From NCBI GenBank assembly GCA_051294905.1, contig CM119372.1:35032001-35096000 (forward strand): DNA of 64,000 nt. Direction: 5' to 3'. Of the stretch, positions 1-64,000 are shown piece by piece; the first letter of the stretch is position 1; every line of letters begins with the position of its first letter. Source of the DNA: Botryllus schlosseri (lineage: Eukaryota). The notes beneath the pieces were generated by a model. The model saw only the letters and a program-made list of their open reading frames with translations, made no database searches and was not told where the DNA came from. Position numbers and translations under genes: made by a program.

Positions 1-480
1 GACGTCGTACTATAACCTTCTTAATAATATGGATTCGACGCTTTTCATGATAGCGTTGGCAAGTGATAAGATGCGTGGTTTTGTTGAGAGTTTGATTTCA
101 AGTTGATAAATACAATACTGTATAATGTGCGTACTTGTGATTCTTGATTCTTTTAGGGTTAGTTGGTATTGATTCTATAGGTGTGAAAACAGCGGCGCGG
201 AATGTGTGAACAATCCGATGCGGCTGAAAGTCGGCGTCAGTAATATTCAGGTTACGTTCGATTCAACAGATCGCGTTAAAAGGATTTCTCAAATGATTAG
301 AGTTTTACCGAATTAACACATTAAGATACGAATCAAATTGAGTTGTGTAGTAAATTTCATTTCAAGTTGACAAATTAACACATTGATTGAATATTCTCAT
401 GATTCTTATCACTTAACTAAAGTCGACCACTATTCCAAGGATATGAAAACATATAGCGACCACCAGAATGTGTCAAATTG

Positions 481-1050
481 TTGGTTTTTGAATCACCGTC
501 TGCGACGGCTCCGTTCCAAACTAATTACCGAAATATTACCTTGTGAGCGATCGGTATGTCTGTAACACCAAATCATGAGGGATCGCTATGTCTGAAGCAT
601 TACCATGTGAGAGGTCGTAGGATTTTAAAATTATTTCACACCTTTTTGAATAAGAGTTGACTTCGCAAAGGATTAGGGTTAGAGCAGAAATAAGTGAGAA
701 TTTGTCGGTATTCGAATCACCGTCTGCGACGGTTCTGTTATTGGTTACTTTTCAAATCTTACCAGCGAAATCAAGTTCCGTGACAAACTGATTAGTAAAA
801 TTTCACCGCCTGAGCGATCGGCATGCCTGTAACACCAAGTCACGAAAGATGGCTACGTATGTGACATTATCATGTCGGCGATCGCGGGGTTTGTAATATA
901 TTTCACACCTATTTGAAGTGTTACTTTGTGAGCGTGGTTATTGTTGATATTCGAATCGCCGTCTACGCCGGCTCTGTGGCAAACTAATTACCAAAATATT
1001 ACCAAGCGACTGATTCCTAGATTTAGCAAACTATTTCACACCCTTTTTGT
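481..1050. repeat. Three degenerate tandem copies of a ~220-240 bp unit (third copy shortened)
   Basis: GAATC(A/G)CCGTCT(G/A)CG(A/C)CGG recurs at ~490, ~714 and ~953. Each copy is later followed by a TATTTCACACC motif. Confidence 0.75.
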
Positions 1051-1269
1051 TGAAATTATGACATACCCCCCGCAGCCTATACCCGAAAGTACGAATCACC
1101 GCCGCGCCCATAAGAATAACGATATATTATGTCACAATCACCGTAAACGTTAGGATTAACTCGAATCGGTCATATATATTAATTTGGAATATACACATTA
1201 AGGATCAATCACGTGATCAATCTACTTGATACATATTCAACACCATACGAAGTTCGACATACCAACAAC

Positions 1270-1540
1270 GAAGCCGCGTGGGAGCGGGTGCTATACCTGA
1301 AAGGGTTACCATGCGACCTCAAGACACAATAGCCGCATGCGAGCGATAGGGGGTCGAAAAAGGTGGTCCTTCGAACACGGGTTTTCGAAGCCACGTGCAA
1401 GCGATTCCTATACCGAAAAGGGTTACCGTGCGAGAGGGCCCATAAGACGCAATAGCCGCGTGCGAGTGATAGGGGGGTCAAAAGGGTTACCGTGCGAACA
1501 CGAGTTTTCGAAGCCGCGTGCGAGCGGGCCCATAAGAACC
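1270..1540. repeat. Degenerate ~120 bp tandem repeat, about 2.3 copies
   Basis: Recurring blocks GAAGCC(G/A)CGTG, AAAGGGTTACC, CAATAGCCGC and GATAGGGGGTC. The ORFs called here are by-products of the repeat. Confidence 0.75.
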
Positions 1541-2581
1541 CCTGCCACACCACGAGCGATTATAATAACTACTTACGTTTATGCGTTTCACTATCTTTTG
1601 ACTATATAGCGGACAAGAGGTAACAAATTAACAACATGTAACGAATTTATTGTACCGACGGGCACGCCCGAATATGTTTGATTAATAATTACGCGGCCTT
1701 CATTTTCATATACAACAGCTCCCTCAGCGCTACTGGTAAATCTGATTACGTGAGTTGAGAGGATAAAAAGTTTATAGCGTCGTATATATGCAAATACCAG
1801 CGATTCATTCATGCATTATAGAAAATGTTGGCGCCTAGGGCGACCAGGTCACACAAACTTTGCTCACAATCGATATCACGGTCAGCGTTCTTGAGGGCGA
1901 AGCCCTCAGAAGTTTGATTTATCACGCTATCGGTGCGCAAGACAATCGTACTTCAGGGGGGCTGACGAAGTGCTATTACGGTCCTCCCTCTTACCCATTG
2001 TCGATATTACAGTCCTTACAATATGAGTTGGGGGCGCTGGCGCCCGATAATTTTTGACAGGGGGCGCTGGAGGAAAAACATTAAGAACCACTGGTGTAGA
2101 CTGATTATCTTTTTTATCTTTCGTAATCTACAATTGTGTTGCCACAGTGAATCAATCAATCAATTATTCAATCAATCTATCTCCTTCATAAACTTTCATA
2201 ATACTGTAGTGTGGGCATGAGAACTGTAAATTCATGGACCCATCGAAAGGTGATAATTTAAAAAAAAAATGTGTGCCATTCATAAAATACTTGGGAAACC
2301 GCTTATAGACATTGCACTAAATGGTAGTGATGGTGGTGACTCAATTTAGCCGCCTTTTGCCATGCTGGACATGGCCTATGTATGTTTCGTTGTTTCCACT
2401 TATGGGGACGAGATTTATTTACAATCACCCATAGTATTAGTGGAATTTTTAACTGAATGAAGGGAAATCCCATCAAACTACATCCACACATGAAAGGTTG
2501 AATTTTGAAATTCTCCTTATGTGTGTTTAAAAATGACGCTGCGGCTTGGGAACCAGATTCATTCCTATATGCTGTATTAAG

Positions 2582-5553
2582 GTCATCCAAATATGCGTAA
2601 ATTCGCGCTACGTCACGTTGACAAATGATAACGAGTTCATCAGCATTGGAGGAGATGATGTCGTGGGACTTTTTAGCAAAAAGGTGAGACATCTTACAAA
2701 AATACAACATATTTGCATACGAACTTATATGTCAGGACATGCCAATATTAAAATGTACTTCCTGGTGTTTCACGGTATGTTTCAAGTTACTTCATGACAT
2801 TTGTCCCTTTACCACAGGACTCTTCGCTGACAGTCAAAGCAGGTCATATTTTCACATCTGTCGTGTATTTGGGAATACTGCTCCAACCAGACATAATGAT
2901 ATTACCTGACCATCAATTCCATATCGTTCAGGACGACTTACGGAAAGCTTCGGCAACGAATATCGAAAAGGTTTAATGATGGGTTTTTTATCTACACATG
3001 TTACTTTGTCTTTGATCGTAGTATAACGCTCTGCCCATCCCTTAATTAGGATAGGAAGTACTGATTTACGCCTTGATATCGATAAGTCATATGTTTGTTC
3101 ATTACGTTCATTACACGCTTTCACACTTTCTAGTCTGATCGGTGCGTGAGTGGAAACCTTCAATAATATTGTAGATGACACCAGGGCTCGCTTTACTGAA
3201 AATTGCCTGGCCTATCCCCAAGTTACTATCATGTTCAATTATTTTTAAGCCAACGTGTAACGTTACTTTCAGATCAGTACCATGACGCTAGACTGCACTG
3301 AAGCAACGACAATCGATTGGTCCTTAATAAAAGCATTTGCAGATAAGTACAAGGTCACCTTACCGGGGTGTAGCAAAAATATTATATTCAATATCGTCTT
3401 TTAATTTCATTTGTAGGTTAAAACTCTGGATGTTGCTATAATTGCTGCGGCTACGAGTCCTGAAGAATGTAAAAGGATTTCGAAACACAGGGATGAAATT
3501 TCAAGCTATGGTATTGACGTAAATATTCAGTGGTTGTACGAGATTCAGAATGCAGAAGACGCTTTGTTTATGCATGATGACTATAAGCAAAAATCGGTAT
3601 GGGATAAGTCATGCCATTGGACGCTTCAGTCAGAAATTGCTTGAACGCCTATCTTTCTTTTCAGGTCGGTTATGTCATATCGGTACTCACCTACCCCGCA
3701 TCGCTTGACGAGATTCTCAATATTATCTCAAATTGCAATTCAAAGAAACTCACACTGATGTCCCAGTTTCACGGTAGCATGCTCAGTGACACGGAACTGG
3801 ACACCATTCAGGCGCATTCACGAAGCCGTGGACTCGATACAACAGTTTTGTTCGGTGAGTTGAGTATTTAGTAACATTCACTGACGCTTGTGCATAACGA
3901 TATGTGTCCCATATGGAGATTGAACGGCTCTTCAATGTTTAGCCATTTACGGAAAAGTAAATTACCAATATTAACTAATGTGTTTAGAAATAAGAATTAC
4001 GCCAATATCATTGACTGAGTAGGCCTTCCCGTTGCAGGGTATAATGAACATATTTATAGGCGTAATGACTGTTCGTTCATGTAGTTTCACAGCACGATCA
4101 CAACACGAGTACTCTCATGAACAGGGTACCGAACAATGATCCAATTTCCGGGTTTCTAATTTACTTTATAACAATCATTTAAAGGTTGTTCCCATGCATT
4201 TAATACATTGATAATGAGGGCTCCATACAAACGTCGGAGAGCGTATGATTAGTGATTACTGGCGTAAGGGGGGAAGAGGTAGGCCTACCCCGAACCGCCA
4301 CCTTAGCGCACCAGCGTAGGTTATGATCGTTCCATAACGGGACTAGTGTAAATATGCATCCTACGAATAAGTTGGATTATAGAGAAAAGGGGTAAGGGAA
4401 CGCACTTACTCGATTTCGCCGAACGTCAACAACCGAAGAAGTAACGTTTAAATTCTACTGTAATATCATCATGTAATGCAAATGATTGAAAACAAAATAG
4501 TTAAGCTCTCTCTTAAGTAGGTATTAAAAAGGCACGTATCATCGCTTACACGCCCTCCCCGTATAACTAGTCTACCGCCGGTGATGCATGGTATACCTAG
4601 TACGTCACCTTAACAGATTGTTGCTTCCTCAAATCAATCGGAATAATAAAATGCAGTCTATACAAAATATCTTGGTCTAGTTAATTGGTACAATGTTACT
4701 TTTCTGCGATAACGTTACGTACGAACAAACTATTCCACAGATCTGGAAATCCCTTCCGAAACGGTTACAGTTTTCGTCGGACCAAACGCAAAGGAAATAG
4801 AAGTTGGGGGCAGTAGCGTTCGATTTGCCACTGACAGTTTCAAGGAAGTTGAAGAAGTCACTGTCCGATCAGAAATTAACCCGATGAAATATCCAAGAGG
4901 AAGGGAAGCCATCGCACCTACTTTGACCATCAACGCTCCAAACTTGAGAGTGCCAGCAACGGTGAAACTACATACATGGTGCATGGCGGAAGGGTGCGAG
5001 GACGAGATCGATATAATGCGTTATGATGACAAGACCATGATATGGGAAAAGATAGACTGCGATATTGTTGTAGATTGCAATTTTATTTCATTCAACAGAT
5101 CTCACTTCTCTCCTGTCGGTGCATTCTGTAAGACAGGGAATAGTTCGTCGAAAATGTCCTACTTTATGACACCACTCGTTTACTACATGGATGTGGGCTA
5201 TTCGTTGGCTTTGATCGCGAGAAACAGGCTAATGAAGAAGCGTTTAGAACGACGCATGAGAAAGGATTACGGGAAAAATGTAAAGAGACACCAGTTCGCA
5301 ACTTACCGTTTCAAAAGTAAAAATCGCATAAACATGTCAATCAGCTGTCCGAATCATCCGAATTCGTATTTTATGCCGGATGCAACTTTTGATAAAAGAA
5401 TTAGGGATATAAAAAGAAATGAACCTGAACCAGTCTTCCGGAAATACACTCTGGAAAATATTCCACCAATGTCAGATACAATTTCGATACAATGGGAGTT
5501 GAAGAAAGATGGCGAGCAGTATGACGTCGGATCATTTCATCCTTTTAAAAGAG
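2582..5553 (+). CDS. Multi-exon gene encoding an uncharacterised N-terminal region followed by a ZU5 + UPA-like module with an HFS motif (PIDD1/UNC5CL/FIIND-like); 5' and 3' ends unresolved
   Basis: Exons 2582-2683, 2818-2970, 3273-3353, 3417-3596, 3665-3854 and 4741-5553 all have AG/GT boundaries and splice in one open frame (intron phases 0,0,0,0,1). The last exon reads VFVGPNAKEIEVGGSSVRF...EAIAPTLTINAPNLRVPATVKLHTW...WEKI...FNRSHFSPVG, which fits a ZU5 pattern. Possible small downstream exons lie near 5736-5755, 5902-5939 and 6422 onward. Confidence 0.7.
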
Positions 5554-7500
5554 GTCAGTTTTTTACAAATTATATCCATAAATCATATTGACTCAATTAA
5601 TAGGATAATTAGATATTTTAGATGTAAAAATAAATATGAGGATATTGTGCCCATTCAATATCTGGCAATTAGTTACAGTCGCTATAAATTTTCTAATACA
5701 ACATCGTACAATCGCACAGACCTGGATTCCCACAGCTGATTACGAAAAGTATGATGTGAGTAGCATTTTTGAATTTCTTTCGTAAATATCGGAGATTTTT
5801 GGGGAACCTCACAAAAACTAGTCTCCGTCGAACTCGTAAATGATCATAATGGATGGCCTTATATAATAATTCTTATGTTCAATGAACACATCTTGCAATA
5901 GAATACGTCAAAGCATGCGTCGTCGGGTACAGCGAATTCGTGAGTGATATTCACTATCTTTTTACTGCAATTTTGCTTCGAAAATTATACAACATTCGTG
6001 TCAAACTCGGCAGATTAGATTTAGCTGGAGTAGATCCATAGGACCCCTAACCATGCTATAGGCCTATGTTAGTGAATCAACAAATACGACAATGTAACCG
6101 GTTATCATGCCTACCTCTAAAATGCAGCGATGAATTATCGAAAAGTTTGTGACACTTTGATGTGACAAGCTACGAATGTAAGCAAAGGGACGTTATTCCA
6201 TACATAACGCCGAAAGTTTGATTTTGGATTCCCGCCTCGCAATACTAGCTGTACTCAAATGAACTTTAGACTGCCTGACTGCACTTATAGTAATGGACGT
6301 TGAAGTTAATGTTGCTGAAAGCGAAAACTTATTTAATTGCAGAAACGTTTTGCATCCACGAACCTTGCCATTTTGTTGAAGACGAATTTGGAAAGATCAT
6401 AATTGTAACTTTTTCATACAGCAAGTCGAACTTCAACAGCAGTGGAGAAGCCATCGGGATCAAAATATTTATTCATTAAAAACATGAAGCTGACTGCGAG
6501 GAACGTGCTGACAGACCATGCCAAATTAACGGAAGATCACGATGGAACTCATGAGAGCATACATTCAAACCAAACTTGAATTCACCTACGCAGTTAGTGA
6601 AACAATGACCGCCTTTGCGATTTACCTGTCATCAATGGACTAGACAATGTGTAGCGTTAAACGAAACGATGGTGAGATTTGTCACTTGGTCAATAAATAC
6701 CAGCAAAAAGCAAAATTTGTGACAAGCAAGTCGCATTGCGCTATTGCTATATCATTTGCATACTGAATCGATTAGGTCTGCATAAAGTCTTTAATTATAT
6801 ATTAGACATATACAGCGTTTCATTTTTAACTGCGGTGTAGTATTTCCGAGTATCAGTCGATTAGTCCACGTATTTCTTAAAACATTGACAGATCCAGATT
6901 TGAACAGAATTTCTTATGTATGTGAGCGGTTATCAAATCAAATCTAGGCCCGTGCTCATCGGTCGTAAATGCGGGGTGACCGGTTTTGTCCACTGGTGCG
7001 TGAACGTGGACAGGGTGTGTTCAGATCAAAATCTTCAATTTATTAATACGGAGAGATCCCGAATGAATTCTATCGATCCGAATCGTACCCCTAGACCGAA
7101 AACCGTCACCTGTTCTCTCTGATGCCTGCTACCAGTCCATATAATAATATGGTATATATTTAGTGTCTATATTGAATCGTATGATTGGTTACTTGGAAGA
7201 TATAAGACGATTTATTTATATCGGCCATTCGTTGTGTTCTTTCATTTCTCCGTAGGGATAGCAATTATCATCGTACAATATATATTGGCCCATTACAGTT
7301 ATGAATAGTGTATGTACCCTATATATATGTATACCGTTCCTGGCGACAATGATTTTATCTGTATATTATATAATGATCTTTGTCTGCTAGTACTGAGTTG
7401 ATTATTCAACATTGTAGTCTGTATCAGTGCTTGTAAACCTTTTTGGAATGGTACGCTCGTCGATTAGTGATAGAGCTGTGTATCGCAGTGTTCTGACATT

Positions 7501-7530
7501 ATAAATAAATAAATAAATAAATAAATAAAT
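7501..7530 (+). repeat. (ATAA)n microsatellite, possibly the 3' tail of a non-LTR retroelement
   Basis: ataaataaataaataaataaataaataaat. Confidence 0.8.
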
Positions 7531-7822
7531 GTATGTAGTTCTACAAGCACGAAGTGTCATCATTTGTCAATTGTCGATGTGAATGATTCTGTCGAGGACG
7601 TGCACTGAATAAACCGATAATTTCAATTTAGCATCTCTTCATATGTAAATACATCTCTTATTGTTCAATATATGCCTCTGGAATGATGATATTGACAGGG
7701 ATATGACCTCGATAATGAGCATGGAAGGTGAGCATATCAATGAAAATGTAAAACGGTGTTTAAAGTATTGAAAGGTTGCTTGTAAGTTTCAATGAAGTAG
7801 CTAGGCAGTTATACGTTATCAT

Positions 7823-8450
7823 TAGGGCGATTTTTACCTAAAAAACGGAAGATTTTGACCTAAAAAGTCTAAATTTTGACTTTTTTGACCTAAAAAAAAA
7901 CTGACATTTGACCATATTTTGACCTCACGTATGCAAATTAGGTGTTTTCGCACATTATGTGGAAATTGTACTACTTATCTTCATTCCTGGTTGGAACTGT
8001 CTGTCCTTACAAAGTAGATGGGCCTGACAAAACGTTTTTGACTCAAAAACTGACAAATTTTTACATGAAAAACTAGTATTTTAACGAAATCTGGCCCTAT
8101 GCAGAATTCCAGTAGTTACATTACGTATTATAGTGGAAATAATTAAAATTTGTTGTAGTACAACGAAAGAAAGATACTTTCCTACATTCTCGGGTAGAAA
8201 GTGTCTGCCCTTACTAATTAGCTTGCCAAGAATGGAGAAAGAACGTTCAACAGCAGCAGTTGTTGACTGACAACACTGAAGTTGTGCGCACACTGCTGGT
8301 GACACACCGTGTTGCTTCATTCTGACAATGTTGTCTATATCAGTGCTCTTCAACCTGACTGGTACACCCCTGACCGGATAACTCCGTACAGTAATCCTAG
8401 ACCAAGGCTGTTCACTGTTCAACCTCCTTGTTATTCACGGCCGTGCTTCG
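7823..8450 (-). mobile_element. hAT transposon remnant: transposase C-terminal dimerisation region plus subterminal repeats
   Basis: ORF 8081-8422 (-) contains QSTTAAVERSFSILGKLI...FLPENV, matching the hAT TS(A)xxERxFS motif. TTTTGACC repeats and a TAGGGC terminus occur at ~7823-7925. Confidence 0.75.
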
Positions 8451-8518
8451 ATTCCTTGCATAGCATACAATCGCATTCCGGCGTAGAGTTGTAATGGCCC
8501 ATCTGGGCGTCATATAAT

Positions 8519-9256
8519 CAGGACTCTAACTGCCGCACCCCAAACCAATCGATTGGGGGGGGGGCGAGCTCGAAGGAGGCCCAAACTTATTTATTGAATA
8601 AACATAAATTATCTAGTTTATTTTAAAAATTTGTTCAACTTTATTCAATTTTTTTCCTATGCTCGATTTAATGTCAAATTTCTTGATTATTGGGTAGCCT
8701 TCCCCAAGATAAAATATGCAAGATTAATAGCAATGGGCAGTTCTGGTGTCGGCCATTATCGTGCCACGACTCTCCAAGAAATTTAACAAAATGCGATCCT
8801 AGAAGTGTGCCAGAATGATCGGCAGCGAGAAAACATTGGCCAAAAAGGACCGCCCTTGTCCTGACTGAAAACCCCGAGGGGACCAAGGGGCGCGCCCGAA
8901 TTATTTTTATTTACGGGCCCTACATTTTCCAAAACATTTCATTTTGATTGTAAATCTTAAAGTAAATCTGATTACCTGGGCAGAGAGAGAGAATAACAAA
9001 CTTTATAACAATATGTATGCAATTTCTGATATTATTGACGGATTCAATCTCGAATTATAGAAAATTTTACTCCTCGCGCGGTCTTACGCTATAAACTAGC
9101 ACTCTAACGTGTATTACAAATTTCGCTGACAAAGTAGCGGTTATAAATCGCAGACCGTGATGAGAGGCCTACTGTTTGGTTTATGACGCTATGGGGACCA
9201 ATGCCAAGACCAATGTTTTTTTAGGGGGGGGCTGACGAAGTGCTGTTTCGGCCCTG
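8519..9256 (+). mobile_element. MITE family A (TIR consensus CAGGGCCG(T/A)AAC), near full-length copy
   Basis: Starts caggactctaactgccgcacccc and ends gctgtttcggccctg. Flanked by catataat / catatact (7/8 TSD match), which indicates the hAT type. Related copies lie at ~1560-1986, 25160-25900, 33632-35939, 44409-45377, 50669-51620 and 58973-60153. Confidence 0.8.
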
Positions 9257-10011
9257 CATATACTGCATATATATGTTAAATTGGCTATTGGCAACTTCAC
9301 GGCGCCGAGAGCGCTTGTGGTGTTCTGCGCCATCACTGACTTCTTGAGGTATACCTAGCGTATAGAAGTTTTTAATTGTAACAGTAGTCGCGCGGGGCGC
9401 TAAAAACTTTTACATGTGGAAGATTTATTTCGTCTATAATATGGGTAATTTCATATATTACTGTCAACTATTTATCGATTATTGGTACACGTTAATGATT
9501 AAGCCAGTGGTTCCCAACCTGGGGGTAAAATTACCCCCCGGGGGTCAATTTGGCATTTTTGGGGGGGGTAAAAAGGGGTCGGATTTTAAGTAAAAAAATA
9601 ATTGTTGTATTCATTGTTTTCTTCGTACTTTTGTGAAAAAAAATATAAAAATTCAAAGGTGACTTTCGTCAGTGGGTGTGCACAGCTTTTCCAAACTTCA
9701 TAATGGCGCCGTCCTATCATAGCAATTTACAGCGAAGCCAAAGAGGAAGTCAAAGCACGATGCGATCATAGCAATTTACAGCGTAGCTGGCATGGAGAGT
9801 TCCATCTGAATACGATCGATGTTGTGGTTTACAGCGACACCTATCGCTAGCGTAATACTTTTTAGCCGTCATTCAGATTTCAGAACAGAGATGTAAACAT
9901 TAGCCGTACTAACGCTGTCTTCCGATACTTGTGGAGATCATTTCAATAGTTGCTAAATTAGGATATATAAAAGCAATGTTTTCTTCTGTGTGATGACTGC
10001 ATCTATTCTGC

Positions 10012-10111
10012 NNNNNNNNNNNNNNNNNNNNNNNNNNNNNNNNNNNNNNNNNNNNNNNNNNNNNNNNNNNNNNNNNNNNNNNNNNNNNNNNNNNNNNNNN
10101 NNNNNNNNNNN
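10012..10111. other. Assembly gap (100 N, true size unknown)
   Basis: Run of exactly 100 n characters. Confidence 0.99.
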
Positions 10112-10112
10112 T

Positions 10113-10459
10113 GAAGACGAAAGTGGATAGTGCGAAATGGAGGATGGGTAGATGATTTACAAGCTTTGCTTGGGATGTACAAATTATCTTTTAGCATGAG
10201 ATATATATTGTATCTGCTCTCCAGAGCCCATATCATCTCTAGATGATGAAACTCAGCTTTACCTTACAATTCGCATCCCAATTCATATTCTACGACACGA
10301 TAACTTTCCTCCGTATGATCATCAAGGCTTCTATTTTTGTTGCAGGATGGCTTTGTAGGATTCTTTGATAATACCGCTTTCGACTACAATAAAGTTTGGA
10401 AGGGACTCGTGTTTGTCGGAATCGGACTGACATCTATTGCAATGGCATTATCAAGATAA
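10113..10459 (+). CDS. Partial second copy of the Bcl-2-family gene: end of exon 1 (10113-10147) and exon 2 (10346-10459); 5' part lost in the gap
   Basis: Reads ...KWIVRNGGW|gt...ag|DGFVGFFDNTAFDYNKVWKGLVFVGIGLTSIAMALSR*. It is the reverse complement of 17726-18072. Confidence 0.8.
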
Positions 10460-11769
10460 TGGATGTTCGCATGTTTTGTCTCATGTAATATTTTAGGAAT
10501 AAAATTCTTCATCGTTTAATCGCATCCATTTTACTGAAGGATCTATACAGTTTCTTCTGAGAATACTCGAAGGATTGCCCCATATGGAAACCTTCTTTAT
10601 ACTTTTAATTTTTCAAATTTCTACAGCTACGTAAGGGAATTGTTAGGGTTACCCAGAATACGCTGCAGGTCAAATTTGATTCGATTACTGACATTATAGG
10701 GACAGAGATTTGCGATAGTGTAAAATAACCTACCTTACGACATCAAATTTCGTCTTCTCTCCAAATGGAAATATAATGTTCTATAATATTGTCTATACCG
10801 AACAAATATAAATTTGCCTGTGCTGTTGCTTTGCAAGAATACTTCGCTCACATAGTAACGAATTTCTGGTGATAAAGCTTCAGCCATGATACTCTGGTGA
10901 TTTTTTTTCAATATAGTTGAGAAATGAAATAACGCACCCTTCGGACTGTGTAACCTGTTCCATTTTTATACGCTTGTAAGTCGTCCCGGGCTTGCGTGTG
11001 TCAACGGGTATGCAGTAATCATTTTCTTCGCTACCTGAAATGGAGCGAGTTAGCTTCAAACTCAACGCATTAGCATACCGAATTTAAATATAGACGATAA
11101 ATAATATACAGTATAGCTCCACTTAATTAATTCATAATATTTTAACTACCGCGAGATTCGAGTAATAAGCGGGGCTAGAGACTCTACCCTTAACAGAGAA
11201 CTTGCATATACATTCGAATTTACGCGACTTCGGCTATATTGTCGGTTAACATTATAGCCGCGCACAGAACTCATTATTACGTTATAAGCTATTGGAGAAA
11301 TCTCAACGTAATTCAATCTGCGTGCACAATCCACGTAAGCTAATGCCGCATCGAGAAATCATAGCTAAATTTAGTTTAAATCGACACGAAAATACATGGA
11401 TCTTACCTTGCCTGCGATGCCTGCCTCATTCGCTGTGCACATGAAAATACTTGAAACAGAAATGTGAAGTTTTCAGAATGCGAATTGCTTTACGTCGGAA
11501 GTAAGCATTCTAATTCGTATCGCCAACGCGGCATTTTCTTGGAAACGCAACTTTATTTATAATGTTCTAATTCATATTGTCGATGTGGCCCGACTTCTTG
11601 GAATCGTAATCAACTATATTCGTGGCGCATTTACACGCGTCAATTTCTTGGAATAGTATTCGGCAATATGCGCGGCGCATGAGCTTTCGCGTGATTGTAG
11701 GCATCTATGCTCGTAAAATAGGGCTTTCGTTGATATTAAACTGGGCTAATTTCGAAATGTAAATTGAAA

Positions 11770-12430
11770 AACTCAAATATCGCATAGAAGGACTTGCCAA
11801 ATTTTCGGTATATATTTGCTATTTTTTCACGGTAATGATAAGTCATTCACGACAGCGAAATGCATTGTAGGAAATAGATGACACTGGTACAATTCATCAA
11901 GACCCCTGAAAAAAAAAGTACATTACATTTCAACATTTTATTAGCAGGTAATCGAAATACCACAAACTGTGCTAACCTTTGGAGTTGCTAAGTAAAGAAG
12001 TACACGTACTTTTTCAGAGTATACCAAGTAGGTTTTTTGCATACATGCACCAAATACTCTCAAGTCCTTATGATATCGGAGTGCTTCAACTTCATGATAG
12101 TTATAGTATTAAGCAGAAATATATCTGGAGTACTAACGTTTTACTTACTCGGAAATGACTGCTTCTATCTTATTTTAAAGGATTCCTCGCTCGACGCGTA
12201 ATTTTATGAGGTTTTGAATAATATCCAACATATAGGCTCACTTTGAAGTGTACTTCGTAAAACTCAAATATTGCACAGTGAGAGTTCGCAAATTCTCAAT
12301 GTATTTTTGGTATTTTTATTGCGGTAAGTCATTCTGCGGCGCGAAAATGCATCGTAGGATATAGATGAAACTGACACCGCTCACCAAGGCCACTGAAAAG
12401 AAGTCCATTTCAACATTTTAGTAGCAGTAA
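11770..12430. repeat. Diverged direct duplication of ~180 bp (11770-11950 versus 12260-12430), mirrored in the right palindrome arm
   Basis: Both copies start aaaactcaaatat and end atttcaacatttta(t/g)tagcag. Confidence 0.75.
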
Positions 12431-15400
12431 ATTCCGAGTAAAGGACAAGAAGTGATGATTTTCGAGTGAGTTAAAAAGTAAGTATTGCAGGTATAGTTTG
12501 CTCGAAAAACCGACAAATATGAAATAGAAGTAGATGCAGTGTGAATAGTTAATCACTTGATTAAGTATAGCGCAAGCAGGCCAAACCTATACTTGAGTAC
12601 TCCAAAATGTGCAAGTACTTCACTATCGACTCACTCCACGTAAAAAGTGACTAGGTTTTAGAGTACTTTATCAGTTCTTGACAGTTTCAGTTTTAGACAA
12701 AATTTGGAATAAAAAACTAGCTCATTCAACCATTCGGAAATCTCTTCTTTTACCTATACTTGAGTGTAGCAAGTAAATCTCATTTATTATTAATTCTACA
12801 TGTACTTGTACACTTGACCATGTGTTATGAGTTACATAATTACTTTTCGCTATATTTGAAGTCTGTCAAATAGCAGTATATGTTACGGTAAGCTTCTATT
12901 CGTTCTGTTAGATCATCTTGACTAACGATATTCATTCGACGAGCCCTTCAGTGATAGTCCTGGGACTTGGAACAGTGTTATATGACATCATAGCGATACG
13001 AAGTTACGACAGTTTAAAATTATCCACCTTACGACACCAAATTTCGTTAGTTCATCTCCACCTTCAAATATCGTGTTATACAAATATTGTGTATACGGGA
13101 TGAATACATATATACTTATGTTGTTGCAATCTTCAAAAAAGTACCTCCCTCAGTAAGCAATTTCTCGTAGGCCATGCATACAAATGAGGACAGTTACATA
13201 AACGAGTGGTAACTTGTTGTATTATGTAGCTAGTAATTAGTGCAAGTAAGTCCGCAACTACTGTTCAAGGCCCTTTCCTCGTTTTTACCAAGCATCCTCG
13301 TAAGGATAGACAGACCCAATCAGCTAATGCAAGTGTGTGTACTGTGTATGTATGGATGACGGGTCTTATGCCGCTTGACGAATGAAGTTGATCGTATATT
13401 CTATTCCGAAATAATCAAGTTGGTGGTTTTTAACAGGACCTCATCTCGTAGAAACTTATAACTCCTCACGTTTACTCAAGTAAATCTAATTTGATAATCA
13501 AGTAGGCCTACTGAATCTTATTTTTCCAACGAGTTCAAATTTAGCTCTAACTTATGAGATTAAATATAATAACTTTTCATGTTGCAGTGTAATTTACAGC
13601 ATGAGCCAAGTGATTTCATAATTAACACAAGATAAATAAATGAATTACTAGAGTATCAGAAGATATTCCTGTCATCCTCCTTCGTGTATCATAAAAGAAT
13701 ACCTACTGCAGGCGATTTGTAATTATTTGCGCTGTGTTTGATTAACTCAATCATGTTGCAGTGTTTTTTAATAGCGAAACTCAGCATAATCCAAGTAATT
13801 TCATGATAAACACAAGCTAATTGAATGAATTAACATTAAAGTAGCTTGGGCTTACGTTTGTATCACCTTGACAAATGGCATTATCAGTCATGAAAATGAT
13901 ATTATCACCAAGTTAACACACGTCAATGTGGTTCGGAATTCACGAGAAATTGGTTACTAAGAGAAGTATATTCTTGTATACACACTAGCGGAGAGAATCT
14001 TTAAAATGTAGTAAGCAGGCCGATGGGTATTCGTTGAGTTGTACAAGCATAAAAAACATTCCCGCGCGCTCATGAACCTAATTCTTTCTAACCCTACCAC
14101 CTAATCCTAAGACGCGCGCGGGAATGTTTTTTATGCTTGTACAACTCAACGAATACCCATCGGCCTGCTTACTACATTTTAAAGATTCTCTCCGCTAGTG
14201 TGTATACAAGAATATACTTCTCTTAGTAACCAATTTCTCGTGAATTCCGAACCACATTGACGTGTGTTAACTTGGTGATAATATCATTTTCATGACTGAT
14301 AATGCCATTTGTCAAGGTGATACAAACGTAAGCCCAAGCTACTTTAATGTTAATTCATTCAATTAGCTTGTGTTTATCATGAAATTACTTGGATTATGCT
14401 GAGTTTCGCTATTAAAAAACACTGCAACATGATTGAGTTAATCAAACACAGCGCAAATAATTACAAATCGCCTGCAGTAGGTATTCTTTTATGATACACG
14501 AAGGAGGATGACAGGAATATCTTCTGATACTCTAGTAATTCATTTATTTATCTTGTGTTAATTATGAAATCACTTGGCTCATGCTGTAAATTACACTGCA
14601 ACATGAAAAGTTATTATATTTAATCTCATAAGTTAGAGCTAAATTTGAACTCGTTGGAAAAATAAGATTCAGTAGGCCTACTTGATTATCAAATTAGATT
14701 TACTTGAGTAAACGTGAGGAGTTATAAGTTTCTACGAGATGAGGTCCTGTTAAAAACCACCAACTTGATTATTTCGGAATAGAATATACGATCAACTTCA
14801 TTCGTCAAGCGGCATAAGACCCGTCATCCATACATACACAGTACACACACTTGCATTAGCTGATTGGGTCTGTCTATCCTTACGAGGATGCTTGGTAAAA
14901 ACGAGGAAAGGGCCTTGAACAGTAGTTGCGGACTTACTTGCACTAATTACTAGCTACATAATACAACAAGTTACCACTCGTTTATGTAACTGTCCTCATT
15001 TGTATGCATGGCCTACGAGAAATTGCTTACTGAGGGAGGTACTTTTTTGAAGATTGCAACAACATAAGTATATATGTATTCATCCCGTATACACAATATT
15101 TGTATAACACGATATTTGAAGGTGGAGATGAACTAACGAAATTTGGTGTCGTAAGGTGGATAATTTTAAACTGTCGTAACTTCGTATCGCTATGATGTCA
15201 TATAACACTGTTCCAAGTCCCAGGACTATCACTGAAGGGCTCGTCGAATGAATATCGTTAGTCAAGATGATCTAACAGAACGAATAGAAGCTTACCGTAA
15301 CATATACTGCTATTTGACAGACTTCAAATATAGCGAAAAGTAATTATGTAACTCATAACACATGGTCAAGTGTACAAGTACATGTAGAATTAATAATAAA

Positions 15401-16529
15401 TGAGATTTACTTGCTACACTCAAGTATAGGTAAAAGAAGAGATTTCCGAATGGTTGAATGAGCTAGTTTTTTATTCCAAATTTTGTCTAAAACTGAAACT
15501 GTCAAGAACTGATAAAGTACTCTAAAACCTAGTCACTTTTTACGTGGAGTGAGTCGATAGTGAAGTACTTGCACATTTTGGAGTACTCAAGTATAGGTTT
15601 GGCCTGCTTGCGCTATACTTAATCAAGTGATTAACTATTCACACTGCATCTACTTCTATTTCATATTTGTCGGTTTTTCGAGCAAACTATACCTGCAATA
15701 CTTACTTTTTAACTCACTCGAAAATCATCACTTCTTGTCCTTTACTCGGAATTTACTGCTACTAAAATGTTGAAATGGACTTCTTTTCAGTGGCCTTGGT
15801 GAGCGGTGTCAGTTTCATCTATATCCTACGATGCATTTTCGCGCCGCAGAATGACTTACCGCAATAAAAATACCAAAAATACATTGAGAATTTGCGAACT
15901 CTCACTGTGCAATATTTGAGTTTTACGAAGTACACTTCAAAGTGAGCCTATATGTTGGATATTATTCAAAACCTCATAAAATTACGCGTCGAGCGAGGAA
16001 TCCTTTAAAATAAGATAGAAGCAGTCATTTCCGAGTAAGTAAAACGTTAGTACTCCAGATATATTTCTGCTTAATACTATAACTATCATGAAGTTGAAGC
16101 ACTCCGATATCATAAGGACTTGAGAGTATTTGGTGCATGTATGCAAAAAACCTACTTGGTATACTCTGAAAAAGTACGTGTACTTCTTTACTTAGCAACT
16201 CCAAAGGTTAGCACAGTTTGTGGTATTTCGATTACCTGCTAATAAAATGTTGAAATGTAATGTACTTTTTTTTTCAGGGGTCTTGATGAATTGTACCAGT
16301 GTCATCTATTTCCTACAATGCATTTCGCTGTCGTGAATGACTTATCATTACCGTGAAAAAATAGCAAATATATACCGAAAATTTGGCAAGTCCTTCTATG
16401 CGATATTTGAGTTTTTCAATTTACATTTCGAAATTAGCCCAGTTTAATATCAACGAAAGCCCTATTTTACGAGCATAGATGCCTACAATCACGCGAAAGC
16501 TCATGCGCCGCGCATATTGCCGAATACTA

Positions 16530-16647
16530 TTCCAAGAAATTGACGCGTGTAAATGCGCCACGAATATAGTTGATTACGATTCCAAGAAGTCGGGCCACAT
16601 CGACAATATGAATTAGAACATTATAAATAAAGTTGCGTTTCCAAGAA
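16530..16647 (+). promoter_or_regulatory. Cluster of three STAT-type GAS motifs (TTCCAAGAA) upstream of a candidate spliced transcript; mirror copy at ~11536-11653
   Basis: TTCCAAGAA occurs at 16530, 16580 and 16639 (TTC-N3-GAA consensus). A TATAAATA lies at 16622, a strong donor AAG|GTAAG at 16776/16777 and an acceptor ccatttcag at 17148. Confidence 0.4.
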
Positions 16648-17148
16648 AATGCCGCGTTGGCGATACGAATTAGAATGCTTACTTCCGACGTAAAGCAATT
16701 CGCATTCTGAAAACTTCACATTTCTGTTTCAAGTATTTTCATGTGCACAGCGAATGAGGCAGGCATCGCAGGCAAGGTAAGATCCATGTATTTTCGTGTC
16801 GATTTAAACTAAATTTAGCTATGATTTCTCGATGCGGCATTAGCTTACGTGGATTGTGCACGCAGATTGAATTACGTTGAGATTTCTCCAATAGCTTATA
16901 ACGTAATAATGAGTTCTGTGCGCGGCTATAATGTTAACCGACAATATAGCCGAAGTCGCGTAAATTCGAATGTATATGCAAGTTCTCTGTTAAGGGTAGA
17001 GTCTCTAGCCCCGCTTATTACTCGAATCTCGCGGTAGTTAAAATATTATGAATTAATTAAGTGGAGCTATACTGTATATTATTTATCGTCTATATTTAAA
17101 TTCGGTATGCTAATGCGTTGAGTTTGAAGCTAACTCGCTCCATTTCAG

Positions 17149-17451
17149 GTAGCGAAGAAAATGATTACTGCATACCCGTTGACACACGCAAGCCCGGGAC
17201 GACTTACAAGCGTATAAAAATGGAACAGGTTACACAGTCCGAAGGGTGCGTTATTTCATTTCTCAACTATATTGAAAAAAAAAATCACCAGAGTATCATG
17301 GCTGAAGCTTTATCACCAGAAATTCGTTACTATGTGAGCGAAGTATTCTTGCAAAGCAACAGCACAGGCAAATTTATATTTGTTCGGTATAGACAATATT
17401 ATAGAACATTATATTTCCATTTGGAGAGAAGACGAAATTTGATGTCGTAAG
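17149..17451 (+). pseudogene. Exon-like segment of an unidentified gene, apparently frameshifted, with weak resemblance to a Schlafen/AlbA_2 domain
   Basis: AG/GT-bounded exon. From the ATG at 17220 it reads MEQVTQSEGCVISFLNY...EIRYYVSEVFLQSNSTGKFIF, with FGIDN continuing in a shifted frame. Confidence 0.3.
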
Positions 17452-17725
17452 GTAGGTTATTTTACACTATCGCAAATCTCTGTCCCTATAATGTCAGTAA
17501 TCGAATCAAATTTGACCTGCAGCGTATTCTGGGTAACCCTAACAATTCCCTTACGTAGCTGTAGAAATTTGAAAAATTAAAAGTATAAAGAAGGTTTCCA
17601 TATGGGGCAATCCTTCGAGTATTCTCAGAAGAAACTGTATAGATCCTTCAGTAAAATGGATGCGATTAAACGATGAAGAATTTTATTCCTAAAATATTAC
17701 ATGAGACAAAACATGCGAACATCCA

Positions 17726-18508
17726 TTATCTTGATAATGCCATTGCAATAGATGTCAGTCCGATTCCGACAAACACGAGTCCCTTCCAAACTTTATTGTA
17801 GTCGAAAGCGGTATTATCAAAGAATCCTACAAAGCCATCCTGCAACAAAAATAGAAGCCTTGATGATCATACGGAGGAAAGTTATCGTGTCGTAGAATAT
17901 GAATTGGGATGCGAATTGTAAGGTAAAGCTGAGTTTCATCATCTAGAGATGATATGGGCTCTGGAGAGCAGATACAATATATATCTCATGCTAAAAGATA
18001 ATTTGTACATCCCAAGCAAAGCTTGTAAATCATCTACCCATCCTCCATTTCGCACTATCCACTTTCGTCTTCTGCTAGCAATGTATTTCCCGGCTGTCTG
18101 TATGATAGCTTCTATATGCTCCCCGTGATGTTCATCCTCGTTCTTGCGAGCAAGAATGCTAGCGAGCACAAAAAGGGAGACGATCCTACCCCAACTTTCT
18201 TTGGTATCTTTGAAAATTTCATCAGCTATCATCAGGAACATTCGCTCATCGGGTAAATATTCTTTATATTTTTCATTGACTTCAACACCACTATAGCGGA
18301 GACGTTTGGAGACCGCTTTTAGGACAGTTCGATGTCGCTCGAACATTTCATTCCCAACTCGACGTAAGGTTCTCTCTGCTTTCGTATTTACCTTAACACA
18401 TGAGCCGTCGAGTTCGTACATGATAAAATTCCTGAACAAGGAATATGCTTCGGATATAATTTCATCCTTTTCTTCAGTGATCGAAGGTGATACTCGTGAT
18501 AATTCCAT
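17726..18508 (-). CDS. Bcl-2 family apoptosis regulator, Mcl-1-like, 194 aa, two exons (18508-18038 and 17839-17726)
   Basis: BH4-like EAYSLFRNFIMYEL, BH3 TLRRVGNEMFERH, BH1 EIFKDTKESWGRIVSLF and BH2 WIVRNGGW|DGFVGFF, with the phase-0 intron at the conserved GGW position. C-terminal TM anchor VWKGLVFVGIGLTSIAMAL. An in-frame stop lies upstream of the ATG. Confidence 0.93.
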
Positions 18509-19254
18509 GCTTTGAGGAGAATAGCGAGTCAGAGCTTATTTCGAGATCTAAGCTACTTTGAAAATGAGGATCCTAGGATTTTCTCAAGTTTCATCTATAT
18601 CGTACAATGCCTTTTCGTGGTCCAGAATGACTTATGGCGATGAAAAATGGCAAAAATGAAAAAGTACTCAATACGCTATCGGTGGTAGCACAAGGCAATT
18701 AATTTTATCTCGACTCAGCAGACTGACTACCATAAAATCGCATTGATGTCGTCATGAAGATAATTACCTACGATCAAAACCCTCTAAATATCACCCCCTA
18801 GCACCATATAATTGCAAAATAACGGTTGCATACTCTACATTTTGGCTTCATTTCAATTTTGAAAGTTCACGGGTCCCTTTTTATTATAATTATTATTCAT
18901 TTTACAAAAACGTCGTGCAAAGGTAAAGTACTTGTACATTTCGTAGTGCTGAAGTATAAGTTTTGAAACTATTAACTTGCCAAAATTTTCAGAATATCAA
19001 CTTTTGCGTGAAGTCTGTCTTGCATTTAGTTGTCGGCTCTGGAAGCAAGCAAAGTTTGTGGTATTTGCATAACATCGAAATTTTTATACTTCACGCTTAT
19101 CTTATATCGAAAACATAAGTTAGTTAACAATATTTCGAATCATGGGTATGAATAATTTTCAAAAACCTAAACATGCCGCATCCAAACTTCGTAAATATTT
19201 TCGATTAGTTTTTTTCGATTCTATCTACTTCATAAGACTCAGTGTAGAAGTTTC

Positions 19255-20300
19255 GAAACTTGCATGAATTACAAGCTACATAATACAATTAGTTAACACG
19301 CGTTGATGTAACTTTCCTCATTTGTATGCATAACCTACAAACAACGACGCTGAAATTCTACTTCAGACACAGCAAAGTGTGTGAGACTGCCTGTAAAAAT
19401 TGCGCGAAGGTACAATTCTCGGCTTATAGCAAAATTAACTTAGTTTTGATTAATGAAAAATATAGTGATTGAAAATAGATCACTGGATTATAGTTTACAG
19501 AAAACTCCACAATTCTATTTGACGTCCTTGCATGCCAACAACCTTCGAGCTATTCGCCACCTCATAAACACTTGAGTAGGCCTACATTTGATGCGTGTGG
19601 GGAAAACCTAGGTAAATTTTCATATGCATTTAGTCTCCAGCTCTGAAAGCAAGCTTGGTCTATGATCAATAGCAACATTTGCTTCGCAAACTCGATCCCG
19701 TGGCTGCGTAAGCATGTATTCTGCGCTATTCATAAGATGGGCGCAGGAAGCACCAGTAAAATGTACCGTTAGGCTATGAAAAGGGGTGTATTATTTATCG
19801 CCTATATTAAAATTCAGTGTGCTAATGCGTTGAGGTTGAAGCTAAAACATCCTATTTCATGCGACCAAGAAGAGTAGCACCGCGTAGGCGAATTTAGCAT
19901 ACCGAAAAATATCTACTTTACAAAATTTTCATTTCTTTATGTCCATTAGAGTCGTGTTCATGCGACGAATTTGTCCGACTCCGACTTACTTGCATGAATT
20001 ACAAGCTACATAATACAACTAGTTAACATAGAAATTAGGTGTGCTATCTTACCAATCGGTATGGAACAACATCAAAATAATCACAAAGCAATATCTCCTT
20101 TTGCGTGAATTCTGTTATGCGTCTTACTACGTTACTATGCGCACATGCTTACAGGCGTTCAAACGTGCACTTTCAACTATATTCGCTCCTAACATTATCT
20201 TTCCTCTGCATGATCATTAGGGCTTCTATTTTTTGTCGCAGGGCAACTTTGTTATAGCCGAAAGCGGTATTATCTAGCAACAAGGTTTAAATGACTCGCC
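19255..20300 (+). pseudogene. Degraded older duplicate fragments of the Bcl-2 locus and its neighbouring sequence
   Basis: 19259-19338 and 19983-20028 resemble 14932-15017. 19789-19875 resembles 17077-17165. 20198-20300 resembles the Bcl-2 intron acceptor and exon 2 (10303-10408). Confidence 0.65.
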
Positions 20301-21285
20301 TCCGACGTTTATTGAGCGTATTACCCGTATTCTCGTCATGCAAAAATTATGCATGTATTAGTATGAAGCTCAGATGCAGCAAAGTGTGTGAGACTGCTGG
20401 ACTTTCTACTATATTCGCTCCGAACATTATAGCAGCACCCGACGTTGCTTACATTATTACGTTATAAGACGCCGGCGGCGTTTCACTGTCGGTTTAATCA
20501 CCCTTATTCTAGTGACATGAAAAGGACTGAATCGTATGAAATGTAGTCACTACAAGAATCGAGCGAAAGCGCTGTTTCACGTCGTCTTGCATCGGTCACG
20601 ATTAGTTTTACTTTTCAACTAACTTGTTGTCTGTCGTTATATTCATTAGACTCGCTTTCATGCGGCTAATTTGACCTTATCATTATAACGTCGGTGATCG
20701 CGTACCTGCGGCGAAGGTGTTCGTTTAATTATAACAACGAGAACCGGACCCCTGCGGCTAGCCGTTGGCATTTTAGTGCTGAGGTAAATACCCTTATACT
20801 CGACATGCAAACATTATACAGGTAGCGGTTATACTGCGAGCTGATGAATTCGTCATCTATTCGCCCAGCGTAGTTGTTCCTAATCCCGACCTTCCGCTCG
20901 TATCGTAGGCCTATATACTACAAGCCAGTGATCGCTACATCAAACAAAACGGTCAGATCGAACGCAAGAACTCGGATTGCAGTGTCGGACGGCAGCAAAG
21001 CGGTGTACCTCGAAACATCAACCGATCTGGAGGATTTCAGCTAGTGAATCGACGCAATAGCGATCAACGATATTATTGATATGCTCTTTTTACGAAATAA
21101 AATGAACTCGTACACTATACAATGCTATTTCAAGGAGACTGAGTAAAGTGTTAGAAGATATGAAAAGCGCTGAATTCTAACGTATAATGAATGGTATTTA
21201 TTTCTCGGAAGCAAGTTATTCAATACATATTGCTAAATACACATGGAAAATCGGTATTGAAATTCACAAAACATTAGAATATCTA

Positions 21286-21438
21286 GGCGTGGCAATGGGC
21301 GTCATATAGGCGTGGTGATTAGGGTTGGGCATGAAAAGGGGCGTGGCAATTAGGATGATGTGGCAATGTAGGCGTGGCAATTAAGGAGACGTGGCCTTCT
21401 GGGATTGGTCGGTCTATAACCCAGCTAAGTCTACTACT
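21286..21438. mobile_element. Possible Polinton/Maverick terminal inverted repeat end
   Basis: Several GGCGTGG(C) subterminal motifs end in CTACTACT (21431-21438), the reverse complement of an AGTAGTAG Polinton-type terminus. Confidence 0.4.
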
Positions 21439-23130
21439 TAGATATCTTCTGAGCAAGAGCCAATCCGGCGAAACCAATGTGATATTCCTAATCAGCAGCC
21501 TCGATAACCCCAGCAACGGCTCAGATGTTCTGCCGATTTTTTTTCTTCATTTTGTAGACCAGTGTGATCAATAGTGCGATATACGAGATCTGGACCGTCA
21601 TAGTGTCGATTGGGATGCAGCCGCAATTTTGTAGATGCAGTCGGTTTCTAGTCAGAGGTATGTTTAATTGTTTATAGAATTTGTCTCAAATAAACGAGAG
21701 TTGAGGTGTTTTTTTATCCTTAGAAGTACCACAATATTTAGCAGGAGTGTCTTAAATGTCCCTCGCGGAAGAATTGTGTTCCACGATCCAAGTGACTTGG
21801 CCTGCAACTTACATATCCCTAATTTTGCCCCGTCTCCAACGTTCGATTGTGTACATATGTTTAGTGCGGTCGAGGCACACAGCCTTATCGTAAGACTATA
21901 TGTAATCTACTTTGTAACGACACAGAACTCTGAATTCCTGATATAGAAGTTGTGTAAATAGAGTCACTTTACGGTACTTGCCTATTTTCAGTGTAGCACT
22001 TCCACTCATGAAATATCCCTCTACCAATATCGAAGATGACACTCTTATCTGATACACCAGGTTTCCGTTAATCGACAGTTAACCCAGCGCCTATGTAGTC
22101 TATCCTATCCCACACAACGACCGCATTCTACGCCAGCGCAAAAAGCTATCAGGATTGTACGGTCGGAACTAATTTAGTGCTGGCGAAATTTACAATATCG
22201 TAGTTTATATGCGTCACGGCGTAATGTGATCGACGTATCTAAAATCCATTCAGTGACGTAGACGTAACGTCGATAAGCGTGATATTGGGCGTATATTATC
22301 GATTTGACTCTGGACTGCACGGTAAGCATTACACGCGAGCGTATAACGTCAGGTGAATAAGCGTTTCAGATTGATTATGGTTTCAAAGTAGGTGACTCGA
22401 TTTCGAACGGCACGCTGTTAAAGCAATATAATTCGCATTACGGAAAGCCCTATTGAATATTGAACTAGTACACCAGCAGTAAACCGATTATAATGTGTTC
22501 AAGTGTAGCGACACTATAGTTCCATTGGCATAGTCTACTGTCAGCTATACTTTACGTGTACCTTCAAATATGTTGCAGAATTTGTCTGTGTTACGGTAGA
22601 CGGAAATACCATTCACATTTGCCTTGCAAATTTTTATAAGTGATGTTCTATTTATATCTATACCTGCTGCAACAGCAATAGCAATGTTAATTCTATTCAC
22701 ACCCATGATGAATCCCTTGAATATGACTGTATATTTCAAACTTAATAGACAATACCAAACCAAGTTCAAATACACATGCATGAATTCATGAAACAAGGAA
22801 TGCCGTCACAAACCTGCCGCAGACGTTTACATCGACAATAAAATGCGATCACACTGATGTTGTTAAAACTCATTTCGGACAATAACACGATGATTACAGT
22901 TCTGACATGAGGTATAGAACAGAGATTGACTGGACGGTGTGCATGGATGCTGAAAAATAATAGTTGTGATGATGATTGCACTGCACAACACATGTGAAAC
23001 GAACTCAAACTGGAGACCTGCACCTATTCAAATCACGCGCATTGCGTATTGGGATGAAGAAGAAGATTGATCGTGATGTGACACGGAGGAAACCACGAGC
23101 AATGTCATATACGCACGTACAATAACATAC

Positions 23131-24458
23131 TCATCTAAATTTCTTTTGTATTTCATAACTTCAGCAACTAGTTTTCCCGAAAACCTGTGAATCGTGATGC
23201 AATGAATGACACCATATATACATGCACGATCGACTGAATACTACGTTATCCATGCATTTTCCGACTTAAATTCCATCTTTGGCAGAACCATGCCAGGATT
23301 GGAGTTGACTGGTAACGGCGCTTTGTTCCTTAGATACATGTCCTCCAACCACCAATCGTACGACTGACGAGGAAAGGTGATAATTGAGATTGTATGTCCA
23401 AAGGAAGACAGACGAACTCACCCAATTCTCATACTTTGTTGACTTTCTGAGCAGACTTTCCTGTAGAGTCGCGCCAATTCCACTCGGCGTTGCGAATTTG
23501 TCGACTATTCTCTTAGTTTTATCGAATTGCACTTCTGGTACCAGTGGTTTGATACACAACAAATACCTTTCCGAGGTTTCCGCGAGATCCGGCACTGGTA
23601 ACGATGGAAGCTTTGCCTGCAACAGATTTTAGGGGCTGTATTGCATTAGTTTGAATCCGGTATGTTTCCTGAGCATTACTGTTTCATTCATGGGTATTTA
23701 CGGCGTCAGAACTACAACTTTATTACTTGGTAGGAATTTCTACTCAACTAAATTCCACGTGTCAATTGAATTGTTCATTCTACACTCTTGTTAGTACAAA
23801 ACCATAAAAAATCGTTAGTTATAGGGTAAAGATATCTGAAGGGACAGATTCAAGTCATTGGACTGCTTGTCTACTAAAATCTCATCTTAAAACAGCATAA
23901 GTTCCATGTTCTGTTGTTACTTCATCTTCTATCAGTAAACAGAACTACATACACGTGTTTGATACATTATATTGCTATCGGTCACTAAAAGCAAAGTGCA
24001 CAAAATCTGAAGATAAATCCGTCTGCAGCAAACTGCAAATACCAATAACCCCCGAACTTGGTCACATCATTCCGTGAATAATTGAACATAAAATTTATAA
24101 TACCGCATCATTTAGCGAGTTTAGCAATAATATCGTGACGATATTTCTAGTAATACTACAGACAAAAACTGCTACACAAGGCCGATTGAATTGGTAAGTT
24201 ACTGAAAATACTACCAGATAACACAGCTTTAGTATCTAACCAGTTCCGGAAATTGATCCGCTCCAAGTGATTAATCTAGTGAATAATCCGATAAATCTTA
24301 CAGCTGGGAGAACCATTGGGTCTCCTCAGATTATCACTAGGTTACTAATCTATAGATTTTAATTATTATTCCTATTTGCCAACCTGATGTAGCAAGGCTT
24401 TTCGACTATCCTGGTCAAGTTCCAAAATCTGTTTTGTCTTCATTTTCCTCCTCGGCAT
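23131..24458 (-). CDS. ChAT: Choline O-acetyltransferase-like (choline/carnitine acyltransferase family); N-terminal exons only
   Basis: Exons 24458-24384 (MPRRK...LLHQ), 23616-23422 (AKLPSLPVPDL...ENW), 23363-23245 (SYDWWLEDMYLRNKAPLPVNSNPGMVLPK) and 23184-23131 (FSGKLVAEVMKYKRNLD) splice in frame with GT/AG. DMYL and LPVNSNPG favour ChAT over CRAT. Confidence 0.8.
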
Positions 24459-25159
24459 TTTCCAGTTGAATAATATGTAACGAATTAGGCGTGAAATACT
24501 TGAAATGGTACAGACTAGAGCGGTAGAAGCTGCAAAAACATTCAAGCAAAGTTTAGTATATACAGGAACGTACGGGGAGACTGTAGGGGAAACTGTATCT
24601 TACTGAAAGTCGATGGAAATTTAATTAAATGCGGACCAGCGAAACTATTGATTTTTCTTAAACCTCGTCGCTTGGTATCTTGTGCGTCTTAAGATTAAAT
24701 GAAAGGGGATAAGATTGATTTGTCCATGAGGTAATCTTGAATATCCGCAGATCGTCGCAACGTGACGATTCAATACTGTGAAATACTGCTATCGATATGA
24801 CTAGTTTTCTAAATTCTTGAATAGGTGATTACAAATTCGTTGTTTCAAAACGTGACCCAATAATCGAATTGACCTATCCCTGGTATGGAATTGGTGACTG
24901 TAAAAAATCACGTGTGAATCAGTTAATCCACTTATGCTGCTGGTGAGATGTAAATACTGTCCGACAATGTAACCTAATCGATTTTCCTGCTCCATATTTA
25001 TTGTTCTCAAAGAATCCAAGCGAGTTACTATATTTCGGCACATTGGATGGACACAGTTGTCAGTTACAGTTGTCAGTTATCTTGATTGTTAGGTAACTCT
25101 CCCCAAGAAAACCGTGCATGATTGATAGAAATGTGCGACGACTATTACTACGCTATGAC

Positions 25160-25900
25160 GCACCAATACCCATGAACTTTTAGACCATGTAACAAGCCAC
25201 TCCGAGAAGTGTGCCAGAATGATCGGCAGAGAGAAAACCTTGGCCGAAAAGGACTGCCCTTAGGCTGACCGAAAACTTCGATATAAATACACATGTTTAA
25301 TAGTTCATAGGAGCCTAAATGGCAGGCGCCGAAAGTTCCTGTCCAGGCACCTGAACCCCACGAAACAGAGAAAAAATCAATGAAGAAAAACCAATTTGAA
25401 ATCGTGTGCGTCTTTTAGTGTCTAACATTTGGGCGATTTCAATATCTTTTAAAATCGTAGCAGACATGAGGTCACGAAATAACATCATGTAACGAAGTCA
25501 TTATACCAACGGGTCCGCCCGAATATGTTTAATTATATGTTATTTATGGCCCCTGGATTTTCTAAGACTACACGTCACTCAGCTCTACCGTTAGATCTGA
25601 TTATATGAGCAGAGAGAGGGTAAAAATTTCGAAAGCAATATACATGATACAATACCCTCTTATAATGACCGATTCAACCATGAATTATAGAAAATTTTCG
25701 AGCTTTGCGCAATTAGGCGAATTAAGCAAGCTCACTAACCAGTACAACAAATCTTGATGTGAAAAGGTCGAGTCTGACGGAGCGTCTGGAGGTCGAAGCC
25801 CCCCCCCCAGAAAATATGCCTCATCGCCAAATGGGGGGCCCAAGACAAGCGTTTTTTTTTGGGGGGGGTAGGGGGCTGACGAAGTGCTGTTTCGGCCCTG
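25160..25900 (+). mobile_element. MITE family A, 5'-truncated copy
   Basis: Shares the internal gtgccagaatgatcggcag...ctgaccgaaaacttcg blocks and the terminus gaagtgctgtttcggccctg. Confidence 0.75.
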
Positions 25901-26065
25901 TGGAAGACGTCAATGCCCTTATGCAGTCAATATAACATTAAAAGGCACACCTTAAACCCACAGTAACAATCCCCAATTATACAATGAACTTTCTTCCTTG
26001 ATAGAACTGTTAAAAAACTTATTCATTTCCCGTCATGGTACTTCCAATATCATTTAACTTCTTTT

Positions 26066-26930
26066 TTGAAAGATAAAAATTTGCACCCGACTCCAAACAG
26101 CACTATCATTAGTATGGTATGGAATCATGATCCCGTTACCGATCTATATAGCCTTCACATCAAATTGACGAATTATCCTCATATCGAAACTTCTGAACTT
26201 TATATCGCACGAAAATTAGCGAATGAATATTTCATGACCGCCGGGAGGACTCATCCAATTACAAGAATGTCAAAAAATTTCAAGCTCGTGACAAAATTGG
26301 CCTTCAAGGAATTTGAGAATGTGTTGTTAATTAGTCACAGTGTGAGGCGGAGAGTAGCTCCTGTTACACCAGTAGGTTTGGTCAGGTCAGTAGATATAGG
26401 CCAATAACATGGAATTAGAATATCTTCCTCGTGCTACATGACATCATGTGGCGAAACACCCCATTACAATAAAAAAGCGGTTCGGATCTGAAAGCCAATT
26501 TTCGATGAGTCGTAGAAATAGGAATCTACACAATACATTTCTAACTACACTTCTAAGACACTACTATAGATTTACCGGTACAAAAAGTCAGTCGACTTTT
26601 ATCGAAATACACCAGCCAAGGCTGTGTCAACGATAGGAATTCGTGTACCATCTGAAAATAGTACATTGGACGCTCTCTTAACCGAAATTCCATGCTGGTG
26701 ACGTCATATGTTGCGTTGCGATTGTTGATATGCAATGTTCTTTTGAATTCTCTACTAGTTGCTGACGATTACCCCTGACGAGTGTCAGCCGAAAATATTC
26801 GGGTTCATCTTCCAATATGAATATTATATTCAAGTGTATATTGAAGTTCTGTAGAAGAAGCTCTTCACATAGTGAACGGTGCATCAATAGAGTAGCCTAT
26901 TAAAAGAACGATAACAAGACCATCGAAATA
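26066..26930. mobile_element. Degraded intronless convergent ORFs, possibly a Polinton/adintovirus-like relic
   Basis: The + ORFs give NVLLISHSV...GLVRSV...LEYLP...ITIKKRFG...TFLTTLLRH across a frameshift and stops, loosely like a Polinton minor capsid C-terminus. 26770-26870 (-) has a diverged copy at ~45745-45860. Confidence 0.25.
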
Positions 26931-27388
26931 TAATTTTCACACAAAACAAAAACGTTGTGAAGAATATTAATTCCTAATCAACGCTACGTACAAGAAAACG
27001 ACGTTGGGGTACGTGTCTTTTTATCAAAAACCAGCCGTTTAATCATAGCTTAAACCTGCATACCAACGTGTTGGGCCGTCATATGTTCAGAGAGAGAGGT
27101 CATATCGCCTACCTATGCCTGTCATATACGACTACAAATAGAACAATGCAAGTATTACAATATCGATGTAATTGTTCTATTACCCAGTTATAACGGTGTC
27201 AATCTCGATGCAACAAGCAAAAATATTGTGGGTTTATCAATACACTTAGCAGAATGTCGTAGCCACATGCCGCAAGAATTGGATGCTGCGATACGGCCGA
27301 GACGCTACCGAATTTACAAGGTAAATCGAAGGTAAATTTCAATGCGAATTAATACCGATGATTTGTCGTGATGGATCACAATCTAGAT

Positions 27389-28460
27389 TATGGGCGGGCA
27401 TCTGATCCGGCCCGCGGAGCAGTTTTCAGTAGATTGAAAAATGCATGCATAATCGAGCATATTTCTAACAGCAAATGTTGGGATTTTGAGCAAGAAATAT
27501 TCCCATTAAATCAGGGACGGGCAACATACGGCAAGCGGGCTGGAACCGTCTCGCGACGTGATTTTGAGACAGTTTTCGGTCTTAAATGATAACATGGCCA
27601 GCGGTCACAGTCTTCCGCAATTCTTACGTCAAATTATAGTGACTCTTTATTTTTTCGGACACCAATAATAGTTCTTTGTTTTCTTTGTGTGCGACATGCA
27701 GCCAGAGTTCAAAGAACCTATACACAACTTTGATCGACAACAGATGTCTCATTGACGTCAACAGTTATTGAGTTACATTACGTTAATAAAGTCATTGAAT
27801 ACTGCTCAGGTCTCTATGCTTTAGACTTGAAGTTTACAATAAATACGATTTATCCTTGCATATAGTTGGATGAATAAGCATTTAATGTATCGATTCAGGA
27901 ATCCGTCCGCCAAGTGCATCATTCTCCCATATCCGGCCCGCCTAACGAAGAAGTTGCCTGCCTCTGCATTAAATAATCCCTCACGAAAGCAAATGGGGAG
28001 TCTGTTCATAGGTCATAACCATATCAGACATGTGATTTCACTTTAGTTAGCAATAGGCACCCAACTTGACACCCAACTTCGAGAATGCAAAAAAGTGGAT
28101 ACAGAGTTCGCCTCACAGTAGTACACAACTAAAACGAAGGGTGCATAGAAATATGACAACTCATTGCATCGTGAGAGTCTCTGTTTTATCCGATTATAAC
28201 GGTACTCAACCGCCCTGACATCGCATTATTGCCATATTTCCATTAGGTACGAATAACGGTGTAGCTAGAATAGAACCCCCGTGATCCGTAATATATTTTA
28301 TTATACTATCATGTGCATAGGCTTAATAATAAACTATTAAAATGAAAGTCAGGGGCAGGAGTTATGAGGTATTATTTTGGAATCATTCGACTAGTGCGGC
28401 ACACGAGCAATCTGAGAGTTTGAATCAGAACAGCGCTATAAGTCGAGTTTGACACCCCTG
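27389..28460. mobile_element. hAT-type MITE with a second MITE nested at 27512-27966
   Basis: Outer TSD atctagat (27381-27388 / 28461-28468), ending gagtttgacacccctg. The inner element runs cagggacgggcaac...gttgcctgcctctg with TSD cattaaat. Confidence 0.8.
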
Positions 28461-28529
28461 ATCTAGATACTCCCAAAATTCGATGGTTGCCCCTCGACAG
28501 GAATCATTACAATCAAACACGACTGGGGA

Positions 28530-28840
28530 TTAGATTACTCCGATCTTTGTGCTCGCGCCAAGCCCCTATTGCAACCACAGAGAGATCAGATTTATTTTCG
28601 CCTTCGCCATCGGGATGCTTTGACGATGGAGATGCGATACGGCCTTTCAAGTGATATCATCGAGTCTACTTCGCCAATTTTTCTCCTTGACCACCATGCT
28701 ATTCGCGGATGCTGATGGCCTAGCTAGATAGCCGTGGATACCGGTTTTCGAGTCTTTGGTCTGACCCAGCCGGGGATGGAATCCACGAACTACCGATCAA
28801 GACGCCGGTCGCACCACCATTACACTACCTCGCTCGGTCG
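28530..28840 (-). mobile_element. tRNA-derived SINE-like element (second family)
   Basis: The minus strand reads ggtagtgtaatggt (A-box-like), then a degenerate B-box, then gggtcagaccaaagactcgaaaaccggta. Confidence 0.45.
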
Positions 28841-30422
28841 CAACATTTCAGAGGAGATCTAACTGTACCTGTAAGTTTTTGAGCTGCGACATCATGAGTC
28901 CTATATCTCGACTATTGGTCAATGCAATTTGAGACATTTCCTCAAGCTTAGCTTTTTAATAGGGACACATTGCCAATGCCTATCAGATTTTTGGTATTTT
29001 AACTACTTGAATTAAGGGTTTACGGAGTACGTCGTCCTCGCCTGATGTATTTCTCGGAATTGAAGATCATAATGATAAAAACCATTTACTATTCCTCGTC
29101 TCTTCACCGGTAATTCGAACTGGGCGAAATATCAATTACTTCAAGAAGTCGCATCCCAAACGCGCAATATTCATCTATATCATCAATGAAGGTTCGATAT
29201 CCCGTCATGACAGCACGAATGAATATCGATCTCTATCCTCCATTTTAAGGGTTTTTGTCCGATATCTAATTAGGCTGACAACGTTCAGGCACCCTTTACT
29301 TTACTCTCCTGCATTTCATTAAGACGTACAAGTTGATAAGGTGATACAATAGCAACCGGGATGAAAAATGCGAATCGAACCGCGTCGCATCACAAAAATC
29401 GATACGACATTGCCGCAATATTACTTGTGAATTTTCGTGACAGCTCAATTCATTATCTAGCTAGCACAACCATCTTTTGAATAAAAACCGGTAATGTATA
29501 AGTGTCTACGGTTAACTCTACGACAGAAATATACCTCATAGTCTGTGACTGCATTTTTCAACATAAGGACCAGATTTATGATCGAGCTTGTCGTTATCTC
29601 TAAGTTTGCACCGAAGCCCATGCATTTCATTCCATAGGGTTCTGGTAAAAATAATTTCGCCTCTGATTCGAGCCACTTTTAATCGAAGCAATAATGCTGC
29701 TCAGGATTTTTTGATTTTTAAGTTGTTTTACTCACAACAACAACAACAACAACAACATCAGCCACTAAAGAACGTGGTGTGAATGACCATACCAATTAAG
29801 GTGCTGCAACATATCGCATCATCTCAATAGTATGCGGTTCGGAATAGACATGCCCACAGTTGAAAATGTTCAACATTTCTGGTCATAATGGGTCGCTATA
29901 ATAACCATTATTTCGTTCCAATAGCAAAATATCGCGGACACATGTCGACTAAGGCTATTATTTCGATCAAGTCGAATGGTTCGAGTCCAGTATAGTGAAA
30001 AATGATATTTTTAATACTGAAATGATATGCTCCTTTGTCACCAATAGTTTCTTTATCAAGAAGAATTCAACACTATCTTCCTCTGAGGAAAGCTGAATAC
30101 CTACATTGGCCGTATCGCAACATACGAGACACGCAGTAACAAGTTCGGGGAATTGACATATCTTCGATGTCGTGACCGGCCAACAGCTTTGTTAAAAATC
30201 GCATGAAATAGGCAAGGCCGAAGAAATACTAAATTATATATTTTTATGTGGTGTAGAACTATCTTTATATTTGTGCGGTCGCATATTGTAACTATCCACG
30301 TCATATATACTGCTGTGGTGTCACAATAACGTGTGATACCAGAAACTCAACACCTAATACTCGATACCCGAATCACTCTCACGTCGCCTACTCAATCTTG
30401 CTCAGCCCTAGTTATGAGCGGT

Positions 30423-31180
30423 AGGGATGGTGTGACCGTGACGTTCATGTTCGCGTTCTGTGTGTGAACCTCAGAAATTTAGCGGTTCACGGTCACAAAC
30501 GAACCTTGGTAGGTTCTGCACTGTGAACCTTTTTCATATTTTACAATTTTCTCTTTATTATTACATCTTTGGTTGAAATTTATTTCGTTCCAACTGTCGG
30601 CCACTCTATGCATGGTCCTGACAGCTTAAAATACAATCAACACTAAATGAGCATGCACATTAATGACACTCTCAAATGTTTGCTCAAAATATCTAGCTTT
30701 TAGTTTGTGAATATTTGACGACTCTCTGCTGTGACCTTGAACAGCAACCACACAACACCAGGAGCGAAATACGCTACATGTAAGTAGTCACCGAATGATG
30801 CTTATTCAACCAATCAATGAAATAGATATCGTTGTCTGATGTAAAAAATCTAGCAGGCGTTTTACGGGTTCAATCTTGATATCATATGATTATTGTATTA
30901 TAAAAACCAAATCCGTGCTATTGGGGTGCTGGCTACTGCTCTATAACTTGTTAATGGGGTAATATCGGTGGCAAGTACAGAATCCCGTTTTAAACTCTGC
31001 TCAATTTCAACCTAGCAATACTCAAACGCCGAATACATTGTCTGGTCTGGCCTTATAGACCGGGCGTAAGCTTGTATTCCCTTGCAAGTCCTCGTCGAAA
31101 TTGTCGGCAAAGCGTCGGAACACATGGATTTTAAGGGATAATTATATCATTTGATTACCCCAGTTAATACATTTGGCAAC
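30423..31180. mobile_element. Partial copy of the TAGGGATGGTGTGA hAT-type MITE, inverted relative to 54509-55446
   Basis: tagggatggtgtgaccgtgacgttc...gtgaacc terminus, with internal blocks matching the reverse complement of ~54730-55446. Confidence 0.7.
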
Positions 31181-31724
31181 GTTTAAAACGTCAATATGTA
31201 CTTAAGCATTGTGGCATTATGTGACCCGAGTCGTCGCTAGGTATCGTGTACATTAATATAGGCTATCTCTTCACTGATATGCAAGGTTAGAATTTGCGGT
31301 ACTCGACTCAAAGCTGAATACTCGACCCGAATCGAAGCCTCTAAACTCGGAATTGATTCACTCTAGCACTCGAATTCGCGAAGTCCTAATGTTGAGTGAC
31401 GTCGGAATCATCCATAACACTAGCATGTGCATTGGACGTATCGAACATCGTTGGTGATCTCTGAGGTGGTCTCTGGATGCTACAAACGATGTCAGCTTGA
31501 ATTACAATGTACAATGTACATGGTTGGTCCACAATAAATCACCTTCACGTTTATCTCCATAGAACAGCAGCAGAAATCAATACCACGCCAGTGTGGAACA
31601 TCATTGCGGATCATATATATTGGTGGAAATCATGTCATGACCTGCTACAGAACCCATGACTACTCATTGAACCCTTGGGATCTACGTGGACCTCGGTAAA
31701 GTAAGACTAGTTATGGGCGTTTGT

Positions 31725-32117
31725 TAGGGTTACCATACGTCCTCTGTTAAGACGATTTGTCCTCTTTGTTGAATTTTTTGAAAGTGTCCCCGGTGGACGC
31801 CTAAATGTCCTCTTTTTTGATAATTTGTATTCTTTTTCGAAAATTCTGGTTAAATATAGGCTAAAATTCGACTCAGATATGCGAAATTAGTACCGAAGTT
31901 GAGCCGGAAAGTTGACCATATTCTTAGCCAACCAACGAAGAATTCAACAAAACTGTATAAATTCGCAGTCGAGTTGGAAAACTGACCCCCTTTTTTGTCA
32001 ACCTATCATCAAGTCGGGTCAAATTTAACATTTTTTCCGGATTTCACTCCAGTATTATAGGTCTAATAATTTAAAAAAAGTGTCCTCATTTCATATTTTC
32101 AAAATATGGTAACGCTA
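31725..32117. mobile_element. MITE with TAGGGTTACCATA TIRs; related ends at 38157-38458 and ~41990-42073
   Basis: tagggttaccatacgtcc ... atatggtaacgcta. Confidence 0.65.
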
Positions 32118-32345
32118 TGCTTTTGTAATAATCAATTTAAGCTGTTCGGATGATGAGGATGACCCCAGATATATACGCTGCAACACTTATCTGGAGTCTG
32201 TCCCCGTCGGACTACACTTGCAACCCATTTGTGTTGCAGATATATTGCGCCATATTGCAGAAGTAAACGGGCTTTGATATGGCAGCTAGATGTGTGGCTG
32301 GGTATGTAGGTCAATTATACATCTTACGGCACGTTTATACTACAC

Positions 32346-33627
32346 CAGAGCCGGGCAACCTTTTTTGCTATTCACGGCCGCGTTCCAGGGCATAACGGTA
32401 ACTAATTAACTGGACGCAAAGTACCGATGTTAAACTTTCCATGTCCATTTCCGGTGAACTCCGGACTATTCTACTTTTGATATCGCCCTATTATGCGCAC
32501 CAAAGTCGCGAGTGGTTATGTGATGAACACTGAACTGTTACCTAGATTGATCCTGGTCGCGCCGTGCGCGAAAAGTGTTCAGATTCACGAATGGATTCCG
32601 TCATTAATAGTAGCAGTATCACATATTATTATCAGATATTTATCCTTTCTCAACCTATGTGATCAGATTTATCGGTAGAGTTGATCGAAGGAGTGCTTGC
32701 GAAAATTTAGGGCAAATTATAAATGATAGCATTCTCGGGTGGGTCAATTGATATTAATCACTTTGTTGCTGCTGGTATTTCATGATCCCGCTCCATCCAG
32801 GATTGTCGGTTTACTGCAGGGGCCGGCAACCTTTCGTATGCAATGCCAATACATCAAAAAATTGTAAAATATTACCAACTGGCGTGCCAACCATATTTAA
32901 TTTTGCCATATTTAGCGTTTCAAGCAAGGATTAACACCAACCTGCATCTGCATCTGGCATCCGGCATCTGGCATCTGGGATCTGGCCCATCAAATGTGTT
33001 ATGATGAGATGGCCTGATGATAAATATGTGCCAACCCATGCATTATGCAAGCCGTTTTGATGTTACAAATAAGTTGGCCTGACACTGGATTTGTCTGCAA
33101 AAGCCCCAAAGATCGCGGTATAGCGGTAAAGGTTATTGTTATTGTCGTTCAACCGGATATATTGAAATCGCTTCCTTACACGTATTAGACAAAACTAAAA
33201 CAATATATCTTTCGTGAGACGAACACAGTTTTAAATTTGCATTTCGACACGGGACTCAGAATTTTCATCTGTGGGTCTCATAGGGGACGTGCGGCTCAAC
33301 CTGCGGGAGCTGGACTATTCGCGCCGGTTGTTTGGCGTTGGGACAGTGGACAGGACATATCAACGTAGAACGTTTTGGTCAATAAGCGACGGTTATTACA
33401 ATCCCATGATTTATCGCCGCAAATCATTTTGGCCACGGACACGGCGCAAGGAGTGGCACGGAGTCGCGAAGAAAAGTTTAAGAATAATTAGAATGTCTCA
33501 AAAATTCGGGAGTGGAGTCAATTCGGAATTTCAATTTGCATCTCGACGGCCGCCAACACTTACTAATTGAATTACGTGTCAACGGCCGCACAAATCCCCT
33601 TCTACGGCCGCTGGTTGCCCACCCCTG
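32346..33627. mobile_element. hAT-type MITE (CAG(A/G)G..GGCAAC TIRs) with internal insertions; related to 53841-55606
   Basis: cagagccgggcaacctttt ... ggttgcccacccctg. The internal sequence matches the reverse complement of 53841-54110 and 55480-55600. Confidence 0.6.
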
Positions 33628-34813
33628 TACTCAGGGCCGTAACTGCCGCATCCCAAACCCCCCAATTGGGAGGGGCGAGCTCGAAGGGGGCCCAAAAATA
33701 TTTCGTGAATTAGCATAAATTATGGAGTATTTTTCGAAAATGTATGCAACTTTTTCAATTTTTTTTCGCGCTTTGCGCGATTTCGAGTTGCCAAATATCT
33801 TGATTATTGGGTATTCTTCCCCAAAGAAAAATTACGCAAGACTTATAGAAATGGGCACATCGGCGTTGCCATTAGCGCGCTACGACGCACCAAGACATAT
33901 AAAGTTTTAGGCAATGTAACATGAGACTCCAAGAACGATCGGCAGCTAGAAAACCTTGGCCGAAAAGGACTGCACTTATGCTGACCGAAAACTTCGTTAT
34001 ATATACAAAATACATATAGGTTTGATTGTCCATAGGCGCCTAAATGACTGACGCCGAATGTTCCTGTCTTGGCAATCTGAACCTCACAAAAGAAATAACC
34101 TACCATTCCGCAGGGAAAAACTATATGCCAGTGAAGAAATACCAATCTGAAATCGTGTGATCTTTTAGTTTAGTACGTTTGGGCGATTCTATATTTTTTG
34201 ATATAGCAGACAGGAGGTCACGAAATAACATCATGTAACAAAGTCATATTAAAGGATCCGCCCGCCCGAAGATGTTCCTTTAGTATTTACGGGCTCTACA
34301 GTTTCAAAGACACCTCGCTCAGATCTACCGGTAAATCTGATTATGTGAGCAGAGAGGAAAAGAAATTGATAGCAATATATATGCAATTCCCGATCTTAGT
34401 AACCGATGTTATCGTGAATTATCTAAAGTTTTTGCGCATCGCGCCGGCTGCATAAGCAGTACCTCTGTAATTCCGTGGATAGAGCTAACAACTTGATGGG
34501 GGGGGGGGGAGGTCAGTGCATCACCATATGGGAGGTCAAGACTAATTTTTAGGGGGGGGGGTTACGAATTGCTGTTTCGTACACGCCAACGGGTATGCAC
34601 CCGTAGATGTTTGACTATTATTGAGGGGTCTTACGTTTTAAAACACACCTCACTCAGCTCGACCGGTGAATCAGATTACGTGAGCAGAGAGAGAGGATAA
34701 AAATTGATAGCAAGATATATGCAATTCCCGATCATATTGCACGATAGAGTCACGAATAATATAAAAATTATTGCTCTTCACGCGTTTAGTCGAGAGAAGC
34801 TGACTCCCTAAAC

Positions 34814-35791
34814 CAGTGGTTCCCAACCGGGAGAGAATTCCCCCCTTGGGGGGAATTTTGAAATTTCAAGTGGGTAATCTGGCTTTGGCGTTGTATCGGA
34901 AGATACACTGGGTTCACAATTCGTGGTGAGATAGCGCAGTGGTATAATCTACAGCTGCAACACCAATGTATTGTGGGTTCGAATCCGACTCCAGAATTCC
35001 TACATAAGTGTTGGGGGTTTACCTAGGCTCCTCCTTGCCATCTCGTCCGTGTACGCGGTGTCTTAGAAAAGCCTAGCAGTGGGCCGTAGTATAAGTCGGC
35101 AGCTACGGAATAAAAAAATTGAAGGAAATTGGCCTTGTGTAAATGACCATAGTTGTCAACACACACCTTGAACACTTCAAAATAAAAACAAACTGGGTTC
35201 ACAAGGTTTTTAGATTTTTGTGGTATAACTGTTAAGTAGAAACTAGTTCTTTACAATTGTATGCTTCTTTGGCGGATTTTAAGCTGAGTGTATGCTCAAA
35301 TGCAGTCCGTAGATATTATTCCCCCTGATAAAATTAGGCTCGCGGACGTTTTCGTTGGGCCCGCGACTGCCTCGTGACCAAATTGGTACTAAGCAGGAAA
35401 AAGTCCATCCAAATTCAGCACAAGGCCGCTGGTGAAATTCTTTATATTTTTAATCCAACATATGAGCTAACGCGAAAAACTTATCAGACATAAAACATAT
35501 CAAATTCATCGATTCGACTCAAGGCCATAGCAAGCGGGCTTAGTGATTCATTTTTCGTCATCGACTACCCGACCGGTAAGAAACAGGTCAAATTTAGGTG
35601 TACTTTACCAAAGTGTAGTGCGGTCCGCATTCGACTGTTCGGACATATCTGAATATGCTTGGCCAGTAATTACTCAGTCAACAAATGGTTGTGCGTTAAA
35701 AAGCACCTTTTTTAGTCAAAGGTAAATTTTTCATAGAGGGGAATTTTAGCTCAAATATCGGCCACGAGACGAAAAAGGTTGGGAACCACTG
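34814..35791. mobile_element. hAT (Charlie-like) MITE with CAGTGGTTCCCAACC TIRs
   Basis: TIRs cagtggttcccaacc / ggttgggaaccactg. Perfect 8-bp TSD ccctaaac (34806-34813 / 35792-35799). Confidence 0.9.
34920..35191 (+). mobile_element. tRNA-derived SINE
   Basis: A-box tagcgcagtgg, B-box ggttcgaatcc and an A-rich tail. 13-bp TSD actgggttcacaa (34907-34919 / 35192-35204). Confidence 0.85.
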
Positions 35792-36573
35792 CCCTAAACG
35801 GACACCGTATGTAGATGATAAGTAGCGGTAAACAGCGTATAGCCGAAGGGGGGTCTGGGGCGCGAAGCCCTATCACCGTATGGGGGGGGGGCAAGACGAA
35901 CGTTTGGGGGGGGGCTGACGAAGTGCTGGTACGGCCCTGACTGAGCAGCATATATTAACGATATAATTCTCTGCACAGCATATATATATATATAGGTCTA
36001 GCTCTGTCTGTGTTCAGACTTAGAGCACCATCACCGAGCACCACTTAGACCACCATGCTTTCAATTTAGTAAAAAATTATTACCGTGATTTATATGGAGA
36101 ATTATCTACTTTTTAGTATGGGTACCCGCAGCAACCGTAGAGAAAATAAGCATCATTTCAGTTCCGGCCATTACCTCTCAACGACACACCAAGACTATAG
36201 TAGGCCTAGGCTACAGTTTCGGATAATATGCGAAATCGCGCAGTGTGTTACCAAATAAAATCTGGCCGAAAATCTCATCCGCTTGTTGGCCGAAACCATC
36301 AGTGTGTAGTATACATATAGCCCATTGCCAATTGTGCAGAGGCGCGGAATGGTCTTGCGCTAGCTATATCTGAAGCCACTACCTACCTCAGCTCTACCAT
36401 CGTAAATCTGATCAGCTGGACTGGCAGAAGATTAAGAATTATAAGCAATATATGCAATTACCAATGTTATATATATAATTCAATACTATGCAAAAAATTC
36501 AAGCTTGGTGCGACTACGCAACGCAGGCATTATTATGAGTGAAATAACAGTGACACGTGCTTTTCTGTTAGTG

Positions 36574-37655
36574 CAGTGGTTCCCAACCGGGGTCCGCGAA
36601 ACCTCTAAATTTGTAAAGTGGTTGATAACTCAATTTTTATTTTATTTCTAATCAGGAAAAGCATGAGACAGTTTCGCTTCATAATTGCTAAAACGTTACG
36701 ACTTTAGGACTGTGGGTACATAGTACATACTCATTTTATTTGTCAAATTACCAATACCCTGCCGATGCAAACATATTGCTGTGTAGGAAATGAAATGTTG
36801 GAGATAGCATTTTATATTTGGAGTTGTCAGTCTCGGAAAATTAGTACACCGTCGTTTGAGAGAGAAATCCTTTTTTCCTAATTTGTCCCAATGAGGGAAT
36901 TGAAGCCTCACCACGAAATACATTTTCCAGTTTTGTTTGTTTGTTTGATATTCATGGTGTTTCACCAACTTTGGTCATTTTACACCAGGCTGATATTTTT
37001 TATTTTTTAATCCGTATTTACCGCCTTGTAGCAATGCCCCTTCTAGGCTTTTATAAGACACCGCCCATGAGACAAATAACGTGGGGAGGAGGGACCTAGA
37101 AAAATCTTCAACACTTAGGTAGGAATTTGGAATCGACCTCGGTTGGACTCGAACCCACAAGCCGATTGGTGTTGTAGATGTGGATTATACCACTACGCTA
37201 TCTCGCCACATTTTCTCCCGTGATATAGCCACTAAATAACTTCAAGATGAGACGTTAGTTATAAATGACCAGGATGGACGTGATATATTCAATAAAAACT
37301 AACACCAAAAGCTGTAGTCGGAAGCGTCACGCGTTAGCCACCAATATGTCTTTGTGGAAATAGATTTTCGGCACTCGTACATAACGAATCGAAGACGTGG
37401 ATCTTCAACACAATACAGCTGCAAAATTCGTTTCGAAATACCAAAAGGCTACCCAAGTTCTACATATATTGCGATGTTACTTTCAAGAAAAGTCACTTTG
37501 TGGCTGTTTATCAATAGCCCACAATCAATATTTGCCCGAGACAGATGACGGTTGCACGATAGTTGAGCTAATTTTGAACGAAAACTTGAGGGGTCCGCAG
37601 GGCTCCGTAGCGGTCCAAAAGGGGTCCGCTAAGACAAAAAAGTTGAGAACCACTG
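36574..37655. mobile_element. hAT (Charlie-like) MITE with CAGTGGTT TIRs
   Basis: cagtggttcccaacc / agttgagaaccactg. Perfect TSD tgttagtg (36566-36573 / 37656-37663). Confidence 0.88.
36928..37207 (-). mobile_element. tRNA-derived SINE (same family as 34920-35191)
   Basis: The minus strand reads ggcgagatagcgtagtggtataatc...ggttcgagtcc with a (CAAA)n tail. TSD acattttc (36920-36927 / 37208-37215). Confidence 0.82.
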
Positions 37656-38711
37656 TGTTAGTGGTAATATGGCCCACCGGAAACTTTGGTTAATGATCAT
37701 ATGGGGGCCCAAGACCAACGTTTTTTAGTGGGGAGCTACCAAGTACAAGTGCGCTGTCACTTGCACTTCAAATCTCCCATAAATCAAATAGCGTTAAAAT
37801 ATTGGAGCAGCTATTATAAACAAGAAGAGTAAATGAAATAATAGTTATTTCGCCTATATTAATTTATGTGTCATAGCAATAATTAAAAACAGACGAGTGA
37901 CGGTAAATGTATATTAGGCAGCTGATATGCAACTAGGAATAGAGTCACTTATCCTATTGAAATCGTTTTTCGCGAAATATTATATTCATATACGGATCAC
38001 ATATATAGTCTGCATTGGCTACATAATATGTCCAATGGAAGATGGGTAGGCCTAAAACCATTGGTCAAATAAGCGGTGACAAAATCAGGAGTACTGGAAA
38101 ATAATTCATAAATTGGATCAAGCTCAAATCCTTTAAATTATTTTTAACAATATATTAGGGTTACCATATTTTGGAATCGGGAATGGAGGACCCTTTTACC
38201 AGATCGTAAAAGTTAGTTGATCAAAACTGAAATCAGGCGATTTCGCTATTTTTGCTGTAAAATTTGGTGAGTTGACTAAAAAAAGGTCAAGCACTTTCGA
38301 ACGAACCCCGAATTTCCCACTCTAGCGTCATTTAACCCGTTTTTATTCGAATCTGTCTATTATCCTAGTTTCAAAAACCTGTAAAGGATGACGAATTGCC
38401 AAAAATGAGGACATTTTCAAAAACATGAAAAAGGATCACATATGGTAAGGTAACCCTGTATAAAATATATCGACATTGTGGTGGAAATTAACGTGAATTG
38501 TTACGTTAGGCTTCATTTCAAAATCTATTGGCTTGCCGACTGTTGGAGACTGGTATAAACGTGGATGAGTTTCTTACGGTGAAATCTATTCACTATTCTT
38601 ACTACTCTCGTCCCAAAGCGTGATGATATTTGAAATGTTTTCTGCAGTAAGTGATACTACATGTTTACAATGCAGCATTTCTATAGATTGGTCACCGTAG
38701 TAAGCAGAATA

Positions 38712-40109
38712 TCAATGAACGGAATGGCGGCGAATACGCGATGCACAATCGTCTTGGACTGAGTGAGTCAGCCCGTCAGCTAATCCAGCTATGCCCGTAG
38801 ATAAAACCCCCTCCTCTGAATTCACTCCTGCGTCATCCAATAGTGTGGAAATGTACGGAGCGGGACCGTACGCTATTGCATTTTTCGGTGTAGAGATTAC
38901 CGCTGAGATTACGTCTATAGACGAATCGTTAGGATTTGCCGAGACCTCAACGTCGCAAGTATTCGAGACTACATCAGCCGCTAATGAATCCGGCCTCTCC
39001 GCAACGACCGTCTCACTATTTCCCGCGTTTACATGTTTCCGTTGACCGGACGGTGGTTGGCCGGGCCTCACCTGAAGTTCATCAATGGCTGTAGTCTGAC
39101 AGATGGCATGTTTTATTGATCGTAAACAATCTGTAGTTGATCTCCTTATGTCTGCAATCATACGCCTACATTCTTTTTTGACATCGCTGGAAGCAAGATA
39201 ATATATGATGGGATTGGTGCATTCGCACAGGCGTAGGATCCCATGAGCTGTTAATGAGAGCGACGTTGAAACGTCTGCGGGAAGCGCAAATGATTTTACT
39301 ATTAGGTAGGTCTTGATTGCTAATTCAGCTGAGTATCAAATAACATAAATGATTACAATTCTGGCTAACTGTATTAGGGCTTGTTTCTCCTTTCGACGAG
39401 ATGAAGATGATGATGAGATTGCATGCGATCGACGAGAAACGAGTATTATAATAAGCGCAAAACACAATACCACTATAAGAATGGAAGGAATGACCATGCC
39501 AAATACTTGCGATAACATTGAGGCTATCACGAACCATCGATTCACTTCCTTTACGAGGCCACAGTAATAACCTGCGCCGTTATTACGATATTCAGTTATG
39601 GGAGTGCTAAGGGCTAAATGAGTGATAAATATAGTAACGTATGAGGTGGCAACTAAAATTCTACATTTCTTCGCTGTCACGTCCATTGCGGATCCGTGAA
39701 TTTTTGTAATGGTGAAAAATCGAATCAGAGTCAGCATGAAAACGTGATTAGTAGTGATGTAGGATGTCGCGGTTTCCAGTGGCAGCCAGACGAAACAGAA
39801 TGGCCTCGGTAATCTGTAGTCAAATCTGTGCATCTGTTGGTAGACGTACATTGGGCGGTTGAGGGCTGAAATGAGATCAGAGGAGCACAATCCCGTTAGG
39901 ATGACTGCAAAAAAGTTCGACTTCACCCGCCATAAAATGATAATCATCAGCATATTTGCGATTGATCCGAAGATAGTCATGAAAGTGAAAGCGGTCCAAA
40001 TCATTGACTCTTCCGTCGCCGTACGATTGGTAACGTGTTGGTAGTTCGAATGATTCATCGGTGCCGGGGGTAAATGCTTGTCAGAGCCATTCATATTGGC
40101 ATGATCCAT
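38712..40109 (-). pseudogene. Intronless rhodopsin-like (class A) GPCR, 465 codons, interrupted by one in-frame TGA at 39336-39338 in TM6
   Basis: TM1 GSIAN, TM2 GLCSSDL, TM3 FC...LTLIRF and TM5 MVIPSILI. After the stop the same frame continues YSAELAIK...LRLCECTNPIIYYLASSDVKKE into ORF 38712-39161. Confidence 0.88.
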
Positions 40110-42960
40110 TTCGTGGAAGCCTCATAAAGACCTAAACGAATTGAAAGAAAAAGTGAAATTGAATATTGCATTTTGTTCAGTAAACTTCGGTAATTTGGGG
40201 CCAAGGTTTTATTGCGGCTGCAGAGCACTTCGATGGGTCCCATGTTAGACAAACCTTCATTTGTGTTGGTGTATCCAGGCGTGGTAACGTCAATGCCCAA
40301 AAGTCCCACCGCCCAAGTTGTACACACGTAGATTAAAGCATACCAACGGCCTGAAGGGATACTGCAGGTACATACAGTTCGCTTATAACAGTGAGAACAG
40401 TGAGAACAAATTATTTGAATCATGCGCCTTTTCCGGAGTCGCGTGAGGATAAATTTCAAGTTGAATATATCTGCACCAAAACACTCTGCTTTAGGCTTAT
40501 TTACCAAATAGTTTCGGGCTTTTCCGAATCTAGAGTACCTTTTGGAGAATAAGTTGCCTGAAAATATTTAAAATATACATTCTTTTGTCTTTGATCGTGG
40601 TGTTAATTTTGGCAAGTTTTGGGCCTTCAAACTGTGATGAAATCGACTTCTGGCATCATCGCCCTTCAGACCTACCTTGTTCTGCGGGTCATTGCGTTCA
40701 TCACCATATCGATTAAACATATTCAATTGCCAAATACACACAATTTTCTGTAGCAAATCAAGTCCGGTATTGCTCGATTCACGAACGAATCGCAATAAGT
40801 CACACCTAGTGGTGACTTAGTGCCAAGGATTGCTTGATTCGTGTCACACCGCATTGTCGACCATATTAACTATTTCATCATAGTAGGCCTACATATGGCC
40901 CACCATAGCGTTTGAAACTATCGCTTCGCAATCTAGCAATTACCTAACATATCGAAATCTAGCAGCCCACTAGGCGTCTTGCTAATCTGGAAAATTTAGG
41001 TATTTTGAACGTTACACCTGTTTCAGCAGATCACCTTTGAAGCTGGACAAAAGACATGAATTATATGTCGCGCTTTTTAGAATGGGTATTTGTATTTCAC
41101 TTTCAATTCCGAGTATCATACTTTGAGTTCTAATTACTTTCAATTCTTTTGTCTGCAGGACATACATGTTGAAGCATAAGAGCAAGTGTAGCAATGCCTC
41201 TATTTTCCGAAAATAAAGCTACATTAAGTATAACTTCTACGATCCACAATATTTGTTACTAACGTATACTAATCACGCGAAGTGATGAAACCGTATAAGA
41301 TATAGCTTCTACGTATTGCTCTTCGCCTAAACTTGGGGCCTTATAATATGGGGAAGGGCGCCATACCATGGTATTCTCTAAAATCGGGGTCTTCTGGTAC
41401 ACAAAGGGTTAGTATCGCATTTTCATATCAATACAGTAATTTGCATTCCATTATACGAAATAATGCTTATTTAGTCGAAAATTGATACCACCTTGGATAC
41501 ATCAATACGAATCAAGTTCTCTGCACATGTCCCATATAGCTCAATTCGCAGCTTTTGACAGTCAATGCGAACGAATTAAGACTGTTTTCAAAACTACTTA
41601 CTTACTTGAGTAGATTTAAAGCCAGTCAATTCTACTTCTATTTCAAGTAGTTTTAGGTGGCTTATTGAAGAAGTACTTCTACTCGTAATTGAACAGATTT
41701 TTCGTCGCTACTTCTACTTCTACTTAAGTTGCTTTCTTAACTACTTTGACCACCTCTCCTATAATTACGATTACAATTAGGCTTATTTCAGTAAATGAAG
41801 GTTGTTTTTATTTATATTTTAATGCAGTTTTTTTCGAGGGCGGTGTCTACATATTAAAATTAATAAAAGTGACAGTAAATCGCGCGCAGCGCAAAGATAA
41901 ACCTCATGTATCATCATAAATAGCCCCCAAAATATGTACAAAAATATTATGAGCCTATGTCAAGTCTTCAAAATTCCAGACATTTGGCATATTTTAGAAA
42001 TTCCTCCCGGACGCGAGCTTGAACAGTGAAATTCCGGACATGTCCGGGAAATTCCGGAAGTATGGCAACCCTATTATAGAGTATAAACTATAAACAATCG
42101 AAGGTAAGAATCCCTATTGTTTAATAAAAAGCCAACACTATACCTATATATTTAGCGCTCACTCATGAGCAATGCCCAGCATCACTAATGTACTTGCTTT
42201 GAAGATTGCAAATGGTTTTCCATGTGAACGACGGCTCAAGTGCTCATTAATATGATGATGAATTCGGATCCTGACTATACCCCACGAATATACAGGTTTT
42301 ATTATCTCCCACATCCATTTAATATTTATTTGCGTTGAAAAACTTAGGGGCATGAAAGCTGATTAAATATTTCGAACGAAGTAATCATACCTTCTTTGAA
42401 ACGTTGATCGCTCCGTGATCTGAACATTTCTCATTAAACATCGTCCGCTCACATCATCCGATTCCAGCATCCACCGGGTCTGAAACGATGGACGTCAACA
42501 CCATCACAATTGCAGCTGTGGCATAATCCATACACGACAATGACTAGATGTCGGGATGAAATACAGATGATACATTAATACGTACCAATTTATTTGCAAA
42601 TTAAAAAATGTGATCAATTCCAGGTTGGCAGCATGCATATGAATTGCTATACACATCAGAGCGAATGTAATTATTTTCATTTAAGACACATCGATGCCTC
42701 GGGGGAACAGACGTCGTGGTCACATTTCGGCATTTTATTTTCTGCCATACCGAAATAATCAACCCCGTCAAGATACAATGGGCTATAATTTATTGCATTG
42801 TACAATCGAACCGGTGTATTAGAATGTTGTAATTGTATTGCACTCATTTGTTCTGAGTTCCGGCTGATGTGAGAAAAATATCGAGTTGCGAGAAGAAAGT
42901 TTCATCGCACCCTGACAGACGAGAGACCATTTCCCTTAACCATCAATACCAGAGGAAGAC

Positions 42961-43160
42961 GGCGGCATAGCTCAGTGGTGTAATCCACGGCTGCAACACC
43001 AATGGGTTGCTGGTTCGAGTCCAACCGATGTCAACTTAAGAATTCCTATACCTCAGTGTTGGAAGTTTTTCTAGGCTCCTCCCCGCCACCTCATGCGAGT
43101 AATTGGTGTCTTGCAAAAAGTGGGCCGATCATGTTTAAACAGCGTTTTATCTATTTCTGT
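42961..43160 (+). mobile_element. tRNA-derived SINE, 3'-truncated
   Basis: ggcggcatagctcagtggtgtaatccacggctgcaacacc...ggttcgagtcc...gaattccta...ctaggctcctcc matches the other copies. Confidence 0.8.
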
Positions 43161-43221
43161 CCTAAAGAAATAGAATACGCTAGGCCCGATTTTGACATGA
43201 ATATCCTGACTGGACAAAAGG

Positions 43222-43650
43222 GCAGTTCAAAAAAACCGTTTTTCCTTAATCTTGCTGGCTACGTGATTAGATCGTTAGGTTGCCTTGAAAAACGACGCAC
43301 ACCAAATTTGAATTCATTCCATTCCATCCATTCTGGGATTATCCACCGATCAAGGATAATCACCGAATTATCGAAGAAAAACTCTAATAACTCAGCTTCT
43401 AAGGGTTGGAATTGAGTCAAACCTGTTTTGCATCGTTTTTGAAGACAGCACAACAATTTGATGGGGTTGACAGATAAATTTGCAAAAGTTTTTTGCATTT
43501 TTGGGTAAATTCGAAATTTTCAACCTGTACGAAATCCGCGATTATTGGCTGGAATGAATTCAAATTTGGTGTGCGTCGTTTTCTAAGGCAACCTAACGAT
43601 TTAATCACGTGACCAGCAAGATTCAGGAAAAACAGTTTTTTTTCAACAGC
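43222..43650. mobile_element. MITE with long (~95 bp) imperfect terminal inverted repeats
   Basis: 43229-43320 is the approximate reverse complement of 43551-43643, which yields the mirror ORFs FFLNLAG(Y/H)VI(R/K)SLGCL. Confidence 0.8.
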
Positions 43651-44177
43651 CATGGACATCTTCCGTTGAACGCGGTATCTAAATCACCTTGGCGTGTATG
43701 ACATATTTCCTGCATGTTATCGGCCAACAACTATATAAAGTTTGATCCCTGCGTGAATGCTGGAGCGTGAGGTTTTTGTGGAAATTTCGATATATTGCAG
43801 TTCCATTAAGGTGGCGTTGTGAAGAAAACGGCTGCGGCCAAGAATTTTTTTTCGTCTGCCCTTCATTTTGAGACCACATCATTTTTAGAGTGCAGTGCTC
43901 CTTTAAGCTCAATGTAGTATTTGTAGATGATACACAAACTCCTTCTGCTGGCACAAACTAGGTTTGCTTATTGAACATGCTGTTTTAAGCGTACCTGCAT
44001 AATACTCCTAATCAGGCTTCACGAAAGTCCGTCAACTCAAATCTGAATGTTAATTCCCGCCCGTCGCAAACACTGACGAGTATGCGGACCCTCGATCGTC
44101 TCAACCACTGCGACCGGATCTGCGAAAACGTACGCGGGTCCTACCTGTGCTCGCGCAACGTTGGATACATTCTAGAC

Positions 44178-45496
44178 CAGTGGTTCCCAACCTTTTTCGA
44201 CTCATCGCCCCCTTTTGAAGCTCCACATCGATCATCGCCCCCCCCCCCCAAATATTGGGAACCGAAAAATGGGTATACAAACTGGGATCACCGGCGAGTT
44301 GACTAATAAAAAAGGTCAACTTTTCGGCTCGACCTAGAAATTACACTTTTGTAGCTAAATTTCCGTGAGTTTACTAAAAATAAGTCATTTCTCCAACTTG
44401 TCTCCAATCAGGACCGTAACAGCACTTCGTCAGCCCCCTGCCAAACGTTGGTCTTGGGCCCCCATATGGCGATAAACCAAACCCCAGACCCCCCTCAGCC
44501 AGTGGACTTTTTGTCGCTACATATCAGCTATACCCTGTTTCATGTACTGTTTTGTGAGTCACCGTATTTCGGCTGAGCGCCCGAAGAACGATAAATTTAT
44601 TTAATTTATGTTTTAATCGGTCAATATGGTCGGGAATTGCATATATATTGCTATCAATTTTTTATCCTCTCTCTGCTCACGTAATCAGATTTACCGGTAG
44701 AGCTGAGTGTGGTGTGTTGGAAAAGGTAGGACTCTTAAATTATAATTAAACATTTTCGGGCGGACCCGATGTAATATTGATTTCGTTGCATGATGCTTTT
44801 TATGACCTAATATATATGCTATGTTAAAATTTATGGAAATCACCAGAATGTACCTAACTAAAAGACGCAGATATGATTTCAAATTGGTATTTCCCAACTG
44901 GCAAATAATTTTTCTCTGCGGGATGGCATTTGTCCTGTAGGGTTCAGATCGCCAGGAGAGGAACATTCGACGCCAGTCATTGAGGCGTCTATAGACAATT
45001 AAACATATATGTATATTTTATATATATCGAAGTTTTCGGTCAGCACAAGGGCATTCCTTTTCGGTCAAGGTCTTCTCGCTGCTAATTGTTCTGGCACATC
45101 TCTCGGAGTCGTATGTCAAATGGCCTATAACTTCATATGTCTTGGTGTGTCATGGCGCAGTAATGGCCGACGCCGAAGTCTCCATTTTGCAAAATCATGC
45201 GTATTTTTGTTAAGGGAAGGGTACCCCAGAATCAAGATATCAAAATATATTAAAATATTAAAAAATTTTGACAAAGTTGCATGAATTTCTAAAATATTAC
45301 TATATAATGTATGTTAATTCACAAAATAATTTTGGGTCCCCAATTGGCGGGTTTAGGGTGCGGCAGTAACGGTCCTGACTCCATGCAGCTGTTTTAACGC
45401 GCCATCGCCCCCTTATCGCCCCCTCCGTTCATTTTCGTCCCCTAGCCCGCCAAATCGCTACCTGTTGGGCGATATCGCCCACGTAGGGAGCCGCTG
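44178..45496. mobile_element. hAT MITE inserted in the cbEGF exon, with MITE family A nested at 44409-45377 (-)
   Basis: cagtggttcccaac ... gtagggagccgctg. Perfect TSD ttctagac (44170-44177 / 45497-45504). Confidence 0.9.
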
Positions 45497-45871
45497 TTCT
45501 AGACGGAGTCACAGGTCTGTGTCGAGGTTTGATTTTTCGCTGCGATTTTTCACGGTGTCGCTTTTGTGAGCGCGTTTGTCGGCAGATCTGGACGAATGTA
45601 GGGCCGGCCGCAGACCGTGCCAGTACGGTTGTCTGAATCAAGAGGGCAGCTACAAGTGTTACTGCCCGACTGGGTATCGGATCACAGCCAACGAACACTC
45701 TTGCGAATGTCAGAACGTTTAACACTTGAACTGATCGAATTTGAAGAGTTTCATGGAGGTTCCGAACTTCAATATACAATTGAATAGTATATTGGTATTG
45801 AAACAGACCCGAATATTTTTGGCTGGCACTCGTCAGGGGTTAGAGTGGGTAAAACTAGTCGTCGTAGGCAC

Positions 45872-46662
45872 CAGGGTTTTAACCCACGAGGTTCTGAGTC
45901 ACAATTCTGTCTCACTTTTATAGTTTGGACTCGAGTCAAGTCCAGCCATTTTCAATTCACTACCGAGTCAAGTCCAAGTCGGTGAGTGTGAGGTCAAGTT
46001 CAAGTCATAGTGTTGTGACACAATGCGAAGTCATTGTGTTCACTGTTCAGTTTTCAGTACGGTTCCACCCACTTTTCAACTTTAGTGATATAGCATGCCT
46101 CGCATTCATAATATCGTAATTTTCCTCAGTCTTAACAGTTTCTGGCCCTATTTTTCAAGTACGATGACTGATAGACTAAATACCAACAATGTGGTAATTT
46201 TACTATTCTCAGGTAGAAGTAGGGGTATTCTAAAAACATAAATGCTTCGGTAAATATTGAAAGCAAGTAAAATCTTGTTCAAGTAAGAGTAGCAGCTCTT
46301 CGTTACTGCTGGCGGTGGAAACGCAATTTATCGTTGACTCGACACATTCTATATGGCTTATTCAACGCTCGTATAACAGGACCGATATTTTAAAGGCCCA
46401 GAAACTGTCTTATATTTGTTTGAATAAACATTTTAGAGAGAATAATAAGTATATAATGAATCACTGGCCTTAGATATCACCCAAGACTTTCACAGAAGTG
46501 AGTTTACCTTGACTTGAACTAAATACTGAACAGTAAACACTATGACTTGGACTCGGACTTGACTCGGTGGTGAATTGAAAATGGCTCGACTTGACTGAGG
46601 TCAAAACTAAAAAAGTCAAATTGACTCGTGATTTGGAACCTTGTGACTTGGTTACAACCCTG
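45872..46662. mobile_element. Intronic MITE with CAGGGTT(T/G)TAACC TIRs and GAGTC/CAAGTC subterminal repeats
   Basis: cagggttttaacc ... ggttacaaccctg. Short repeats caagtc at the left end and gacttg at the right end. Confidence 0.7.
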
Positions 46663-48479
46663 CTTACATCAATTGAATCTGTAGATATCAACGAATGCTT
46701 GGAAGAAGAAGCCAAATGTACAGGCTCAGACGAACTGTGCGCTAACATGCTCGGCAATTACGAATGCGTCGACATCGCCCGTCCGCCTGGCTACAAAATG
46801 AGAAACGGGTGAAACAAAAATATATTTCCTCGTCTAATCGTTTGGATAGCATAATTGTCTCGTTTAGGGTATGCATTCGGACTTGCGTTGGAGAAGAATG
46901 CGGCGATGTCGCCAAGAGCGTGATCAGATTCAACTGGACTTTCCTACGAGTGGGCGTGTCTCACAATCCACACTTGCTCCCGCTTGCGGTGTCCTTTTCA
47001 AGCGGTGACGGTCGGCAGTAGATACACGGCAACACAGTGTAGGTTGCTGTGCGGATTTATAATAAAAGCGTGTATATTGTGTAGTTGAGATTCATATTTG
47101 CGATGTCTCTAAACAGTGATTACTGGGAAAGTTTTTGTAACTTTTGCGACTTTTTTTACAACTTCCGGCAGCTCCCCTAAATACTCAGAGGTTATGTGCC
47201 ATGGTGTTTTAGGTTGTTTGGACGAAACTTATGTTGCTACTTTTTGCAACTTTTCGAACCTTTTTCGATTTTTTATGCAACCAACTTTTTACTGGAAAAT
47301 TTTGTCAGTATATGTAAATTAATTGTTTCATTGTCGTTTGAATTTGAGGTCCTTTCTGTTTGACGAAAATTCAGGCTAGATGGCAGAAAATAATATTTTC
47401 ACTGGGTAAATTTTTTCAGGCTATTGATTTTGTTGAAGTCGCCATAATTGAGTTTTGCTACAGTGCCTTGTATCGTAGAGTATCTCATACCCTAATAAAT
47501 TTCAGGAACATGTACGTATATGCAACATTTAGTGCAAGCTCTGTGCAGAGTAAATGCTACTCTTACTGCAACTTTCATGAAATATAAGTGCAACTTTCCA
47601 CGGATCTGACTGCAACAAAACCTACCCCCGTGATTGCCTTACATGGCACGGAACTGTGCGTTTGATATGCAAAAAGGGCTGCACGAAATTCTTTACTATC
47701 ATCAAGTGCGGCGTGTCTAAAAAAGTTTGAGAACCACTGATCTAAATCAAAACCGCTCAATTTAAACTCCTTTAACATTTCAGATTCCGGCTACTGACCC
47801 CTGTGACAGACAAGACCCGCAGGCTATTTGATCTCTGAGTGGTAGGAGACCACTATATACACCAAGGTTCAAATACGGCCACAGGACGTGGACTGGTACC
47901 GGCAACGCGTTGCGTCGCATTCGGAGGGCGAGGACGGGTCCTATCACTGCGAAACCATTTTCAGCCTCTTCATCAACGTGGCGCCGAATCCATTATATGA
48001 GCTAGCGGCGTGATTGTTTTGATTCGAGTCGAGTGTTCTGTTTACGAATGCGTCGGAGACTGATGTTTATAGAACTGAGTTTGTAAATTGTGATCACTTT
48101 CTTGTAATATTTACATTTGGGATATGATGACGAATTGTAGTTGATAGGGCTTGCTCGTCCTGAAGTAACAACCGAATATTGTAAGTTAGCTGTACCAGGG
48201 CTTGCGTTATGTCCTGCTATCCTGATTTTGGGGAAGTCTCGACCCACAGATCCACCCAATACATATATTTCAGATGCTTTTGTTGTAGGTTTCATTACGG
48301 CGAGTTTATATAGCCAATATATAATGAGATCAGGGCCGTAACTGCCGTACCAAAACCCCGAATGGGGCCCAAAATTATATCGCAAATCAACATAAAACAT
48401 AGTATACAGACCTGGGAAATGTGTGGCCTGCGACAGGTTTAATAAGAATCGTTCGGTTATATTTTTCATCAGAACAAGT

Positions 48480-48930
48480 CACACACAATGTACAATGCGA
48501 TGTAATGAACAGATAGGACTGCCGGGGAAGTATCTCGCAGATGTTCATAACCCCTTCGAAAGGTATTCGACAACGACTTCAGACTGCGATTCCAGTTTTC
48601 AAAAGACACAACTCACCATCTTTTTGGGTGTGGAAAGATGATGAAGAATTGACCTGCAGAGATCATGCTCTTCCGCCGATACTACAACTGACTTGCGCCT
48701 TACGGTTTTTCGCAGATGGCCATTTTCAGCAGACTGATGGTGACCTAGCTGGTATAAGCAAAGTAACTGCTCACAGATGCATTCACAAAAATTACCCGTG
48801 CCATATGCTGCAAGAAGGTCCTGTTTTTGAATTTTCCCACTGACCTCGCCAAAGTAAAGCATGAATTTTATGACATTGCAGGTTTCCCTAGCGTTGTTGG
48901 AGCAATTGATTGCGCCCCAAACATGAATCA
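48480..48930 (+). mobile_element. PIF/Harbinger (HARBI1-like) transposase relic, frameshifted
   Basis: HALPPILQLTCALRFFADGHFQQTDGDLAGISKVTAHRCIH, then in a shifted frame FPTDLAKVKHEFYDIAGFPSVVGAIDC. Confidence 0.85.
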
Positions 48931-50177
48931 TCTGTCAAAGAACCAATAACTCACGAGTTTGTTGCATGTGAGGAAAGATTTTGCCAGAATGCAGTTGTAG
49001 AAAAACTCGCGTACTGAAATCACAGGATTATTACAGAGAATTTTCCAAGCATTTTGGGTCGCACTGTCTCATAGGTACCACTTCTCCGTTACACATAACG
49101 TAATACCAACACAGTCTGTATCAGGTGTACAAAATTCAAGTTTCGTTCACCGTTAGCAGAGGGGGGGGTCGGCGGCGGATCCCCCCTTCATTAGTTGCGA
49201 TAACATAGATAAGAGGGCCCCCTGGCCGGCAAACCTAGCCTCCCCCGATCGTAGAGCCACCACTGACCATGCGTAACGATGTCAAGTTCATGCTAGACTT
49301 GCGATGCACCAGAGCGATGAACCTGTAGTCGGTTTTTATCAATGATATACATACAATGATTGGAAACTCCAGTGAGCTCTGCGTTTGAGCGCGTCGCGAG
49401 TCATGCTTCACTACAGGTATGAAATCGATGTAAACAAATGGTTCGCCAGCAATCTTTTTTCAGGAACTGGCGTTAACGTAATGAAAAGTTTTTTTATCGA
49501 GACCTCTTTTGCACGTGAAATGTGTGCATACTGTACAGGTTTTGGCAAATACCAGTAGCATGGCTTAATATTCAGACGAAACTGATGTACCAGTGTGACT
49601 ACGTGATGAACATTGTGATCGAAGGTGGTCTCGCAGTATCAAATAAATGTGGATACTTCATAGTCCAAGCTAGAGTTGGGATCAAGTCACCATCATCAAG
49701 TCATTGCAAATTTTTAATCAAGTCACGAAGTCATTTCTAAATTTTTCAAGTCAATTCAGGCAGGTTCTAAAACTGACTCTGAAGTCAGGCCTTCTGAAGT
49801 TATGAAAGTAGGCAAAACTTACTTGAGAATATCGCAAAAAACATCACGTTTTCGAAGTAATAATAGTCATTATTCCTTTGTTACGGAGATTCATCTTGTG
49901 ATCCGAATGCTCATATATACAATTGAATAAAAATAAAAATATTTTTATATGATACATATCAGGAGTAGGCCTAATCGTCAGCAGCTTGTAGATACAGTAT
50001 ACAATTGACTAACAGCTGTATACAAAGTAAAGTCTAACTCATTTCTTCATACTACTCGATGACTTTTCAGACCGTTCATTTTCTGCTTCAACAAGTAGAT
50101 TTCAATATCCAATTGACTAAGAAACGTCTGCAAAACCTGGTCTTAACCTACTTTTTCAAACTACGGTACTTCATGAG

Positions 50178-51700
50178 CAATGTTCGCTGAAAGCTGCGCA
50201 CGTGCGCAAATGCGCAGTGCTGAAGCGGTCCCTGCGCACAGAAAATCCAAGTTGCGCACAGAAAATCCGAAGAGATGTTTTTTTGAAGTCGTTGCGCACT
50301 GTTGTCCAAGGCACCACGCAGGCGCGCAAACTCGTGAAAAATTAGAGGGAACATTGCCAGGGGCAAATAGTGTTATCGCTGAAGTCTTACATCGAGGTAC
50401 AAGTGCGGCCAGCAAAGGTAAATACTGCACTCCGTGAAGAAATGAGACTTTGCAATCACGAGCGCCTAACGAAAAATCTTTTCTTTTAGTATGGTCTCGT
50501 ACGCGTGAGCGATACTGATATCATTTCAATAGCGCATTATTTTCCGGGAATGGCGAAATAACATGGTTTAACATAGTTATAAATAACAATGGGCGAGCTC
50601 GAAGTTAATCTGCGAGAAACTAGCGCATAGTCTTCTCCGCGTGTCATGAACATTGCGTAAGATTTCTTCAGGACCGTATCTGCCACACCCAAACCCTCTA
50701 TTAGGGGGCCGAGATCGAAAGGAGCGCAAAATTATTTCATGAATTAACATAAATCATGGTGTATTTTTTGGGAATTTTTCAAAATATTTATCGCGCCGTG
50801 CGCGAATTAATTTTGTCAAATGTCTTGACTATTGGGTACCCGTCCCTAAACAAAAAATAGGCGTGATTAGAGAAATGGGCACTTGGGCGTCGGCCATTAC
50901 CTTATGCCACGGCGCACCAAGACATAATTATGAAGTTATAGGCTATGTGACATGCGACTCTGAGAAGTGCGCCAAAACGATCAGCAGCGAAAAAAGCTTG
51001 GCCGAAAAGGACTGCCCTATATGCTGACCGAAAACTTCGATTCATGCATATAAGTTTAATTGTCCATAGGCGCGTAAATGGCTGGCGCTGAATGTTCATG
51101 TGCTGGCGATCCGAGTCCCACAACAAGACAAATGCCATGTCGAGGGAACATTATTTGCCAGTTGAGAAATACCAATTTTAAATCGTGTTCGTGTTTTAGT
51201 GTAGTACGTTTGAGCGATTTCAATGTCTTTTGACATAGCCGATAGGAGGTCACGAAATAGCATCATGTAACGAAGTCATTATACCAACGGGTGCGCCCGA
51301 AGATGTTTAATTAATATTTAGAGGACCTACCTTTTCTAACACACCTCACTTGATCAGCTTTACCTGTAAATATGATTATGTGAGCAGAGAGATGATAAAA
51401 ATGGATAGCAATAGATATATGCTATGTAATTCCCGATCATATTGACCGATTCAATCATGAATCATATAAAATTTTCGGGCTTAGCGCGTTCAGGCGAGAT
51501 AGCCACTAAGCCCCCCACCCCCCCGATGTAGATGATATCGGCAAAAAGCGCAGAGCCCGATAGGGGGTCTGGGGGATTCCGCCCCCGATAAGTTCGGTTT
51601 ATCACCTTATGTGGGGGGCTGGTTGCGCACTATTGTCCAAGGGCCTGCGCAGTGAGTTAACGTGTTTGCGCAGACTCGTGAAAAATTAGAGGGAACATTG
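50178..51700. mobile_element. Composite hAT-type element with CAATGTTC TIRs, two right ends (50356 and 51700) and a nested MITE family A copy
   Basis: caatgttcgctg ... gagggaacattg. Perfect TSD ttcatgag (50170-50177 / 51701-51708). Confidence 0.85.
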
Positions 51701-54508
51701 TTCATGAGTACAATTTAACATGATATGATGGTATATCTTATAAGTGTATGTGTGCGCAAGAGCGACCCACAATAGGTAGAAAGTTCCTGCCACTGTCCAT
51801 GTCAGGTTTGATGGACTTGTGCACAGCCAATGATCTATAAATGATTGGTAACAGCATATACTTTGTATGGTCATTAAATTGTAATGTTGTCGATGTCCTG
51901 TCCAGTTTGTCAACTCTTACAATCACAGTTGACTTGCAAGATGGTGACTTCGAAGAATGGGACGGAAGAGAAACTATTCAACAATCCCCTTCACTCAACA
52001 AATCTCCGAACTTACACATCACCATCTATTCCCCCAACAGTCGAGGTGATCATGGAAGAAGTTGGTCGAATCCGAGCATCATAACAATGTGTCATCGCAT
52101 GGGTATTACAGAAGCAGGATTTTGAACAGCTTAAATACCTCACCTCTTCATGGACTCCTAAATGCTCTGATATTAGTCGTGTCTAAATTTCAATTAGGAT
52201 GCCAACACCATGATATCATTGAGAATTTTATACAGGGTATGGATATTTCATTTACTATAACACTTGAAAACTGCATAAACAACTTTTGCTATCATGTCAT
52301 CTAAATTCAGAATAACAAGAATCAAAATCCTAGTCACCGGAAAGCATTTAATCAAGTGGATATGTAGCAAAAGAGGATTTTCATGTTTATGCAAATTACA
52401 ATATCAGATATAGCCTACCTATGCTTAAGCCATTCGATAAATGTACTGTCTGCATCTATTTTTGTTGTAATTTATGAAACTGTGCTGTGCTATTATGAAC
52501 AATCGAATAACTGTGCCTAGTAGTTGATAACGTCAATGTTTCTTGTCACGTAACAAAAATATATATTCTCAAATGTTATTTTTTCGAGCTTTCTTATCCT
52601 CTCTTAATGACAATAAGAGGACAGCAGTTGGATGGTAGAGCAGCGATCTCACATGACGTTGAACATCGGAGGGCATTCAAGCATCAAGTACCATGGCATT
52701 TGAAGACTAATATGTTTCAAGCCGTTCAGTCAGTTCATAGTCGTTCAGCAATATTATTTTTTTCTGCATCAATCGATCCAATGAGTATCAATCCAATCCG
52801 GCACCATTCGTCAAAGTATTATTCATTTTGACTGCAATCTTTGGAAATATCTCAATGTCTGAAGCAAAGTGGAACATGACATGGTTGTTTCTCATGGGCG
52901 GTCTGGCGTGCCGATATCCCATAAGATAATGATTTGCACTTTTATTAAGATCCCTGAATCCTTTTCAATTTCCTCGCGGCTGTGGGTTGCTTTGCGGCTG
53001 TTTCAATACACGAACAATCTTTTCTTGAAAGTTTGAATGGACTATAATTTATAAGAAATGTTAACGATCCTGTAAAAAAATTATGCATTAGACATTTACA
53101 GAATGGGAATTTCTTATGTCACAGTTTTGCCAGTCAACTACAATTGATATCAAGGTATTTATTCAACCCGTCAAGTATTTTCCGTACTGCCGCATATGCA
53201 ATATATATGAGCAATATGCATATTCAAGAGAGAGATTTTGCATTGAATGATTGTGGCGTTACATTGCTGGAAAAATAACCTGGTATTTGAGGCAGCAGCA
53301 CATACAATGCAAGTTGATGCTCATGCTCAGGTCATAAAGCGTGATGCAAATGGCGAAAAGTTATGAAGGTTATACAAAAAAACCATAGACGTACACACTA
53401 TACAATGACGAAGGTTACAAAATCATTTCCTAACCTTTCAATGAATAAGACACCATGGAACAGGGGTCACCAACACGCGGCCTGCGAGGTCATATTTTGC
53501 GGCCCTCGACCTGATTTTGAAATTTCGGAAGAACGCTTGGTAAAGCATTTTGAAATGCAGAAATTGATTTCAGTTTAAACATATTGTTGTTGTTGTTCAA
53601 AGTAAGCTATTCTCCAGTTCCCAATATCACTATTCGTCACTAGCTGATACGGCTTCGGCAATGGTAATATCATTCCATGGAGAAAGAATTTGCCGATATG
53701 AATGGGCATATTTGCCTTGACTTGCCAAGACCGAGACGCTTAGAAAACGACTTCGGGCTCCCCAAAACACCAAGCTTTACGAGGAGATAGTTTTCCAGGA
53801 AGTAGCATGTCTAGCTAACCCCAATATCGATTCTTTAGTCCAGGGGTGGCCAATCTGCGACAGTAGAAGGGAAATTATGCGGCCTTCGACACTCATGTCG
53901 ATTAGGATGTGTTGGCGGCCGTCAATAGGCAAATTAAATTTACGAATTGACTCCCTAATTAGTGAGAGGTTTGAATTATTCTTTAAAGTTTCTTCGCGCT
54001 CGGCGCGGTCCAATGCGAGCGGATTTTCGACTTTAATATAGTAGTGTCCTTTGTAATCTAATCCGCACAGTACAGATGCGAACAGCATAGGAAATTGATG
54101 CGCCCCATGAAGAAATACCAATTTATAATCGTGTGTTTGGGAAAATCCAACATATTTCCACTATACTCACAATCCTGGAGGGATGTCAAGAAATAACAAC
54201 ATGCAACAAAGAGGACTAGGCTAATAAAAATTGGCCAACTCAAAGATGCAGCACAGTATTATAACTTCCCTGAATTTTCGAAGACACCCCCTGCATCCAC
54301 TCTAGCGGTGAATTTGAGCAAATGGGCTTACAAAGGATAAATATTTGATAGTAATATGTGAAACTATACTTGTATTAATGACGAAATTCACTCAAGAATA
54401 TAAAAACATTTTAGCGCTTCGCGCGACTAGACAACTAATGCCTGTGCTTATTCATAACATAACTACTCACGATTTGGGTGCGCATAGTAAGCCGATATAA
54501 GTAAATAG

Positions 54509-55446
54509 TAGGGATGGTGTGAACCTCTGAAAGGTTCAGGTTCGTGTGAACGTGAACCTTTTTGAAAGGTTCTGTGTGAACACGAACGTGAACCTCATGA
54601 CGTCACGTGACGTCATATTGCTAATTTAAACCCCATATTTCAATTAGGTGATTGCCTACTGTACACGATACCGAGCGACGACTCGAGGCCACATAATAGC
54701 TCAGTACTCAAGTACATATTGAAGTTTGAAACGTTGGCAAATGTATCAACTGGGGTAAATAAATGATATAATAATCCCATAAAGTCAGTATCTTGCGTCG
54801 CTTTGCCAACAATTTCGACCTGGTCGGACAATGTATTCGGCGTCTGAGTATTGCCACATGGATATTTAGCAGAGTGTAAAATGGGTTTCTATTCTTGCTA
54901 CCGATTAACAAGTTATACAGCAGTATAGCCAACACCCCAGTCACACGGATTTGGTTTTTATGATACAGTATACATATGTAGTCAAGATTGACCCCGTACG
55001 GCTGCTAGATTTTTACAGCAGAAGACGATATCAATCTCATTGATTGGTTGAATAAGGATCATTTGTTGACAAAACACAATGTATTTCGCTCTTGATGTCA
55101 TGTGATTGCGGCTCAAGCTCACAGCACAAAGACACTAAATATGCGCAAACGGAAAGCTGGAGTATTCTAGCAAACATTTGAAACAATACAAGTAAATTTT
55201 TGAGATTGTCAAGGGCATGCTCGTTTAGTGTTGAATGTTTATGTTGCCAGCTCCATGCATAGAGTGGCCCGCAGTTGAAAGTCAATAAAGTTGAACCAAA
55301 TATGTTACAATGAAGTGAAAATTGCAATATATGAAAAAGGTTCACAGTGCAGAACCTACCAAGGTTCTGTTGTGAACGCGAACCTCAAATTTGCCGAGGT
55401 TCACACACAGAACACGAACGTGAACCTCACGTTCACACCATCCCTA
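54509..55446. mobile_element. hAT-type MITE with TAGGGATGGTGTGAAC TIRs
   Basis: Perfect TSD gtaaatag (54501-54508 / 55447-55454) and GTGAAC subterminal repeats. Confidence 0.9.
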
Positions 55447-55787
55447 GTAAATAGATTAGTCCGGAGTTTACCGGCAATGGACATGGGCAGTTTAACGTGG
55501 GTATTTGGCCTCCAGTAGTTCATTACGACTATGACTAGAATGCGGCCGTAGCCAACACAAGTAATCGAAATGCGGTCGTGAATAGCAAAAAGGTTGGCCA
55601 CATCTTCTATGTATAGTTGCAGACGAGTGTTGTCAGGTATCGTGCGAAGCTCATATAGCTCAAAATAGAATGAAAGCAATGATCATCATTTATTTGTTGT
55701 AGGCTATTTGTATGTCGTCAATAAAAATATTATTCCTTTTGCGGGAACTATGCCCGTCGCCCATGTTAGAGAGAACAGCGTTGTAAT

Positions 55788-56280
55788 TAGGGCTGGGCAA
55801 AATCGAGTACCTGGGTGATTCGAATCTGAATTCGAGTCGAGTCGAGTATTCGAGTATCACTCATCATGACGTCACGACAGAATGTACTAAGTCAAATTTC
55901 AAATTTGTACTTTTTATGCCACCACAAAGAATATAATGCCTTTTAACCCTCACATTAAAGATACTTTGGTAGTTTTTCGACCATACTGATTTCATTGCAC
56001 TTCTTGACAATGTTGTGGGATGATCATAACTTCAGAAATGTATTGTTTCCGGGAACGTGCGTAGCTTTGTACTATGTTTGGTATGCTCCGACACGGCCAA
56101 TCAAAGTTTCCAGGCTTCTTCGGTGGAAAATAGTACCAAAAGTATAATTCTCGTTAGTAAATTAACTTTCAGTTGCGACCAGCGTATAATTTCAGTACTC
56201 GAAAAAATCATATTTTACTACTCGACTCGAATCATTACTCGATTCAGATTCGAGTACTCGAATCATTGTGCCCAGCCCTA
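55788..56280. mobile_element. hAT-type MITE with TAGGGCTGGGCA TIRs
   Basis: Perfect TSD gttgtaat (55780-55787 / 56281-56288). An inverted second copy lies at 61717-62229. Confidence 0.9.
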
Positions 56281-57766
56281 GTTGTAATGACGTAGAGTTA
56301 TCATGACGTGGCTGTTAAACTATGCATTTCCTATTTTATCTCGACATTGAAGACATGCGGCCCGCGGGTTTTACAAATTTTGTAAAGTGGCCCGCGACCC
56401 CATTTGAGTTGGCGACCCCTGCCATAGAATGTTGCTCGCAAATGCATAAATCATCTATTTTGTACAATCCTTATAGCTATCAATCTTAACGAGTACTCCA
56501 TGCTAATTTTCAAGGTTTACAGGCAATTCATGGGGAACACTTCACAACGGGTAGTTCATATCAAAGAAGTGACAAAACGTTTACCAGGTATATTTTGAAT
56601 AAATGGGCATTGGTAGACGCTTTCGGACACCCCGGTGTGAAAGATTCAACTATTGAGAGTAGTACGACATATCACGCCAGGTCGATGTGCACAATACCAA
56701 CTATGGAGTGATTATCCTCAATGTCATTCTAGTGCATTGTTTTGCCGATGGAATATTGTTTGGAACAATGCCGATTCTCATCATTCATGTGGAATATGGA
56801 TTGAACGGCCTGACCCGGTAAAAAGTTATATCTGTTAGCATTTTACCAATCAGTACAATGTTAGTTTCCGGTTAGTTCCGATTTTATATTATATTATGAA
56901 GGTACAATCGCTATACTGGTACTATGGTTGCCAGTGAACTCGGCCCTACAGTATTACAACATATACTATATAAAACAACTTAGTTGCTCGCACAATTATC
57001 GTAATCAACCCTTCTCTTTCAAAAAATCAGGTGACATAAATGCTGCCAGAATATTTTAAAATCCTCTTTTAAGAATCCTTCTAGGTTCTGCACATCTATA
57101 TTGACGCTCACTCACAGTATCTATTAATTTTTTGGCTGTGTCGTACATGCATGGTTGCTACCGATGCTAAAATACCTCACAGCTAGTCGGTACTTTGATA
57201 AATGTGCATTGTTAAAAGTTATATTAGATCCTGGTATGCAGCACAGCCTCACTATGCACAAGAATCCAACAAAAACTAAACCAATCGGGGAAAAGCAGTT
57301 AATTAGTACCCCAGAAAGGTCGATTGCAGCACTCCCCCACAGTCGACATACGCAATTTCGTAACTCTACTCAAGCATATCCCGCGAACTACTGATTTCGC
57401 CGGGAATCTATCTTATAGCGTTAAGGGGCGTGGCAGTTTCCAATCATTGTATATATATCATTGGTTTTTATAGACAATATCCCAACTGGCGTTTACAATA
57501 TAAACGGATCACCGAGTCTTGGTTGGGAGTAGAGCTGGTTGTGTACCGAAATTACTAATGAGCAGATGTGGCCAATAACCATGTAATATTTCCGAGAAAA
57601 ACAAGTCAATAACTAGGTACTTTTCACAAACGCCTACTTCCTATCTGAAGAGGTCAAAGGTTATCACGAACCTTGCAAAGGTTTCCCAACTTATTTTCAT
57701 GATAATGTTTAAGATTGCTTCCTTCCACCTTCACTTGGCACCTTTATTCCTCTTTGTGGGGGAAAT

Positions 57767-57966
57767 TGTTATAAGTCGACGGGAGAGGCCTTGTATCGCG
57801 ATAAGGGAAGAGGTTTCCGATAATTGCACCTATTTGTATTGTCGTTGGTTATTATGCGTTACTGGAGAACATGTACGATGTACATTGTGTTTGGTGAAGT
57901 GACCACCTCCAATAAACTGCTAAAAATATGTGATACATATAACGAATCTACGTTTCTCAACTAACA
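57767..57966 (+). mobile_element. Possible short solo LTR
   Basis: TGTTA...TAACA termini and an internal AATAAA (57911). No matching TSD. Confidence 0.25.
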
Positions 57967-58972
57967 ATTTGAGTACTTTTTTGTGTCCATTTTATGCTTC
58001 TGCTTGAGGCAGTTTTGACGAATCTTTCAAATCGCTATTTGTACTTGTAATTAGGTTGAAATTTACGGGCTTGCTCAACTTCATCTTGAATAGCAAGGCT
58101 GACTAATTTGATCACCTATGGCATATGCGAAACGTGACAGTGCTGACGTAGCCTAATATGCTGTAGCGGATGATTGATCCGCTCAAGAATCAATTTCTGT
58201 GGAGGAGGTCATGAAAAAGAGTCTTGCGCATGGGTATTCTCCGTTAGTGTTCTCTAGGTTTTCGTGTTGGCACTTCCTGGAGTGTTGAGTAAGAGACCTT
58301 TTGCTACCTGTCAACTGGATATAAAATTACGTTTGGCAAATGCTAATCATAGTATCGAAGCATATATGTAGTGCTAACGAATGACGTAGGGCACCTTTGC
58401 CGAATACTTGCCGGAAACCGTTTAACAATGTACTGTACAGGATGTAGATGTCTTTCATTTGTAAGTACTTGATTCGATGTGAGTTTTTTCCAACACAATT
58501 AAGCGGTCATTCCATGCACATGCAAATACATGCCTGCGCTCGTTTAAGACTGCCGTGTCGTATATAAATTAGTACAGGCCCATAAATAATACCAGTTATT
58601 GTATAACCTTATTGTAAAAGGCGAAGGCTACGTTAATACACAGGCGTTGCTGGTTTGTTTAGTGAGAAGAGGTCTAACCTTTTTCTTCTTTATACAATCA
58701 AATCGTTTGTCGTAAGATGAAGGATGAAGGCAAGGTCGTCAGGCATAGGTCGTTGCCTGTTTTGGTAAACATACTCTATATAGGTTATTGACAATAACTT
58801 TAATGGTAACATAGTGACATACGTTTAATACAGTGGTCTTAACCAGTGTTCCACGAAACACTAGGGGTCCTCGAGCCAGTTCTAGAGGTTCCGCGGTCTT
58901 TAAGAGACACGGTCAACTAATCCATATGATTTGTGATGATACGCCGGTCTTGGCCCTCATTGGTTATATAGG

Positions 58973-60153
58973 CAGGGCCGTAACAGCACTTCGTCAGGCG
59001 TTGGTAGGTATTGGTCCCCCCATAAGATGATAAACCGAACTTTCCCTCTCATGATATACACTCTTTGCCGCTACTTATCATGTACATTGAGGGCCGTTTA
59101 CTCTTCCAACTCTTCTAGCCTAAACGCGCGAAGTGCAAAATTTTTCTGTACTTCACGATTGAATCGGTCAATATGATCAGGAATTGCATATATATTACTA
59201 TGAATTTCTATCCACTCGCTGCTTACGTAATCGGATTTACAGGTAGAGCTGAGTGAGGTGTGTTTGAAAAGGTAGGACCCCTCAATAATAATTTAAAATC
59301 TTGGGTCGTATACCCGTTGACAGGAATGAAACAGCAGTTCGTCAGCCCCCCCCCCCCAAACAAAATTGGGTCTTGGGCTCCCATAGGGTGATAAACCTAC
59401 CCCCAATCACGTTGTTCGCTTTTGCCACGAAATTTGTCGTACTGTTTAGTGAGCCAGCTGAAGGCGTGAAAATTTTCGATAGTTCGTGATAAAATCGGTC
59501 AATAAGATCAAGAATTGCATATATATTGCTATTGATTTCTTGTCATCTCTGCTCACGCAATCTGATTTACCGGTAGAGCTGAGTGAGGTGTCTTTGAAAC
59601 TGTAGGCCCCGTTGGTATGACTCCGTAACATGATGTTGTTTCGTGATTTCCTGTCAGCTATATCAAAAAATATAGAATCGCCCAAACGTAGGCTACTCAA
59701 CCGAAAGACGCACACGATTTTTAATTGGTATTTCTTCACTGGCATATAATTTATCCCTGCGGGATTGTATTTGTTATGTGAGGTTCAGATTAACAAGACA
59801 GGAATATTCGGCGCAAGTCATCAAGGCGCCTATGGACAATTAAGCCTATCTGTATTTTGTATATATAACGAAGTTTTCGGTCAGCATAAGCGCAGTCCTT
59901 TTCGGACAAGGTTTTCTCGCTGCCGATCGTTCTGGTACACTTCTTGGAGTCGCATGTTATATGACCTAAAACTATATATGTCTTGGTGCATCGTGGCGCG
60001 GTAATGGCCAACGCCGAAATGCCCATTTCTATATATCTTGCGTATTTTTCTGGGGGGTAGAGTACCCATAAATCAAAAAAAAATTGGCAACCTAAAATCG
60101 CGACTAGCGCGAAAAAAAAATGGAGGGTTTAGGGTGCGGCAGTTGCGGTCCTG
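58973..60153 (-). mobile_element. MITE family A with a duplicated 3' portion
   Basis: cagggccgtaacagcac ... cagttgcggtcctg. TSD tatatagg / tctatagg (7/8). Confidence 0.8.
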
Positions 60154-61495
60154 TCTATAGGTAGTCATGCCCGATCAGTATAGTCAAATTGAGACTTTTG
60201 TGGTGGTACGTCATGAGCAGTGCCGCACCCAACCGAACAATACGACGACAGAAGAATTTGTTGATATGAATTGGCATATTGCCCTGACGTGCAATGGCCA
60301 ACCAATGCAAAGACCATGCAGACGCATAGAAAACGACTTCGGGATCCCCAAGAGATCAAGCTCTACCAGAAAATAGTTTTCGAGCAAGTATCGTATCTAG
60401 CTAACCGCAATATCAATTCTTTAGTCCAGTGTGGCCAATATACAGAAGCAGAAGAATAATTATACGCCCGTCGACACTAATTTCGATTGGGATGTTTTGC
60501 CGGCCGTAAATATACATATTGAATTTTCGAAATGACTCCCTAAGTAATGAGAGGTTTGAATTATTCTTGTCGTTTTCTTCTCGCTACGCGCGGTTCAATG
60601 CGAGCTGATTTTCAATTTTAATAAAGTAGTATCCTTTTCAATCGGAGCCCCACAGTACATATGCGAACAACACAGGAAAATGATGCGCCCGATAAAGAAA
60701 TACCAATTTGTATTCGTGTTCTCCTCATCACGAAGGAAATTTGTTTCTGTTAGGCCTACGTTTGGGCGAATCCAATATCATTTCACTGTACCGACGATCC
60801 TGATGGGATATCAAGAAATAACAGCATGCATCAAACGTGAATACCAACAATTGCCCCACCAAAAGACGCAGCACAGCATTATTACGTCCCTAAATTTCCA
60901 AAGACACCACCTGCATCAACTCTACCGATATAGGGCATGATGTAAGAGTTGCATGAATTGATTTTATCATTGGATTGAATTGTGTGACATCGGAACTTCA
61001 GTACGTACAAGTCATAGGCGCAGCGTGAGAATTAGAATAAAAGTGCACCACACGGAACTAGTCATGTTCTATTTGTATGTCGGGAACGCTCTTGACAATA
61101 GTCGCTATGCACTTTGAAAATGTATAGAGGTCAGAAATAGCAGAACTAATCAATGAAATTTAATCACTGCTGATGTTGAAACAATCGGACGACGTTTTGA
61201 TGAAATCGGTAAACAAGGAGACGTAATGAAGTAACGATCTTTGATCGATATCTTGCGACTATTGACTAGTGTCTGTATCTTTAATCATCATGCGAGGGTT
61301 CGATTTTGTAAATCTCTATATTTGGCAGGTTGATGATATGTATTTATGGATAGCATTGACGGATAGCCAATGTAGTAACGCTAAAGCTGCTGTTGCTTAA
61401 TGCAACGTAGTATGCCGCAAGCTCATCTTAGAGATTTTGTCGCCTGAATCTATCGTAAATATAAGATCCACATTCATGAATTACGTGACTTGCAC

Positions 61496-63347
61496 CAATG
61501 ACGTGGGGTCTGGGGAGGCAAGTGACGCAGGGCCTCACCTGTAGCCAGGATGACTAAATTAAAAATGTGAAAACCTTCCTTGGGTATTGATATTTACCGT
61601 CGATGTACATGAAAAACTATTTTTTCAGCCAACATCATTACTTTCCATATTTATTGTTAAAAAATATTGCGTGAATGGAGAGGCAAGGCCTAGGTGAGGC
61701 ACGCGGGGGTCGTGCCTAAGACTGGGCAAAATGATTCTTCGAGTACTCGAATTTGAATCGAGTATTGATTTCAATGATTCGAGTCGAGTAGCAAAATACG
61801 ATTTTTCCGAGTACTAAAATTATACGCTTCTTTCATCTGAAAGTTAATTTACTACCGAGAGTTATAGTTTTGATATCATTTTTCACTGAGGAAGCCTTGA
61901 AACCTTGACTGGCCGTATCGCACCATACGAGACATAGTACCAAGCTACGAACGTTAATGGACATAACACATTTCCGGAGTCATGATCGTCCCACAACATT
62001 GTCAAGAAGTGCAATAAAATCAATATGGTCGAAAAAATACCAATATATATTTAATGTGACGAATGACAGGCATTTTGTACTTTGTGATGGCATAAAAGGT
62101 ACATATTTAAACTTTGACATAGTACATTATGTTCTGTCGTTATAATGAGTGATATTCGAATACTCGAGTCGAAGCGTAATACATGATTCAAAATCGAATC
62201 ACTCAGGTAATCGATTTTGCCCAGCCCAAGTCGTGCCGTACGCGTGACAATACAATTCATGACAAGCAGGTCAAAATTCGTAATAGCTTGTATCAATCAA
62301 ATGCTAATATCACGGAGATTTCGAAAATACGGATATTGACAATCGTAGAGCACTGGAATTCGTCAAAATTGCCAAGGAATGTGAAATTCGGATTTATTAC
62401 ATACAATGTCAGCGCAGAGAAACAATAGTCAGGTGAAGCACAGTCAAATATGCCTCACTCACTATTCGCTTACAATCGAACAATCGTAGCTCACTGCAAA
62501 GCCTATCGATTTCCGAAACCGACAGTACGGTACTGTATCAATTGTGTAGTAGCGACGGCCAATACTTTATGCTGAGCAAATACATTCCTTTACTGATGTA
62601 GCTGTTATGTATTTTCCATCAATACCTACCTTAAGTTGTTGTATGTGATAGCTACTCACATAGCCTGCGTTGTCGTAGTTTGTTGCCTTTACAGTGTTTT
62701 CAACCGCAATAGTCATTTACAATAGGTCGATATCCCATGCTAAGAAGCCATATCTGCCGACTTGTAGCACGGCCCACTTCTAGGCTTTCGTAAGATAACG
62801 CTTACAGGGATCAGACAGCGATGAGCAGCTTAGTTATAGCCGGTGTGCCAAGATGGCTAATGCGATAAGAAACAGGTCGCCAACTCAATCGGCTAACTTT
62901 GTAGATGTGATATATTTGCGAATCTTATTCTAAGAATATCTGCTTTCCCAAGCATGAATCCAACCCTGATTTTCCACAGTCTGAAAGATATTTTTAACCA
63001 TTTAAGTTCAATCTTAGTAGCTGACAAATTAAGTTTAGCTGATACAGTGTCAGGCAAATGACATTACAGAACATAAACCAGAAATTAGAACATTACCGTT
63101 TTTTCTTTCATCCTTTTCGTTGAGAATTCCGTATTAAATAATTGTATATTTCGCGAACGGAAAAATTGAATTGTTGAATTGCAACAGTCAACCGTGTTCG
63201 GAGAAAATGGTCTCGCTTACGCGCTTTCTCGTGATGCTGTTGTTATTATTCACTTCTCTGTGTATCAACATCAGGTACTTTTCATGTTTGCGTTGTTGGA
63301 GGGGGGGTTAGTGCCTCACCAGCCATGAACCTCATCGCACGTCACTG
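61496..63347. mobile_element. hAT-type element (CA(G/A)TGACGTG TIRs) containing MITE 61717-62229 and a SINE fragment (~62740-62830, -)
   Basis: caatgacgtg ... cacgtcactg with TSD acttgcac / ccttgcac. The inner MITE has perfect TSD gtcgtgcc (61709-61716 / 62230-62237). Confidence 0.75.
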
Positions 63348-64000
63348 CCTTGCACTATCGCGCGCCACTTCATTGCAATTTCAGATGTCATTCTTTATTT
63401 GTAGGAGATCGTGGATAAAAAAAAAACAATAATTGTATGTTTCAAACAAGGACATGTTTTCAATATTTTTACTTTGAATTGATTTTTACTTCAAATCCAG
63501 CCGTAACGCCATCGCACTTTCATCGTTTTCGTTGTACGTACCATGCGTTTAAAGGAGTCCACGTAACTTGCGGCTAATATGTGCCACCGAATATTTAGTC
63601 AATCCATTGTTTGATTGATTGTTTGGTTATTTAAAAATATCGATGTCGCATAACAAGGATCATTTGCGTATAGCGTTGGTGACGACGCAACTTTGACTTT
63701 GAAGACCCAAGCCAAAATGCGCATGATCATATGTTTAATGCTACCATGACCAAGTTTGCTGTTCTTTTTATTAATATTGTAGTTTAATGTTGATAGTGCG
63801 CTGAGTCATTTTACTGCACTTAATGAAGAATTTTTTTTTTATGGATCCGGATCTGTCGACTTATTGCATGGTATCCCTTATTGCAGTTTTAAGACACCGC
63901 ATATTTATTGGGATAGGATGGCAAAGAGAAGCTTTCAAGCATTGCAAGGTTTTGTGTGGAGTATTAGAATAATAATATGTCAATAAATCGTTTCGATTGC

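Follow-up and report, generated by a model that had tools for sequence, protein, structure and literature searches.

The window, a 64,000-nt stretch of the Botryllus schlosseri genome (CM119372.1 of GCA_051294905.1, positions 35,032,001-35,096,000, forward strand), contains a palindrome of about 8 kb that is probably the centre of a ~14.7-kb palindromic, non-autonomous, helper-dependent Maverick/Polinton derivative with a Bcl-2 homolog as cargo. The assignment to Mavericks is the most likely one given a single 6-bp motif seen at the right end only, and the role of a helper is a predicted one. The element would consist of two 7325-nt arms and a 44-nt loop (~14.7 kb by arithmetic), with AGTAGT at the end of each arm and one two-exon Bcl-2-like gene per arm, pointing inward. 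Because palindromes of this kind break assemblies, the left 3.4 kb and the left end would sit in a scaffold gap.

Palindrome Architecture and the Scaffold Gap

The left arm as far as assembled (10113-14069, 3957 nt, plus strand) and the mirrored portion of the right arm (14114-18072, 3959 nt, minus strand) enclose an unpaired 44-nt spacer (14070-14113, no strand). Global alignment of the arms gave 0 substitutions in 3957 nt and a single 2-nt homopolymer difference, T8 at 10901-10908 (plus strand) opposite A10 in its mirror at 17275-17284; the upper 95% bound on divergence is 0.08%. The palindrome is far beyond chance, and the identity of its arms is of very recent date. Coordinates and alignment thus agree with the first-pass annotation, which had described a ~8-kb palindrome with ~3.96-kb arms, a 44-nt spacer and a homopolymer-only difference. 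The stem base that closes the loop is rich in G+C (CCCGCGCGC / GCGCGCGGG), and the spacer is C/T-rich with degenerate CCTAA units and folds into no structure of its own. RNA depth near the palindrome centre is ~1.

Only one base separates the left arm from a 100-N scaffold gap (10012-10111). The palindrome probably continues into this gap, as suggested earlier. The outer portion of the right arm (18073-21438, minus strand), without an assembled mirror, was assigned to the same high-copy repeat by depth and internal repeats, and it has repeated modules in common with the inner arm (70-97%). The mirror of 21438 would fall at 6747, so that 3366 nt of the outer left arm are predicted within the gap, and the inverted repeat is seen for the inner 3957 nt. 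Neither a mirror of 18073-21438 nor AGTAGTAG occurs in 1-10011, and on the contig left of the gap both the left end of the element and the remaining parts of the flanking acyltransferase gene are missing. The acyltransferase exon has no full-length relatives at E 1e-10 among 296 candidates, and none of the 127 minus-strand frames in 1-10011, 21439-23268 and 23629-30000 is a further acyltransferase exon, so this gene offers no means of linking the sequences on either side of the gap.

Copy Number and the Arm-Spacer Junction in Public Runs

Three public DNA runs (X1, X5 and X15) were compared as contigs, with contig depth as a rough measure of copy number. X5 derives from a different study and is the main independent run; X1, whose flank is identical, may come from the source sample itself or from a close relative of it, and X15 carries the variants of X5 and may not be independent of it. 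Depth is high in all 28 bins across 14030-21477 in all three runs, and last-bin depth falls to 29.9, 73.6 and 0 in X1, X5 and X15, respectively. The repeat spans all of 14030-~21440 at ~30-45x flank in X5, where four single arm contigs have a depth of 1456-2149 versus 45-52 for two flank contigs (ratio 28-47). Mean depth in X5 is still 1811 in bin 21478-21743, beyond the proposed end of the element, which counts against the proposed reading. The window copy is ~2.5% divergent from the commonest contigs of the other runs. The repeat thus forms a multi-copy family with many variants and no recognizable core genes, which, to judge from the single-copy flank, would be dispersed.

In X1, X5 and X15, respectively, 20, 10 and 3 contigs reach across spacer site 14074 and extend 40, 35 and 44 letters from it to their ends; for a true hairpin the predicted k=31 loop contig spans 14040-14143 and places 14074 at 35 letters from its end. 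An opposite-strand joint, 14045/14153, occurs in X1 and X5 with 40 and 55 letters, respectively, on the shorter side, and must therefore pass from the end of the left arm into the spacer. Almost all depth at 14074 has a letter other than that of the window, so the spacer is genomic and polymorphic; a library adapter was considered as its source and rejected, as the spacer is present in other runs with a natural variant. Contigs show at most ~45 nt of the left arm next to the spacer, versus an arm of 4-7 kb, and polishing can also remove genuine differences between near-identical arms. Further subfamilies that share the palindrome centre are suggested by loose ends at 14198 and 14273 (X5) and by the central bin, where summed depth is ~48,000.

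The arm-spacer junction is common to X5, X15 and X1, and hence not private to one library. Because it recurs in data of another study with a natural spacer variant, the centre is neither adapter nor a single chimeric read. The warning of a fold-back read artefact raised by the first-pass annotation is thus weakened by the presence of the junction in X5 and X15, and may still apply to the full length of the left arm in the window. Checks by half depth or by ddPCR of exon 2 relative to a single-copy gene would be uninformative, since the genome already has tens of copies of both the exon and the arm.

Element End and Gene Content

At the depth boundary lies an ACTACT motif (21433-21438, plus strand; AGTAGTAGAC on the minus strand), a Maverick/Polinton-type terminus with a chance expectation of ~0.002 per 10 nt. 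The first junction 31-mer is predicted at 21409, and the single-copy contig of X1 begins 2 nt away, at 21411. An end motif of the Maverick type, (AGT)2//(ACT)2 or (AG)3//(CT)3, was thus found at the right end only. Subterminal G+C-rich direct repeats with GGCGTGG units occupy 21286-21395 (no strand). The position of the end would make TAGATA (21439-21444, plus strand) a candidate 6-bp target-site duplication; no partner lies by the gap, as the single occurrence in 1-10011 (at 5610) is not beside AGTAGT. A small hairpin (21425-21441) was considered as a Helitron-type end, which the AGTAGT end and the palindrome fit less well than a Maverick end. In viral_contigs no match to the terminal 19-mer was found, and Rfam gave 0 matches over 9000-24000.

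In 14114-21438, only one of the 61 frames of at least 42 aa passes the Pfam cut-off, and it is the Bcl-2 frame; none of the 61 matches a Pfam family of Maverick protein-primed PolB, retroviral-like integrase, ATPase, protease or capsid. The longest frames in this interval are 198 and 116 aa.

The Bcl-2-Like Gene

The whole Bcl-2-like gene occupies 18508-17726 on the minus strand and extends out of the mirrored right arm. Exon 1 (18038-18508, minus strand) is an open frame of 157 codons encoding a BH4-like helix, BH3, BH1 and BH2; it is followed, after NGGW, by a putative 198-nt GT-AG intron (17840-18037, minus strand) placed by sequence comparison, and by exon 2 (17726-17839, minus strand; 37 codons), which encodes a hydrophobic tail (mean hydropathy 1.78 over 19 residues). 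The closest named relative is the Styela clava bcl-2-like protein 2 (P0002, XP_039252627), with 47-48% identity across the Bcl-2 domain, 51% across the tail (residues 204-240, E 1e-7) and the same exon boundary after NGGW; it differs in an N-terminus ~47 residues longer. The left arm keeps the last 35 nt of exon 1 (the end of BH2; 10113-10147, plus strand), cut by the gap, together with the 198-nt intron and exon 2 with the membrane anchor (10346-10459, plus strand; tblastn of P0002, E 5e-7). The inward-pointing copies previously placed at both outer ends of the palindrome therefore need qualification: within 10113-18072 exon 1 is cut in both, to those 35 nt on the left, and a whole gene is present only on the right, partly beyond the mirrored arm. 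At 20196-20274 (plus strand) the end of the intron and exon 2 recur as a second, degenerate remnant in the opposite orientation (85-90% over 47 and 30 nt).

Single-exon read-through was rejected in favor of splicing because the tail matching P0002 sits 198 nt downstream behind an AG, and because all four unspliced relatives (P0001, P0004, P0005 and P0006) run on W-V-S at the point where exon 1 ends. No spliced RNA read of the gene was found in X23.

The Bcl-2/Mcl-1-like identity proposed earlier is upheld by the Bcl-2 domain (PF00452, E 3.2e-21, 76 bits) and by the solved-structure relatives, of which BCL2L10 and Mcl-1 are the best. The protein has anti-apoptotic multi-domain features (BH1 SWGR, BH2 WIVRNGGW and the hydrophobic C-terminal tail), and its putative activity would be pro-survival by these best relatives, although Bax and Bok also match. 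The Gly-Asp pair of BH3 is absent from the window copy (Gly-Asn) and present in the copies of X1, X5, X15 and X23 and in ENA protein P0003, which is 93% identical and starts at the same Met as exon 1. Four of the five listed exon-1 differences between the window copy and the others alter a residue, one of them in BH3, with 414 further sites outside the list, and the letter of the window at 18352 occurs in 0 of 12 reads in X23; the exon-1 differences fit decay rather than selection on the window copy. A common form of the intron in X5 and X15 skips 140 nt (joint 17854-17995). Among candidate relatives of the Bcl-2 exon, none of four pattern stretches in viral_contigs was confirmed, and one of 65 in metagenome_contigs was (L001, a weak 25-residue match).

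Proposed Origin and Alternative Explanations

The family would have arisen by protein-primed strand-displacement synthesis that started at one Maverick end, folded back at the GCGCGC stem base and then used the newly made strand as template, so that the product had an origin at either end. Autonomous Mavericks in the same genome would supply the polymerase and integrase by which such molecules are copied and integrated. One arm would be rewritten from the other by fold-back copying or by repair of the self-paired strand, and this rewriting would explain why the arms are identical despite ~2.5% divergence between copies. The Bcl-2 gene would be host-derived cargo that kept its intron; it may keep cells alive during replication of the element or its helper, although the window copy looks decayed. 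More tentatively, and rather doubtfully, the family could be one of integrated, heritable giant snap-back genomes that parasitize ascidian Maverick viruses, with an arm rewritten in each round of copying and the captured intron-bearing Bcl-2 gene amplified to tens of copies because it keeps host (perhaps germ-line or stem) cells alive while the element or its helper replicates; it would then be a selfish anti-death cassette that a virus-dependent palindrome spreads.

A rival explanation accepts the family and its central hairpin as real and regards the left arm at this locus as an assembly artefact, from a read folded at the natural hairpin or from right-arm reads laid on both sides, with the contig ending there and being scaffolded to an unrelated contig. 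The arm starts one base from the gap, with 0 substitutions and a homopolymer-only difference; both arms contain the 17281-17525 and 17855-17994 segments missing from a form common in X5 and X15; left of the gap the contig has no element end and no remainder of the acyltransferase gene; and fold-back reads are put at ~0.55-0.6% of nanopore genomic libraries (PMC12870357). We nevertheless consider this unlikely: X5 and X15 contigs contain the junction at high depth, which can be explained without any artefact; random fold-backs would not hit the family's own loop with both junctions kept; and a contig break is just what a true 15-kb palindrome should cause.

The arms might instead belong to a long-armed Foldback/Mutator-like cut-and-paste transposon with an ordinary transposase and captured host DNA, in which AGTAGT is coincidental. 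Repetitive long arms and subterminal direct repeats resemble those described for Foldback and Galileo (PMC3573991, PMC4079207), and no Maverick gene was found; yet the exact (ACT)2 end sits at the depth boundary, the 61 frames include no transposase remnant, and arm identity alongside family-level divergence calls for replication-linked homogenization, which makes such a transposon distinctly improbable. The first-pass annotation proposed that the palindrome, if real, is a very recent fold-back duplication or a conversion-maintained palindrome; on this reading it would double the dose of a host Bcl-2 locus. Its recency stands, in that the arms became identical very recently, and the host-type intron and the Styela clava relative would suit a host gene; local duplication of a single-copy gene does not stand, because gene and arm recur in tens of copies and stop abruptly at an end like that of a mobile element, other runs contain the same centre, and one more copy would scarcely alter dose. 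This explanation is largely refuted by the repeat depth, and we give it the least credence of all. The palindromic Maverick derivative is thus retained as the probable reading.

Implications for Replication and Assembly

Long perfect palindromes tend to be unstable and are seldom found, and the inverted repeats of Mavericks usually stay below 1.5 kb. If the proposal is true, an all-palindrome multi-copy family would show in vivo Maverick replication (fold-back and protein-primed), so far model-based, as well as one way for a virus-like element to multiply a host regulator of cell death. Contig-end palindromes in the B. schlosseri genome ought not to be discarded or trimmed as if they were read artefacts, the Bcl-2 family count in this genome is inflated by mobile copies, and the gap at 10012-10111 probably conceals more than 3.4 kb.

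Comparison With Known Systems

In the vertebrate surveys, (AGT)2//(ACT)2 is given as the commonest Maverick end motif (PMC8097293), with intact elements of 12.7-24.6 kb and inverted repeats of 46-1447 bp (PMC8097293, PMC6431247). As in those elements, the proposed element has the end motif at its one visible end and would have a length of ~15 kb, inverted terminal repeats and inward genes (PMC8097293, PMC6431247). It differs in a proposed inverted repeat of 7.3 kb (99.7% of the element), in having no core-gene frames, in its tens of copies and in the intron of its cargo gene. Bcl-2 homologs are known from adintoviruses and Polintons, including adintoviruses with Bcl2/IAP homologs (PMC8502044), and the Bcl-2 homolog inside a Maverick-type element is a likeness to these (PMC8502044); as described there, Bcl-2 is an accessory gene in a coding element, whereas here it is the only recognizable gene and lies in a repeated arm. 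Long, internally repetitive inverted arms are shared with the Foldback and Galileo transposons as described, from which the element differs in its termini, in its predicted mobilizing enzyme and in arms that are identical and would make up nearly the whole element. In the literature searched, with the founding 2006 paper and Repbase reports outside its scope, no palindromic non-autonomous Polinton is described, nor one from ascidians or with Bcl-2.

Non-autonomous Polintons, a class reportedly set out by Kapitonov and Jurka in 2006 with zebrafish examples, are said to have Maverick ends without core genes and to be presumably mobilized in trans. The element appears to resemble them in its Maverick-type end and missing core genes. 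Adenovirus, phi29 and yeast linear plasmids give rise to snap-back or copy-back defective genomes and palindromic mini-replicons. As in these, copying back of one end would yield a palindrome that has two terminal origins and depends on a helper; unlike these transient, extrachromosomal molecules, the window element is integrated, heritable and amplified, with a host-type gene.

Palindrome geometry and extent

Comparison of the window with itself returned one long inverted repeat (10113-18072), in which a left arm of 3957 nt (10113-14069) and a right arm of 3959 nt (14114-18072) surround a 44-nt spacer (14070-14113). Global alignment of the arms gave 0 substitutions (upper 95% bound on divergence 0.08%), the sole difference being 2 nt in a homopolymer (T8 at 10901 versus 10 bases at 17275-17284); this confirms the first-pass description of a palindrome with a 44-nt spacer and arms identical apart from one homopolymer. 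A scaffold gap of 100 N (10012-10111) ends one base ahead of the left arm. The suggestion that the palindrome is longer and runs into this gap is probably right as well: if the proposed right end at 21438 is mirrored, each arm would measure 7325 nt and the whole 14,694 nt, of which 3366 nt would be absent on the left. We regard it as quite probable that the palindrome is real, most likely no artefact, and larger than was flagged, and that it represents one copy, truncated by the gap, of a palindromic family with Maverick-type ends and a Bcl-2 gene. One strand of the loop (14070-14113) is C/T-rich, with degenerate CCTAA units, which we take to resemble telomere repeats.

Bcl-2-like gene

Pfam assigns a minus-strand frame (17942-18535) to the Bcl-2 family (E 3.2e-21); among named proteins, Styela clava bcl-2-like protein 2 comes closest (47%), which hints at an ascidian host. 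The tail of that protein is matched at 17836-17729 (51%, E 1e-7), hence a two-exon model on the minus strand: exon 1 (18508-18038, 157 codons), a GT-AG intron of 198 nt, and exon 2 (17839-17726, 37 codons) with a hydrophobic anchor. W-V-S continues after NGGW in four of four unspliced relatives, as would be expected with a common splice donor, and an ENA protein 93% identical to the Bcl-2-like protein begins at the same Met. Among proteins of solved structure, BCL2L10 and Mcl-1 match best. The first-pass annotation had placed Bcl-2 on both sides; the gene is whole on the right, but the palindrome cuts exon 1, and left of the spacer the gene is reduced to the final 35 nt of that exon plus the intron and exon 2. 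The assembly thus contains a single complete gene together with a fragment. Four of the five listed exon 1 differences between the window copy and other copies (414 further sites were in the comparison) alter a residue, including a BH3 position with Asn in the window copy and Asp in the others; the gene of the window copy therefore looks decayed. The Bcl-2 gene probably came from the host as cargo; homologs of Bcl2 and IAP have been reported in adintoviruses (PMC8502044). The outer arm also holds, in opposite orientation, a second, degenerate trace of Bcl-2 exon 2 and the end of the intron (20196-20274, plus strand).

Copy number and variation

Comparison of 14030-22000 with public runs covered four of the 24 listed: three contig sets (X1, X5, X15) and an RNA run (X23). 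Depth was high in 28 of 28 bins of all three contig sets across 14030-21477, and dropped in the last bin to 29.9 (X1), 73.6 (X5) and 0 (X15). Because summed depth does not equal copy number, we used single contigs of X5, which provide a rough figure: four arm contigs (1456-2149) and two flank contigs (45-52) give a ratio of 28-47, and a contig close to the element end (20801-20982) gives 75-85. Against the long arm contigs listed (five in all), the window copy shows 21 differences in 827 letters for X5 and 40 in 1547 for X15, or about 2.5%. A common form in X5 and X15 is without 245 nt at 17281-17525 and 140 nt within the intron; as these peculiarities of the window copy occur in both arms, one arm is a copy of the other, made after the divergence of this lineage. 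X5 also contains a low-depth (54) exon 1 variant (18323-18497; 16 differences in 175 letters), a divergent relative at single-copy level that is possibly an old copy or the donor gene. Within 14114-21438 the arm consists of dispersed 40-200 nt modules with 2-3 occurrences each and 70-97% identity (e.g., 15756-15948, 16236-16439 and 18587-18657; 14936-15016, 19258-19338 and 19983-20028), perhaps old promoter or gene-end modules.

About 6 in 100 of the X23 RNA sample was read, with 657 reads placed, 643 of them in part only. Exon 1 depth was 1-5 per direction, no splice joint was listed, and the window-copy letter at 18352 was present in 0 of 12 reads. These reads hint that other copies are transcribed, and are silent on the window copy and on dsRNA. 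Top depth lay outside the gene, at 20680-21211 (16-35 per direction) and 18818-19083 (8-14); since most reads fit only in part, they may come from related elements with a common terminal region.

Element end and flank

An X1 single-copy contig starts at 21411, 2 letters off the first junction 31-mer predicted for an end at 21438, and has 28 letters on the element side, below the 31-letter bridging rule. The end reads ACTACT (minus strand AGTAGTAGAC) and is preceded by GGCGTGG repeats; the motif is present at 14 places in the window (about 0.002 per 10 nt). Among vertebrate Mavericks, (AGT)2//(ACT)2 is the most frequent terminus, the inverted repeats measure 46-1447 bp, and inserted copies have 6-bp duplications (PMC8097293). 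A mean X5 depth of 1811 in the bin past 21477 is unaccounted for by an end at 21438. Among 61 frames of at least 42 aa in 14114-21438, one exceeded the Pfam cut-off, Bcl-2, and no core gene was found; an Rfam search of the element region gave no match.

A mirror of 18073-21438 is missing left of the gap, as are AGTAGTAG and any TAGATA next to AGTAGT. Right of the element, a choline/carnitine acyltransferase N-terminal exon (23269-23628, minus strand; best match choline acetyltransferase, E 3.7e-16) points towards it. No later exon was found in the window, which places the 3′ part in or beyond the gap; since 0 of 127 minus-strand frames hold a further acyltransferase exon, the contig on the left side of the gap is unlikely to be the direct neighbor. 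The join itself may be incorrect, or may conceal a large amount of sequence.

Elsewhere, the window contains a hAT dimerization-domain remnant (8084-8434, minus strand; E 0.00088, under the Pfam cut-off), a 292-residue open frame without a Pfam match (4713-5588, plus strand), and a Rhodopsin-family receptor frame (39339-40121 and 38715-39335, minus strand; PF00001, E 6e-13) that ends after 261 residues, with an apparent continuation in the neighboring frame (frameshift, stop or small intron). A dispersed 500-800 nt repeat family (74-84% identity) occurs in both orientations (25135-25720, 33631-34795, 44565-45341, 50668-51501 and 59114-60122), with further repeat pairs at 30422/54827, 53723/60306 and 55790/61722, and a 93-nt inverted pair at 43229-43642.

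Hairpin center and alternative explanations

Spacer site 14074 is covered by 20 (X1), 10 (X5) and 3 (X15) contigs, nearly all with another letter than the window copy, and its distance to the contig end is 40, 35 and 44 letters, respectively; for a true hairpin, the loop contig expected at k=31 (14040-14143) has 14074 at 35 letters from its end, the X5 value. The opposite-strand joint 14045/14153 occurs in X1 and X5 (among 15 of 66 joints listed), with shorter sides of 40 and 55 letters that must extend to 14084 and 14099, past the left-arm/spacer junction. Thus, the fold-back center, with at most about 45 nt of left arm visible beside the spacer, is genomic, polymorphic and also found in data of another study (X5). 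X1 flank contigs show 0 substitutions against the window, and X1 could stem from the source sample itself or from a relative; X15 carries the variants of X5. X5 loose ends at 14198 and 14273 (among 24 of 1167 listed), together with a summed first-bin depth of about 48,000, suggest other subfamilies with only the center in common.

The first-pass suspicion of a fold-back read artefact draws on the left arm lying at a contig end and on arms that differ in a homopolymer only; nanopore genomic libraries yield about 0.55-0.6% fold-back reads and HiFi virtually none (PMC12870357), and true arms can also be equalized by polishing. Recurrence of the arm-spacer center in another study, with a natural variant, makes a locus-specific artefact improbable. 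A Foldback-type transposon would fit the repetitive arms, but not the end, and is more doubtful still. Least credible is a recent local duplication doubling a host Bcl-2 gene, as originally proposed, which is contradicted by copy number: arm and gene are a repeat at 28-47 times flank depth in X5.

Proposed mechanism and relation to known systems

Kapitonov and Jurka reportedly set out a protein-primed model of Maverick replication in 2006. The model is an accepted one (PMC6431247), and from it we derive a scheme for a palindromic Maverick derivative. Synthesis from one Maverick end would fold back at the G+C-rich stem base and use the newly synthesized strand as template, so that the product has an origin and integrase end on either side; helper Mavericks would replicate and insert it. 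The arms could be held identical by copying through the fold-back or by repair while the strand is paired with itself.

Non-autonomous Polintons are said to have been reported by Kapitonov and Jurka in 2006. In a literature scope that excluded this founding work, we found no whole-element palindromic Polinton, and no element of this type from ascidians or carrying Bcl-2; PMC3014272 and 10.1101/2024.01.15.575659 describe none of these either. Unlike an autonomous Maverick, the element has none of the core genes that were looked for, and in its way of working it would resemble both a helper-dependent Maverick derivative and a snap-back defective genome.
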